Below are positions 1 to 51,398 of a stretch of 51,398 nucleotides of DNA, one piece after another. The stretch lies in contig JBIKUX010000019.1 of NCBI GenBank assembly GCA_044347345.1, positions 1-51,398 of the forward strand. Reading direction: 5' to 3'. Every line of letters begins with the position of its first letter. Within the stretch, counting starts at the first letter, position 1. This DNA is from Bdellovibrionota bacterium (GTDB lineage Bacteria; Bdellovibrionota_C; UBA2361; JBIKUX01). Position numbers and translations under genes: made by a program. The notes beneath the pieces are model-generated. The model ran no database searches and was not told the origin of the DNA. It was given only the letters and a program-made list of their open reading frames with translations.

Positions 1-116
1 AACCACACGGCTCGCTGGGGGTACCCCCAGCGGTGTTTGCTTCGCAGCTCAGAAAGGAGTTAAAAGATAACAACCGGACTATGCTTCAGACCGTAGCGAA
101 GAAGGGGGGCTGATCA
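1..116. mobile_element. Probable terminus of an insertion sequence (IS3-like terminal inverted repeat) running off the window edge
   Basis: GC-rich segment unlike its AT-rich surroundings. The minus strand from 116 reads TGATCAGCCCCCCTTC, resembling the TG-start, C-run IRs of IS3-family elements. It contains a perfect 20-bp palindrome at 13-32 and coincides with loss of homology of the adjacent gene. No transposase is visible. Confidence 0.45.
13..32. repeat. Perfect 20-bp palindrome CGCTGGGGGTACCCCCAGCG
   Basis: Read directly; the sequence is its own reverse complement. Confidence 0.95.
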
Positions 117-534
117 TCACCACATCGCTAAGCAAAAAAGGATAAAGACTACCCAAAAAAATGGTAGGTGGAATAAATAGAATGCTGACGCCAATAATAA
201 TAATTTTTGGCGTAATACCTCCTTCAGCTTTATTAATAAAGCTGAAGATGGGTGATGCAGCTATCGGTATTACAGATACAAAGATGGCGGAAAGAATTGA
301 GCACAAATCAAACCATCTGGACGAATAGCCACTGATACTTGCATAACCACCGAGCCAAGCTCCTAAACTGAGTCCTCCCAGAATACTTGCAAGTAAAGCT
401 GCCCAGACAACGATGGAACTTCCAATAAATGGGGCTACTAATCTACTTCCAGTTAGCTCTACTACAAGCACCGAAGCACCAAATACAAAGGCGAGTAAAA
501 ATGGGCGAAGTAAACGAAAAGCTAATACCATCAA
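79..534 (-). pseudogene. N-terminal membrane part of a fused MFS/spermidine synthase-like protein, 3'-truncated
   Basis: GASVLVVELTGSRLVAPFIGSSIVVW...GLSLGAWLGG...PPTIFLG is the typical N-terminus of this family. The remaining helices and the SAM-binding domain are absent, and the ORF ends inside the GC-rich element. Confidence 0.7.
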
Positions 535-803
535 GATGACATTTGACCGAGAAGTTCTTTATATTTTAACTTAAGTTTTTTAAGTTCAGTAATTTTATCT
601 GACTCAGCCCAAGTAGAAACACCGCGAGCGACAAGCGTCGCTATCTCTGAATCTAACCGCTTATGCTCTCTATAAAAACGGTTAAAAAAGTATGATGTAG
701 TGTTTGGTACTAATTTAGAGGATCTTGGTACCGAGGAATTTAATGCCGAATCTAACGATAATGACTTGGACGAGCTTTGAATTTTTTTTGGTTTCATACT
801 CAC
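531..803 (-). CDS. YdcH/DUF465-family small coiled-coil protein
   Basis: EHKRLDSEIATL...ITELKKLKLKYKE matches the DUF465 pattern H..LD..I...LKK.KL..K. Overlaps the next gene by 4 bp. Confidence 0.75.
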   Translation of the reverse strand: MSMKPKKIQSSSKSLSLDSALNSSVPRSSKLVPNTTSYFFNRFYREHKRLDSEIATLVARGVSTWAESDKITELKKLKLKYKELLGQMSS

Positions 804-938
804 TCCGTTAAACGACTTTTTTAGTGAATCAAGGCTAACTCAAGAATCAATAAACAACCAAGAAAAAAATGTTTAGTTAACTCAAAAAAAACTTAGTTTT
901 AATAGCTTATAGTTGCCAACTATCCTTTTTGAAATTTT

Positions 939-1862
939 TTAGTCCCCGCTAGCGCCGTCACCCCCGCCACTTGAATCTCCACTGCCCGATCCATCAGGAG
1001 AGTCGTTACTAAGATGAAGCGAGTAGTTATTTTGAGAAACAGACGCATCCAACGCTGCTTTAGAGGGTGCTATCATACAGCTTACGTTATCAATAAAATA
1101 CTGCTCTATTACTCGAGATTCCTGATACGACAAAGCCGGAAAATCTAAATGTTGAAATCGCTTAGGCCCATCAGGTCTTGAACCTGATGCCATATACATT
1201 CGTACTGTGTACAATCCAAAAAGAAACTCAAGTAAACTTCTCCTTACTGAGAAGACGCAAACCGGAAAAATTATGCGAGTATCAATTCTACGCATAAATA
1301 CTCCTGATTCATTTACTAGACGAAAGCCAACTACTTTTAATTTATAAGTCTTGTAATACTGAGCCCAGTACCACCAAGCGATTAATGGTGAAAAAAGTAG
1401 AATTACAAAGATCGCTTTAATAAGATTTGGATTGCCCCTAAAAAATGACAGTAATGAACCAACCGGAAGAATCTTTAGCCAATCACGTTCATCTGTTAAA
1501 CTAAGTGCGCTTACAGTTCTTGTTGAGAAAAAAGTTTGTATCTCGCTAAAGTTCACAATCCCAAAAAACGCTACGAAAGCTGTGAATATCCACGGTATTA
1601 TTTTAAATAATATCAAAAGTGGCGAAATTCGTACTTGGTCAGAAATTGTAAAATTAAGTCCGTGTTTACAAACAGGGAATGTTATAACGTGCTGCCTCTT
1701 ATGACTACTACCACGTGCAATTGAAGGAGCTAGCTCTTTAGCTGTAGGAATTTCTCCTATCGCTACGCTCTTAGACGATTTTTTCAGTTTTCTTTTCTTC
1801 AGCGTAGCTGGTAAGTGATTCTTCGGTAATCTTTGCTTCATAACCCTTAAGTGAGACCCCAA
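939..1862 (-). CDS. Membrane protein with bacterial PH (bPH_2/YdbS-like) domain; start uncertain
   Basis: Two TM segments followed by YKL...L...SGVF.R and S.LE.LFGLYTV.M motifs. Basic N-terminus and a Gly/Ser/Asp tail. Confidence 0.6.
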   Translation of the reverse strand: MGSHLRVMKQRLPKNHLPATLKKRKLKKSSKSVAIGEIPTAKELAPSIARGSSHKRQHVITFPVCKHGLNFTISDQVRISPLLILFKIIPWIFTAFVAFFGIVNFSEIQTFFSTRTVSALSLTDERDWLKILPVGSLLSFFRGNPNLIKAIFVILLFSPLIAWWYWAQYYKTYKLKVVGFRLVNESGVFMRRIDTRIIFPVCVFSVRRSLLEFLFGLYTVRMYMASGSRPDGPKRFQHLDFPALSYQESRVIEQYFIDNVSCMIAPSKAALDASVSQNNYSLHLSNDSPDGSGSGDSSGGGDGASGD

Positions 1863-1997
1863 GGAGAATTTAAACTTGCAATAAGTAATTAATGCTATGC
1901 TTGTACTTTACAAATTTGTGCTTACGACAATCCTTTCAAATAAAAATTTATTAAAGTTTAAGGACTAATACGAATAAAAGTAATACTGTACGCGGGT

Positions 1998-2690
1998 ATG
2001 ACAAAAAAACGGTCGTTTATAAAAGAACATTCTGAAACCACCTTACCCAATAAGGCGAGCGAAGTACGACCCATTTCTTCGAATAAAATTGTAAACGACA
2101 ATGCATTAATTTCGCGAGACAAAGATAGTCACCTCGCAATTATCGATACAAGTGGCAATTTCACTCACGGTCAAACCCAACAAATAAATAATTTACTGAA
2201 AGTTTCCATCCTTTTTCCGTTGTTTAAGGTTTGGAAACTGTTAGCAATTCTAACTATTGTTACAGCTAATGTATTTTTAATTTGGGGCATTGAAGCTATT
2301 TTTAATCCAAATAATACCTTAGAAGTCTGGTTAGGCATTTTTCTAAGATTTAGTTGGCTAACTGCATTTACACTTCTGGCATACTGGGAGCTTTATCGTC
2401 AGTCTATTAGCGGTGAAATTCATGAGTTCCGTCTTAACATCAAACGCGGAGTTTTCCTCCATAAGGAAGCATCAGTTCATCTCTTACCCCACACTACCTT
2501 TTACATGAAGCAAGAGTCTTTTTTTGAGTTGTTTTTTAATTTATGCACGTTAAATCTAGCGGTTGTTACTACTCCAGAGACGGAAATAGTAACTATTCCT
2601 GGACTACCTGTACCGCTTGCTGAACAGTTAAAGGCTTATCTTGGTAGTCAGATTGACCGTCAACTTAGGATTAGACAACCAGCAAATTAA
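1998..2690 (+). CDS. Membrane protein with bPH_2-like domain
   Basis: Two TM helices, then RLNIKRGVFLHKE...QESFFELFFNLCTL...IPGLP...AEQLK. Confidence 0.65.
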   Translation: MTKKRSFIKEHSETTLPNKASEVRPISSNKIVNDNALISRDKDSHLAIIDTSGNFTHGQTQQINNLLKVSILFPLFKVWKLLAILTIVTANVFLIWGIEAIFNPNNTLEVWLGIFLRFSWLTAFTLLAYWELYRQSISGEIHEFRLNIKRGVFLHKEASVHLLPHTTFYMKQESFFELFFNLCTLNLAVVTTPETEIVTIPGLPVPLAEQLKAYLGSQIDRQLRIRQPAN

Positions 2691-2714
2691 TTACGCTAAT
2701 ATCGGAGCCTCTCT

Positions 2715-3695
2715 GTGAATAGCACAAGTAAACAACTTCCTCTCACTAGTAGTAATTTAAAAGCCCAGCAAAAAGTTACTCTTCGCGAAAAGTCAGTACC
2801 AGGATCAGAGTCTCGGCATTTAGATTGGTTCACCGTTCACGACCTAACAGACCTTGTTCGAATATCTCCTCTTTGGCTTTTAGAGCGCATGTATCCTTGG
2901 CTTTTTTTAGGAATAGTTATAGCTACAGTAGTTGCCGTACGTGTCTGGTTATACGGTAATGCTGAAAAAACTCCAATATCACTCACTTATGAGGTTGCTT
3001 TTACTCGTATTTATTGGCTTGGCATGCTGCTTAGAGTTTTTATTCTTGACTGGTGGCGTAAAACTCTTTCCGTAAAAATCGATGGATTTATGCTTAGAAC
3101 AGAGGAAGGTGTGATTTGGCGCACGCGTACCTCCTTTGCCTTTACGGGCTTTATGACCATAATGTTGCGACAATCAGCGTTTCAGGTACTTTTTCGTAAA
3201 TACACAGTAAGCATATTCACTGTTAATTTGCCCAGTGAGGGTCTCTCTTCATTTCCATGTATGACAAAAAAAAACGCATACCGGCTTAAAGCATACCTTA
3301 CAGCACAGTTAAATCGCACAGCGAATTTATCATCTGAGGCTATTGCAATGGAAACCGAGAGAAAACGTAAGGCAGATACACTTTTGGAAGTAGCAAAAAA
3401 CGCATCTGCCTCAAAGTCCTCGCAATCTGCTAGTAACACCGTCAGAGTTCGTCCATCCTCATCAACCTCATCCACTTCTCCCTCTTCCTCTAAAAAAAGG
3501 GCACCGACTAGGATGACATCACTAACTAAACCTATAAAAAAAATGGTTGTAAATAACAAACTAGCAGGAGCACATTCACTAAAAATTATACAAGATGCAC
3601 CCGTCGAGCAAAATCACTTGAGTGAAGAGGATCAACAAAAGGCAAAAACTCAGATAAATTCGGATAAAATTCCAAAAACTGCTCAGGAGTCATAA
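2715..3695 (+). CDS. Membrane protein with bPH_2-like domain and a long Ser/Lys-rich tail
   Basis: Two TM helices, then EEGVIWRTR...RQSAFQVLF..YTV. Shares VRISPL with the 939-1862 ORF. GGAG RBS before the GTG start. Confidence 0.6.
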   Translation: MNSTSKQLPLTSSNLKAQQKVTLREKSVPGSESRHLDWFTVHDLTDLVRISPLWLLERMYPWLFLGIVIATVVAVRVWLYGNAEKTPISLTYEVAFTRIYWLGMLLRVFILDWWRKTLSVKIDGFMLRTEEGVIWRTRTSFAFTGFMTIMLRQSAFQVLFRKYTVSIFTVNLPSEGLSSFPCMTKKNAYRLKAYLTAQLNRTANLSSEAIAMETERKRKADTLLEVAKNASASKSSQSASNTVRVRPSSSTSSTSPSSSKKRAPTRMTSLTKPIKKMVVNNKLAGAHSLKIIQDAPVEQNHLSEEDQQKAKTQINSDKIPKTAQES

Positions 3696-4962
3696 GAGCG
3701 TCTTTTGCTGGATACATACGACCTCCGCCATCACATACTATAGTGGCTAATCGTAAAAATAATTCTTCAGTAGGTCGCCCGCGAAAGGGAAAATCCAAAG
3801 CAAGAGTAACTCCAGGCTTCGGAAAAGATAACATTCCAGGAGAAACTAAGCTCCCAAACTCCTTGAGCACCGCAAGAAGAGAACCAGCCTGAGATTTCAC
3901 CACTTCACGAAGAACTTCTCGAATAACTTCTCTCGATGAAACACACTGAAACTGCAAAAATCCACGCTTACCGTAAAGTCGATTCCAATGACCAACAGCA
4001 TCGAGAGGAAAGAAAAAGGGATCATAGTGTATTAAAGAGTTTCTAACCTTCGCCTTTTGTTTATGATAATAAACGGAATTAAATAATCTCATTGTAAGAG
4101 GAGACAAAACCCACTCAGGAGCCACAATCGGCACAGATAAAATTGAATCTCTATGAGTTTTGAGCATTCTAAAATTAGTCGCACTTCTCCTGGCTACCAT
4201 TTCCGCTTTAGAGCCATCGCCAATCGAAGTATCGCCAGCTAAGTCAAGATTGGCGTCATACCTTCTGGTGTTTCCTGCCATAAAAATACCTCGGCCTTCT
4301 TCACCGCCCGAGATACAATCAATCCAAGCAACAGTATACTCATGGTCTCTCGATAATCGGTCTGATACCTCAAAAAACTCAGCAAGGGAGGTAAATTTCT
4401 CTGAAATTTGATCTATATATGCGGTAGTAATTGGTTTTAAAGTTATTTCTGCACTAAGAATTGTACCTGTTAGTCCTAACCCACCTATAGTAGCACAAAA
4501 GAACCCCTTGTTTTCAGTTTGAGAGCAGCGCAAAACGGTTCCATCAGACCTCCGTAAAAGAAGCGAGCTGACATGACACCCAAAGGTGCCACCAACATGG
4601 TGATTTTTTCCATGTACATCATTGGCGATTGCTCCCCCAACTGTAATAAACTTCGTGCCCGGCACAACCGGTAAAAACCATCCTCTAGGCACAAAAAATC
4701 GGAGTATCTGATCTAGAGATACTCCCGCTTCACACTCTACGACACCAGTATTTGGATTAAAATTAAGAAATCTATTAACTGAATTCATTGTAATCGCTAC
4801 ACCATCTGTGTTGATACAAGAATCACCGTAACTTCTTCGTAAACCCACGGGGAGAATTGACTCTATTTTTGTTTGCTCAACAGCCGTAGAAATCTCATTC
4901 TGCCAATTTACTATCTTATATTGCTGTGCAACTCTCGGGTATCCACCCCATGATGCCCACAT
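3586..4962 (-). CDS. FAD-linked oxidoreductase, DprE1 (decaprenylphosphoryl-ribose 2'-oxidase) family
   Basis: RSYGD, PVVPGTKFITVGGAIANDVHGKNHH..GTFG, FFPLD...WNRLYGKRGFLQFQ, TLALDFP, GGRMYPAKD. Confidence 0.9.
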   Translation of the reverse strand: MWASWGGYPRVAQQYKIVNWQNEISTAVEQTKIESILPVGLRRSYGDSCINTDGVAITMNSVNRFLNFNPNTGVVECEAGVSLDQILRFFVPRGWFLPVVPGTKFITVGGAIANDVHGKNHHVGGTFGCHVSSLLLRRSDGTVLRCSQTENKGFFCATIGGLGLTGTILSAEITLKPITTAYIDQISEKFTSLAEFFEVSDRLSRDHEYTVAWIDCISGGEEGRGIFMAGNTRRYDANLDLAGDTSIGDGSKAEMVARRSATNFRMLKTHRDSILSVPIVAPEWVLSPLTMRLFNSVYYHKQKAKVRNSLIHYDPFFFPLDAVGHWNRLYGKRGFLQFQCVSSREVIREVLREVVKSQAGSLLAVLKEFGSLVSPGMLSFPKPGVTLALDFPFRGRPTEELFLRLATIVCDGGGRMYPAKDALMTPEQFLEFYPNLSEFLPFVDPLHSSDFARRVHLV

Positions 4963-5109
4963 AATTACCCCTCTTGCCTGACACCAGTGATTATACAGTA
5001 TCTATCTAGCCTACTGGAGGCTGTTGTCGCATACTAACGCGAGTGGGCTGATAGTGCATCTTTTTTGTGATAACATCAGCAACTTACTTAAAACTAATAC
5101 TAGCTCTTT

Positions 5110-6111
5110 ATGATAAACAGTGGTTCGTCCTCAACTTCAGATAATTTCCTTGAGGAACTGACAAGAGTTGCCGGTATGGCCGAGGTTGAAGCTCTTGTAA
5201 GATCAAAATTTATCTCTGAAACGCCTGTGATGACGCAAATACCGAGTTATTTGTTAGGTCTTGGGGGCAAAAGATTAAGACCGATTCTTACCTTAAGATG
5301 CGGTCAGCTTTTTTCCTCGGCTCCTCCGTCTGAGGCTTTAATAACAATTGCAGCTGGCATTGAACTTATCCATATGGCTACGCTTCTCCATGATGACATT
5401 GTTGATAACTCTGATGTTAGAAGACAACAACCTTCCCCTCTAGCTAAATTTGGAATGGCCGAGACTTTAATTGCCGGTGACTTTCTCCTTACTCGCGCAT
5501 TTAGTCTTTGTAGTCGATTAGATAGAGTTATTATTGATGCCACCGAATCAGCCTGTATTTCCCTTACTGAGGGAGAAACTGAAGAATTTTCAATTCCTCT
5601 ATCCGCTCACAATGAAGCCTCTACGATCCGTATCGCTAGAAAAAAAACCGCTGCGCTATTTCGGCTCGGTGCTTTTAGTGCTGCATTCCTTGCGGGCGTT
5701 TCACGAGAGAATCAAGAACATCTGGCATGTTTTGGTGAATCCTTAGGCATAGCCTTCCAAATCCTTGACGATATCCTGGATATAACCGGCGACCAAGCTG
5801 TATTTGGCAAAAAAACTGGCACAGACATTCGTGAAAGAAAGCCTTCGCTTATCAACGTGCTGTGGCTAGCCTCAGGCGATAAATTAGCGAGCCAAACCTT
5901 GCTCGGATCTATCCCTTCAGACTCGGCGATACAAGAGGCTATTTACCATCTAAAAGACTCCCAAGTGATGATTAAAGCTAGGGAAATAGCTACTCAATAC
6001 GGTGAAAAAGCAAGTCAAGCTTTAGCCTCTATTAATCAAATAAATACTAATCTCGAAGTAAGAACTAGCTTAAATAATCTCATTTCTTTCACTCTTGCCA
6101 GACTTCGATAA
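5110..6111 (+). CDS. ispB: Trans-polyprenyl diphosphate synthase (IspB/HepT type)
   Basis: GGKRLRP, first Asp-rich motif LLHDDIVD, KKTA, second Asp-rich motif FQILDDILD. Confidence 0.85.
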   Translation: MINSGSSSTSDNFLEELTRVAGMAEVEALVRSKFISETPVMTQIPSYLLGLGGKRLRPILTLRCGQLFSSAPPSEALITIAAGIELIHMATLLHDDIVDNSDVRRQQPSPLAKFGMAETLIAGDFLLTRAFSLCSRLDRVIIDATESACISLTEGETEEFSIPLSAHNEASTIRIARKKTAALFRLGAFSAAFLAGVSRENQEHLACFGESLGIAFQILDDILDITGDQAVFGKKTGTDIRERKPSLINVLWLASGDKLASQTLLGSIPSDSAIQEAIYHLKDSQVMIKAREIATQYGEKASQALASINQINTNLEVRTSLNNLISFTLARLR

Positions 6112-6281
6112 AGAATTTGCAATTGTTTGTTACATGTTTTTTATATTTGTCAATAACCTTTGCATCCTACGAGGGGAACTAAGAAAGGTAGTTGTTATCA
6201 TCGGTAAGATAGAGAGAGAGGTTACTAGTCGTTAATTTCGTTTACCTAGCAGTTTCGTTTGACTACTAAGTATCAAGAAAG

Positions 6282-6437
6282 TTGTTAGGCATCACAGAAT
6301 ATAATTCTGTGCAATAACAAAATTTGCGCACAGTCTTTTTGTTGTCGGTTTTTCTTGCACAACAAATGCCTTTTATCTCGTAGACCAAAAAGTTCCATTT
6401 TAAAATAGTTAGGTTTTTAGCCACATAAGCTAAAAAC
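6282..6437. promoter_or_regulatory. Cluster of three inverted repeats upstream of the 6461 gene
   Basis: CACAGAAT/ATTCTGTG (6293-6311), TTTGTTGT/ACAACAAA (6338-6366), GTTTTTAGC/GCTAAAAAC (6413-6437). Confidence 0.45.
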
Positions 6438-6460
6438 ATCAATTTTATAAGTACACTTCT

Positions 6461-6766
6461 ATGAGTTCTTCCAGCGATTCTTGTTCATCTAGTCGGTTGC
6501 CACAAATGGATAAAGGTGTCTATGGAGGTGGAAGTTATAATCCTTTGAGTGAATTGATGAGGGCAATAATTCTCAGGGTAATTGATGATTTAAAAACTGA
6601 CGGTGAGGTTAGAGAGGAAGCTGAATCTTACCTTTTAAATGAAGATGATGAGTATGTTTTTTCCTTTAAATCAATTTGTCGTCACTTTGATCTTGACCCT
6701 GCCAAAACCAGAGATCACATTTTAGAGCCTCGCCACAAAATCAGGACGCGACGAAGGGCTTCATGA
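6461..6766 (+). CDS. Small helical hypothetical protein
   Basis: LMRAII.R.IDD...EAE.YL...YVFSF.SIC.HFDLDP resembles a recurring uncharacterised small-protein pattern; basic C-terminus. Confidence 0.7.
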   Translation: MSSSSDSCSSSRLPQMDKGVYGGGSYNPLSELMRAIILRVIDDLKTDGEVREEAESYLLNEDDEYVFSFKSICRHFDLDPAKTRDHILEPRHKIRTRRRAS

Positions 6767-6781
6767 AAATAAAAGAAATGC

Positions 6782-7312
6782 TTAGTTCTGTAGCCCTTGG
6801 ACACTATCGAAGCCAGTGTCTTCTACCCCAGCTACCAAACAGAGAATGCGAGCAACTCTTGCGTCAATTTTAGTCAAAGGATGACGAATTGGCGGATTAT
6901 TTCTAATTAAAGCTCCCGTTTGATCTACACCAAAGTGTCTACACAGTTCTAAAATGCGCTCCTCTATTGCTCGTCCATAACAATTTTGCGTGGCAACTAA
7001 AAGTGGTGGTCCAGCAAGAATCCCCCTTGTTATCGCCATGTTAATTAATTTAACTATCACTGGCATAGCGTTACTTTCATATCTGGGAGCTACCCACTCA
7101 GTACCTTGCTGAATGGCAGCAAATGCTCTTCGAGTTTCATCTGAGTCCCTAATGTTGCTAAAACTTTCTTTATAACCATTCCACTTATCGCTTATTTTTG
7201 GCCGAGATAAATCTTCAGTTAAAAATAAGATTCTAAGCTCCTGACTTCCCTCATTTTTAGAACTAATCTTATTATCTTCATCTTCAAAAAAAACTGTTGT
7301 CACAACTACCAC
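6782..7312 (-). CDS. Hypothetical protein
   Basis: 176-aa ORF filling the gap between neighbours; no motif recognised. Confidence 0.55.
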   Translation of the reverse strand: MVVVTTVFFEDEDNKISSKNEGSQELRILFLTEDLSRPKISDKWNGYKESFSNIRDSDETRRAFAAIQQGTEWVAPRYESNAMPVIVKLINMAITRGILAGPPLLVATQNCYGRAIEERILELCRHFGVDQTGALIRNNPPIRHPLTKIDARVARILCLVAGVEDTGFDSVQGLQN

Positions 7313-7442
7313 CTATTTGTCCACTTAACTTTTACCGCATCACACCCAAAAAACTAATTTTTCTTCTCTGGCTATTTAACATGATAGGGAGTGGATTAAA
7401 CCTGATTTCCCTATAAGAAAACCTGTGAAAAACAACTAGGAA

Positions 7443-7469
7443 ATATCGGGAAACTTAAGATACCCTTAA
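7443..7469 (-). promoter_or_regulatory. Candidate sigma28-type promoter
   Basis: Minus strand TTAAGGGT-N11-CCCGATAT versus consensus TAAAGTTT-N11-GCCGATAA, about 130 bp upstream of the 6782-7312 gene. Confidence 0.4.
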
Positions 7470-7559
7470 TCAATTAGTTTTCTTAAATTAATTAGTCGGT
7501 ACCGTTGCGCTATAACTGTTGTAATGGTAGGCAAAAAATTAATTTTTTTTATAAATTTA

Positions 7560-8564
7560 CTATTCACCATCGCGCAACTTGATATACAAGTCAGAAAGAC
7601 CCAGTACTGGGTCTAAATTACGAAGTCCATACGTCGACGATGGAGGGTTAGTGTCAGTAAATTGGTAGATATAAATGCGCTCAATTGAAGGCATCCTTTG
7701 TCTGAGAAACGGCCAAACTTCTTCTCCATATTTTAGCTGTTCGTTAATCCCTTGTGCGCCAGACTCGGTGACCCAAACTGGTTTCCTGAGACCATTGATA
7801 AAGTCAATTACCCCGCCTTTACGTAAGAACCTTTCCTTTTGTCTTCCGTATATATGGACTCCCCAAATATCGACTAACGAAGTTGCGCCGTAATCTCTCA
7901 TTGCTTTGTTGTAGTCTAATGACGAGGGAAAATTTTGATTAAGCGCAGTCGTAGCCCCACTAACCAAAAGAATCCTAGGCGATATTTCATCAATTGCATT
8001 CTTAGCTAAAGCTAAAAGCTCTACATAACTTTCTGGGTCAGTGGCAACGGCTAAGGTATTATTATCGGTTTCAGATAGCATGTTTGGTTCATTCCATACT
8101 TGGATAGCTGTCACACGTCTATTGTTTCCGTATCTATGCAAAACTGGTCGAACCCACTTTTCAATAAAAGTTAATCGAGGGTTATTATCAATCCAATTGG
8201 TTGAATCCTTCATCCAATCTGGCAATCCGGTAATTATCAAAAGAACTTCAATCTCATCCGGCACTGCTCTAAGTATACTGTCATAAAATCCCCAAAATGG
8301 TTCGCTATTTGGAGAATTTTGCACCGCAGAATTCCAAGCAATTAACACTCTCACTTTTTGTAAGCGTAAATTGGTTTTTATTTCGTCAAACTGCTCATCA
8401 GCCGAACCGAATCTTGTATCGTTAATAAAAGCATTAATGCCAAGATAGCGCCTATCTATTGCAGATCTATCAAATCCTTGAGCTACATCAATCGCATCTT
8501 TAATCTCCGAAGATTTACATCCTGAAAAAATAAATAGAAAAATTAATGTTACTAAATAATTCAT
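7560..8564 (-). CDS. Clan GH-A glycoside hydrolase (GH5/GH39-like) lipoprotein
   Basis: Lipobox-like FSGC at residue 16; acid/base motif WNEPN; GVHIY; nucleophile motif VWVTESG. Confidence 0.8.
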   Translation of the reverse strand: MNYLVTLIFLFIFSGCKSSEIKDAIDVAQGFDRSAIDRRYLGINAFINDTRFGSADEQFDEIKTNLRLQKVRVLIAWNSAVQNSPNSEPFWGFYDSILRAVPDEIEVLLIITGLPDWMKDSTNWIDNNPRLTFIEKWVRPVLHRYGNNRRVTAIQVWNEPNMLSETDNNTLAVATDPESYVELLALAKNAIDEISPRILLVSGATTALNQNFPSSLDYNKAMRDYGATSLVDIWGVHIYGRQKERFLRKGGVIDFINGLRKPVWVTESGAQGINEQLKYGEEVWPFLRQRMPSIERIYIYQFTDTNPPSSTYGLRNLDPVLGLSDLYIKLRDGE

Positions 8565-8663
8565 AAAAAAGTCGCAGAAGTGTAGTTGCAGAAGTAGGTA
8601 AGAATAATTTTAAAAAATTTTTGCATCCTTTCTTTCTATCAAACTAAAAACAATTAGTTCTAG

Positions 8664-11810
<3,147 letters not shown>

Positions 11811-11813
11811 TAC

Positions 11814-12800
11814 CTACCTTATCTCGTTTCTAATTGTATGATTGTACTCTCTTGCTTCACCCTTACAGTATCCTAGATAGGAAAGGTAAGAATTTAAACC
11901 TTCTTGCCAAGGTAAAGGAGTAATACCAAAGTGTTCTTGTAAAAGCGCAGTATCTAATACTGAAAACAAAGGTCTCTTAGCAGCCGCATTAAATTGAGCA
12001 GCGCTGATTGGTCTAATATTACATTGCAAACTTGTACCATGCGCTACATCCGATTCATGATTTTTTTGCTCTCCTAAAATACAACCACTTTGCTTTAAGA
12101 TATATTGGGAGAAATTAAACCAATTAGTTTGTCCTGAACAACAAGCATGAATCGTAGCAACTGGAAAAGCATGATATTTGGCAAAATAGTCCCCGATCTC
12201 GAGTAAAGTTGGCGCCAACCAACCAGTCCAGGTTGGACTCATCCATTGGTCATTAACCACATCAATTGTTGGACGAGAAGAAAAAAGCTTAAGCATAGTT
12301 AGTACAAAATTTGGACCATTCTGTCCAAAAACTGCCGAAGTACGCACCGTAATACCTAGACTCCCCATGATAGCCCGTACTGCCTCCTCACCCTGTAATT
12401 TTGAGGCACCATAAACAGATAAAGGATTTGTGGGACTCTCTTCAGTCAGCCTTTTATGTCCGTCTCCGGCAAACACATAATCTGTAGAAAGATGAATAAA
12501 GCCGATGTCTCTTGCTATACAAGCCTGAGCTAACAATTCTGGTCCTTTAGCGTTTACCAAATAGGCAAGAGAACTCTCAGTCTCTGCTCGGTCAACAGCG
12601 GTAAAAGCTGCGCAGTTAATCACTAATTGAGGCTTTATACGATCAAGAACAGATACAATTTGACTGTATTCTGTGATATTACACTCACTGCTTTTAAGAG
12701 TAATCAACCTAGTTTTTTTTAAATTACCTAATTCAGAACCTACCTGACCGCCTCCTCCAAAAACTACTATTGAACCCTTTGCGGCTTGATTTATATCCAT
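11814..12800 (-). CDS. rmlD: dTDP-4-dehydrorhamnose reductase
   Basis: GGGGQVG, NCAAFTAVDRAE, STDYVF, YGASK, VNDQ..SPT. Confidence 0.93.
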   Translation of the reverse strand: MDINQAAKGSIVVFGGGGQVGSELGNLKKTRLITLKSSECNITEYSQIVSVLDRIKPQLVINCAAFTAVDRAETESSLAYLVNAKGPELLAQACIARDIGFIHLSTDYVFAGDGHKRLTEESPTNPLSVYGASKLQGEEAVRAIMGSLGITVRTSAVFGQNGPNFVLTMLKLFSSRPTIDVVNDQWMSPTWTGWLAPTLLEIGDYFAKYHAFPVATIHACCSGQTNWFNFSQYILKQSGCILGEQKNHESDVAHGTSLQCNIRPISAAQFNAAAKRPLFSVLDTALLQEHFGITPLPWQEGLNSYLSYLGYCKGEAREYNHTIRNEIR

Positions 12801-12854
12801 GCTGAGCCATCTATCAAACTAGCTTTCCTGTAAGGAACTTATATGTCCCAGAAC

Positions 12855-13988
12855 TTATCTCTCGCGGCCATCCAAAGGTTTAGCTAGTGTTGAGTAGTGT
12901 TGCGCATAAAAGGATTTATAGTCCCCTTCTAAGACTCTGGTACACCAATTATCATTTTCTACATACCAGTTAATTGTCTCAATTAGCCCTGAATCAAAAG
13001 AGTATCTGGGCGTCCACCCGAGTTTATTTTTTATTTTTGAGGTATCCACAGCATACCTACGATCGTGAGCCGCTCGGTCAGTAACCTTTTGAATAAGACC
13101 TTCCGAGCGACCGAGATACTTTAAAATTTTTGTCACTACCTCAAGATTAGTCAGCTCTCCATCGCTAGAAGAACCAATATTGTAAACCTCTCCAGCTTTT
13201 CCTTGTTCTGCTACCGCTACAATAGCTTCACAGTGATCATCAACATGAAGCCAACTTCTTACGTTTAGTCCGTCACCATAAAGCGGAATTGGATTTCCAG
13301 CTATGGCGTTTAGAATGCACAAGGGAATAAATTTTTCTGGAAATTGATATGGTCCGTAATTGTTAGTACAGCGAGTGACCGATACATCTAAACCATAGGT
13401 TTTAGCGTACGCCAAAGCTACCAAATCTGAACTAGCTTTAGAAGCAGCGTAAGGGCTTGTAGGGTCAAGGGGAGTATCTTCGTAAAATAGACCAGTAGGG
13501 CCTAGCGAGCCATAAACTTCATCAGTCGAAATATGAACAAAATGTCGAACTTCATGTTGCCTAGCAACTGAAAGAAGTGATTCAGTACCTAGCACATTCG
13601 TTCTAATAAATGGTTCAGCAGAGTGAATAGAGCGGTCGACATGACTCTCAGCGGCAAAATGAATAATAGTATCTATAGGTCTATCATTACTAGCAGACGA
13701 TTCTAAAAGTGAAGCCAGTCCTAACCGGTCACAAATATCTAATCGAGTAAACCTAATTGATCCTCTTGACTCACAAGATACTGAATCAGAACTCGAGGTC
13801 AAAAACTGAGATAAATTGTCGAGGTTACCTGCATAAGTAAGTGAATCAACGACATGCAGATCCCAATCTGGCCTGTTTTTTCGACAGTGGTGCACAAAAT
13901 TGCTACCAATAAAACCGGCTCCACCAGTAATCATTACTCGACGAGGGAACCTTGCTAAAATATTCGTTTGATTGCTTGATGAGTCCAT
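12855..13988 (-). CDS. rmlB: dTDP-glucose 4,6-dehydratase
   Basis: TGGAGFIGSNF, LTYAGN, AAESHVDRSI, STDEVYG, YAASK, HDRRYA. Confidence 0.96.
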   Translation of the reverse strand: MDSSSNQTNILARFPRRVMITGGAGFIGSNFVHHCRKNRPDWDLHVVDSLTYAGNLDNLSQFLTSSSDSVSCESRGSIRFTRLDICDRLGLASLLESSASNDRPIDTIIHFAAESHVDRSIHSAEPFIRTNVLGTESLLSVARQHEVRHFVHISTDEVYGSLGPTGLFYEDTPLDPTSPYAASKASSDLVALAYAKTYGLDVSVTRCTNNYGPYQFPEKFIPLCILNAIAGNPIPLYGDGLNVRSWLHVDDHCEAIVAVAEQGKAGEVYNIGSSSDGELTNLEVVTKILKYLGRSEGLIQKVTDRAAHDRRYAVDTSKIKNKLGWTPRYSFDSGLIETINWYVENDNWCTRVLEGDYKSFYAQHYSTLAKPLDGRER

Positions 13989-14048
13989 AAATAAATTACA
14001 AAGGTTTTTAATTCAAATTATCTGATTAAGCCGATTTCAAAGTATTTC

Positions 14049-16751
14049 CTACTGCTGTCTGTTACGACGTAAAATATCTTGGGTGATACCTCCCAACCCG
14101 GAAAAAGTAAAGCGAACGTTAATTTGAGTTCGATTAGGGTTTATCTGCTCAGCTACACCAAAGTCAACAAACCAGCAATCGCAAGCACTCAACAAACGTA
14201 GTGCCGATGCTTGTTCGAGCATTTTTGAGGCTGTCTCATCAAAACGAGAGAAGTAAGCAAGCCGCAATCTATCTGTAATTACAGCCTCAATGCTAGTTTC
14301 TAAATTGCTAATGTTTGGTATCGCCAAAGTAGGGTCAAGATTAACGTTTGGATCGATGAAGGTATAACGAACTCTGAAATAATCATCTCTATCATCAACT
14401 AAGTTAAACCCTCCACCCCAAGAAGAAAGCCCCGACTTCTCTAAATTGTAATTCGAGTCTATATCAAATCCAAATGATCTATTGGGGGTAATCTGAAAAA
14501 TTACATTTATATCCGATAACGGCTCGCGAAACTGATCTAAATTTTCTTCACTTTCAATCAAGTCGTAGCTTTGTTTTACCGTAAGGTCAAGAAGCCTCCG
14601 AATTTCTCCATTTCTCCTAACTCCTCCATTAACAATTGACGAACCGCTAGCTGATGAGCCTAAAGGGGCAAAATCTAACGCCGGATATGTATCTGCCAAC
14701 CCAAGTTGTGGTAGATCTTCGGGCTCAGGAGCAAACTCTGGTAAAGGATATGCTGTAGGAACCCGAGGGTTAAATCGTCCAAGCAAAGAAGTACTTAGTC
14801 CATAGGTTACAACACTTCTTCTTCGCACTCTGTCAATTGAGTCAAAAAGAGGAATATGATTTTGATTGACATCAGGGGCGTAAGTATACCTCAAAAATGG
14901 TTGCATTACATGCTTAGTCCTCTTGAGAAGGACATTTTGATTACCCGCACCTAAGCTTGCAAGGGTACCTAACAGACCTTCAGGCTCAGCATCAAAGACT
15001 TTTTCAACTGCCGTTGAAATAACATAGCTACCAACAAAAGTTCTCCTGTGTGGTGACTGGCTGAGCACAGTTGCATCAGAATCAATGTCAGAGACTGCAT
15101 CATATCTTGTAATTGGATTAAACATTGTGCCGGATTGATTGCTATCAGGGTCAACGTTATAGAAAGTTTCAAAGCCACGAAGCTCAAATTGCGAAGTTAG
15201 GATATTTTTATATCTAAATGGAACTTGTACTATAGGGCTGATATTTAACCGTCGTCCTTCGTAACCCTCTTCACGTGAAAATTGGGTGGCGGATAATCCA
15301 CCTTTGGTGACGATTTTCACACCATACGGATTAAAGCCAAAAGGCCTGAAACTGCGAAGACCATTCAAGGAAACTTCCGGAAGACGTTGAAAAACTGCTT
15401 TGTCTGTACCAACAATGTTATTATCAATTACCTGATTGTACTCACTACTTAATTCAGCGTTAAGATACGTACCTAATCCTTGTCGTAAAGCTACATAAGA
15501 GGTGGTAAATGGAGAAGTTATGAGCCCAATGTCTTGATCGGGTAACTCTCGAATAATTGTATCATCGCTAACATAATGTATGTCAGCGATAAAAGAGGTA
15601 GGAAAACTTGCACCTAATTCTGATTTATCAAAAGTTTGACTTGATTGTGATTGCCACATCTGAGAATGGAAAAGACCAAAACGATTCTCATCAAATGAAG
15701 CCTCTGTTCCTGCTGGATTAGCAAGGCCACGCAGAGAGTCACCTCTCCATGCTTCATTAGAAAAAACCCATTTGCTCCGCAAGGAGTGAGTCTCAGAAAA
15801 AAGCTGTCTATACTGAGCAAAAGTACCGACTCTTGAATTAGTTTCAATGAATGGCGTTAGCAAAACATCACTCGTATCACCTGTAACGACATATAAAGGC
15901 TGCCGGTAGCGAAAGCCATCCTGGTTACTAATTCCATAAGTAGGAACGAGTAATCCTGTTGCTCGGTTTCGCTTTACAGGAAAAGCAAAGTAAGGAGAAT
16001 AAATTACCGGCAGTCCATAGAGGTTTAATCTTACGTCTGTAAGACTAGCATAACCCTCTTCTTCAAGATTCGCACTATCCGCCGTTAAACTCCATGGAAC
16101 CTCCCCGTTGCTACATCCACATGTAGTAAAATCTACATTCAATAGATTATATTTAGTTTCAGAAATTTTATATGCTTCTCTTGCACTACATGAAATTTGA
16201 CCACTTTCAAGTGTAAACTTGGCATTATTAAAAATACCAGTTTCAGACTCAAGCTGAACAAATGCCGAATCTGCTCGAATCGACCCATCTTTAAGCGAGA
16301 GTATGACATCACCGTAAAGCTCAGCTTCCTTTGCCTCTGAATCTACCTCGGCTAACTCAGCTTGGGCTGTTAGGCTTTCTCGTGAAACAATGACACCATC
16401 TTTAGCTATTAATTTCTTCTTATCTTGGTCAAATGAAACATTTGGTGCTATTACACTCGTATCTTCGGAAGGATTAGCATCCGATGCTAAAAGCCGCTCT
16501 CTTTGAGCTTGCTCTTGTTGTTGCACGTCAGGTTGGTCACTTCTAAAAAGACGCCTGCGGTTAAGTTGTTGAGCTTCAGCATTTGTTGAAAAAATAAGTT
16601 CTGTTGCGGATATAGCTACGGATATAATTAGCAACGATGAGAGCTTTAAGAACTGCACCGTAATTATTTCAACAAAGATTACAGCCGCAAACACCCTACA
16701 AAAGGCTTTAAAATAGCAAAAGAAATTAAATGTGCCCAAACTACTTTGCAC
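14049..16751 (-). CDS. lptD: LPS-assembly outer-membrane protein LptD; start uncertain
   Basis: OstA-like N-domain, FTTC..C....PW, P..Y.PY..FP...R.TGLL.P, QRLPE, C-terminal CDCW and beta-strand pattern. Confidence 0.88.
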   Translation of the reverse strand: MQSSLGTFNFFCYFKAFCRVFAAVIFVEIITVQFLKLSSLLIISVAISATELIFSTNAEAQQLNRRRLFRSDQPDVQQQEQAQRERLLASDANPSEDTSVIAPNVSFDQDKKKLIAKDGVIVSRESLTAQAELAEVDSEAKEAELYGDVILSLKDGSIRADSAFVQLESETGIFNNAKFTLESGQISCSAREAYKISETKYNLLNVDFTTCGCSNGEVPWSLTADSANLEEEGYASLTDVRLNLYGLPVIYSPYFAFPVKRNRATGLLVPTYGISNQDGFRYRQPLYVVTGDTSDVLLTPFIETNSRVGTFAQYRQLFSETHSLRSKWVFSNEAWRGDSLRGLANPAGTEASFDENRFGLFHSQMWQSQSSQTFDKSELGASFPTSFIADIHYVSDDTIIRELPDQDIGLITSPFTTSYVALRQGLGTYLNAELSSEYNQVIDNNIVGTDKAVFQRLPEVSLNGLRSFRPFGFNPYGVKIVTKGGLSATQFSREEGYEGRRLNISPIVQVPFRYKNILTSQFELRGFETFYNVDPDSNQSGTMFNPITRYDAVSDIDSDATVLSQSPHRRTFVGSYVISTAVEKVFDAEPEGLLGTLASLGAGNQNVLLKRTKHVMQPFLRYTYAPDVNQNHIPLFDSIDRVRRRSVVTYGLSTSLLGRFNPRVPTAYPLPEFAPEPEDLPQLGLADTYPALDFAPLGSSASGSSIVNGGVRRNGEIRRLLDLTVKQSYDLIESEENLDQFREPLSDINVIFQITPNRSFGFDIDSNYNLEKSGLSSWGGGFNLVDDRDDYFRVRYTFIDPNVNLDPTLAIPNISNLETSIEAVITDRLRLAYFSRFDETASKMLEQASALRLLSACDCWFVDFGVAEQINPNRTQINVRFTFSGLGGITQDILRRNRQQ

Positions 16752-16760
16752 ACCTGCCTC

Positions 16761-17615
16761 CTAGGCATCAAAGCCAAAATTACGAATAATTGTGGCGACT
16801 TCATCCTTCATCGTTGAACGCTGGACTATTCTGTCAATAATACCGTGGCTGAGCAAAAATTCAGACCTTTGAAAACCATCAGGGAGTTTTTGTCGAACTG
16901 TTTTTTCAATAACTCTCGGCCCAGCAAAACCAATAAGAGCCCTTGGTTCAGCAATTATAACATCACCTTGCATAGCAAACGAAGCCGCAACGCCACCGGT
17001 AGTCGGGTCAGTAAGAACTGAGATGTAAGGAAGGCCTTCCCGTCCAAGTTTTCCAAGCGCAGCACTGATTTTAGCCATCTGCATAAGCGAAAAAATCCCC
17101 TCTTGCATTCGGGCTCCCCCTGAAGCGGACACAATAACGACGGGACGACGCTCTTTTATCGAAAGTTCTATGATTCTGGCCAGTTTTTCACCTACAACAG
17201 AACCCATGCTCCCTCCCATAAAGGAAAAATCAAACACAGCAAGTCCCACGGGAATATTGTGAATACGTGATCTTCCGGTAATTACAGCTTCAACAGAACC
17301 GGTCTTTTTCTCTGTTTTTTTAAGACGATCTCTATAGCGAGTGTCATCACGAAATCCTAGAGGATCAGTGGAGCGGAGATCTGCATCCGTTTCCAAAAAT
17401 GAATGCCTATCTGCTAAAAGTGGAATTCTTTGACGAGCACCTAGGCGAAAATGATGATTACATTTAATACATACACCGAAATTTCTTCTGACCTCTTTAG
17501 TGTAGAGGATAGCCCCACAACTCGGACACTTAGTCCATACATCCTCTTTCATTTGAAGTGGTTCAGTAAGGTCTACAGGAGGTTTTGGTGCTTTTTCTCT
17601 TAAAAACCAAGCCAT
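16761..17615 (-). CDS. accD: Acetyl-CoA carboxylase carboxyltransferase beta subunit
   Basis: WTKCPSC...C.KC zinc finger, FMGGSMGSVVGEK, SGGARMQEG, PTTGGV.ASFA. Confidence 0.97.
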   Translation of the reverse strand: MAWFLREKAPKPPVDLTEPLQMKEDVWTKCPSCGAILYTKEVRRNFGVCIKCNHHFRLGARQRIPLLADRHSFLETDADLRSTDPLGFRDDTRYRDRLKKTEKKTGSVEAVITGRSRIHNIPVGLAVFDFSFMGGSMGSVVGEKLARIIELSIKERRPVVIVSASGGARMQEGIFSLMQMAKISAALGKLGREGLPYISVLTDPTTGGVAASFAMQGDVIIAEPRALIGFAGPRVIEKTVRQKLPDGFQRSEFLLSHGIIDRIVQRSTMKDEVATIIRNFGFDA

Positions 17616-17794
17616 AGCCGCATCTACTCCAATATTACATTAAGTCGCTTGATGATAGGTATTAGGCAAAAACTAGTTACTTTTGATATAACTGATAACA
17701 CATGATTGTAAGGTTGAGCGAGAGGTACCTTAGAAGTATCTTTGCAATTTCAGATTCAAAGTGCGAAAGATAATTAAAATACGAGATTATTTAA

Positions 17795-18583
17795 ATGCCA
17801 GAGAGGCTTTCAACTCTAACTTCCTTTATTTCATCCTTTCTCAGAGTAGAGGCATTTAGAGACTATGCTCATAATGGTCTTCAGGTATGTTGGAATGAAG
17901 ATGCCCTCATAAAAAGAATTCTTTGTACAGTAGATATTGGAGAAGATACGATTGAGGATGCAGCTTCCCTGAGAGCAGAACTTATAATATCTCATCATGG
18001 ACTTTTGTGGGGACATTCTTTAATACCTATTTGTGGTTCATTCGCCAAGAAAATACATAAACTCGCTCAAAATAATATTTCTGTATATGCTTGCCATCTT
18101 CCACTTGATGGTCACAGCCAAGTAGGCAATGCGTTTCAACTTGCGTTTGCGCTACAATTGGAGAATTGTGAATCTTGGTATAATTTAGACGCTTCGCAAC
18201 CAACTATTGGGGTACGAGGTATCTTTAATCCACCTATTTCTTATTACGAAGTCAGTCAAAGGCTGAGTAATATTACTGGAACTTGTTCGCCTTCTTTTTT
18301 ACCAGTTACTGAGCGTTTATTTGAAAATAAATTCTCTTCAGTGGGCATCGTGACTGGTTCTGGTACAAGTTGTTTAGAGGCAGCTGCAAAGGGAGGGATC
18401 GAACTTTTAATTACAGGAGAACTTAAACAAGAGGCTTTCCATTGTGCCAAAGATTTTAATGTTGCTGTTCTAGCTGGAGGGCACTACGCTACTGAGACTT
18501 GGGGAGTGAGAGCTTTAGGCTGGCTACTAAGAAAGAAATTTGATTTGAGTTTAGTTTTTTGTGACCGCCCTACTGGGATTTAG
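17795..18583 (+). CDS. Nif3-like (YbgI/DUF34) dinuclear metal protein
   Basis: DY..NGLQV, HHGLLW, HLPLD.H..VGN, GHYATE.WG, PTG. Confidence 0.92.
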   Translation: MPERLSTLTSFISSFLRVEAFRDYAHNGLQVCWNEDALIKRILCTVDIGEDTIEDAASLRAELIISHHGLLWGHSLIPICGSFAKKIHKLAQNNISVYACHLPLDGHSQVGNAFQLAFALQLENCESWYNLDASQPTIGVRGIFNPPISYYEVSQRLSNITGTCSPSFLPVTERLFENKFSSVGIVTGSGTSCLEAAAKGGIELLITGELKQEAFHCAKDFNVAVLAGGHYATETWGVRALGWLLRKKFDLSLVFCDRPTGI

Positions 18584-18647
18584 TTTATAGGGAAATAGTT
18601 TATAAATTTGAATTTTTTCAAAATTTTAAGGCTGAGGATTATTTGCT

Positions 18648-19844
18648 ATGAAAATTCGCTCAATTCGTGATTTAGACCTTACTAACAAGCGAGTTTTAAT
18701 ACGAGCTGACCTTAATGTTCCTATCGACCGAGACGGCAAGATTAGTGACGATAACAGAATAAAACAATTCTTACCGACTCTTTTTTACGTTTTAGAGAAA
18801 AACTGCAGCGTAGTTATAATGTCGCATTTGAATGACCCAAAGGAAAAAACTTTAACTGATTCACTAAGTCCTGTGGCATTAAAACTTGGTGAATTGATCG
18901 GTCAAAATGTACCTCTTGCTACAGATTGTATAGGTGACATTGTTCAAAGAAATGTTGAATCTATGAGACCAGGTTCTGTACTGCTTCTAGAGAATCTGAG
19001 ATTTAATCCTGGTGAAAAGAAAAATGACCCAACTTTCTCTCATCAGTTGGCCTCTTTCGGGGAAGTTTTTGTGTCTGACGCTTTCGCCACAGCACATAGA
19101 GAGCACGCGTCTATAGTAGGGGTGCCACAAATATTTATTAAAAGAGGAGATCCAGCAGTAGCAGGATTTTTAATGGAAAAAGAGATTAACGCTTTCGAAC
19201 GAGCGTTACTATCTCCAGAGCGTCCTCTATGTGTTGTACTAGGGGGTGCAAAGGTTTCATCAAAACTTACTGCTTTAATTAATATTGCTGAAAAGGCCGA
19301 TGTGCTTATCATTGGGGGAGCCATGGCAAATACTTTTCTTGCGGCTCAAGGTTATCAGATGGGGGCATCGCTATATGAGCCTGACAAAGTCGAAATAGCT
19401 GCGAGTCTTCTTAATTCTTTGAGGGAGCGTGGCTGTAGTGTGCATCTACCGGCAGACTTGGTCGTAGCTGAGCGTTTTTCAGAGGACACTCCGTATCAGG
19501 TTGTGCCAGCTCAAAAAGTTCCAGATGGTATGATGGCGCTCGATATTGGCCCTGATACTTGTAAGGACTACGGAGCTGCTGTGCGTAAAGCTGGCACTAT
19601 TTTATGGAATGGTCCGATGGGAGCTTTTGAAATGTTACCTTTCTCCGCCGGTACACAGGCTATGATGAGCGCTATTGGCGGAAGTGATGGCTATTCAGTA
19701 GTTGGTGGTGGTGATACAGATGCGGCGATTCATTCCGCAGGTAAAGTTAGTTCGTTTGATTACATATCAACCGGTGGGGGTGCCTTTTTGGCTCTCCTTG
19801 AGGGCAAGGTACTTCCGGGAATCAAAGCTTTGCAAGAGGCATGA
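18648..19844 (+). CDS. pgk: Phosphoglycerate kinase with an atypical HLND motif
   Basis: RADLNVP, LENLRF, DAFATAHR.HAS, GGAKVSSK, WNGPMG.FE, GGGDT, STGGGA. Confidence 0.93.
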   Translation: MKIRSIRDLDLTNKRVLIRADLNVPIDRDGKISDDNRIKQFLPTLFYVLEKNCSVVIMSHLNDPKEKTLTDSLSPVALKLGELIGQNVPLATDCIGDIVQRNVESMRPGSVLLLENLRFNPGEKKNDPTFSHQLASFGEVFVSDAFATAHREHASIVGVPQIFIKRGDPAVAGFLMEKEINAFERALLSPERPLCVVLGGAKVSSKLTALINIAEKADVLIIGGAMANTFLAAQGYQMGASLYEPDKVEIAASLLNSLRERGCSVHLPADLVVAERFSEDTPYQVVPAQKVPDGMMALDIGPDTCKDYGAAVRKAGTILWNGPMGAFEMLPFSAGTQAMMSAIGGSDGYSVVGGGDTDAAIHSAGKVSSFDYISTGGGAFLALLEGKVLPGIKALQEA

Positions 19845-20029
19845 AATTACGGAAGTTTTGCTTTTAATCGAGAGCAAAATACTTAGAAGTTAGCCCCCAA
19901 GCCGCTCAATAACTTAACAATCCGCTTCGCTATGTCTCTGACACCGAAAAAGTGTTCAAAAACATTAGAACTTTCTTGAGTTGGAGGTTTTTACAATCGA
20001 TACCTTGGAAGAATCTCTGGAGATAATAA

Positions 20030-20242
20030 ATGACAAAGCGCAGGTTGAAGGGTTGGATGGAAGGAACTTTTTCTAAAAGAGAAGGTTCCTCAAAAAAATG
20101 TTCAAACATGAGTGAACGGCGTTTACGTCGAAGACGCATCTCCGAATTAAAACATGACATAAAAAAGAATGGTTACAACGTAGCCAGCGACTTAGTGGCA
20201 CGGGCTTTACTCTATGGAACTATTATTGCTTGCAAGCAATAA
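20030..20242 (+). CDS. Small basic protein with FlgM-like C-terminal (anti-sigma28) motif
   Basis: RISELKHDIKKNGYNVASDLVARALL resembles the FlgM pattern (R/K)V.ELK..I..G.Y.VD...IA..(L/I). GGAG RBS. Confidence 0.55.
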   Translation: MTKRRLKGWMEGTFSKREGSSKKCSNMSERRLRRRRISELKHDIKKNGYNVASDLVARALLYGTIIACKQ

Positions 20243-20310
20243 TTCTCTTACTCATAAATTTCGAGATAATTTATAAAAATTTTTTGCTGTTAGGTAAATT
20301 ATGGACAAGA

Positions 20311-21069
20311 ATGTCACTAAAAAAAAACAAGAGACAAAAAGTTAATTCTGAATCTCTCGGAGGACTTTTTTTTTATTTTTCGATTAGTTCACTTTGTATT
20401 GTCAACCTAGTTCACATCTGCAGTCTTTTTTCAGTCTTTTCAGTTGGCGGATTACGTTTTCTGGGTATTTTTTTGACGGCTATTTTTTTTGGAAAATACA
20501 TCGCCAATGTATTTTTAACGGGATATATATCCGTATTTCTGCATGAATTTAAGCACTCATTGTTCTCTGGATTTGTTGGTAATAGACCAAAAAAATTAAA
20601 AATAGGAAAAAACACAGGCGCTTTCACGTATGAATATACTCGAGAGACCGCTAAGTACAACGCCATAATTGCTTTGGCTCCATATTGGACTCCTTTGTTT
20701 ACTGTTCCAATGTTGACAATGCCGTATATGTTACAGATTGCTCCACTTCACAGTGTACATACATTTCTTGTAGGACTTGCCTACGGTGCTGACTTAACTA
20801 TGAGCATAAGAGATATTGGACCTCATCAGACTGATTTTTCTCGATTAACCGGAGGCTATTTCTCCGGTATCATTTATGTTTTTTTGATTAATTCAGGTAC
20901 GTTTTTTACGCTTGTTGCGTGGATTATAGCTGATACCAAAGGATTAGCGGGTCTTGCCAAAACTTGGTGGATTATTATTAATTTTTTAGTGGGGCAAGAG
21001 CTAGTAACCGAAAGCTCATACTTAAGTTTAGCTCTTCGACAGTCATTAAAAATTCATCTAATTAACTGA
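20311..21069 (+). CDS. Membrane metallopeptidase, M50B-like
   Basis: HEFKH (HExxH) next to a TM segment, IALAPY, and a QTD motif. Start moved to ATG 20311. Confidence 0.7.
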   Translation: MSLKKNKRQKVNSESLGGLFFYFSISSLCIVNLVHICSLFSVFSVGGLRFLGIFLTAIFFGKYIANVFLTGYISVFLHEFKHSLFSGFVGNRPKKLKIGKNTGAFTYEYTRETAKYNAIIALAPYWTPLFTVPMLTMPYMLQIAPLHSVHTFLVGLAYGADLTMSIRDIGPHQTDFSRLTGGYFSGIIYVFLINSGTFFTLVAWIIADTKGLAGLAKTWWIIINFLVGQELVTESSYLSLALRQSLKIHLIN

Positions 21070-21074
21070 AACCA

Positions 21075-22412
21075 TTAGGATCTACGTCTCCTTAGGACTA
21101 CCACCAAAACGTGTTCACTCGTTTGACGATTAGCAAGATAGCTTTCTTCTTGACCAGCAGGTTTTACGGGTAGTTTTTGATTATCCGAGTGTTTAGCTTG
21201 ATGACGATGTAAAGTTTTTGAATTGTTTAGATTAACAGTCTGAACTATCTCCCAAAAAGATGCATAACACTCAGATAGGATCGTGGTGAGGATACTATAT
21301 AAAGGAAGAATTTCTTTCTTTTCATTAAAACTATTAGTTAGCAAAAGTGCAACATAACCGTCTGGTCGAGTAATTCGAGCTACTTCAAATAAAACTTCCT
21401 CAAGCCAATCCTGCCATTCTTGTAAAGAATTAATATCTCCACCGCGGTTGGGAGATAAAATATCACCGCTTAACCATAATCTTAGCCACTGACCTTGAAC
21501 CCTTGGCCCTGTATGAGGGAGAGGAAGTTGCATACAAGTAAGGTCGATACTACCGGAGGATATATGAGGTGCCGAACGTGGATCTCCGCATTGAACCTGG
21601 CCGGGATTAAGGTTAAATGAGAACTGCGATGGCCTGCAGTCGCGGGATAATTGAGCTACCTTTCTCAATATTCTAGGTACAAATGCTCGATATCCTGGTA
21701 GCGCGCCTCTATCACGATTTATTTTTTCTTGCACCGACGGTGCTAATGATTCGTATGGTGAGGAGTATGACGATAAATGACCTACCGTATGACCATGAAG
21801 GAGACCAAGTGCAACAGTACTCAAATATAGAGCTGTTCGAGCTGCAGAGTCATCCAAAAACCTAAACGACCCGTTTAACGTCCCTGACACTATTTCCTTC
21901 AGTGCAAAACGGAAACAAGAAATCTCTCTAAATGTGTCTTCATCATAAAAAGCGTCAAATCCTTGATGGAATCGTTCAAGTGGAATAGGTCTCTTAAAAT
22001 CCATATATTGAAGAGCTATTGCCGCTTGGGCGATGTCTACTGGAGAAAGTTTTCCCTGAGTAATCAAGGTAAATAGAGGTTCCGGATCAGTAGCTATGAT
22101 TTTTCGACCTGCAATATGAGCTTCGAGAGCAATAGTACCTGAACCAGACATAGGAATGTAAACTAACCCACCTCTAGGGCACAGAGACGTGACTAAACTT
22201 CGAGCAATCGAAGGTTGAATAGGCACCAAAGCTGGTGACTTTAATTGAACAAGTTCGTGCAATGAATGTTCCGATTGAAGCTTACTTAACTGAGAAAATT
22301 TAAGATGACGAGGAGGAATTTCAACAGCAGAAAGTCCAGTGTTCGAAACGGGCGCTACCAAGCGCATTTGAAGTCCTCTTGATGAGTTTCGAGTCATGAC
22401 ACTCCTCCACAA
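21075..22412 (-). CDS. DNA amino-methyltransferase-like protein with degenerate motifs
   Basis: Motif I-like YIPMSGSGTIALEA..GR....D..PL; GD.R....SGSIDL where SPPY is replaced by QLPL; EVARITRPDG. Confidence 0.65.
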   Translation of the reverse strand: MWRSVMTRNSSRGLQMRLVAPVSNTGLSAVEIPPRHLKFSQLSKLQSEHSLHELVQLKSPALVPIQPSIARSLVTSLCPRGGLVYIPMSGSGTIALEAHIAGRKIIATDPEPLFTLITQGKLSPVDIAQAAIALQYMDFKRPIPLERFHQGFDAFYDEDTFREISCFRFALKEIVSGTLNGSFRFLDDSAARTALYLSTVALGLLHGHTVGHLSSYSSPYESLAPSVQEKINRDRGALPGYRAFVPRILRKVAQLSRDCRPSQFSFNLNPGQVQCGDPRSAPHISSGSIDLTCMQLPLPHTGPRVQGQWLRLWLSGDILSPNRGGDINSLQEWQDWLEEVLFEVARITRPDGYVALLLTNSFNEKKEILPLYSILTTILSECYASFWEIVQTVNLNNSKTLHRHQAKHSDNQKLPVKPAGQEESYLANRQTSEHVLVVVLRRRRS

Positions 22413-22608
22413 GTCCTAATTTAAAATATACTACCTTGACCCACAGCATGTCATTCCTCTTTATATATAACTTTGTTCTAATTTGTTTCTAAATCATTTT
22501 TCCATCGTTCTAAGTATCAGAGACAATGGGATACGCAACAAAGTGTTGAACTAATCGACTATGTATTAGCTGTTTAACCAAACACGATTTTTTAGGAGCA
22601 GGTCAGCA

Positions 22609-23544
22609 ATGGGTTATCATCCTCGTATTGAGACTAATGAATTGGCGGATTTTCTAACCACCAGAACCAGAAACTCACAGCTCTGGCTAATCAATAATCT
22701 AAACCTCGAAAAGGCAATTCTAGGTTATGCCGCTAAATACTCTAACCGATATAAAGTAGATTTGTATGCTCTTGCCATACAAGGTAACCACCTACACTGT
22801 ACAGCTCAATTTAACAATCTTAATCGCAGCGACTTTATGCGTGATTTTAAATCATCAGTGGCTAAGGCTGTTTCTCGCTACTGCCACTCATATCCAGGAG
22901 GCACCTTATGGGGTCGTCGCTATTCAAATGAATTTCTTCCCGGCTCCGATGATATAGAAAATTGGTTCTTCTATACTGTTCTTCAACCAGTAAACGATGG
23001 TCTAGTGGAAAAAATCTCAGATTATCCTGGATATAATTGCTTCCATGACGCGGTATGGGGAATTAAACGCACCTTTAAAATAATGAATTGGTCAGCTTAC
23101 CACAAAGCTAAGAAACTCAACCCAAAAGTAAAAAAAATAAAATTTCTCGAAAAATATATTCTAGAATATAAAAGACTTCCAGGTTACGAAAGTTTATCTC
23201 AAAAAGAATACGCTAAATTAATGATGAAAAAACTCGAAGCAAGAAGATTAGAAATTATCCATAAGCGCTTTTCTGAGGGTAAAAAGTTTCTTGGTCGAAA
23301 AGCTATTTTGCAAACGAAGCCTGGATCACTGCCAATTCAAACAAAAAATTCTACACGAAACTCTCACAGACCCAGAGTACTATGCGTTTGCCCCCAAAGG
23401 CGCGCTGAAACACTTAAATGGTATTTCTCAATTTATAACCTCTACAAACAAATATCCTTGGCTTACAGACAAGGAAACTCTCTAGTCTCGTTTCCACCCG
23501 GAACACACAAACCATACTGCAAGACTTCCACCTTATTACTCTAA
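22609..23544 (+). mobile_element. Y1 HUH nuclease/transposase, RAYT-like
   Basis: MGYHPR start, TTRT, HUH motif GNHLH, FMRDF.S..A, LWGRRY, Y..LQPV..GLV, C-terminal FPPGT. Confidence 0.8.
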
Positions 23545-23660
23545 AGGATCAAAGGTCACAACTCAGAAAAACGTTCCGACCAATGGTGCTACGTTAGAAT
23601 TTTAAATTTTACTATTTTATTTATAAACAGCTCTAATAGAGATTCTTTTAAGCTTGTTTA

Positions 23661-24788
23661 TTATTCGCGGACCCTGTCTCTGAATTTCGGGTCTAACTTA
23701 GCAGCACTCTGATACTCCCTTGAAGCCTCTCGCTTTCTGCCCGTCTGACCGTAAAGAACCCCCAAGTAGAAATGAGCGTCAGCTGAAGCAGGGTCAGCTG
23801 CAATTGCGGCAACGAGAGAGCTCTCTGCTGACTCTAGGCGCCCAAGCTCAAAGGCTGCTAAACCATGGATCAGGTGAGCTCTCGAATTATTTGGCTCAAT
23901 CCTTAATACAGCCTCCACCGTTTCAAGGGCTTTTTCTTGTTGCTTCTTTTCAAAAAGGATTGCAGCTAAATTTAGTAAAGATTGAGTATTGGAAGTATCC
24001 AGTGATACTGCTCGTCTAAAAGCCACCTCAGCTTCATCTTTCATATCTAACAACCCATACAGAGCCCCAAGCGCCTGTTGCGTTCGAACACTATTTGGCT
24101 GAAGTTTTGCCGCCTCCTCAAAAGCAGAAACACTTTCCTTAATTGCTCCTTGCTTACGGAGAGCTACCCCTAAAAAGTAATGTGCATCTTCATGTTTAGG
24201 ATCTACCCGAACGGCAGACCGATAAGCCTCTACAGCTTGTTCAAGTTTGCCTAACCTATCATAAACTACCCCTAAATTGTAGAGAGTTACTACACTTTCA
24301 GGGTCAATAGAACGAGCCTTTTCGAGAACCTCAAGCGATCTATCAAATTCTTTTCGACGTTCATAAACAACACTCATGCCCTGTAATGCGGGAACAAAAG
24401 ATTTGTCGCGCTCTAAAACTCTCTGATACTCGACCGCACTAGCCTCATGATTGCCTTGTTCCAAAAATACATTCGCTAGTCCTGAACGAAATTTTGCATC
24501 ATCTCGGAGGGTTAGAGCTTTCTGCAGATACTCCTTTGCACCATCAAGGTCTCCCACCTTAGTAGCAAGTAACCCGAGATTATGATAAGCTTCAGCCATC
24601 TTAGGGCATCTGTCTATCGCAGCTAAGTAAAGCTGCCTCTCTCTATCTGACCCATCAGCTAGCAAAGCCCCTTCTTGAACAAACCTACTCGCCTGCACGC
24701 AGCTATCACTGCCATGAGCAAGAGAACTAAAACCAAGAACTTTAACTACCGCGCACACAGCTGTTAAAACTAAATAAGGCCTTCTCAT
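23661..24788 (-). CDS. Secreted tetratricopeptide-repeat protein
   Basis: Signal peptide (SLAHG) followed by about 9-10 TPR units (AYHNLG, LYNLG, AHYFLG, AHFYLG). Confidence 0.9.
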   Translation of the reverse strand: MRRPYLVLTAVCAVVKVLGFSSLAHGSDSCVQASRFVQEGALLADGSDRERQLYLAAIDRCPKMAEAYHNLGLLATKVGDLDGAKEYLQKALTLRDDAKFRSGLANVFLEQGNHEASAVEYQRVLERDKSFVPALQGMSVVYERRKEFDRSLEVLEKARSIDPESVVTLYNLGVVYDRLGKLEQAVEAYRSAVRVDPKHEDAHYFLGVALRKQGAIKESVSAFEEAAKLQPNSVRTQQALGALYGLLDMKDEAEVAFRRAVSLDTSNTQSLLNLAAILFEKKQQEKALETVEAVLRIEPNNSRAHLIHGLAAFELGRLESAESSLVAAIAADPASADAHFYLGVLYGQTGRKREASREYQSAAKLDPKFRDRVRE

Positions 24789-24891
24789 AACTTATAATTT
24801 TTACAAATCATTCTGATAAATTTATTTTTTCTCGTAACGCCATCTGTTACTTAAGCATTTAACTGCTAATAGAGTAACCAGCCATTTTAAT

Positions 24892-26271
24892 TTAAAGTTC
24901 AAGAGAATTCAGTAAAATCCCCACAGAGCGAAGTTTCTCTTCCTTAACTACAAGCGCAAACCTGACATATTGGTCATATACATTTCTGCTAGAATCCAAA
25001 TCACCCACAATAGCACCGGCTAATCCACTTTTCGAATTACAAACTTCACTACCCAAAGGTAGTGAACCATTAGTCACTGAACTATTTGAAAATGCACAAC
25101 CAGGTGTGACTACTATTCCGTGATTCAGCGCTTTTTCAGCAAAGTATCTACTACCTAGATGACGCCATCGCTCGGGTAATTTAGCCCATATAGATGAACA
25201 AGAAGAAACACCAAAACTAGAGTCGGACTCCCCTATGATATTAAATTTAGGAGCCTCCCACCCCCCACTATTTAATAAATCACTCAGAATTTTCGCACGC
25301 GAGCGATATTCTTTTATTACCGGCTGTGCCACTAACTCACCACTACTGAGCACTATACCGGCAGCGAGTTGCAAAGGTAAAAACAATCCGTAATCCATCG
25401 CAGACTTAAGTCGCGCTACTGCTTTAACCAACGTCGGAACACCCATAACGGCTCCTATTCGCCAGCCCGGTACACTGTAAGCTTTTGACAAACTGTAGGT
25501 TTCGACAGATCGATAACGGAGGCTTTGCTCAGATAATACGCTTACACCACCACCCATCTCTCCATAAACAAAATCATTTACTACGGTAACATTTGTAGAC
25601 TCCAACAGAACTCCCAAACGACGATAAAAATCCGCTGAAACTGTTAATCCAGTAGGATTGTTGGGATAATTAAGCACAAGAACGCTAAATGGATAGTACT
25701 TGATTGCTTCCCCAATACTGGCAAGGATAGAGTCCTCCGAACCGTCAGCTTTATAATATGAAACAGATAAACCCGCAGAGTGTGCGGCAAAAATGAAGCC
25801 AGGATAGGTAGGCAAAGGCAAAAGCAAAGTCACAGGGACATAATTAGAGCGGTCGCTACGATAACTCGCTCCACTTGCAAACAAGGAAAAAAGTGTATTG
25901 ATAGCATCCTTAGTGCCGAACGTAACACAAACCTCTGTATCAGGATCCAAGGGAACTCCAAAACAACGCTGATAAAGAGCTGAAAACCCCTCCCTAGCTC
26001 TTCTAACTCCTCTTGCTACAGCGTACCGATGATTCTGAACTTTTAACGTTGCCTCAACTAAACGATCCACTAAAATACGGGGTGGCGGAATATCCGGATT
26101 AATCATCGACAGATCAATTAGAGACTCTCCTTTAGCAAGCCGGTCTCTACTTTTTATCGAGATATCTGAAAGCAGCTTTGCCAAAAAATCACACGATGCT
26201 TGAGTTGATGTTTGGCTGTTTGTTACTCGGTTGCGAAACTTAAAATTAGCGGGTACTTGATGATGTTCCAT
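24892..26271 (-). CDS. PLP-dependent aminotransferase class I/II (AlaC-like)
   Basis: NPD.PPP, HRYA..RG, GTKD, NYPNNPTG, DFVY, SLSKAYSVPGWRIG. Confidence 0.85.
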   Translation of the reverse strand: MEHHQVPANFKFRNRVTNSQTSTQASCDFLAKLLSDISIKSRDRLAKGESLIDLSMINPDIPPPRILVDRLVEATLKVQNHRYAVARGVRRAREGFSALYQRCFGVPLDPDTEVCVTFGTKDAINTLFSLFASGASYRSDRSNYVPVTLLLPLPTYPGFIFAAHSAGLSVSYYKADGSEDSILASIGEAIKYYPFSVLVLNYPNNPTGLTVSADFYRRLGVLLESTNVTVVNDFVYGEMGGGVSVLSEQSLRYRSVETYSLSKAYSVPGWRIGAVMGVPTLVKAVARLKSAMDYGLFLPLQLAAGIVLSSGELVAQPVIKEYRSRAKILSDLLNSGGWEAPKFNIIGESDSSFGVSSCSSIWAKLPERWRHLGSRYFAEKALNHGIVVTPGCAFSNSSVTNGSLPLGSEVCNSKSGLAGAIVGDLDSSRNVYDQYVRFALVVKEEKLRSVGILLNSLEL

Positions 26272-26371
26272 TAATCTTAACTGTACGAAATTTTAATAAT
26301 ATGCTCAATTGCAGGATTTATGAACGTTACACCTCTTCAAAATCTACAAGACCTCAGCAAAAAAAATTACA

Positions 26372-27067
26372 ATGAAAAAATTTCCTGAGCTCTTCTCATT
26401 ACTTGCTCACGATGTAACTAATCCAATGCATGCCGTCTTTAGTTTACTTGATACAGTTCTCGAACACCAAGAAGATGATGTTAGAATACCAGAAAAAACT
26501 CGTATTCTCATTACCCAAGCTAGACGTGCTGCTTCACGAGCCCTTGGTATTGTCCGAAACTATAGTATCCTAGCCGAACTTACGGGCAATACTTGCTCAA
26601 GCAGAATGTCAGGTAAAACTGACATTATTCACTTAATAAATGAAGTAATCGAAAATTCATATAGAAACGATCAAGATAATATTTCTCTGAAAACTTTTTT
26701 CCCTCCTAACCCTGTATATGTGAGAGGGTCAGAAGCTCTAATCGATCCAATCGTAACAAATCTGTTCTCTAACTGCCTCAAATACACTCCCCCATCAGGC
26801 TCTATCACTGTATCTGTCATTCCAAACGAAAAAACAGAGGTTGCTATCCTCTTCTGGAATAATGGTGAACCCATTCCGAAGGAGGACATTTCGCTTATAT
26901 TTAACTATTTTACTAGATCAAGTACTAGTCTCGGCATACCCGGAAGCGGTCTCGGTCTTTACATTGTCAAACGAATAATTAACCTATTAGGAGGTAGTAT
27001 AGAAGTGTCAAGCGGAAAATTAGAAGGTACAATGTTTACAGTCCGATTACCACAAGATAAGTCATGA
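26372..27067 (+). CDS. Cytoplasmic histidine kinase (HisKA + HATPase_c only)
   Basis: AHDVTNP H-box, NLFSNCLKYT N-box, F..F, GSGLGLYIV, GT.F.V.LP. Confidence 0.85.
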   Translation: MKKFPELFSLLAHDVTNPMHAVFSLLDTVLEHQEDDVRIPEKTRILITQARRAASRALGIVRNYSILAELTGNTCSSRMSGKTDIIHLINEVIENSYRNDQDNISLKTFFPPNPVYVRGSEALIDPIVTNLFSNCLKYTPPSGSITVSVIPNEKTEVAILFWNNGEPIPKEDISLIFNYFTRSSTSLGIPGSGLGLYIVKRIINLLGGSIEVSSGKLEGTMFTVRLPQDKS

Positions 27068-27603
27068 GATGGCTCATTATATTTCTCTTGTGGCTTTTCT
27101 ACCTAATCTCGATCATATGTAGCTCTAGTTGTAGATATATTCAGAGCAGTAACAATAATTTACTCTCAGCAATGGTAGTAAGAGTAGCAGACGGTGATAC
27201 AATAGAGATTATAAGTACTGACCCTTCTGCACAAAAACTCACTAATAAGACCATAAAGGTTCGTCTCTTTGGCATTGATGCACCAGAAATAGGTCAAACA
27301 TTCGGTAAAAGTGCGCATAAATACGCTAAAAAGCTCCTTCTCGGTAAAGAAGTTACACTTAATGTAAAAGATACTGACCAGTACGGCAGACTCGTAGCAA
27401 TTGTCACATTGCCAAATGGACTGACAGCTCAAGAAGAGTTACTAAAAAATGGCTTTGTCTGGTGGTATAATCATTACGCTCCACACGAGCATAAATTTGC
27501 CGATGCTCAGATCAAAGCTCAGAGAGAAAATAAGGGACTTTGGGCTAAACAAAAAAAACCAATACCTCCCTGGCAGTGGCGTCTAAATAACAACGGCGTC
27601 TAA
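27064..27603 (+). CDS. Thermonuclease (SNase) family secreted nuclease
   Basis: Hydrophobic N-terminus, V.DGDT, RLFGIDAPE, DQYGR, GLW....PPWQWR; ATGA overlap with the kinase. Confidence 0.93.
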   Translation: MRWLIIFLLWLFYLISIICSSSCRYIQSSNNNLLSAMVVRVADGDTIEIISTDPSAQKLTNKTIKVRLFGIDAPEIGQTFGKSAHKYAKKLLLGKEVTLNVKDTDQYGRLVAIVTLPNGLTAQEELLKNGFVWWYNHYAPHEHKFADAQIKAQRENKGLWAKQKKPIPPWQWRLNNNGV

Positions 27604-27617
27604 ATAACAACGGCGTC
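27578..27617 (+). repeat. 17-bp tandem duplication (TAAATAACAACGGCGTC x2)
   Basis: Exact copies at 27584-27600 and 27601-27617, preceded by GGCGTC. Confidence 0.95.
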
Positions 27618-27672
27618 CGCATGAAGGAAGAAGTCGTTTTAGTATTTTGTGTAAAATATATAATTAAGAGAA

Positions 27673-29391
27673 ATGGTTTTATTAAGAATTTTTTTAATTA
27701 CAATTATAATACTGAGTACGCAAAATTTATTTGCAGAGCAGGTAAATTATCACAACATACCAGTTGCGAAAAACTTCACTAATCTTCCTATCAATACTTC
27801 TAGTTCTAACAAAATCAAACTAGTCCTTATAATAGTAGTAGATCAACTTGGTGCCATTCATATCGAAACCTTTGGCTCATCTTTAGGTGGCGGCATTAAA
27901 AAATTACTCAACAATGGTGTTGTATTTACTGATGCTCATCACAGACATGCAATAACTGAGACCTGCCCCGGACATGCCACTATTTCAACCGGAACACCTC
28001 CTTCCATCCATGGAATAGTCGCTAATGAATGGGTAGAAAGGGATTCAGGCCACAAAAAATACTGTGTTGAGGACAACGAATTTGGCTTTTCTCCACGTTC
28101 TCTTCGAGTCTCAGGTTTAGCTGATTGGATCAAACACGACCACCCCCAAGCCCAAGTTGTGGCTGTTAGCGGCAAAGATAGGTCTGCAATTCTTCTGGCT
28201 AGTCATAACGGAAACGCTCTTTGGTATGACATGGGTATCGGTAACTTTAGATCAAGCCAGTACTACTCATCTAAACTATCAATCGATCAAAATATAATCA
28301 TAGAGGAAGTTAAACGAGAGCAAACTAAATTAATTCCCTATGGAACAATGTGGCAACTACACAAAAAAACTCGTAAAATTGTCAAGAAAATTCCAGTCAC
28401 ATCTTCACTAAAAATTGGTACCAGCGAGCGTAAATTTCCTTATCTACTAGGGGGTATATCGGCTAAAGAAGACGCTACTTTTTGGTCAAGTATATACCAC
28501 TCACCTTATCTTGATGCTCTTACAGCAAAAGCTGCTGGAGCGATTCTTAAAACCGCAAAATTAGGTACCAAATCATATCCAGATTTTTTAGCGGTATCAT
28601 TCTCCAGTCTTGACGTTATCGGGCACGAGTTTGGTCCAACCAGTATTGAAGCACTTGATACACTAGTTCGAGTTAGTGAATTAATTGATGACCTTCTAAA
28701 AAATGCTATTAATCAAGTTGGTCGTGAAAACCTTCTGGTTGTATTAACGAGTGATCACGGCGCTCTCCCGTTACCAGAAAACTACGAGCAATCGGTTAAC
28801 GAAAAATCTCAATCACTGTCAAGTCACATAACGAGTCATAACTTGGGCAAAAAACTCTCTCAACCATTGCAATTTAAGAGATTAACATCAGCTGAAATAG
28901 CCTGTATTCAAAAAGAGGGAAGATTATTTAAATCAAAGCATAAAGATATCGATCTTCGTCCTGATTTTACTGTCGTAGCAAAAGATACACAATCAAATTT
29001 AGCTAAACTTCGCAGAGCCTTAGCAAGTAATTTAAAAAATTGTGCCTCATTACGAGCTGTTTGGACTAAAGATGAGCTAATGGGGAAAAGTGTCTCTCGT
29101 AATCTTGAATCAGTTAAAAATTGGCAAATAATGTTTTCTCGCAGTTTTTATGAGCCAAGAAGCCCTGATATTTTACTCCAATTTAATCCAGGAATCCTTA
29201 TAACAACGACTCCTTTCGGGACAGGTCACGGAACACCGTATGACTACGATACAAAAGTGCCTATAGTTTTTTATGGTGGAAATTTATCGACGCAACAAAT
29301 TGCCACTCCGGTAGGTACAGAACAAATTGCGCCAACAGTTGCCAATATGATTGGTTTACGCTCTTTCGCGCGGAGCGATGAGGTTAAATAG
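27673..29391 (+). CDS. Alkaline phosphatase superfamily enzyme, PafA-like
   Basis: Signal peptide, VVDQ, TETCPGHATISTG (Thr nucleophile), SGKDRSAI, D.IGH.FGP, SDHG, HGTPYDYD. Confidence 0.9.
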   Translation: MVLLRIFLITIIILSTQNLFAEQVNYHNIPVAKNFTNLPINTSSSNKIKLVLIIVVDQLGAIHIETFGSSLGGGIKKLLNNGVVFTDAHHRHAITETCPGHATISTGTPPSIHGIVANEWVERDSGHKKYCVEDNEFGFSPRSLRVSGLADWIKHDHPQAQVVAVSGKDRSAILLASHNGNALWYDMGIGNFRSSQYYSSKLSIDQNIIIEEVKREQTKLIPYGTMWQLHKKTRKIVKKIPVTSSLKIGTSERKFPYLLGGISAKEDATFWSSIYHSPYLDALTAKAAGAILKTAKLGTKSYPDFLAVSFSSLDVIGHEFGPTSIEALDTLVRVSELIDDLLKNAINQVGRENLLVVLTSDHGALPLPENYEQSVNEKSQSLSSHITSHNLGKKLSQPLQFKRLTSAEIACIQKEGRLFKSKHKDIDLRPDFTVVAKDTQSNLAKLRRALASNLKNCASLRAVWTKDELMGKSVSRNLESVKNWQIMFSRSFYEPRSPDILLQFNPGILITTTPFGTGHGTPYDYDTKVPIVFYGGNLSTQQIATPVGTEQIAPTVANMIGLRSFARSDEVK

Positions 29392-29850
29392 ATATACAGC
29401 GAGATTTGATTTACCCTCTACACGAATTTTTCCTGCCAACATAGCAAGCTGGGGATTCAGATTACCACTTGCAATTTCTTGCAGCGACCTAGAGTCAAGC
29501 GTAAGAATACAGTCGGGGACATCAGAAACAAAATCTTCTGGCTTCTGCGTTTCCCCATTAGGTATATTGGGAAATTTATCAACCATAATGTTTCGCTTCT
29601 CTACTTTGTAAGGCGCAGATCTAAGATTAATGTCATAGCATTTTCGACTATCTGAGAGCATAACAGCGACCCATCCAGAAAGATGACTCTTAAGCAGATC
29701 AGATGAATGCCTGATACGTTGGAGAAGATGATGCAAAATAATCGCATCTGAACTACCTTCAGGGTAGAGAGTTTCTTTTATAACTTCGGTTCCAATATCA
29801 ATGCAGTGGGCGGTTTCAAATTCCAAACTTTTTTCAGTATCGTTTTCCAT
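29356..29850 (-). CDS. SCP2 sterol/lipid-binding domain protein
   Basis: PDC.L......L..IASG.LNPQLAML.GKIRVEG. Confidence 0.8.
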   Translation of the reverse strand: MENDTEKSLEFETAHCIDIGTEVIKETLYPEGSSDAIILHHLLQRIRHSSDLLKSHLSGWVAVMLSDSRKCYDINLRSAPYKVEKRNIMVDKFPNIPNGETQKPEDFVSDVPDCILTLDSRSLQEIASGNLNPQLAMLAGKIRVEGKSNLAVYLFNLIAPRERA

Positions 29851-29910
29851 AATCAATGTTATAAATATCAAGATTAATACTTTGCGAATAAGATACCACG
29901 AGTTTTACTA

Positions 29911-30588
29911 ATGCGGCGAGTAATAGGACTCACAGGTAGTATTGGATCCGGAAAATCTTTGGTTGCGCAACTACTAAAAGAAAAAAGTGCAATAATAATA
30001 GATGCTGACTCTATTTCCAGAGAGGTAATGTCTAATGGCCAACCCGCCTTCCAAAAAATTGCTGAATTATGGCCAGAGACCATAACAACAAGTAGCTATT
30101 ATAGCGGCAGTGATCCTAAAACCGGTGCTTCAAACAAAAGTGTATTAGATAGAAAAGCTCTCGGAAATATTGTTTTTAATGATAAAAAACAGCTACAACT
30201 TTTAGAGACTATTGTTCACCCATTAATTCGAGAGTCAGTTGAAGAGCGTATACGATCTATCCCTACAGATTCCAACCTTATATTTTACATGGCACCACTA
30301 ATTTTTGAGGCTCAAGACACTCCATCTTGGATTCGGCCTATTGTCCTCGTAAGTGCGCCAAGAAATATCTTAATTGACCGTGTAATGGCTCGGGATAATT
30401 GCACAAAAACTGCTGTTGAATTAAGACTTCAATATCAACTTTCTGAAGAGGAAAAACGTAAGCGGGCGGATTTTATTATAGATAATTCTGGGAGTATTGA
30501 ATCACTTAAAATGCAAGTTAATAAACTATGGGATAGCCTTAAAAAGGCTCAAAAGCAGGAAAATGAAAAAAAAATAAGAATTTGTTAG
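29911..30588 (+). CDS. coaE: Dephospho-CoA kinase
   Basis: [40 protein letters not shown]. Confidence 0.95.
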
Positions 30589-30896
30589 ACAATTTCCCAC
30601 CAAAACAACACCACTTATTTCTGTGTGCTACACCTGCGAAAGCTAAATGTTGTTCAAAGGATGAAGGCTCTAAATCGTGGGAATTCCTTAAATCAATAAT
30701 TCATGAACGAAAATTACCGTTTTTACGGACAAAGGCTGATTGCCTACGCATATGCAACCAAGGACCAATTTTAGTCGTATATCCAGAAGGCATTTGGTAT
30801 CACTCGTGCACTCCTGTGGTTTTAGCCCGCATTATAGATGAACACTTAATAGGTGGTATACCAGTTGATGAATATATTTTTTCACCATTTATCTGA
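30582..30896 (+). CDS. Thioredoxin-like [2Fe-2S] ferredoxin
   Basis: HLFLC....[31 protein letters not shown]. Confidence 0.88.
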
Positions 30897-31410
30897 CTAT
30901 TAGCTTCGTTCACCTTTTAGCCAATTACATCTTATTAATAATATTTAAATAAAACTTAAAGGGTTCAGTAAATCCCTAAACTTTATTCTTCTTCTTACTG
31001 CTTTCTTCAAAATATAACGAATTTAATATAAATAAGGGTTCTCTTATTGCTCCAGAAATTTCAAGTGATTAACTTTAAATTTTTAACTATTAATTAGTCC
31101 TGAAGGTCTTACAATGCGTTAAGGCATTATCAATTATGCAGCAAGAATTCTTAAGGAGTCTCGACCAGATTTTAATTTGGAACAACAATTTATGTGGCAT
31201 CGTTTTCAGATTTTACTTAATAATTCCAAATTAACACCACTAACCTGATCACTAATGTTAACAATGGCAACCCCAAAATTTTTCTAATGGAGCAACTATT
31301 CCGCCGTTTTTATATCCACGGTGAGGGATTATTCAATTTTACACGTAGCTCTACCAACCAATGCATCACAGCCCCTCAGCACCACCGCCCAAACTGAGGC
31401 AGCAAATATC

Positions 31411-31566
31411 CTTATCAACTGGTCTCAGTGAACTATTCTTATCAAATAATCAGGTCTCAGAACCTTATCCAATCAGGTGTCAGGGATAAAGAACGTATCA
31501 CCCTGGTGTCAGGGACTTATCTTATGACGAACCTATCTTATAATGGAACTGAACCTATGATGAACG
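31411..31566 (+). repeat. Degenerate direct-repeat tract (TATC...GGT[C/G]TCAG x4, then GAAC-ending units)
   Basis: GGTCTCAG at 31421 and 31453; GGTGTCAGGGA at 31476 and 31505; each preceded by a TATC motif. Confidence 0.7.
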
Positions 31567-31717
31567 AGCCACTCACTTGATGAAAGGCAAGTAACAAGGA
31601 GTTGCTTTAAACAGTAGAATAATGGCATACGGTTAGTTGCGAGCTAAATTCAGCAGAGTTTGCATATTTCTTACTTTTTTCATAACAATCACTGAAACTA
31701 ATTAAAGGAGATTTATA

Positions 31718-32833
31718 GTGAGTTTTACCTGCGGTATTGTTGGTCTTCCTAATGTTGGTAAATCAACTATATTTAATGCCCTAACATCAGCTAAAGCCCA
31801 AGCCGCCAATTTTCCATTTTGCACAATAGAGCCCAATACAGGGGCGGTTCCAGTGCCTGATGAACGCTTGTCAAGATTAGCAGAGATGGCTAACTCAGCG
31901 AAAATTATTCCAACTCAAGTTACATTTGTTGACATAGCCGGTCTTATACGTGGTGCCTCCCAGGGACAAGGACTAGGCAATCAATTTCTTGGGCATATTC
32001 GTGCCGTTGATGCAATCGTACACGTTGTCCGTTGTTTCGCTGATGACGACGTTATTCATGTCGAAGGTAGCGTAGATCCATCGCGAGACCTCGATACCAT
32101 ACTTACTGAACTCATACTCTCGGATTATGAATCTATAGCAAAACAACGCGAAAGATACGAAAGAATCGCTAAAAGTGGCGACAAGACAAAGCGCATCGTA
32201 GCTGAACTACTCTCCCTTTTGGAAACAGAGCTAGGTCGTGGTAGGCTTGCAAAAGATTTTCTACTACCTGATTCTCTTCCAGATGACTTTATCGAGGTTT
32301 ACAACTCATTACTTACAGCTAAACCGGCACTTCTAGTTGCTAATGTCAGCGAGGAGGAATTAATTACAGTTCCAAATATTGATGGAAATCGCCCTCTTGA
32401 CCGAGCTGCAGCTACAGCAAAAAATCACGGAATGCCGTTAGTAATAATTTCAGGACAAGTCGAAGCTGAATTAGCAGAATTAAATCGTATCGATCGTCTT
32501 GCTTATTTAGCCGAGATAGGAGCCACACACACAGGTCTAGACAGATTGGCTCTCGCTGGCTATGAGCTTCTTAAACTAGTCACATTCTTTACTGTAGGAC
32601 CCAAAGAGGCTCATGCTTGGACAGTAGCCCAAGGTACTCTAGCCCCTCAAGCTGCTGGTAAAATTCATTCTGACTTCGAGCGTGGCTTCATCCGAGCTGA
32701 GGTCATTGGTTACAATGATTTTATAGCTGCTGGAAGTGAAACAAAAGCTCGGGAAGCTGGCAAATTACGTGTTGAGGGTAAGGACTATGTTGTCAAGGAT
32801 GGCGATATTGTTCACTTCAGATTCAATGTATGA
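31718..32833 (+). CDS. ychF: Obg-family ribosome-binding ATPase YchF
   Basis: GIVGLPNVGKST, FPFCTIEPN, DIAGL..GAS.G.GLGN.FL, IHSDFERGFIRAE; AAGGAG RBS. Confidence 0.97.
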   Translation: MSFTCGIVGLPNVGKSTIFNALTSAKAQAANFPFCTIEPNTGAVPVPDERLSRLAEMANSAKIIPTQVTFVDIAGLIRGASQGQGLGNQFLGHIRAVDAIVHVVRCFADDDVIHVEGSVDPSRDLDTILTELILSDYESIAKQRERYERIAKSGDKTKRIVAELLSLLETELGRGRLAKDFLLPDSLPDDFIEVYNSLLTAKPALLVANVSEEELITVPNIDGNRPLDRAAATAKNHGMPLVIISGQVEAELAELNRIDRLAYLAEIGATHTGLDRLALAGYELLKLVTFFTVGPKEAHAWTVAQGTLAPQAAGKIHSDFERGFIRAEVIGYNDFIAAGSETKAREAGKLRVEGKDYVVKDGDIVHFRFNV

Positions 32834-33983
32834 ATTTATTCGCTAATCTTTTATTTTTATAAAGTACAGAAAATAAAGAATCCACTATTACAACCCACGT
32901 TAAAAACAGAAAAAAAATTGCTAGTGGTGGAGAGGTGCTATTATGAAAAGAAGCTGGAATTCCATTCATTGGCCGGTAAAAGTGTATTACCAATACCAGA
33001 GCGGCAACCCCGCCAAATATATTATAAATAAGTGCTTTTTTTGGTAGCAAGCAGCATAGAAAAGGTAATGGATACAAAAGATATTGCATACCAAAACCAG
33101 GCGCAAGAATCACAAAAACTCCCATTATTATGAGAGTATCATTCCAATCAGAATTATTTAAAGAACTACCGGTACCTTTTCCAATAAAAAAACTAACCAA
33201 AATTGTACTTATCTTTGCAATGGGTATATATAAAGCGACCAATTCTTTCGGAAAATTACTCCACAAAGACCTCCACTCGTAAGCAATCATAGTAGCCAAC
33301 ATCGGGACTCCCCAATAATCAAAAGGTGGAGAATACCGCACAACCTGATTAACAAATTGGTGTGGTGCCAAATAAATACCAAAAAGTAGGCTTGATAGAG
33401 GAATAAGCGCTCCAATAACACCGCGGAAAAAGCATCTAGAGTCATAGCGCCACAAAAAAGGCAAAAGAAGCGCTCCAATAAGCTTTATACTGGAACATAA
33501 TCCAATCAACATTCCAGCAATAAAAGGATATCTGCGGTGATTAATAAGAGTCATGCCCAGTAAGCTCAGAGCAACTACAATACCGTCAGTATTTCCATGA
33601 TATCCAATAGTATACAAGGCTACAGGACTAAAAGAGTATAATGCTAAAGGTAGAATACCACCTTTAAAACCTACTATAACCATAGTAATAATATCAAAAA
33701 AACTAACTACTCCTTTGAACAATGCATAAAATGGCACATCTAAAGCATTTGCTAAGCGAAATAAAGCACGCATAAGCCATAACGATACAGGTGGATGATT
33801 CGCATTTGGGTACTTAATGTACACCTCAGTAATTCCTAGATTACTTGCTACCTCACAAAAGTTATACCAAGTATTTACGTCGTTAGTTCCAAAAGTCTTA
33901 CAAGAGAGAACAAACCTAAGAATAAAACCAAGAAAAATAAAAAATGCATGACAAAAGAAAGCGTAACCAATTTTTTGGGACAT
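32823..33983 (-). CDS. Polytopic GT-C glycosyltransferase-like protein (GT87/DUF2029-like)
   Basis: GTND after TM1, NHPP, SP......HGNTD, SIKL, GFGMQY...P; about 10 TM segments. Confidence 0.65.
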   Translation of the reverse strand: MSQKIGYAFFCHAFFIFLGFILRFVLSCKTFGTNDVNTWYNFCEVASNLGITEVYIKYPNANHPPVSLWLMRALFRLANALDVPFYALFKGVVSFFDIITMVIVGFKGGILPLALYSFSPVALYTIGYHGNTDGIVVALSLLGMTLINHRRYPFIAGMLIGLCSSIKLIGALLLPFLWRYDSRCFFRGVIGALIPLSSLLFGIYLAPHQFVNQVVRYSPPFDYWGVPMLATMIAYEWRSLWSNFPKELVALYIPIAKISTILVSFFIGKGTGSSLNNSDWNDTLIIMGVFVILAPGFGMQYLLYPLPFLCCLLPKKALIYNIFGGVAALVLVIHFYRPMNGIPASFHNSTSPPLAIFFLFLTWVVIVDSLFSVLYKNKRLANKFIH

Positions 33984-34165
33984 TATTTCACTAAACCGAA
34001 ACTCTTAAACATTAATAACTATGCATTGTATGTCTTATTGGCTCAAAACTTAAATATTTTTAATCGTGTATAATTTATGAAATATTTAACCAAGCCATAC
34101 AGTCTAATTACTTTCTTTAGCTAAATTAATTACTTTTTTTTGCTAAAAAGTTTGTGCGCAAGAGT

Positions 34166-34192
34166 TAAGGGTTTTCTTGATTTCTCCGACAT
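34166..34192 (+). promoter_or_regulatory. Candidate sigma28-type promoter
   Basis: TAAGGGTT-N11-TCCGACAT, about 105 bp upstream of the CheY-like gene. Confidence 0.4.
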
Positions 34193-34298
34193 GACCTTTG
34201 AACAGAATTTTTACTAGTAGAGCGGCATAAAAATCCTTACACAAGTAATTAAATTACCTTTTGTAAAAATTGCAAATAGAAGTTAACTATTAATTTTA

Positions 34299-34730
34299 AT
34301 GACAAAAATTCATAAGCTTCCCTCAGTTCTTATTGTTGATGATCTGGCAACATCTCGGAGAATAATGCGAGATATGCTCGAGGAAATGGGTTTTAGTGAA
34401 ATATTTGAATCTGCTGACTGCGCAACTGCTGCGGAATACATCTATTCCGGAAAAATAGGAATAGTCATTTGTGACTATGCTATTGAAGCTAACAAGACCG
34501 GTGTAGACCTTCTCCGTCTGGCTCAAACAACTGAAAACTCAAAAAACATACCTTTTTTATTCGTTAGTGGTCGAGCGGATATATCTGCCGCTGAGGGTGC
34601 TATTAGATTAGGTGCAAGTGCTTGGATGATGAAGCCAGCTTCATATCCCGAACTGAGATGTAAGGTAAGTGAAATGATCGAAAAAGCATATTTATTAAGC
34701 AAAGAAAACGATAAGTATGATTATTTATAA
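34299..34730 (+). CDS. Single-domain CheY-like response regulator
   Basis: LIVDD, phospho-acceptor ICD, TG.DLL, FVSG, GA...KP. Confidence 0.9.
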   Translation: MTKIHKLPSVLIVDDLATSRRIMRDMLEEMGFSEIFESADCATAAEYIYSGKIGIVICDYAIEANKTGVDLLRLAQTTENSKNIPFLFVSGRADISAAEGAIRLGASAWMMKPASYPELRCKVSEMIEKAYLLSKENDKYDYL

Positions 34731-34751
34731 CTTTATTGGTGAGTAATAGTT

Positions 34752-35843
34752 TTGAGAATAACTCAAAAACTACGATTAATCTCACTCAAAAAAACAGTTA
34801 CTTACCTACTGCTACTTAGCATATTAATCATTTTTTATTTATTTACTAATCAATATCAACTGAACTTTTTCATCAGAGTTGACCTAATCTTTCTGGGGTA
34901 TTGCTTTGTAATAGTATGTTCCGTTTTAATGACGCGTTTTTATACTTTTTTTGAGATTAATAACTTCTTAAAAAATCAAAAAATATTACCTCAAGAATCC
35001 CCAAATAAAAAAAATTTGATCAATTTTTTTAACAATGATTGTGACTATCGCAAACAAATAACTCTTATTATAAGCTCGCTAATTGAAGACAATCACCAAC
35101 TTTCAAATAAAGTATCAGAGTTAAATAGTCAGATCGAGAAAGATCAGCTTAAGAATGAACAAGATTTAAAATTTCATTATATAGGCTATTTAGTTGGCAA
35201 ATGCAGGGGGATTACCAATTCGTTGGTACAACGGGAACCGAAGGTTTCAGAATTTGGAACGGCTCTAAGCTTAACCTTAAATGAGATTGTTAAGATAATA
35301 AATCAAGAGAAAACCGAGATTCCCGATCCTTGTCTCAAGGTGAGTGATATTTTTAATGAGAAAACTTGTTCAATTGAGGGACTAAACGAATCGTCGTACA
35401 ATGATTCCCCAACCTTAATCAACTCACTTAAAGATGTTTTTAATTATCAAGCCTTAGGTCTACAAGAATATAGCCCGCCTCTCTTGATTGATTATACATC
35501 TCTTTTTCAGAGATGCGGGAAAAACGAGCGAAGATTAAAAATGGTTCTGAAATTATTCTCTGATAATCTCGAGGATGTCCTAACCACAGTAGATAACTCA
35601 ATTAAACCTAGCGACAGTATTGATAAAAGTAGCAATGGTGTGAACTGTGAGGCAAATCAATCCTTACATAAATTAAAGGGATTTCTATTAGAATCAGGAT
35701 GCATATTTGAAGCCTATGTAACGGAAAATTTAGAGCTAAAATCTTCAACCATGCCTATTGAAGAAATACATAAATATTTTAATCAGATTCAGGAGCGTGT
35801 TAGGAGATTGAAGTCTTTAATTGAGCCCATGCTATCTCCTTAA
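34752..35843 (+). CDS. Membrane-anchored protein with C-terminal HPt domain
   Basis: Two N-terminal TM helices, a coiled coil, then L.R.G.....L..VL.LF...LHKLKG. Confidence 0.7.
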   Translation: MRITQKLRLISLKKTVTYLLLLSILIIFYLFTNQYQLNFFIRVDLIFLGYCFVIVCSVLMTRFYTFFEINNFLKNQKILPQESPNKKNLINFFNNDCDYRKQITLIISSLIEDNHQLSNKVSELNSQIEKDQLKNEQDLKFHYIGYLVGKCRGITNSLVQREPKVSEFGTALSLTLNEIVKIINQEKTEIPDPCLKVSDIFNEKTCSIEGLNESSYNDSPTLINSLKDVFNYQALGLQEYSPPLLIDYTSLFQRCGKNERRLKMVLKLFSDNLEDVLTTVDNSIKPSDSIDKSSNGVNCEANQSLHKLKGFLLESGCIFEAYVTENLELKSSTMPIEEIHKYFNQIQERVRRLKSLIEPMLSP

Positions 35844-38800
35844 AGTAATTTTGAGAATGCTTCTGCAATAGCTGAGGGTTTGATAGGCTTAACTAGCACC
35901 AAATCAACTCCAGACCGATAAATAAGATCATGCCGATCAGCTAAAGCTTGGGCGGTCGCAGCTATAATTGGGATACGGCGCGATGCAGAAACTTGCTTTT
36001 CAAGTGACCGGATATACAAAGATGCCACGTCTCCGTTCATGTGCGTCATACTAATATCAGTTATGATAAGGTCAAACGGGTCAAACTTCTCTCTTCCAGA
36101 TAATTGGGGGCTTATAAGTTCAATTAGTTCTTTGCCATCTGACACCTCTGTTACTATATGGCCTGCCTCTTCGAGCATATTTTTTAGAATAAAACGTGTT
36201 GTAATTGTATCATCAGCAATCAATATTTTTAATGTTCGTGAAAATGCTAGTTGACTATTACTGCCAAGCTCAATTTCGGAAGTATAAGATTCTTTTACTC
36301 CTTGTGCTGCCCAAATTATCTCCTCAGCCAGAGCTGGAACTGTAACATATCCACTTAATGAATACGGCTCTAATGATTCTCTTAGAGAAATCCGTGACGG
36401 TGTAACTATGCCAATGACCTTTACTCGACCATGACGAGCAAAGGAATCAGCTGTAGATATAACAGATGGTAATTCAAGAGCTTCTTCAGACAAAACGATC
36501 AAGCAATCAGTATTGACCGTAGTCAATCCCAACAGTAACTGAGCTGAGTCCTCTAAAGGTATAAGTTCAGTAAATAATCCAAAACGATTTAAACCTGAAA
36601 CAAGAGTTTCATTAGAAATGTTTTTTGACCCTATAAATAGTGTTCTACTAGGCCAGAAATTTTCTCTTCCGTCATTATTTAACCGTGGCACGATGTCACT
36701 TTGCTTGCTTTCATCAATATCTAATGGAAGAAAAATCGTAAACTTACTCCCCTTATCTATTGTACTGATAGCAGAAATAGTCCCACCCATACCCTCAATG
36801 AATTCTTTCACTATGGAAAGCCCCAATCCTGTACCCTGATATTGAACCTGTGAATCTTCAACCTGCTTGTACGGAGCAAATATGGTTTCTAGCTTATTTT
36901 CTGGGATCCCCAGCCCAGTATCTTCGACAGTCATACATAGCTTGATGGTATTCTTGCACTTACCGACAACTGAAAGAGTTAATTTTACGACTCCACGCTC
37001 TGTAAACTTAATGGAATTTCCGAGAAGATTAATTAGAACTTGCCTTATTCGTATAGGGTCACCAATACAATAAAGTGGCACAGTTGGATGAATATCTACC
37101 ACTAAATCTATTTTTTTATCTTCACTTGTCGTTAATTTAGTGTCGAGACGTGACGAGATAATTTTCATCGTATCTCTGATCATTTTTCGTAAATCAAAAC
37201 GTACATAATTAAATGTTAGTTCTCCTGCCTCTGCCTTAGAATAATCAAGAATTTCATTAACAGATTCAAGAAGACTTTCTGATGCAAGATTAGCCATCTG
37301 CAACAGTTCGCGCACAGATTTTGAAATTTCAGAGTGTCCCAAAATAATATTATGAATGCCAATTATTCCAGAAAGAGGAGTTCGTAGCTCGTGACTTATT
37401 TTTGCTATAAACATTGATTTTGCTTTATTAGCGACATCAGCAGCATCTTTTGCCTTAGATATATCCTCCTGTGCTCTTTGTAACGCAGCTAGCATACTGT
37501 TTATATTGGTGGCTAAACTGGCTATTTCGTCACGACCAGAACTAAAAATCTTTTGATGTAGATTCCCTGTCAGAGTTATATTTTTTGACTGTTTCCCTAT
37601 ATTATCAATTCTAACAAGCATTAAACGACTTACTCCAATCAGAGTTGTAGCTATACATACAATTCCACCGATAAAGATATACAGTGGCAATATTTTCGCT
37701 GCTAATCTGCCCTGCTCATAAATACTTCTTGGTAGAATTATAGACAACCGGAAGGCTGTATTTCCTCTAGGATCTTTTATTGGTAATGTAGCCTTTATTG
37801 TTGATTCTGTGATTGGGAGAATCGATCTAGTATTTACTAAATTGTCCCCAACCATTCTATCAAAATTCAGTGATAAATTCGTTTGTTTACTTAATTCTTG
37901 CTCAAACTGCTCATCAATAGATTTAGCAAATAGTAACCATCCTCGGGGCTCACCCAATCTTTTTGAATTCAATACTTGACTAGCTCCAACTAATACAACA
38001 GTGTCAGGAAGGTTTATAAATCCGCTAATTTCTTTACTATTTTTTGCACTTAACGGTACGCTTTTAAAGCGTTCTACAGTTCTCGTATTAACTGGGTGTA
38101 AAACTTTTTTATCCTTGTCAGTCTTGTATCCGTCAATTAGTGATACTTCTCGATTAAATAAAAGAACATGGCTAATTCCCATTTTTTCGAAAGTATCAAA
38201 GCCAAAGTTTGAAGTCTTGTATTTCGCGTCTCCTGTTAAAACAAAACTGTATGTTTCATCCCACTGAGCCCAATCTACTGTTTTCCTTAAAAGCTCATTT
38301 AATCTAGCTTGGAGGGCTCTGTATCCTCGTTCAAGATCCTCTTTTGCTTCCTTTTGTTCTATCTCTTCAAACTGCTTTAGAAATAATCGAGTAAGCGTTG
38401 TGCCAGTAAAAATGATTGTTCCAGCAAAAACTAAAGCTATACAACTGAAGGTTTTTATTTTTAAGGAAATACCAGTAGAAGAAATATTAAGGAATTTATT
38501 TGCAAAAATCCCCTTCACTGCAATCTGTTTAGCATGTTCAGAAAGAAGATTTATATGTTTGATTGCAGCTATATAAATTACAAATATGAGAAAAAAAGTT
38601 GCTACTATTCCACTTATGCCCAAAATTAAAACAGATATTGCTTGGAATTTTTTTGCAAATAATAGTACCTCTCTATTACTAGTAACCGAAAACAAATATA
38701 AAGGGTTTCCGCTGATATCCCTCAATAAGCCATATCCATAACTTAAATTTTTACTTGGAAAAGCTAGTTCTACATTGTTTTTACTCCTCTTGAGCTTGTC

Positions 38801-39448
38801 GACAATCAATTTATTACTAAGCGAATTTTTTACCAAAGAAAAAGTTGTATTTAGATTTACCCGATAAGATAAATCACTAAAAATCTGTTCACTTAACAGA
38901 GTAATTGCTACTAAAGTGCCTCGTGATGACCCTGTTCCGGAATTTGGTAGAATTGGTGAAGATGCAAATAAATACCCACGACCACTTATTTCTATAAGAC
39001 CACGCGCCTGAGAATTTTGATTAGTTGTTAACAACTGTTTTATTAATTCAATTTGTTCAGATGGTACTTCTACTTTTGAGTCACCCCTAGTACTAATACT
39101 AGTGCCGTAATAAAAATCCCCGGATGATGAAAAATATAAGAGGCTAGTATAGCCAAGCGCACTCATGGTAAGAGGATTTAGGTTTTCTTGAATATATGAC
39201 GGCGCTTGACTCTTCATAAACTGATATGAATCATCCCAATGAGCCCAGTCCACCAGTTTAATAGCATGTTGGTCTACAATGGCTTTAATACCATTTTCAA
39301 CGCGCTCGACATTTCGGATCAAAACAGATTCTTCTAACTTATTAAAAGTTTTGACTGTCTGTTGATTAAAAATAAGATATAGCCCAAGACTAAGAATGGT
39401 TACTGTAGATAATGGAACAAGCGCAGTACGAAGTAGAAGTTTCATCAA
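35840..39448 (-). CDS. Hybrid sensor histidine kinase with two CHASE4 domains, HAMP, HisKA, HATPase_c and receiver
   Basis: DWAHWDDSYQF and DWAQWDETYSF repeats, GRDEI..LA..IN.ML, SHELRTPL, NLLGNSIKFT, GTGLGL, IADD...DISM...KP. Confidence 0.92.
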   Translation of the reverse strand: MMKLLLRTALVPLSTVTILSLGLYLIFNQQTVKTFNKLEESVLIRNVERVENGIKAIVDQHAIKLVDWAHWDDSYQFMKSQAPSYIQENLNPLTMSALGYTSLLYFSSSGDFYYGTSISTRGDSKVEVPSEQIELIKQLLTTNQNSQARGLIEISGRGYLFASSPILPNSGTGSSRGTLVAITLLSEQIFSDLSYRVNLNTTFSLVKNSLSNKLIVDKLKRSKNNVELAFPSKNLSYGYGLLRDISGNPLYLFSVTSNREVLLFAKKFQAISVLILGISGIVATFFLIFVIYIAAIKHINLLSEHAKQIAVKGIFANKFLNISSTGISLKIKTFSCIALVFAGTIIFTGTTLTRLFLKQFEEIEQKEAKEDLERGYRALQARLNELLRKTVDWAQWDETYSFVLTGDAKYKTSNFGFDTFEKMGISHVLLFNREVSLIDGYKTDKDKKVLHPVNTRTVERFKSVPLSAKNSKEISGFINLPDTVVLVGASQVLNSKRLGEPRGWLLFAKSIDEQFEQELSKQTNLSLNFDRMVGDNLVNTRSILPITESTIKATLPIKDPRGNTAFRLSIILPRSIYEQGRLAAKILPLYIFIGGIVCIATTLIGVSRLMLVRIDNIGKQSKNITLTGNLHQKIFSSGRDEIASLATNINSMLAALQRAQEDISKAKDAADVANKAKSMFIAKISHELRTPLSGIIGIHNIILGHSEISKSVRELLQMANLASESLLESVNEILDYSKAEAGELTFNYVRFDLRKMIRDTMKIISSRLDTKLTTSEDKKIDLVVDIHPTVPLYCIGDPIRIRQVLINLLGNSIKFTERGVVKLTLSVVGKCKNTIKLCMTVEDTGLGIPENKLETIFAPYKQVEDSQVQYQGTGLGLSIVKEFIEGMGGTISAISTIDKGSKFTIFLPLDIDESKQSDIVPRLNNDGRENFWPSRTLFIGSKNISNETLVSGLNRFGLFTELIPLEDSAQLLLGLTTVNTDCLIVLSEEALELPSVISTADSFARHGRVKVIGIVTPSRISLRESLEPYSLSGYVTVPALAEEIIWAAQGVKESYTSEIELGSNSQLAFSRTLKILIADDTITTRFILKNMLEEAGHIVTEVSDGKELIELISPQLSGREKFDPFDLIITDISMTHMNGDVASLYIRSLEKQVSASRRIPIIAATAQALADRHDLIYRSGVDLVLVKPIKPSAIAEAFSKLL

Positions 39449-39563
39449 GTGAAACCCAAAAAACCTAGTTTTTATAAAAACTTCTCGTGTACCTTGTGAT
39501 CGGTCGTTTTTTGTTAAATCTGTACCTAAATAGTAGTAAATAATATTTAACTTTTAAGTTAAT

Positions 39564-40346
39564 ATGAAATTGGATAAAAAAACTAAGAGCGAGATTTTAT
39601 ACGGTTACAGCCAAATATACCTGGATCAATATTGGCCTGAGACCCCACAATCCGCGCTAGAATGGACTGATAACGCTGTTTTAATGCTTGCTTATCAAGA
39701 AGCTGGTTTGGAAATTATGAAGCACTTCGGAGGTAAGTCAATGCCTCTTCTCGATGTATCTACTGGGCCTGCTCTTGCTCCACTCTTAGCCCTCCTTACT
39801 TGTGTATCAGATGTGCAGTTATCGGATTATAACTTAGATAATCGCCGTTCATTACAAGAAATGGATGTAAGTTATTGGCGTAATTATGTTCCAATGCTCA
39901 CTAAAATATACGATGAGCCTTACAATCATGTTGATGAAATACTGGCATATCTTGATAGAAAAAAATCCCAAAATCCGCCTGTACATGTAGACCTTTTTAA
40001 CGACCCTATTTTTCCATCAACCATACGAAGTGATAATTTTTCCATCGTATCAATGAATTTTGTGGCTGATTCCATAGCCAGTAACTTGAAAGATTACTTA
40101 TCCTGCTTGGATAAAGTATTAAACTTAGTGCGTTCTGGTGGAGCATTTATCATGTCCGCTGTGGTTGATTCCAATGGCTGGAATTTAGGCCAAGAATTAG
40201 AACCTTCTCCAAACGTATCTGAGAAAATTATCATTGATTTCTTAACAAGTAACGGCTTTGTTATAAAGAATGTCTCACGTTCTATGAGATATTCTGGTCT
40301 TTCCTATTCGGGTGGATGGATAGTACTAGCGGCCATACGAGAATAA
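39564..40346 (+). CDS. NNMT/PNMT/TEMT-family SAM-dependent small-molecule N-methyltransferase
   Basis: YLDQYW, LLDVSTGP, LSDY...NR, YW, NLVRSGGAF align with NNMT-family YL..YY, LID.GSGP, DY...N, W, L.PGG. Confidence 0.75.
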   Translation: MKLDKKTKSEILYGYSQIYLDQYWPETPQSALEWTDNAVLMLAYQEAGLEIMKHFGGKSMPLLDVSTGPALAPLLALLTCVSDVQLSDYNLDNRRSLQEMDVSYWRNYVPMLTKIYDEPYNHVDEILAYLDRKKSQNPPVHVDLFNDPIFPSTIRSDNFSIVSMNFVADSIASNLKDYLSCLDKVLNLVRSGGAFIMSAVVDSNGWNLGQELEPSPNVSEKIIIDFLTSNGFVIKNVSRSMRYSGLSYSGGWIVLAAIRE

Positions 40347-40362
40347 AAAGCCCTAAAAAAAT

Positions 40363-40689
40363 ATGCTTGATTCACCACTTTTGCGATTTTTTATTCTTGC
40401 TGCTTGCGCAAGTCTATTTGTAATCTGTGATTCACTCGCTGCACATTGGGGTAAAAATAATTCTTTACCTGCTCTGATTACCGTTATAGTTATTGCCCCA
40501 TTTAGCTATATTCTTTTTGGTTATCTTAATCAAAAATATCCATTAGCTGTAGTTTCAGCTTGGGTTACGATTGTTCTATGTGTAACTACCGTGCTTGTAG
40601 GGTTTTTCTTTTTTAATGATACAGTTAGCTTGAGACAAGGATTAGGAATTGCTTTGGCAATTTCTGCCATGCTGCTCCTTGTAACTTAA
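40363..40689 (+). CDS. Small 4-TM SMR/DMT-superfamily transporter
   Basis: 108 aa, 4 TM segments, PLAV....W......VLVG..FF.D.VS..Q.LG; lacks the canonical TM1 Glu. Confidence 0.75.
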   Translation: MLDSPLLRFFILAACASLFVICDSLAAHWGKNNSLPALITVIVIAPFSYILFGYLNQKYPLAVVSAWVTIVLCVTTVLVGFFFFNDTVSLRQGLGIALAISAMLLLVT

Positions 40690-40773
40690 AGGGTTAATCT
40701 CAAACAACTAATAGAGCTCACATAATTACCTCAATAACTTAAACAACCTAAACAAATTCCAATATTACAGCTA

Positions 40774-41817
40774 TTACGAGCAGTAGTCCTCTAATACTCC
40801 TTTTCTACGCACGTCGAGCGTGACACAGTGGAAACCTCCTCCCATGGTACGAGCGTGACGCAACTGCAAAGGTAAAACATCAACATCTCGCTTCTCAAGT
40901 TCTCTTATAAGAGAGACTTGATTTTTATCAACTACAGCTAGACTAGGATTAATCATCATAAAATTTAATCCGATCCACTTTGAGGCATAAGAAATTGAGT
41001 TAAACCCGATATCATAAACGTCAGAAATATAAATTACATCCCAAGTCTCAAATATTTTTGGCAAATTATCCTCTGACACTCTTTCAGCACAAGCTACAAG
41101 TAATCCTGGACGAACTAGTGTAAAGGTGGTGTCAATGTGACTGCCACTGTAGACGTTGTCACACACGTGAACTCTAAATTCATCACCTAAAACACTTTGT
41201 AGCCAAGTTGCTCCATCCCTATTCCCAGTATCTGAAACAAGATACAAAATATCTCGGCCAATCCTTAGTATATTAGCCGCATCAAAAATTGGCTCTCCCT
41301 CACATATGGCTGTCTCGCCATCTAATTGCGGAACTCGGTAAATGGCGTCTAGTAATCGTGGTTTTGGAGCACTAATCCAACGAGCACCACTTCTCATATA
41401 ATCAATGAGGATTGATTTGTATGAGATAGTTTCAAACTGGCGCGCTCTCAAAGTCATTGGCGCCTCTATTATCATATTTCCACTACACACAAATAGGTCG
41501 CGTGGACAATAATTATATTGGCCATCGGAATGCCAATCTGGTGAAGAAAATGAGCGAGCATGATCAAAGATTTCAGGCCTTCTAACAATAATACCGAGAT
41601 TTTTTAACTCAGAAACAAAGATATCTAAGTCCTCATTTGTTTCATCAATGCACCGTTTTGGATAACGACCCGACGGCACCTGATAAGGCAGACTAAATTG
41701 ACGATACTCTACCGCATAAAGACCTTTATCACAGAGAGCGATTTGTGCATTATCTGCACGACCAACAATTACTTCCTCAAGAGGATCCCACTCGGTGTAA
41801 ACATTAACTTTACTCAT
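40774..41817 (-). CDS. Arginine-dependent amidinotransferase (AGAT/StrB1 family)
   Basis: EWDPLEEVIVG, NYCPRD, IEAPM..R.R..E, FDAAN (Asp), HIDTT (His), GGGFHCVTLD (Cys). Confidence 0.93.
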   Translation of the reverse strand: MSKVNVYTEWDPLEEVIVGRADNAQIALCDKGLYAVEYRQFSLPYQVPSGRYPKRCIDETNEDLDIFVSELKNLGIIVRRPEIFDHARSFSSPDWHSDGQYNYCPRDLFVCSGNMIIEAPMTLRARQFETISYKSILIDYMRSGARWISAPKPRLLDAIYRVPQLDGETAICEGEPIFDAANILRIGRDILYLVSDTGNRDGATWLQSVLGDEFRVHVCDNVYSGSHIDTTFTLVRPGLLVACAERVSEDNLPKIFETWDVIYISDVYDIGFNSISYASKWIGLNFMMINPSLAVVDKNQVSLIRELEKRDVDVLPLQLRHARTMGGGFHCVTLDVRRKGVLEDYCS

Positions 41818-41937
41818 TTTAACTAATTTATAAAAAAAGGTTCAAATGTTGAGATTAGATATATCATACTAAACATAAAATTTACGCAGATTTTAATCAA
41901 AATTAGTGAAATATAAATTTTTAAAAAAAAGTTGCTA

Positions 41938-43152
41938 ATGACATTAGCTGAAGAACAATTTTTAAATACACCTTTTTTAGCGATATCTAAGGAGATTCTC
42001 GATGAAAATATAAATCTTCTAACTAAGCACTTATCATCTGTTAAACTTTTTTATGCTGTAAAAGCTAATTCATCCCTGGCTGTACTTAATTACTTTCTCA
42101 ATCGCTCAATTTCATTTGATGTTGCTTCTGCCGGTGAAATAAATTTACTAACCAGTATTGGTGCAAAAACGTCTGATTTATTTTTATCTACACCAATTAA
42201 AACTCAAGAAACTATTTCAGCACTTTTTGAACATGAAATTCCATATGCTACAGTTGACACGGTTCATGAGGTCGAACGTATTGTACACTACTGGCGTGAA
42301 AAAAAGACAATCCGCTATCTACCATCGCTGTTTATAAGATTAGCACTAACGTCAAGTGGAGCTCAGATTGATTTAAATAAAAAATTTGGCTGTAAACTTG
42401 ATGAAGGAGTGGTAGTAGCAGAGAGAGCCTCAAGTTTAGGTTTCAAAGTTTCGGGGATATCATTTCATGTAGGTTCAAATTGTATCAACCCTTCAAGTTA
42501 TAAAACAGGAATTAATGCAGCTCTACAACTAGCGTCCCTAATTATCAGTAAAACAGGAATAAAGCCTTCGATTATAAATATAGGCGGTGGATTTTGTGAT
42601 AAACGCCACGCATTAAAGCTAGGAATATGCCTTGATGAATATTTTTCATATATTCAGAAAAGTCTGATTCCGGCGTTAGATAAAGGTTTCTCAATATATG
42701 CAGAACCAGGAAGGATTCTAGTTAGTAATGCTGGAACATTAGTTTCATCCATTATTGGAATTAGTATTCGTAATGGTGTTCGATGGGCATACCTCAACGA
42801 CGGTATTTATGGCTGTTATTCCATTAAATTATATGAAAAACAGCCTTTGTCATTTATACGAATCAAAAGAAATAGTGGCACCAATGATAACCTAAAAAGT
42901 AATCTTGTTTCTTGGACTCTAGCTGGTCCAACCTGTGATTCCTTAGACGTTGTTGCAGAAGACGCTATCTTACCCGAAAACCTTAAAGTAGGAGACCTGA
43001 TAATTTCCCCTGATATGGGAGCCTACTCAATAGCAACTGCTTGTAATTTCAATGGCTTCAAACCTCCACCATGTTATTTGATAGAAAATAATTATCTATC
43101 AAACGATATCAATCTCTTTTCTCACCCTCGCCATGAGAATTTTACAACATGA
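41938..43152 (+). CDS. Fold-type III PLP decarboxylase, ornithine/lysine decarboxylase type
   Basis: FYAVKAN (PLP Lys), FDVAS.GE, KFG, FHVGS, NIGGGF, EPGR, DG.YG, GPTCDSLD, MGAY...FNGF; about 400 aa. Confidence 0.9.
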   Translation: MTLAEEQFLNTPFLAISKEILDENINLLTKHLSSVKLFYAVKANSSLAVLNYFLNRSISFDVASAGEINLLTSIGAKTSDLFLSTPIKTQETISALFEHEIPYATVDTVHEVERIVHYWREKKTIRYLPSLFIRLALTSSGAQIDLNKKFGCKLDEGVVVAERASSLGFKVSGISFHVGSNCINPSSYKTGINAALQLASLIISKTGIKPSIINIGGGFCDKRHALKLGICLDEYFSYIQKSLIPALDKGFSIYAEPGRILVSNAGTLVSSIIGISIRNGVRWAYLNDGIYGCYSIKLYEKQPLSFIRIKRNSGTNDNLKSNLVSWTLAGPTCDSLDVVAEDAILPENLKVGDLIISPDMGAYSIATACNFNGFKPPPCYLIENNYLSNDINLFSHPRHENFTT

Positions 43153-43199
43153 CTGAAGAAAATTTCTTACGGAATAAGTTTAAACAAAGCGTCAGAATA

Positions 43200-43227
43200 T
43201 AAAAACTTCTCCTAGAATCGCCGAGGT
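43200..43227 (+). promoter_or_regulatory. Candidate sigma28-type promoter
   Basis: TAAA-N16-GCCGAGGT, about 110 bp upstream of the 43338 gene. Confidence 0.3.
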
Positions 43228-43337
43228 ATTATTACAAGAAATAAGGATAAATCCTTTTCTTGCTCAAAGTTACTGTAAAATAATGGGTGTCTCAGAGAGC
43301 AAGTTAAAGAGAACAACATAACAGGTGAGGTAGCCGT

Positions 43338-43679
43338 ATGCCATCCATCACAACTCAAGTAATATCATCAGCCGCATCTTCCTCTGGAGCTGTTAAAAAA
43401 CCAGCTAGAAACAAAGAAAAGGCTCAAGAAAAACAGGATAATAATAGAGCAGCTGAGATAGCTCAGGTTAAAGCTGAAGCTCGACGTGCTAACGCAAACC
43501 CTGAAGTTAATAAACAGCCAGTTGCAAGAGACAGAACCTCTCCAACAACCTATAGTCCGAGAACTATCGCTGAAGACCGACGAAGAGCCTCAGCTCCGAC
43601 TGAAAGAAATGAAGATTTGAGTAGCAAACCAATGCCTCAGGCAAGAGAAGTAGCGCAAAGATTAGACAAAGTCGCATAA
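43338..43679 (+). CDS. Hydrophilic, probably disordered hypothetical protein
   Basis: GAGGT RBS; Ala/Glu/Lys/Arg-rich; ends RLDKVA. Confidence 0.65.
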   Translation: MPSITTQVISSAASSSGAVKKPARNKEKAQEKQDNNRAAEIAQVKAEARRANANPEVNKQPVARDRTSPTTYSPRTIAEDRRRASAPTERNEDLSSKPMPQAREVAQRLDKVA

Positions 43680-43754
43680 TAATAAATTATTAATAGCAAC
43701 TTTTCCTAAACAAACTCGACTATGCCAGTTTCAGAATTGAGTCTGGGATAGTAA

Positions 43755-44231
43755 GTGAAAGTGATAGATAACAAAGTTGGTAACAGAAATAATAGAGATA
43801 TTAAAGATCATACGGATAGTATCATCACAGGAGAGATTTTTTCGTACTTCTTAATGACCCTTGTTGTGGCAATTTTCTGCACTGTAAAGCACTTCACTAA
43901 GAGCAAAAAAAATAAACTCTCAGATAACGAGATAGCTAGATTAATTTCATTGGAAGACTCAGAATCTAAGATAGTATTTGGACAACCTGTATCTCTTTAC
44001 GATACCGATGCAACTTTATTAGAACTTATACCTAAGGTAGGTTCCGCTACAGCAAATCGCTTAATAAAGAATAAGTTTGAAATAAGTAAGGCGCGATGCC
44101 ATTCCTATGAGGCTACAGTATATACGCTGAAACACAAAGTAAAGCTCTCTACCCCTCAAGCGAAGCTACTACCAAAATTTATTGAGCCAGATGGCTGCTC
44201 GAAGATTTTTTTTAGTTTGCCTCCACCATAG
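43755..44231 (+). CDS. Membrane-anchored protein with ComEA-like helix-hairpin-helix motif
   Basis: One TM segment, then VSL....ATLLELIPKVG.A.A.RLI. Confidence 0.5.
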   Translation: MKVIDNKVGNRNNRDIKDHTDSIITGEIFSYFLMTLVVAIFCTVKHFTKSKKNKLSDNEIARLISLEDSESKIVFGQPVSLYDTDATLLELIPKVGSATANRLIKNKFEISKARCHSYEATVYTLKHKVKLSTPQAKLLPKFIEPDGCSKIFFSLPPP

Positions 44232-47200
44232 AAAGTGACTGACGATACTTGCTCTCAAAAACGGGGGAAAAGGCATACTTGTGCCGTCCCAGATATAACT
44301 TTAACGCGTCTACGATAACCTTCTGATCATCTACAAAAGCCCTAAGAGCTAAACGAAGATTGGCTAATTCAGGATGGTTTGGATTTAAAAGTTCTAATTC
44401 AGCTATTCTCTGATCAAGTTTTGATGAAACGTTTCTTTCAAATTCCACTTCAACTTCAAAAAATTCTCCTAAATAAGGTGGTAACACCACTTTCTCCCCG
44501 TTCCATCCTTTTTTAACTACATCGATAAAAGGGACGGCATCGTAAACTTGGCTGTGATCTAAAGTAATAATATAAGCTTGATCAGGGTTTGGCCCAGATC
44601 CCCACGGTGAACGAATTTCTAAATGCTGCCTTCTTCGAGTAGTAGATACTACGGTTTTCGGTTTAAAAGCATATTCCTTTCGTTCAGGAAATATTGATTT
44701 ATAGTACTCCATTACATGACGTGCTGGTTCTGGGACTATGTCTCCAAATCGCCCACTCTGTAGAATTGGTATGTACTCAGGAAGAGGCCACGGTGGTGGT
44801 GGTGGTGGGTCAACAATTGAAAAAGGTGATGATTGTCTCCTAAATTCAAAGCGTGCCTCTTTCACAGTAGTCATTAAATTATCGTCGGCTTCTCTACCTG
44901 TTTTGCCTTGAAACTCAATTCTATATGGCCAAAAATCAGGGTTTAATGGAGATTTTATATGTCTATCGTGAGTCTTTTTATCTTTAAAACGATTTCGTAA
45001 CCTGTAAGAAACGTGATGAGTTTTATTCACATAGTCATCTGTATCAAAATAAATATCTCGGTATACTGATTCACCAACCACCGGAACTATCCTATAAGGA
45101 GTTTGAGTGTATTTCGGAGCATTCCATCTTGATGTATCTTTAACTGCCTCTACTAACGCCGCATTGAATGCTAATGCCAACGCCTCTCCATCAATCACAG
45201 AAATTTTTTCTTTATGGTCTGCACTTGTGATGCCGTACCGATATTCTCTTTCCGAACGAACAGGTGTGCCGTAAGACCGAGAATTAGCTAAGTTAATATC
45301 ATGGGTCAGTATTGGTGGTTCAATGAAAGTGGCGTTATCTTCACTGATAGATGAGTTAACGTTACTTATCGCTCGAACTACACCACCTAAGAATTTTGTA
45401 TCTTTTAACGTCGCATGCGAATCGACCAAGCCAAGCGTCGATTTAGCAAAAGTAACATCATTTAACTGAGCATCTACTCCATGCAATGCTAGGGAACCTC
45501 GGTAGTAAACATAGCCCACCTCCCCTTCACTTCCGCCTTCTATCCGCACATGACTTAGGCGCGAGGTTTGTCGCTTAAGACCAGAAATACCCAGAACACC
45601 AATGGTTTTAAACGAGCGCTTACCATCATTTGAATCCGAGTTATTTCCGCGAAAAATAATAGGCTTCTCAGGGGTTCCCTCTGCGATTATTTTTCCTCCA
45701 CGAACAATGATGCTACATCTACTGCAAATATTTACCGTAGTGCCAGCAGCTACAATAAGATCCGTTTGCTCGGGTAAAATTAAATTGGAGGAGATATTAA
45801 CTTCACCACTCCACTTAATGGGGTCTGGGATTGTACGTAAAGTTTCACTCCACCACCCAGGCAAAGTCTCTGAGGGTAAATTAGCAATGTTTTCATTTAA
45901 TTTAGCGGTATACTGAGGTAAGTCTTCACCGGTGATACCGTTTTGAGCAGTAACTGTTACTACATTTCCAATCTCACCATCCCCATCGAGCACTATTCTG
46001 TACTCATAACGAGCTGGAAGCTTTTTATTACTTTGCCAAGTATTTGATACTGTACCCCTAGAATATAAAAAATCATCCAAAGCAAATACTACATATCCAT
46101 TATCAACTTTTGCATTTAGACTAGACTTAGTTCCCAAACGCTCAAGTCTTAATTGTGTGGTTTGACTACTATTAGAAACCGGAATTTTAATACTCTTTAG
46201 CTTAATAGAAGGAGTACCAAAGTTAATTATAGATAAACTCTGGTAGCTATGAGTACCTTTATAAATTGTATGGTACTTAGCATCCCTAAGAGCTGCAATT
46301 AACTTTTCGTTACGAGTCTTTATAATTTTTAATAGGTCTACCACACCGAGATGAAATTCCTTATTTGATAAAAAATTAACTCGGGTGTGAAGAGCTGTTA
46401 ATTTAAAAGGGTCAGCCTCAACGTCATTTTTTATCTTGTTGTATTCGTCATTAATAAATTTAGATAAACTATCTGTCGATAAAACACCGCTATTAATATA
46501 TTGCCAAATCTTTTGATGTTTTTGATGGTGGAATTCTGGTACCGAAACAACCTTTTCAAATAGGGTATTTACTGGCAGATCAATTTCACCATTTTGGTCG
46601 CCCCACATATAGGCCGCTGTATCCCAAACGATAGGTTGGAGAACTCCTTTACGCGGATTTAAATACCATTTGTGATTATGAGTATCATCGACGTGGTTGG
46701 AGCCAACTATTTCAAGTAATGCTATATAGGCCAATGCAGTATCAGTATCGATAATTTCTCGAATTTTTGGTAAAAACTCCTCAATAGAACGCTTGCGATT
46801 TAAAACGGATAAAAGATGCTTGATAGGATTTTTTTCACCAAAATCAGGATCTGCAACGCCACGATCTAAATTTGGCCCATCTATAGTCCAAGCGTCTACT
46901 TGATGAAATAATGATTTACGCTTACCTGGCGAATAGATCTGTTCTGTTGTTATATCACCAATGTATATATATCCAGCATCCAATCCTCGATATGTTAAAA
47001 AAGATTGATCTACCTGTTCTAAAAAAATACGGGTTCCATCAAATTGTCGATTGAGTCGGAAATGAACTGGGTAAGCTGATGGAGAGATTAATCCGATTCG
47101 CTTTCCCATCTCATATCCAAGATAATCAGCTATACGAGACTCCGTACGAGGCAGATATAGATTAAATATCCGCCGCCCATCATAGACTTTAGCTCCCCTA

Positions 47201-47721
47201 AGCTGCACTCGCCAGGATTTTTGGGGAAAAGCCCAATGATTTATAGAGTCCCCACGATATCGTACCTTTGCTTCATAAACAGAACTACCGGAAGGAGAGG
47301 TATTAAGTTTAACCTTAGCATTTTGAAATTCTCGACCAGACTCGGGAAGCTTACTATTTAACGCGTCAATCTTTTCGCCCCTGATATAAATTTCTACTGA
47401 TGGAAGATGAGATTCATGCTTAGAAATTTCAGGAACAGTTGAAGAAAAAATAATGCCAGAAAGTAACTTTTTTCCACCTATAAGAGCCTTTTCAGGCAAT
47501 GTTTTTGCTTGTTCGGCACGTTCTCGTGGTACTAAAGACAAAAATTTTAAAGTTACTACCGCTAGCAAGCACAAGACGGACAATATAAGAATCGCTTTAC
47601 AAAAAAATCGTACTTTAATGCTCCTAGCCATGCTCTTGAGATACGAAATTTGGTATCCCGAATCGTGTGAACTAGGTAAACCTGTAGTAGAAGTAGTTAA
47701 GTCAGACGAGAATAAAGGCAT
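44212..47721 (-). CDS. CotH-kinase / beta-helix / CYTH-like multidomain membrane-anchored protein
   Basis: KVRYRGD...HW...KSWR, HN..WY.NP, PIVWD (CotH); G.I.AEGT.EKPI.F (beta-helix entry); EREYR, DIYFDT, YRLR.R, ITLD, EVEVE (CYTH/VTC). Confidence 0.75.
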   Translation of the reverse strand: MPLFSSDLTTSTTGLPSSHDSGYQISYLKSMARSIKVRFFCKAILILSVLCLLAVVTLKFLSLVPRERAEQAKTLPEKALIGGKKLLSGIIFSSTVPEISKHESHLPSVEIYIRGEKIDALNSKLPESGREFQNAKVKLNTSPSGSSVYEAKVRYRGDSINHWAFPQKSWRVQLRGAKVYDGRRIFNLYLPRTESRIADYLGYEMGKRIGLISPSAYPVHFRLNRQFDGTRIFLEQVDQSFLTYRGLDAGYIYIGDITTEQIYSPGKRKSLFHQVDAWTIDGPNLDRGVADPDFGEKNPIKHLLSVLNRKRSIEEFLPKIREIIDTDTALAYIALLEIVGSNHVDDTHNHKWYLNPRKGVLQPIVWDTAAYMWGDQNGEIDLPVNTLFEKVVSVPEFHHQKHQKIWQYINSGVLSTDSLSKFINDEYNKIKNDVEADPFKLTALHTRVNFLSNKEFHLGVVDLLKIIKTRNEKLIAALRDAKYHTIYKGTHSYQSLSIINFGTPSIKLKSIKIPVSNSSQTTQLRLERLGTKSSLNAKVDNGYVVFALDDFLYSRGTVSNTWQSNKKLPARYEYRIVLDGDGEIGNVVTVTAQNGITGEDLPQYTAKLNENIANLPSETLPGWWSETLRTIPDPIKWSGEVNISSNLILPEQTDLIVAAGTTVNICSRCSIIVRGGKIIAEGTPEKPIIFRGNNSDSNDGKRSFKTIGVLGISGLKRQTSRLSHVRIEGGSEGEVGYVYYRGSLALHGVDAQLNDVTFAKSTLGLVDSHATLKDTKFLGGVVRAISNVNSSISEDNATFIEPPILTHDINLANSRSYGTPVRSEREYRYGITSADHKEKISVIDGEALALAFNAALVEAVKDTSRWNAPKYTQTPYRIVPVVGESVYRDIYFDTDDYVNKTHHVSYRLRNRFKDKKTHDRHIKSPLNPDFWPYRIEFQGKTGREADDNLMTTVKEARFEFRRQSSPFSIVDPPPPPPWPLPEYIPILQSGRFGDIVPEPARHVMEYYKSIFPERKEYAFKPKTVVSTTRRRQHLEIRSPWGSGPNPDQAYIITLDHSQVYDAVPFIDVVKKGWNGEKVVLPPYLGEFFEVEVEFERNVSSKLDQRIAELELLNPNHPELANLRLALRAFVDDQKVIVDALKLYLGRHKYAFSPVFESKYRQSLSMVEAN

Positions 47722-47762
47722 TTACTTTCTCACTAGATTAATAACTTTACACAAGGTAAACC

Positions 47763-48602
47763 TTAAGGAATTAATACTAATTCTTCTAAACGTTCAGCCG
47801 CTAAGTCTCCAAAAATTAAAAAACGAAAATCTGTAGATATTCGCCTCAACTCATCATCAGGCAGACTTCCGTCTAAAAATTGCTCATAAAAAGGTGAATT
47901 GATAAGTGGTAAAAGCGAAGCTCTCCATCCCATATCTCTAGCTACCCTAACATTGGCCGGAGTATCATCTACAAAGCAAATATTTTGTGGGCTTAATTCA
48001 CCATTTCGCTTTTTTAACCACCGCTCTGCGGCACAGAAAGCAATTTTGTAAATCTCAGGTGCTGGCTTTTCACACCCAACATCTTGACCGAATAAGACTA
48101 CATCAAAAATATCTCTCAGGCGTAACGTAGCTTCCACATCCGCTTCATGCCATGGGATAGAATTGGATAAAGCTCCTACCCCTATACCTCGCGACCGAAT
48201 CTCTCTTATAAGACGAAGCGCCCTTGGTCGCACTGACCCAATTATTTGCGAGCTAACCGCTTTTACATCAAGTGCCAACACTGGATCCTTATCAAGTAAG
48301 TTAGAGTCCACCCCTAGTGCCTTTAAAAAACCCCGAGCAAACTCAAATGGCCCACTTCTGCCAGTAGCAAAAGGTATCCACACCTCACTGTCTCTAAGAG
48401 AGGGTAAAACCTCACTTGGTGGAAAATAACTCCCCTTCAGGGTAGATACTAAATTAGCCGCTGCCTTCGAAAAAATATCCCAGTGTAGATCAATTAAAAC
48501 ACTGCCAATATCGAAGTACATAAACTTACAATCTTGATCCACCGAAGAGAGATCAAGACGAGTAACTAACAGACGATCATCAAAACTTAAGCACGGCCAC
48601 AT
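47763..48602 (-). CDS. HAD-superfamily phosphatase (YihX-like)
   Basis: FDIGSVL, LSNS, EKP.PEIY, FVDD..ANV..A...G. Confidence 0.85.
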   Translation of the reverse strand: MWPCLSFDDRLLVTRLDLSSVDQDCKFMYFDIGSVLIDLHWDIFSKAAANLVSTLKGSYFPPSEVLPSLRDSEVWIPFATGRSGPFEFARGFLKALGVDSNLLDKDPVLALDVKAVSSQIIGSVRPRALRLIREIRSRGIGVGALSNSIPWHEADVEATLRLRDIFDVVLFGQDVGCEKPAPEIYKIAFCAAERWLKKRNGELSPQNICFVDDTPANVRVARDMGWRASLLPLINSPFYEQFLDGSLPDDELRRISTDFRFLIFGDLAAERLEELVLIP

Positions 48603-48617
48603 ATTTTTAAAACTATA

Positions 48618-49556
48618 CTACTCTGCTACTTCTATAAATACATCTACCTGTTGACCTACATAAACCGGAAAGTTCTCATCTGCTACAGTAAACAAAACCT
48701 GAAGTACTCGAGTATCAGTTCGTTCACTACTTAATCCGGTAAGAGAACGTTTTGGAATAACATACGGCTCTACTCTGAAAAAAGTAAGAGCTGACTTTAA
48801 AGAATTATTTCCCCTTACTATTGCCTCTCCTCTTACGCCTGGCTTAATACGCCATGCGTCGTTTTCATCAATATCAGCACGAACAATAAATCGGCTAATA
48901 TTTCCCAAAATACAAAAAGGCTCAGCTTGCAGTCCACCTTGAACGTACTCTCCTGGACGAATGTTTACCTGAAGTACCTTACCATCAATAGGAGACCTTA
49001 CAATACTGCGCTCAAGCTCGGTCTCAACCAGCTTAAGCGCACTTTCAGCAACCGTAAGTCTGGCAGCGGAGGCTTTAACGCCAGCCTCTAATCTAGCTAA
49101 AGAAAACCTTGCTTTATCCTCTTCTTCGGTGCTAGAGGCTCCAGCTTTTGTTAAACTAATTACACGATTGTAAACCATCTGTGCATCATCACGCTCTGCT
49201 TTACGTTCAAATTCCTCAGCACGAGCAACAGCTACATCTGCTATTTTCATCTGTAGTTGAGCAAAAAGCTCTCGCCGGTCCAACGTAAAAAGAGGATCAC
49301 CCTTTGCTACCGTTTGCCCAGATTCGACTAACACTTCCTCTATTATTCCAGCAAAGGGAACACCAATTAGTACATTATTTGAAAGAGGCTCGATTATTCC
49401 CGCACCTGCCACACGATTCCTAAATGGTGACAGAGACGGGGAAACGATTGGCTCTGCTGGTGTAACTTCAGCCGAGCCAAGCTTAACCACTTTTATGGCG
49501 AAAAACACGCCAAATATGGCAACCAAAGGTAGAATAATTTGCTTAAGTTTCATCAT
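48618..49556 (-). CDS. Efflux periplasmic adaptor (membrane fusion protein)
   Basis: N-terminal TM, G.IEEVLV..GQ.V.KGDPL, coiled coil, RSPIDG.V, RTDTRVLQV. Confidence 0.9.
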   Translation of the reverse strand: MMKLKQIILPLVAIFGVFFAIKVVKLGSAEVTPAEPIVSPSLSPFRNRVAGAGIIEPLSNNVLIGVPFAGIIEEVLVESGQTVAKGDPLFTLDRRELFAQLQMKIADVAVARAEEFERKAERDDAQMVYNRVISLTKAGASSTEEEDKARFSLARLEAGVKASAARLTVAESALKLVETELERSIVRSPIDGKVLQVNIRPGEYVQGGLQAEPFCILGNISRFIVRADIDENDAWRIKPGVRGEAIVRGNNSLKSALTFFRVEPYVIPKRSLTGLSSERTDTRVLQVLFTVADENFPVYVGQQVDVFIEVAE

Positions 49557-50262
49557 GTTTTTCTACAGCCTCCGCTCCTGAACGCACAGCTATCACTTTT
49601 CCGTCATCCATCAGAGATACTCGATCAGCAAATTTATATATACGTGAGTCATGGGTGACAATAATGAGGGTCGCTTGGTGTTCGTAACTTAGTTCACGGA
49701 ATAAACCGAGAATTTTCATTCCATTTTCATGGTCTAATGCACTCGTTGGTTCATCACAAACAACTATTTTAGGTGAATGTATGAGAGCTCTAGCAATGGC
49801 TACCCTTTGCTGCTGACCACCTGATAGGCGGTTAGGAAGTTCGTCACTTCTGTCCTCTAAGCCAACTCTATTTAAGAGTCGTGCCGCTTCTCGTAAGCTA
49901 TCTTTGTGTGAATAACCGTTAACAATCAACGGTACAGCAACATTTTCAGCTACTGATAAGGTAGGAATTAAATTAAATGCTTGAAAGACAAATCCTACTG
50001 ATTTACCCCTAAATAAAGCTTTTTCTCGCTGACTCATAAGACTAAGGTCTTGTCCTAAAACGATACAAGTTCCAGAGTCCGGAGTTAGGATACCTGCGAC
50101 TACAGATATTAGAGTGGTCTTACCACATCCAGATGGCCCTACAATCATGTGTAGTTCTCCCTGCTCAACAGTTAGATTAACCCCGGATAAAGCTGAAACA
50201 GTTGAGCCTGCTGTGGAAAAAGATTTAACCAGGTAGCGACACTCTACAGCATGAAATGCCAT
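49543..50262 (-). CDS. ABC transporter ATP-binding protein (LolD/MacB/DevA-like)
   Basis: GPSGCGKTT, VFQAFNL, LSGGQQQRVAIARAL, CDEPT, VTHD. Confidence 0.95.
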   Translation of the reverse strand: MAFHAVECRYLVKSFSTAGSTVSALSGVNLTVEQGELHMIVGPSGCGKTTLISVVAGILTPDSGTCIVLGQDLSLMSQREKALFRGKSVGFVFQAFNLIPTLSVAENVAVPLIVNGYSHKDSLREAARLLNRVGLEDRSDELPNRLSGGQQQRVAIARALIHSPKIVVCDEPTSALDHENGMKILGLFRELSYEHQATLIIVTHDSRIYKFADRVSLMDDGKVIAVRSGAEAVEKHDET

Positions 50263-50268
50263 TATTAC

Positions 50269-51398
50269 TCAACTCCGAAATACCACAGCCGGATCTAACT
50301 TGATAACTTTTATCATACTTAATATGGCAGCAAGAACACAGATAAACACCACTGCACCACCTACAATTAAAAGTAATTGCCACGGCAGAAAAAAAGCTAA
50401 TTCAGATTTTTTACTGATAAAATAAAACCAAGATGCACCACCTACCCCTAATCCGTATCCAATACACCCTACCATCACAGCTTGAACAACTATCATTTTA
50501 AGTAAGGTACCACTAGTTGCTCCCATCGCTTTGAGAGCGCCAAAATAGCGAAGATTATCGAGAGTAAAATTATAAAAAGTTTGTCCAGCTATTACAGTGC
50601 CGACTAATAAACCCAGTATAACTGCAATACCAAAATTTATTGGTATACCAGTATTTTTCAAAAAATATCCTACTGTTTTTTCCTTAAATTCTTCTCGAGT
50701 AAACGCTCCTAATCCAGTTTCTTTCTTAATTCGTTCGGCAAGAAGCTTTGGTGACTCTCCAGCACTAGCTTTCACCAGAACAAAGGACAGTAAGCGACGC
50801 TCTTTAGGGGCATACGAGGTAGCACGAGAATAAGTTGTATAAAGAATCGGCTGAGATTGAAATGTCCGAGTTACTCGCGCGATTCCTACTACAATGGCTC
50901 TATTATCATTAAGTTCGAGAGTGTCACCTATTTTAAGAGGCTGGACAGTGCCATCCGGAAATCTTCTAGCTAGCTTGGTACGAGCTCCTACTTCATCAAC
51001 TATTACCCCATCAGCACGTCGAAGATCAGAAAGTGCCCCTTGCACCATCTTAGGAGGGCCTCCAAGTAATGTAGTATCATCTAACCCAATTACATTACAT
51101 GTTTGAAAGGCACCGTTGTATAACCTAGCCTTTAATTGGCCTTTATACATAGGAACAGCCCACTCAACACCTTTAATACCTTTTACTCTCAGTAATTGAG
51201 TATCTTGCAGTGGTTTAATGTCGTCGACATACTGTACTTTTGGATCTACCACCCAAATATCTGGCTGACCGGTATCAGTAAGAAATCCAAAAGTTCTGGA
51301 CATAAGCCCACAAAAGATAGAGCCTTGTTGAGTTATCACAAAAGCAGAAAAAGCTATACCAAGGATCATTCCTAAGTAACGACCTTTTTCACCTACTA
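50269..51398 (-). CDS. ABC transporter permease (FtsX/MacB/DevC-like); 5' end beyond the window
   Basis: Frame stays open to the window edge (VGEKGRYLGMIL...); periplasmic domain, FGALKAMGA, DPAVVFR. Confidence 0.9.
   Translation of the reverse strand, partial: VGEKGRYLGMILGIAFSAFVITQQGSIFCGLMSRTFGFLTDTGQPDIWVVDPKVQYVDDIKPLQDTQLLRVKGIKGVEWAVPMYKGQLKARLYNGAFQTCNVIGLDDTTLLGGPPKMVQGALSDLRRADGVIVDEVGARTKLARRFPDGTVQPLKIGDTLELNDNRAIVVGIARVTRTFQSQPILYTTYSRATSYAPKERRLLSFVLVKASAGESPKLLAERIKKETGLGAFTREEFKEKTVGYFLKNTGIPINFGIAVILGLLVGTVIAGQTFYNFTLDNLRYFGALKAMGATSGTLLKMIVVQAVMVGCIGYGLGVGGASWFYFISKKSELAFFLPWQLLLIVGGAVVFICVLAAILSMIKVIKLDPAVVFRS

Follow-up and report, generated by a model that had tools for sequence, protein, structure and literature searches.

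Four contiguous genes, encoding a methyltransferase (MT1), a small membrane protein, an amidinotransferase and a decarboxylase, were analyzed together with their surroundings in the window, i.e., the whole 51,398-nucleotide stretch of DNA, from a freshwater Bdellovibrionota bacterium, presented above. The features discussed below are the following:

34299-34730, plus strand: single-domain CheY-like receiver protein, 143 aa (PF00072 match)
35840-39448, minus strand: hybrid sensor histidine kinase of 1202 aa (domains: two periplasmic CHASE4, HAMP, HisKA, HATPase, REC)
39449-39563: 115-bp spacer separating the divergently transcribed kinase and MT1 genes
39564-40346, plus strand: MT1 methyltransferase, 260 aa
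40363-40689, plus strand: small membrane protein (SMR/EamA-like), presumed exporter, 108 aa
40774-41817, minus strand: StrB1-like L-arginine:amine amidinotransferase, 347 aa
41818-41931: 114-bp spacer (120 bp to the ATG) separating the divergent genes for the amidinotransferase and the decarboxylase
41932-43152, plus strand: fold-III (ODC/LDC-type) PLP-dependent decarboxylase; 406 aa with the TTG start, 404 aa with the ATG start at 41938

The small-protein gene starts 16 bp past MT1 on the same strand. The amidinotransferase gene lies on the minus strand, so that it converges with the small-protein gene and diverges from that of the decarboxylase, and the locus therefore comprises three or more transcription units. 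The kinase gene and MT1 are also divergently transcribed. The gaps across the four genes were 16, 84 and 114 bp, the last becoming 120 bp with the ATG start of the decarboxylase, whose database copy (P0142) has 404 aa. These values reproduced the coordinates and gaps (16, 84 and 120 bp) of the initial annotation, which had not included the strand switch; with the amidinotransferase gene on the opposite strand, the four genes do not form a single operon. As stated there, the window ORFs scanned (80-90 aa or more) included no gene of the NRPS, PKS or aminoglycoside type. The 115-bp kinase/MT1 spacer had no Rfam match and kept no motif with G030, a genome from another family of the same order, and no sequence motif was conserved in the amidinotransferase/decarboxylase region. 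Thus, comparison of intergenic regions and the Rfam scan revealed no shared operator or riboswitch for the cassette, and no guanidine riboswitch at the locus.

Based on profile matches, MT1 is classed as a SAM-dependent methyltransferase of the NNMT/PNMT/TEMT family, as originally proposed (PF01234, 57.2 bits; cut-off 25), and belongs to a very rare subfamily. Its nearest PDB chains were PNMT, NNMT and INMT (E from 4.5e-4 upward), and it contains motif I (LLDVSTGP, residues 62-69) as well as D88. The best NCBIfam matches were SCO2525_fam (56.2 bits, cut-off 240) and GntF (19.7 bits, cut-off 60), which agrees with the earlier mention of GntF as a bacterial NNMT-family enzyme and rules out MT1 as a member of the GntF family itself. 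Only 21 relatives of the subfamily were present among 5.8 billion proteins, and a full scan of 1.84 billion yielded 11 cluster representatives at E<=1e-30. The subfamily alignment had 45 invariant columns, many of them aromatic or acidic. To our knowledge, all characterized PF01234 members are small-molecule methyltransferases.

The 108-aa small protein has four hydrophobic helices and is presumed, from its sequence, to be an SMR/EamA-like exporter of the DMT superfamily. Its nearest Atlas clusters bear SMR or EamA domains, and its size, its four helices and an acidic residue in helix 1 (D23) resemble SMR exporters (EmrE/Gdx/MdtIJ) and small DMT proteins of the ArnE/ArnF type; another acidic residue lies in an FFND motif ahead of helix 4. 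However, the SMR, EamA and ArnF profiles matched weakly, with scores under the cut-off for both PF00893 (20.4 against 23.7 bits) and EamA (19.8 against 28.2 bits), so that the previous description as an SMR/DMT transporter held for the general likeness and not for formal family membership. In contrast with SMR proteins, Asp occupies the position of the essential Glu, and this helix-1 acidic residue is not conserved among related small proteins, which have Asn or Lys there.

No Pfam family reached its cut-off for the amidinotransferase. Its closest solved structure was StrB1 (PDB 1bwd), which has the same length and with which residues 2-345 aligned (E 9.8e-117); matches to AGAT (1e-66), SxtG (1.6e-63) and HsvA (PDB 5wpi, 5e-61) were also found. 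D107, D179, H227, D229, H330 and C331 are conserved, the catalytic C331, H227 and D229 being identical to those of StrB1, and the full-length alignment thus bore out the intact Asp/His/Cys residues noted before. In the alignment, AGAT has additional segments that are missing from the window enzyme. The active site of StrB1 is open, and its acceptor is an aminocyclitol phosphate; unlike in the StrB1 setting, no aminocyclitol genes are near the window enzyme. In the phylogenetic tree, it belonged to a 15-row clade (support 99), in which 11 rows (the window and metagenome contig L005 counted) were linked to an MT1 and/or decarboxylase homologue. The linked amidinotransferases grouped into three clades, and a separate clade of 74 rows comprised cyanobacteria, Acidobacteria and Planctomycetes. 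StrB1-like enzymes with at least 76% identity were found in only 2 of the 124 genomes of the phylum. Relatives bear the database name 'inosamine-phosphate amidinotransferase 1', an annotation shared with cyanobacterial McyK, which the available part of one source cites as a homoarginine synthase (PMC12283262); the likeness is one of annotation, and the window locus differs in having no NRPS or microcystin context.

The decarboxylase matched PF02784 (146 bits) and PF00278 (68 bits). Its best solved relatives were Lys/Orn decarboxylases (2plj, 5.8e-53; 5gjm, 1e-50), whereas ODCs and the chlorella-virus ADC scored about 1e-40. K44, H179, G218-220, E258, R261, C335-D336 and Y365 were invariant in a 15-sequence alignment, consistent with the initial description of a divergent fold-III enzyme with PLP Lys and CD motif. 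The other fold-III enzymes of the same genome are lysA-like and nspC-like. This genome also has SpeA (723.8 bits, above cut-off), two ureohydrolases and Sacchrp_dh_C proteins, and with these and the nspC-like gene present, the cassette decarboxylase should be dispensable for housekeeping.

The four genes are a unit and not a chance neighborhood, since their order and orientation recur in G030 and on L005, the divergent amidinotransferase/decarboxylase arrangement included. Identities for MT1, the small protein, the amidinotransferase and the decarboxylase were 60%, 69%, 76% and 46% between the window and G030, and 83%, 94%, 87% and 82% between the window and L005. MT1 was adjacent in all three cassettes seen and present in only 2 of the 91 genomes of the order. 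Beyond the phylum, a shared contig was judged indirectly from identical longest-contig sizes. By this measure, 10 of the 21 MT1 matches shared a contig with an amidinotransferase homologue, as did 11 of the 42 decarboxylase matches of ranks 2-43, although one of these 11 (1602 nt) is physically impossible and certainly due to chance; the internal control (ranks 44-120) gave 1 in 77. The closest database relatives of the decarboxylase (35-46% identity) were on such shared contigs, and four contigs had homologues of MT1, amidinotransferase and decarboxylase together. In a Fimbriimonadaceae MAG, the amidinotransferase and decarboxylase homologues have locus tags six apart.

The double-CHASE4 hybrid histidine kinase, absent from the initial annotation, belongs to the conserved block. 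It was the only flank gene common to the window and G030 (37% identity over 1205 aa, same position and orientation), and its sensor half scored 440 bits in G030 and at most 280 bits elsewhere in the order. Kinases of the window, G030 and G005 formed a clade with support of 100. G005 has no cassette, and its kinase, methyltransferase and small protein are close to the second such pair of G030 (MT2 and small protein 2). In related genomes, the double-CHASE4 kinase has GntF-like methyltransferases and small DMT proteins as its partners. Of the 124 genomes from the phylum, 15 had PF01234 genes, against none of the 14 control genomes. In 10 of these 15, no more than 5 kb separates such a gene from a CHASE4-type kinase, and in two it lies directly after a HAMP adenylate/guanylate-cyclase membrane receptor, i.e., 12 genomes have a membrane sensor, with one of two different output domains, beside an NNMT-family gene. 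The remaining three have no adjoining sensor: G072 (contig end), G009 (biosynthetic operon) and G011 (weak match). The methyltransferases almost always come with a small transporter-like protein, and beside sensor-linked ones, some homologues of the window small protein reached the EamA cut-off (L027, 35.9; L026, 32.3; L030, 28.9 bits). The GntF cut-off was exceeded by the second methyltransferase of G030 and five other sensor-linked methyltransferases. Most of these loci contain neither an amidinotransferase nor a decarboxylase.

The cassette is an insertion in a double-CHASE4 kinase locus, together with which it is inherited. Because of this inheritance, and of the pairing of the kinase with methyltransferases in relatives, we infer that methylated-amine production and the periplasmic sensor are functionally coupled. 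Since MT1 and the kinase-operon methyltransferases fall into deeply separate clades of the tree, the kinase link of MT1 itself is drawn from two genomes, the window's and G030. The 143-aa CheY-like protein is a possible phosphorelay partner of the kinase, although the linkage is weak: receiver proteins 33-34% identical to it adjoin homologous kinases in L026, L029 and L030, and a search with it detected none beside the G030 kinase.

Taken together, the four genes probably form a self-contained, rare and conserved cassette that makes and exports a small methylated guanidino-amine. In our preferred reading, to which we give roughly an even chance, Arg, Lys (or Orn) and SAM would be converted into an exported N-methylated guanidino-alkylamine functionally tied to the kinase; the chemistry of all steps, the product and the step order are deduced from enzyme families. 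First, the StrB1-like amidinotransferase would shift the amidino group of L-arginine to a primary amine, freeing ornithine. Second, the Lys/Orn-decarboxylase-like enzyme would strip the alpha-carboxyl from the amino acid once this is amidinated (Lys to homoarginine to homoagmatine); alternatively, Lys or Orn might be decarboxylated ahead of amidination. Third, MT1 would use SAM to N-methylate the guanidino-alkylamine, most likely at the free amino end by analogy with PNMT, INMT and GntF. Finally, the four-helix DMT-type protein would move the cation across the inner membrane. A C5 (homoagmatine-type) product is favored, since plain agmatine would be redundant in a genome that encodes SpeA.

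A close precedent is OroA/OroE of the sponge oroidin pathway, an amidinotransferase and a group IV PLP decarboxylase that, in the available part of the report, convert Lys through homoarginine to homoagmatine (PMC12833800) and so yield an aminoalkylguanidine from Lys and Arg, as proposed here. The two systems are alike in enzyme class, but OroA/OroE belong to an animal gene bundle whose product enters an acylated alkaloid, and the N-methyltransferase, small transporter and sensor kinase of the window do not appear in that account. For the methylation, GntF of guanitoxin biosynthesis (NCBIfam NF041360) is in the same Pfam family as MT1 and, according to the text available, N-methylates the amino group of a guanidino-amine (PMC10673588); MT1 differs in its sub-threshold score and separate deep clade, and the other guanitoxin genes are absent here. 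A creatine-like route, suggested earlier as an alternative, was not supported, as there is no GAMT-like gene and the decarboxylase has no role in such a route. The literature searched yielded no description of a comparable four-gene system, in line with the initial annotation.

That annotation favored the opposite order, in which ODC activity makes putrescine from the freed ornithine, followed by one or two amidinations (to agmatine or arcaine) and methylation, so that Arg and SAM alone would suffice. The decarboxylase does retain an ODC-type C-D motif and the NDG-motif Asp, its solved relatives accept Orn as well as Lys, and the absence of the AGAT stretches and the open active site of StrB1 fit this reading. 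Amidinotransferases that accept polyamines are known: HsvA amidinates spermidine in the accessible part of its description (PMC6187163), and the hsv (phevamine) operon is likewise a compact bacterial operon for a small cation built around a polyamine amidinotransferase, although, as described there, it has ATP-grasp ligases and no decarboxylase, methyltransferase or transporter. However, net mono-amidination by this order equals arginine decarboxylation, already covered by SpeA, and arcaine has no free amine for N-methylation of the PNMT/GntF type. Moreover, the sole characterized pair of an amidinotransferase and a fold-III decarboxylase that we found in the partial sources, OroA/OroE, begins with Lys and amidinates first (PMC12833800). 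This order therefore appears unlikely.

A similarly low probability is given to the product being an exported antimetabolite, allelochemical or envelope cation instead of a signal, with the kinase merely regulating it or being unrelated. Aminoalkylguanidines affect the polyamine metabolism of other bacteria, noragmatine inhibiting growth of B. subtilis and homoagmatine being imported and converted (PMC5519356, available part), and amidino-polyamines such as phevamine act on other organisms (PMC6187163, available part). In addition, the cassette occurs on contigs beyond those compared for the kinase. On the other hand, regulation of a toxin alone poorly explains the sensors with two output domains beside NNMT-family genes in 12 of 15 genomes, most of these methyltransferase loci having no amidinotransferase or decarboxylase.

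The latter fact would suit a reading in which MT1 acts on a protein, such as the receptor, or serves to detoxify an amine that has been imported, while the (homo)agmatine made by the amidinotransferase and decarboxylase has some other use. Animal NNMT and INMT are indeed detoxifying enzymes. Nevertheless, the contigs that MT1 homologues share with amidinotransferase homologues, the adjacency in all three cassettes, the near-constant small transporter-like neighbor and the small-molecule substrates of characterized PF01234 members make this very improbable. Least credible of all is a chance housekeeping neighborhood or a true inosamine-phosphate amidinotransferase of an aminocyclitol pathway, which the end-to-end StrB1 alignment and the database names of relatives would suggest, given that order and orientation are kept across families, SpeA gives the genome a route of its own, a search of this 95.8% complete genome found no inositol-1-phosphate synthase, and actinomycete StrB1-like genes lie amid aminotransferase, dehydrogenase and phosphotransferase genes, none of which is in the window.

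With regard to the preferred reading of an exported, kinase-linked N-methylated guanidino-alkylamine, the product may be a signal, given the adjacent sensor kinase. CqsA/CqsS, LuxM/LuxN and LqsA/LqsS are gene pairs of an autoinducer synthase and a hybrid-kinase receptor with a phosphorelay. The window locus resembles them in the recurrent placement of a small-molecule enzyme gene beside a membrane hybrid kinase, and differs in enzyme class, in the double periplasmic CHASE4 sensor and in the signal, which would be a polar cation with its own exporter. If this reading is true, a methylated guanidino-amine would possibly act as a signal coupled to a periplasmic CHASE4 sensor.

A cassette of four genes, whose enzymes retain their catalytic residues, was found to be conserved as a unit and linked to the gene of a sensor kinase. 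The assembly in which it lies comprises 2.53 Mb in 68 contigs (95.8% complete), and the window is the entire contig C11. The four open reading frames lie where the initial annotation had placed them, with intergenic gaps of 16, 84 and 114 or 120 bp (the last depending on the decarboxylase start); that annotation omitted that the amidinotransferase is encoded on the minus strand, and it also omitted the kinase beside the cassette. The genes are as follows.

35840-39448, minus strand: hybrid histidine kinase, divergent from MT1, 1202 aa, with two CHASE4 domains, HAMP, HisKA, HATPase and REC
39564-40346, plus strand: MT1, NNMT/PNMT/TEMT-type methyltransferase, 260 aa
40363-40689, plus strand: small protein, 108 aa
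40774-41817, minus strand: amidinotransferase, 347 aa
41932-43152, plus strand: decarboxylase, 406 aa if translated from TTG and 404 aa if from the ATG at 41938, the start used by its database copy P0142

Because the amidinotransferase is on the minus strand, with MT1/small protein and the decarboxylase on the plus strand, there must be at least three transcription units. The other genes of C11 are ordinary chromosomal ones (PGK, LptD, AccD, CoaE, YchF and sugar-nucleotide enzymes), and no NRPS, PKS or aminoglycoside gene was found on the 51,398-base contig, the initial annotation having noted none nearby. Elsewhere on it, residues 153-455 of a 1169-aa protein (44212-47721, minus strand) form a CotH kinase domain, and its long C-terminal part matches no family. 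At 21075-23544, the gene of a 311-aa IS200-like Y1 transposase-domain protein adjoins that of a 445-aa protein, which matches a DNA methylase marginally.

First, we analyzed the conservation of the four genes. In G030, a genome from a different family of the same order, they occur in identical order and orientation, with identities of 60, 69, 76 and 46%. A 2.76-kb metagenome contig (L005) also keeps order and orientation, with identities of 83, 94 and 87% and a decarboxylase 82% identical over its first 100 residues. The sensor kinase is the only other gene shared by the flanks of the window and G030. Beyond these loci, co-occurrence was judged by a proxy, the identical size of the longest contig given with each database match. 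By this measure, 10 of the 21 MT1 matches share a size with one of the 120 listed amidinotransferase matches, as do 11 of the 42 best decarboxylase matches, compared with only one of the next 77 decarboxylase matches, which served as a control. Four sizes were common to MT1, amidinotransferase and decarboxylase matches. One of the 11 decarboxylase coincidences, at 1602 nt, was attributed to chance, since such a contig is too short for both genes. In a Fimbriimonadaceae MAG, the locus tags of decarboxylase and amidinotransferase are six apart. The co-occurrence check proposed in the initial annotation thus found the cassette itself in G030 and L005 and size-matched enzyme homologues elsewhere, and its view of the four genes as one unit agrees with their kept arrangement and with the insertion discussed below. 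The cassette stretch was also present at 99% identity or more in two lake/freshwater metagenome runs (X9 and X10) from different studies, neither flagged as a possible source, and the organism is thus a recurrent freshwater bacterium.

Second, each enzyme was examined for family and active-site residues. PF01234 matched MT1 at 57.2 bits (cut-off 25), aligning residues 19-244 with profile positions 21-245 of 261, and a whole-genome scan likewise placed MT1 above this cut-off. LLDVSTGP (62-69), which is motif I of class I SAM binding, and D88, the acidic residue that follows strand 2, align with the PNMT motif, and an alignment of 21 family sequences shows both to be invariant or almost invariant. 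The nearest solved structures were PNMT, NNMT and INMT, at weak E-values. By family, MT1 is a predicted small-molecule N- (or S-) methyltransferase, and we infer that the many aromatic and acidic residues invariant in the same alignment would suit a cationic substrate. Because it scored below both cut-offs, MT1 belongs neither to the GntF family (equivalog NF041360; 19.7 bits, cut-off 60) nor to SCO2525_fam (NF040568; 56.2 bits, cut-off 240). It is also very rare: 21 relatives were present in an index of 5.8 billion proteins, and HMMER against 1.84 billion cluster representatives yielded 11 at E<=1e-30, 20 at <=1e-10 and 152 at <=1e-3. Only two of the 91 genomes of the order carry it, and no relative was found in the plasmid collection. 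On two metagenome contigs (L008 and L009), a 30% identical MT1 relative shares its operon with SpeD-like (AdoMet_dc), LPG_synthase_C-like and unknown 283-aa proteins, and a histidine kinase gene comes next.

The amidinotransferase reached no Pfam cut-off, but StrB1 (1bwd) aligned with residues 2-345 at E 9.8e-117, and AGAT, SxtG and HsvA aligned at 1e-61 to 1e-66. D107, D179, H227, D229, H330 and C331 are conserved; C331, H227 and D229, the catalytic Cys-His-Asp triad, are identical in the StrB1 and AGAT alignments. The full-length alignment and these residues bear out the earlier description of an amidinotransferase with intact Asp, His and Cys. StrB1-like enzymes occur in two of the 124 genomes of the phylum, and three more genomes have an AGAT-like enzyme at 36-39% identity. 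In a FastTree phylogeny of 125 sequences (omitting P0023, a fragment of the window's own protein, and rooted on two long-branched AGAT-like sequences), the window enzyme fell in a 15-row clade with support of 99. Eleven of these rows are linked to the other cassette enzymes, nine by shared contig size and two (the window and P0022, the L005 copy) by direct observation. Two neighbouring clades, of 3 and 26 rows, contain further linked rows, and a 74-row clade with cyanobacterial, acidobacterial and planctomycete enzymes held only two short-contig coincidences. All matches in the plasmid collection were below 51% identity and in other contexts. PMC2242806, on cyanobacterial arginine catabolism, concerns an unrelated 705-aa enzyme.

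An identity as StrB1 proper, acting on inosamine phosphate, is unlikely. The inositol-phosphate synthase, inosose aminotransferase and kinase genes of that aminocyclitol context were not found in the window, and inositol-1-phosphate synthase (PF01658) was not found in the 95.8% complete genome. The aminotransferase, dehydrogenase and phosphotransferase genes that neighbour actinomycete StrB1-like genes are all missing at this locus as well, and for both reasons an aminocyclitol acceptor is improbable. A second amidinotransferase/CHASE4-kinase neighbourhood exists in the order (L032, G016:C70, 1026-6992), where an AGAT-like enzyme, 36% identical to that of the window, adjoins a single-CHASE4 hybrid kinase, and the pair is flanked by two proteins without family match. 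Searches of Pfam, NCBIfam and PDB gave no useful match for the unknown proteins of L032, L006 and L008 or for a 422-aa protein of G030.

The decarboxylase matched PF02784 (146.1 bits) and PF00278 (68 bits), both over the cut-offs. K44, G218-220, E258, R261, C335 and D336 are invariant in its alignment, and H179 and Y365 are also kept; the fold-III assignment of the initial annotation, with PLP lysine (K44) and CD motif (C335-D336), is therefore sound. Among solved structures it is closest to 2plj and 5gjm, decarboxylases that accept both Lys and Orn. Of 11 relatives linked to an amidinotransferase, 3 have Glu in place of the Asp in the NDG motif. Neither feature decides among Orn, Lys, Arg and homoarginine as substrate. 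The genome has its own polyamine route, with SpeA (723.8 bits, above cut-off), two ureohydrolases, two Sacchrp_dh_C proteins and an nspC-like decarboxylase, and thus the cassette decarboxylase is not needed for putrescine. The only further fold-III enzyme of the genome is lysA-like.

The small protein has four hydrophobic segments and scored 20.4 bits with the SMR profile PF00893 (cut-off 23.7) and 19.8 bits with EamA (cut-off 28.2). Homologues at L027, L026 and L030 reached 35.9, 32.3 and 28.9 bits with EamA, and its Atlas neighbours are SMR/EamA clusters. A motif, FFND or LGE (acidic G/N-E/D before the last helix), is common to the small protein and its homologues. SMR proteins are marked by a conserved membrane-embedded Glu in helix 1 (Glu14 of EmrE). 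Helix 1 of the small protein holds Asp23, with a Lys eight residues further; by the EmrE spacing, Asp23 would correspond to Glu14, and related small proteins have Asp, Asn or Lys here. We call it a putative half-size DMT-superfamily protein; the earlier SMR/DMT assignment holds in the sense of an SMR/EamA-like protein that scores below both cut-offs.

Third, the relationship between the cassette and the sensor kinase was analyzed. The G030 kinase, with matching place and orientation, is the closest relative of the window kinase in the order (37% identity over 1205 aa); the sensor half of the window kinase scored 440 bits in G030 and 280 bits or less in all others. Five of the six other full-length relatives (in G070, G021, G043, G019 and G069) have an NNMT-family methyltransferase immediately upstream in one operon, and most of these operons also carry a 111-138-aa EamA-like protein beside the methyltransferase. 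A profile of the kinase-linked methyltransferases found matches in 10 genomes of the order. In nine of these, a CHASE4-type kinase is encoded no more than 5 kb away on that contig; the remaining gene, that of G072, is at a contig end. GntF is the best-matching model for these sensor-linked methyltransferases, six of the nine scanned being above its cut-off of 60: MT2 of G030, the second methyltransferase beside its cassette, at 75.8 bits and five others at 78-96 bits. They form a clade deeply split from MT1.

The module of GntF-like methyltransferase, small EamA-like four-helix protein and CHASE4 hybrid histidine kinase recurs at loci L026, L027, L028, L030, L031, L035, L036 and L037 (genomes G070, G021, G043, G019, G069, G001, G005 and G051, respectively), and G001 has two methyltransferases and three small proteins within 4.4 kb. 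In two of the methyltransferases (L026:10290-11144 in G070 and L030:6523-7413 in G019), EISGEGG replaces the L-E-x-G-C-G-P SAM motif of the others, and these enzymes may bind SAM differently or be inactive.

Searching with PF01234 itself, independent of the kinase, revealed members in 15 of the 124 phylum genomes, four of them newly found, and in none of 14 control genomes. In 12 of the 15, the gene is beside a membrane sensor. At L038 (G101:C2) and L039 (G119:C99, the contig examined among three PF01234 matches in that genome), both from other orders, the gene immediately after that of a HAMP adenylate/guanylate-cyclase membrane receptor encodes an NNMT-family methyltransferase (147-148 bits), with more HAMP and cNMP-binding proteins encoded upstream. 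Comparison of CHASE4 domain 2 of the kinases with the N-terminal sensor of these cyclases gave no support for homology (hhalign probability of 0.4%). G011 has a marginal PF01234 match, and the weak member in G009 belongs to an operon that also encodes PLP enzymes and a further fold-III decarboxylase. This operon (L040, G009:C48, approximately 3169-10797) encodes a Cys/Met-metabolism PLP enzyme, a 501-aa fold-III decarboxylase, a PALP-rhodanese protein, the weak NNMT-like methyltransferase, a class-V aminotransferase and a DAO oxidase, and represents a further putative compact pathway for an amine.

The kinases of the window, G030 and G005 form one clade (support of 100). G005 has the kinase, a methyltransferase 53% identical to MT2 of G030 and a small protein 54% identical to the adjacent small protein 2, and no MT1, amidinotransferase or decarboxylase was found at its locus. 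In G030, the cassette sits exactly between the kinase and the MT2/small-protein-2 pair; in the window, the cassette is present and the second pair absent. The simplest reading is that the four-gene cassette was inserted into a pre-existing kinase/methyltransferase/small-protein locus, and the four-gene unit is therefore tied to the sensor. The lower G+C content of cassette and kinase (36-37% vs 40.2% for the genome) is a weak hint in the same direction. PMC4822843 places CHASE4 among the extracellular sensors of the Cache clan, and PMC12625894 reports a CHASE4 domain that binds extracellular ATP; a periplasmic small-molecule ligand is thus plausible.

No riboswitch or other RNA was found in 39300-44300 at E<=1 or window-wide at gathering scores, promoter and terminator counts were no higher than in shuffled sequence, and a search for a shared operator, comparing the region between kinase and MT1 and that between amidinotransferase and decarboxylase among the window, L005 and G030, revealed no convincing conserved motif. 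In two metatranscriptome runs of one study, contigs of 213-328 nt (depth 3-5) lie on all four cassette genes and the kinase; none spans two genes and DNA carry-over is possible, so we make no claim of expression from them, and gaps in the RNA-run coverage carry no weight. Likewise in two metatranscriptome runs of one study, a contig of ~1.0-1.08 kb covers 43329-44413 at depths of 93 and 79, compared with 3-10 for other RNA-run contigs in 34000-45000 and a flat 3-7 in two DNA runs. Two open reading frames lie within this stretch.

43338-43679, plus strand: would encode a low-complexity protein of 113 aa that is highly charged; the ribosome-binding site is good
43755-44231, plus strand: would encode a 158-aa protein

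Neither had a useful Pfam, NCBIfam or PDB match, the stretch had no Rfam match, and no conserved counterpart was found beside the G030 cassette. Since contig depth is a poor measure, an abundant transcript here is a lead only.

For the chemistry of the cassette, including its steps, product and export, we infer a route in which the amidinotransferase would take the amidino group from Arg and release Orn. The favoured order is Lys to homoarginine to homoagmatine, because of two precedents. In PMC12833800, OroA converts Lys to homoarginine and OroE decarboxylates homoarginine, not Orn or Arg and hardly Lys; this is the only characterised pairing of amidinotransferase and decarboxylase that we found. 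The cyanobacterial McyK, which shares the label 'inosamine-phosphate amidinotransferase' with relatives of the window enzyme, is cited as a homoarginine synthase in PMC12283262. MT1 would then most likely N-methylate the free amino end of the guanidino-alkylamine, since PF01234 enzymes methylate amines and GntF modifies a guanidine-bearing amine at its amino group (PMC10673588). The small DMT protein would be the obvious exporter of such a polar dication. The initial annotation had the diamine formed first, an order that departs from the OroA/OroE precedent and would end at the same product. A variant in which the released Orn feeds the decarboxylase is kept as a rival; a route ending in agmatine would duplicate SpeA, which the genome already has. 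A creatine-like route was rejected, as no GAMT-type gene was found and the decarboxylase would have no place in it.

The adjacency of enzyme gene and membrane receptor in 12 of the 15 PF01234-bearing genomes resembles that of signal synthase/receptor (quorum-sensing-like) systems. A tentative reading, which we consider rather improbable, is that the locus belongs to an undescribed class of cell-to-cell or self-sensing systems, consisting of an NNMT-family synthase, a half-size DMT exporter of a polar cationic amine and a periplasmic-sensor receptor. The receptor would be the double-CHASE4 hybrid kinase in the window and the HAMP cyclase elsewhere, and the inserted amidinotransferase/decarboxylase/MT1 cassette would give the window organism and G030 a private signal, an N-methylated guanidino-alkylamine.

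A literature search, conducted mostly without subscription journals and supplements so that absence is unproven, revealed no described system of such composition, in line with the initial annotation, which knew of none, and no mention of sensor kinases being paired with methyltransferases of the NNMT type. Precedents exist for every enzyme family and for every single step, and what is new is the combination, the rare branch to which MT1 belongs and the linkage to a sensor. If the proposed reading is true, it would reveal for the first time a compact route by which bacteria make an N-methylated aminoalkylguanidine, built from families otherwise known in toxin, antibiotic and animal alkaloid pathways, and a bacterial branch of the NNMT family that is very rare would gain a function. 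The reading would also point to a ligand class for CHASE4 sensors, for which extracellular ATP is the one ligand found in print (PMC12625894). Finally, the pairing of NNMT-type methyltransferase and membrane sensor could open up a new type of amine-based signalling in freshwater bacteria.
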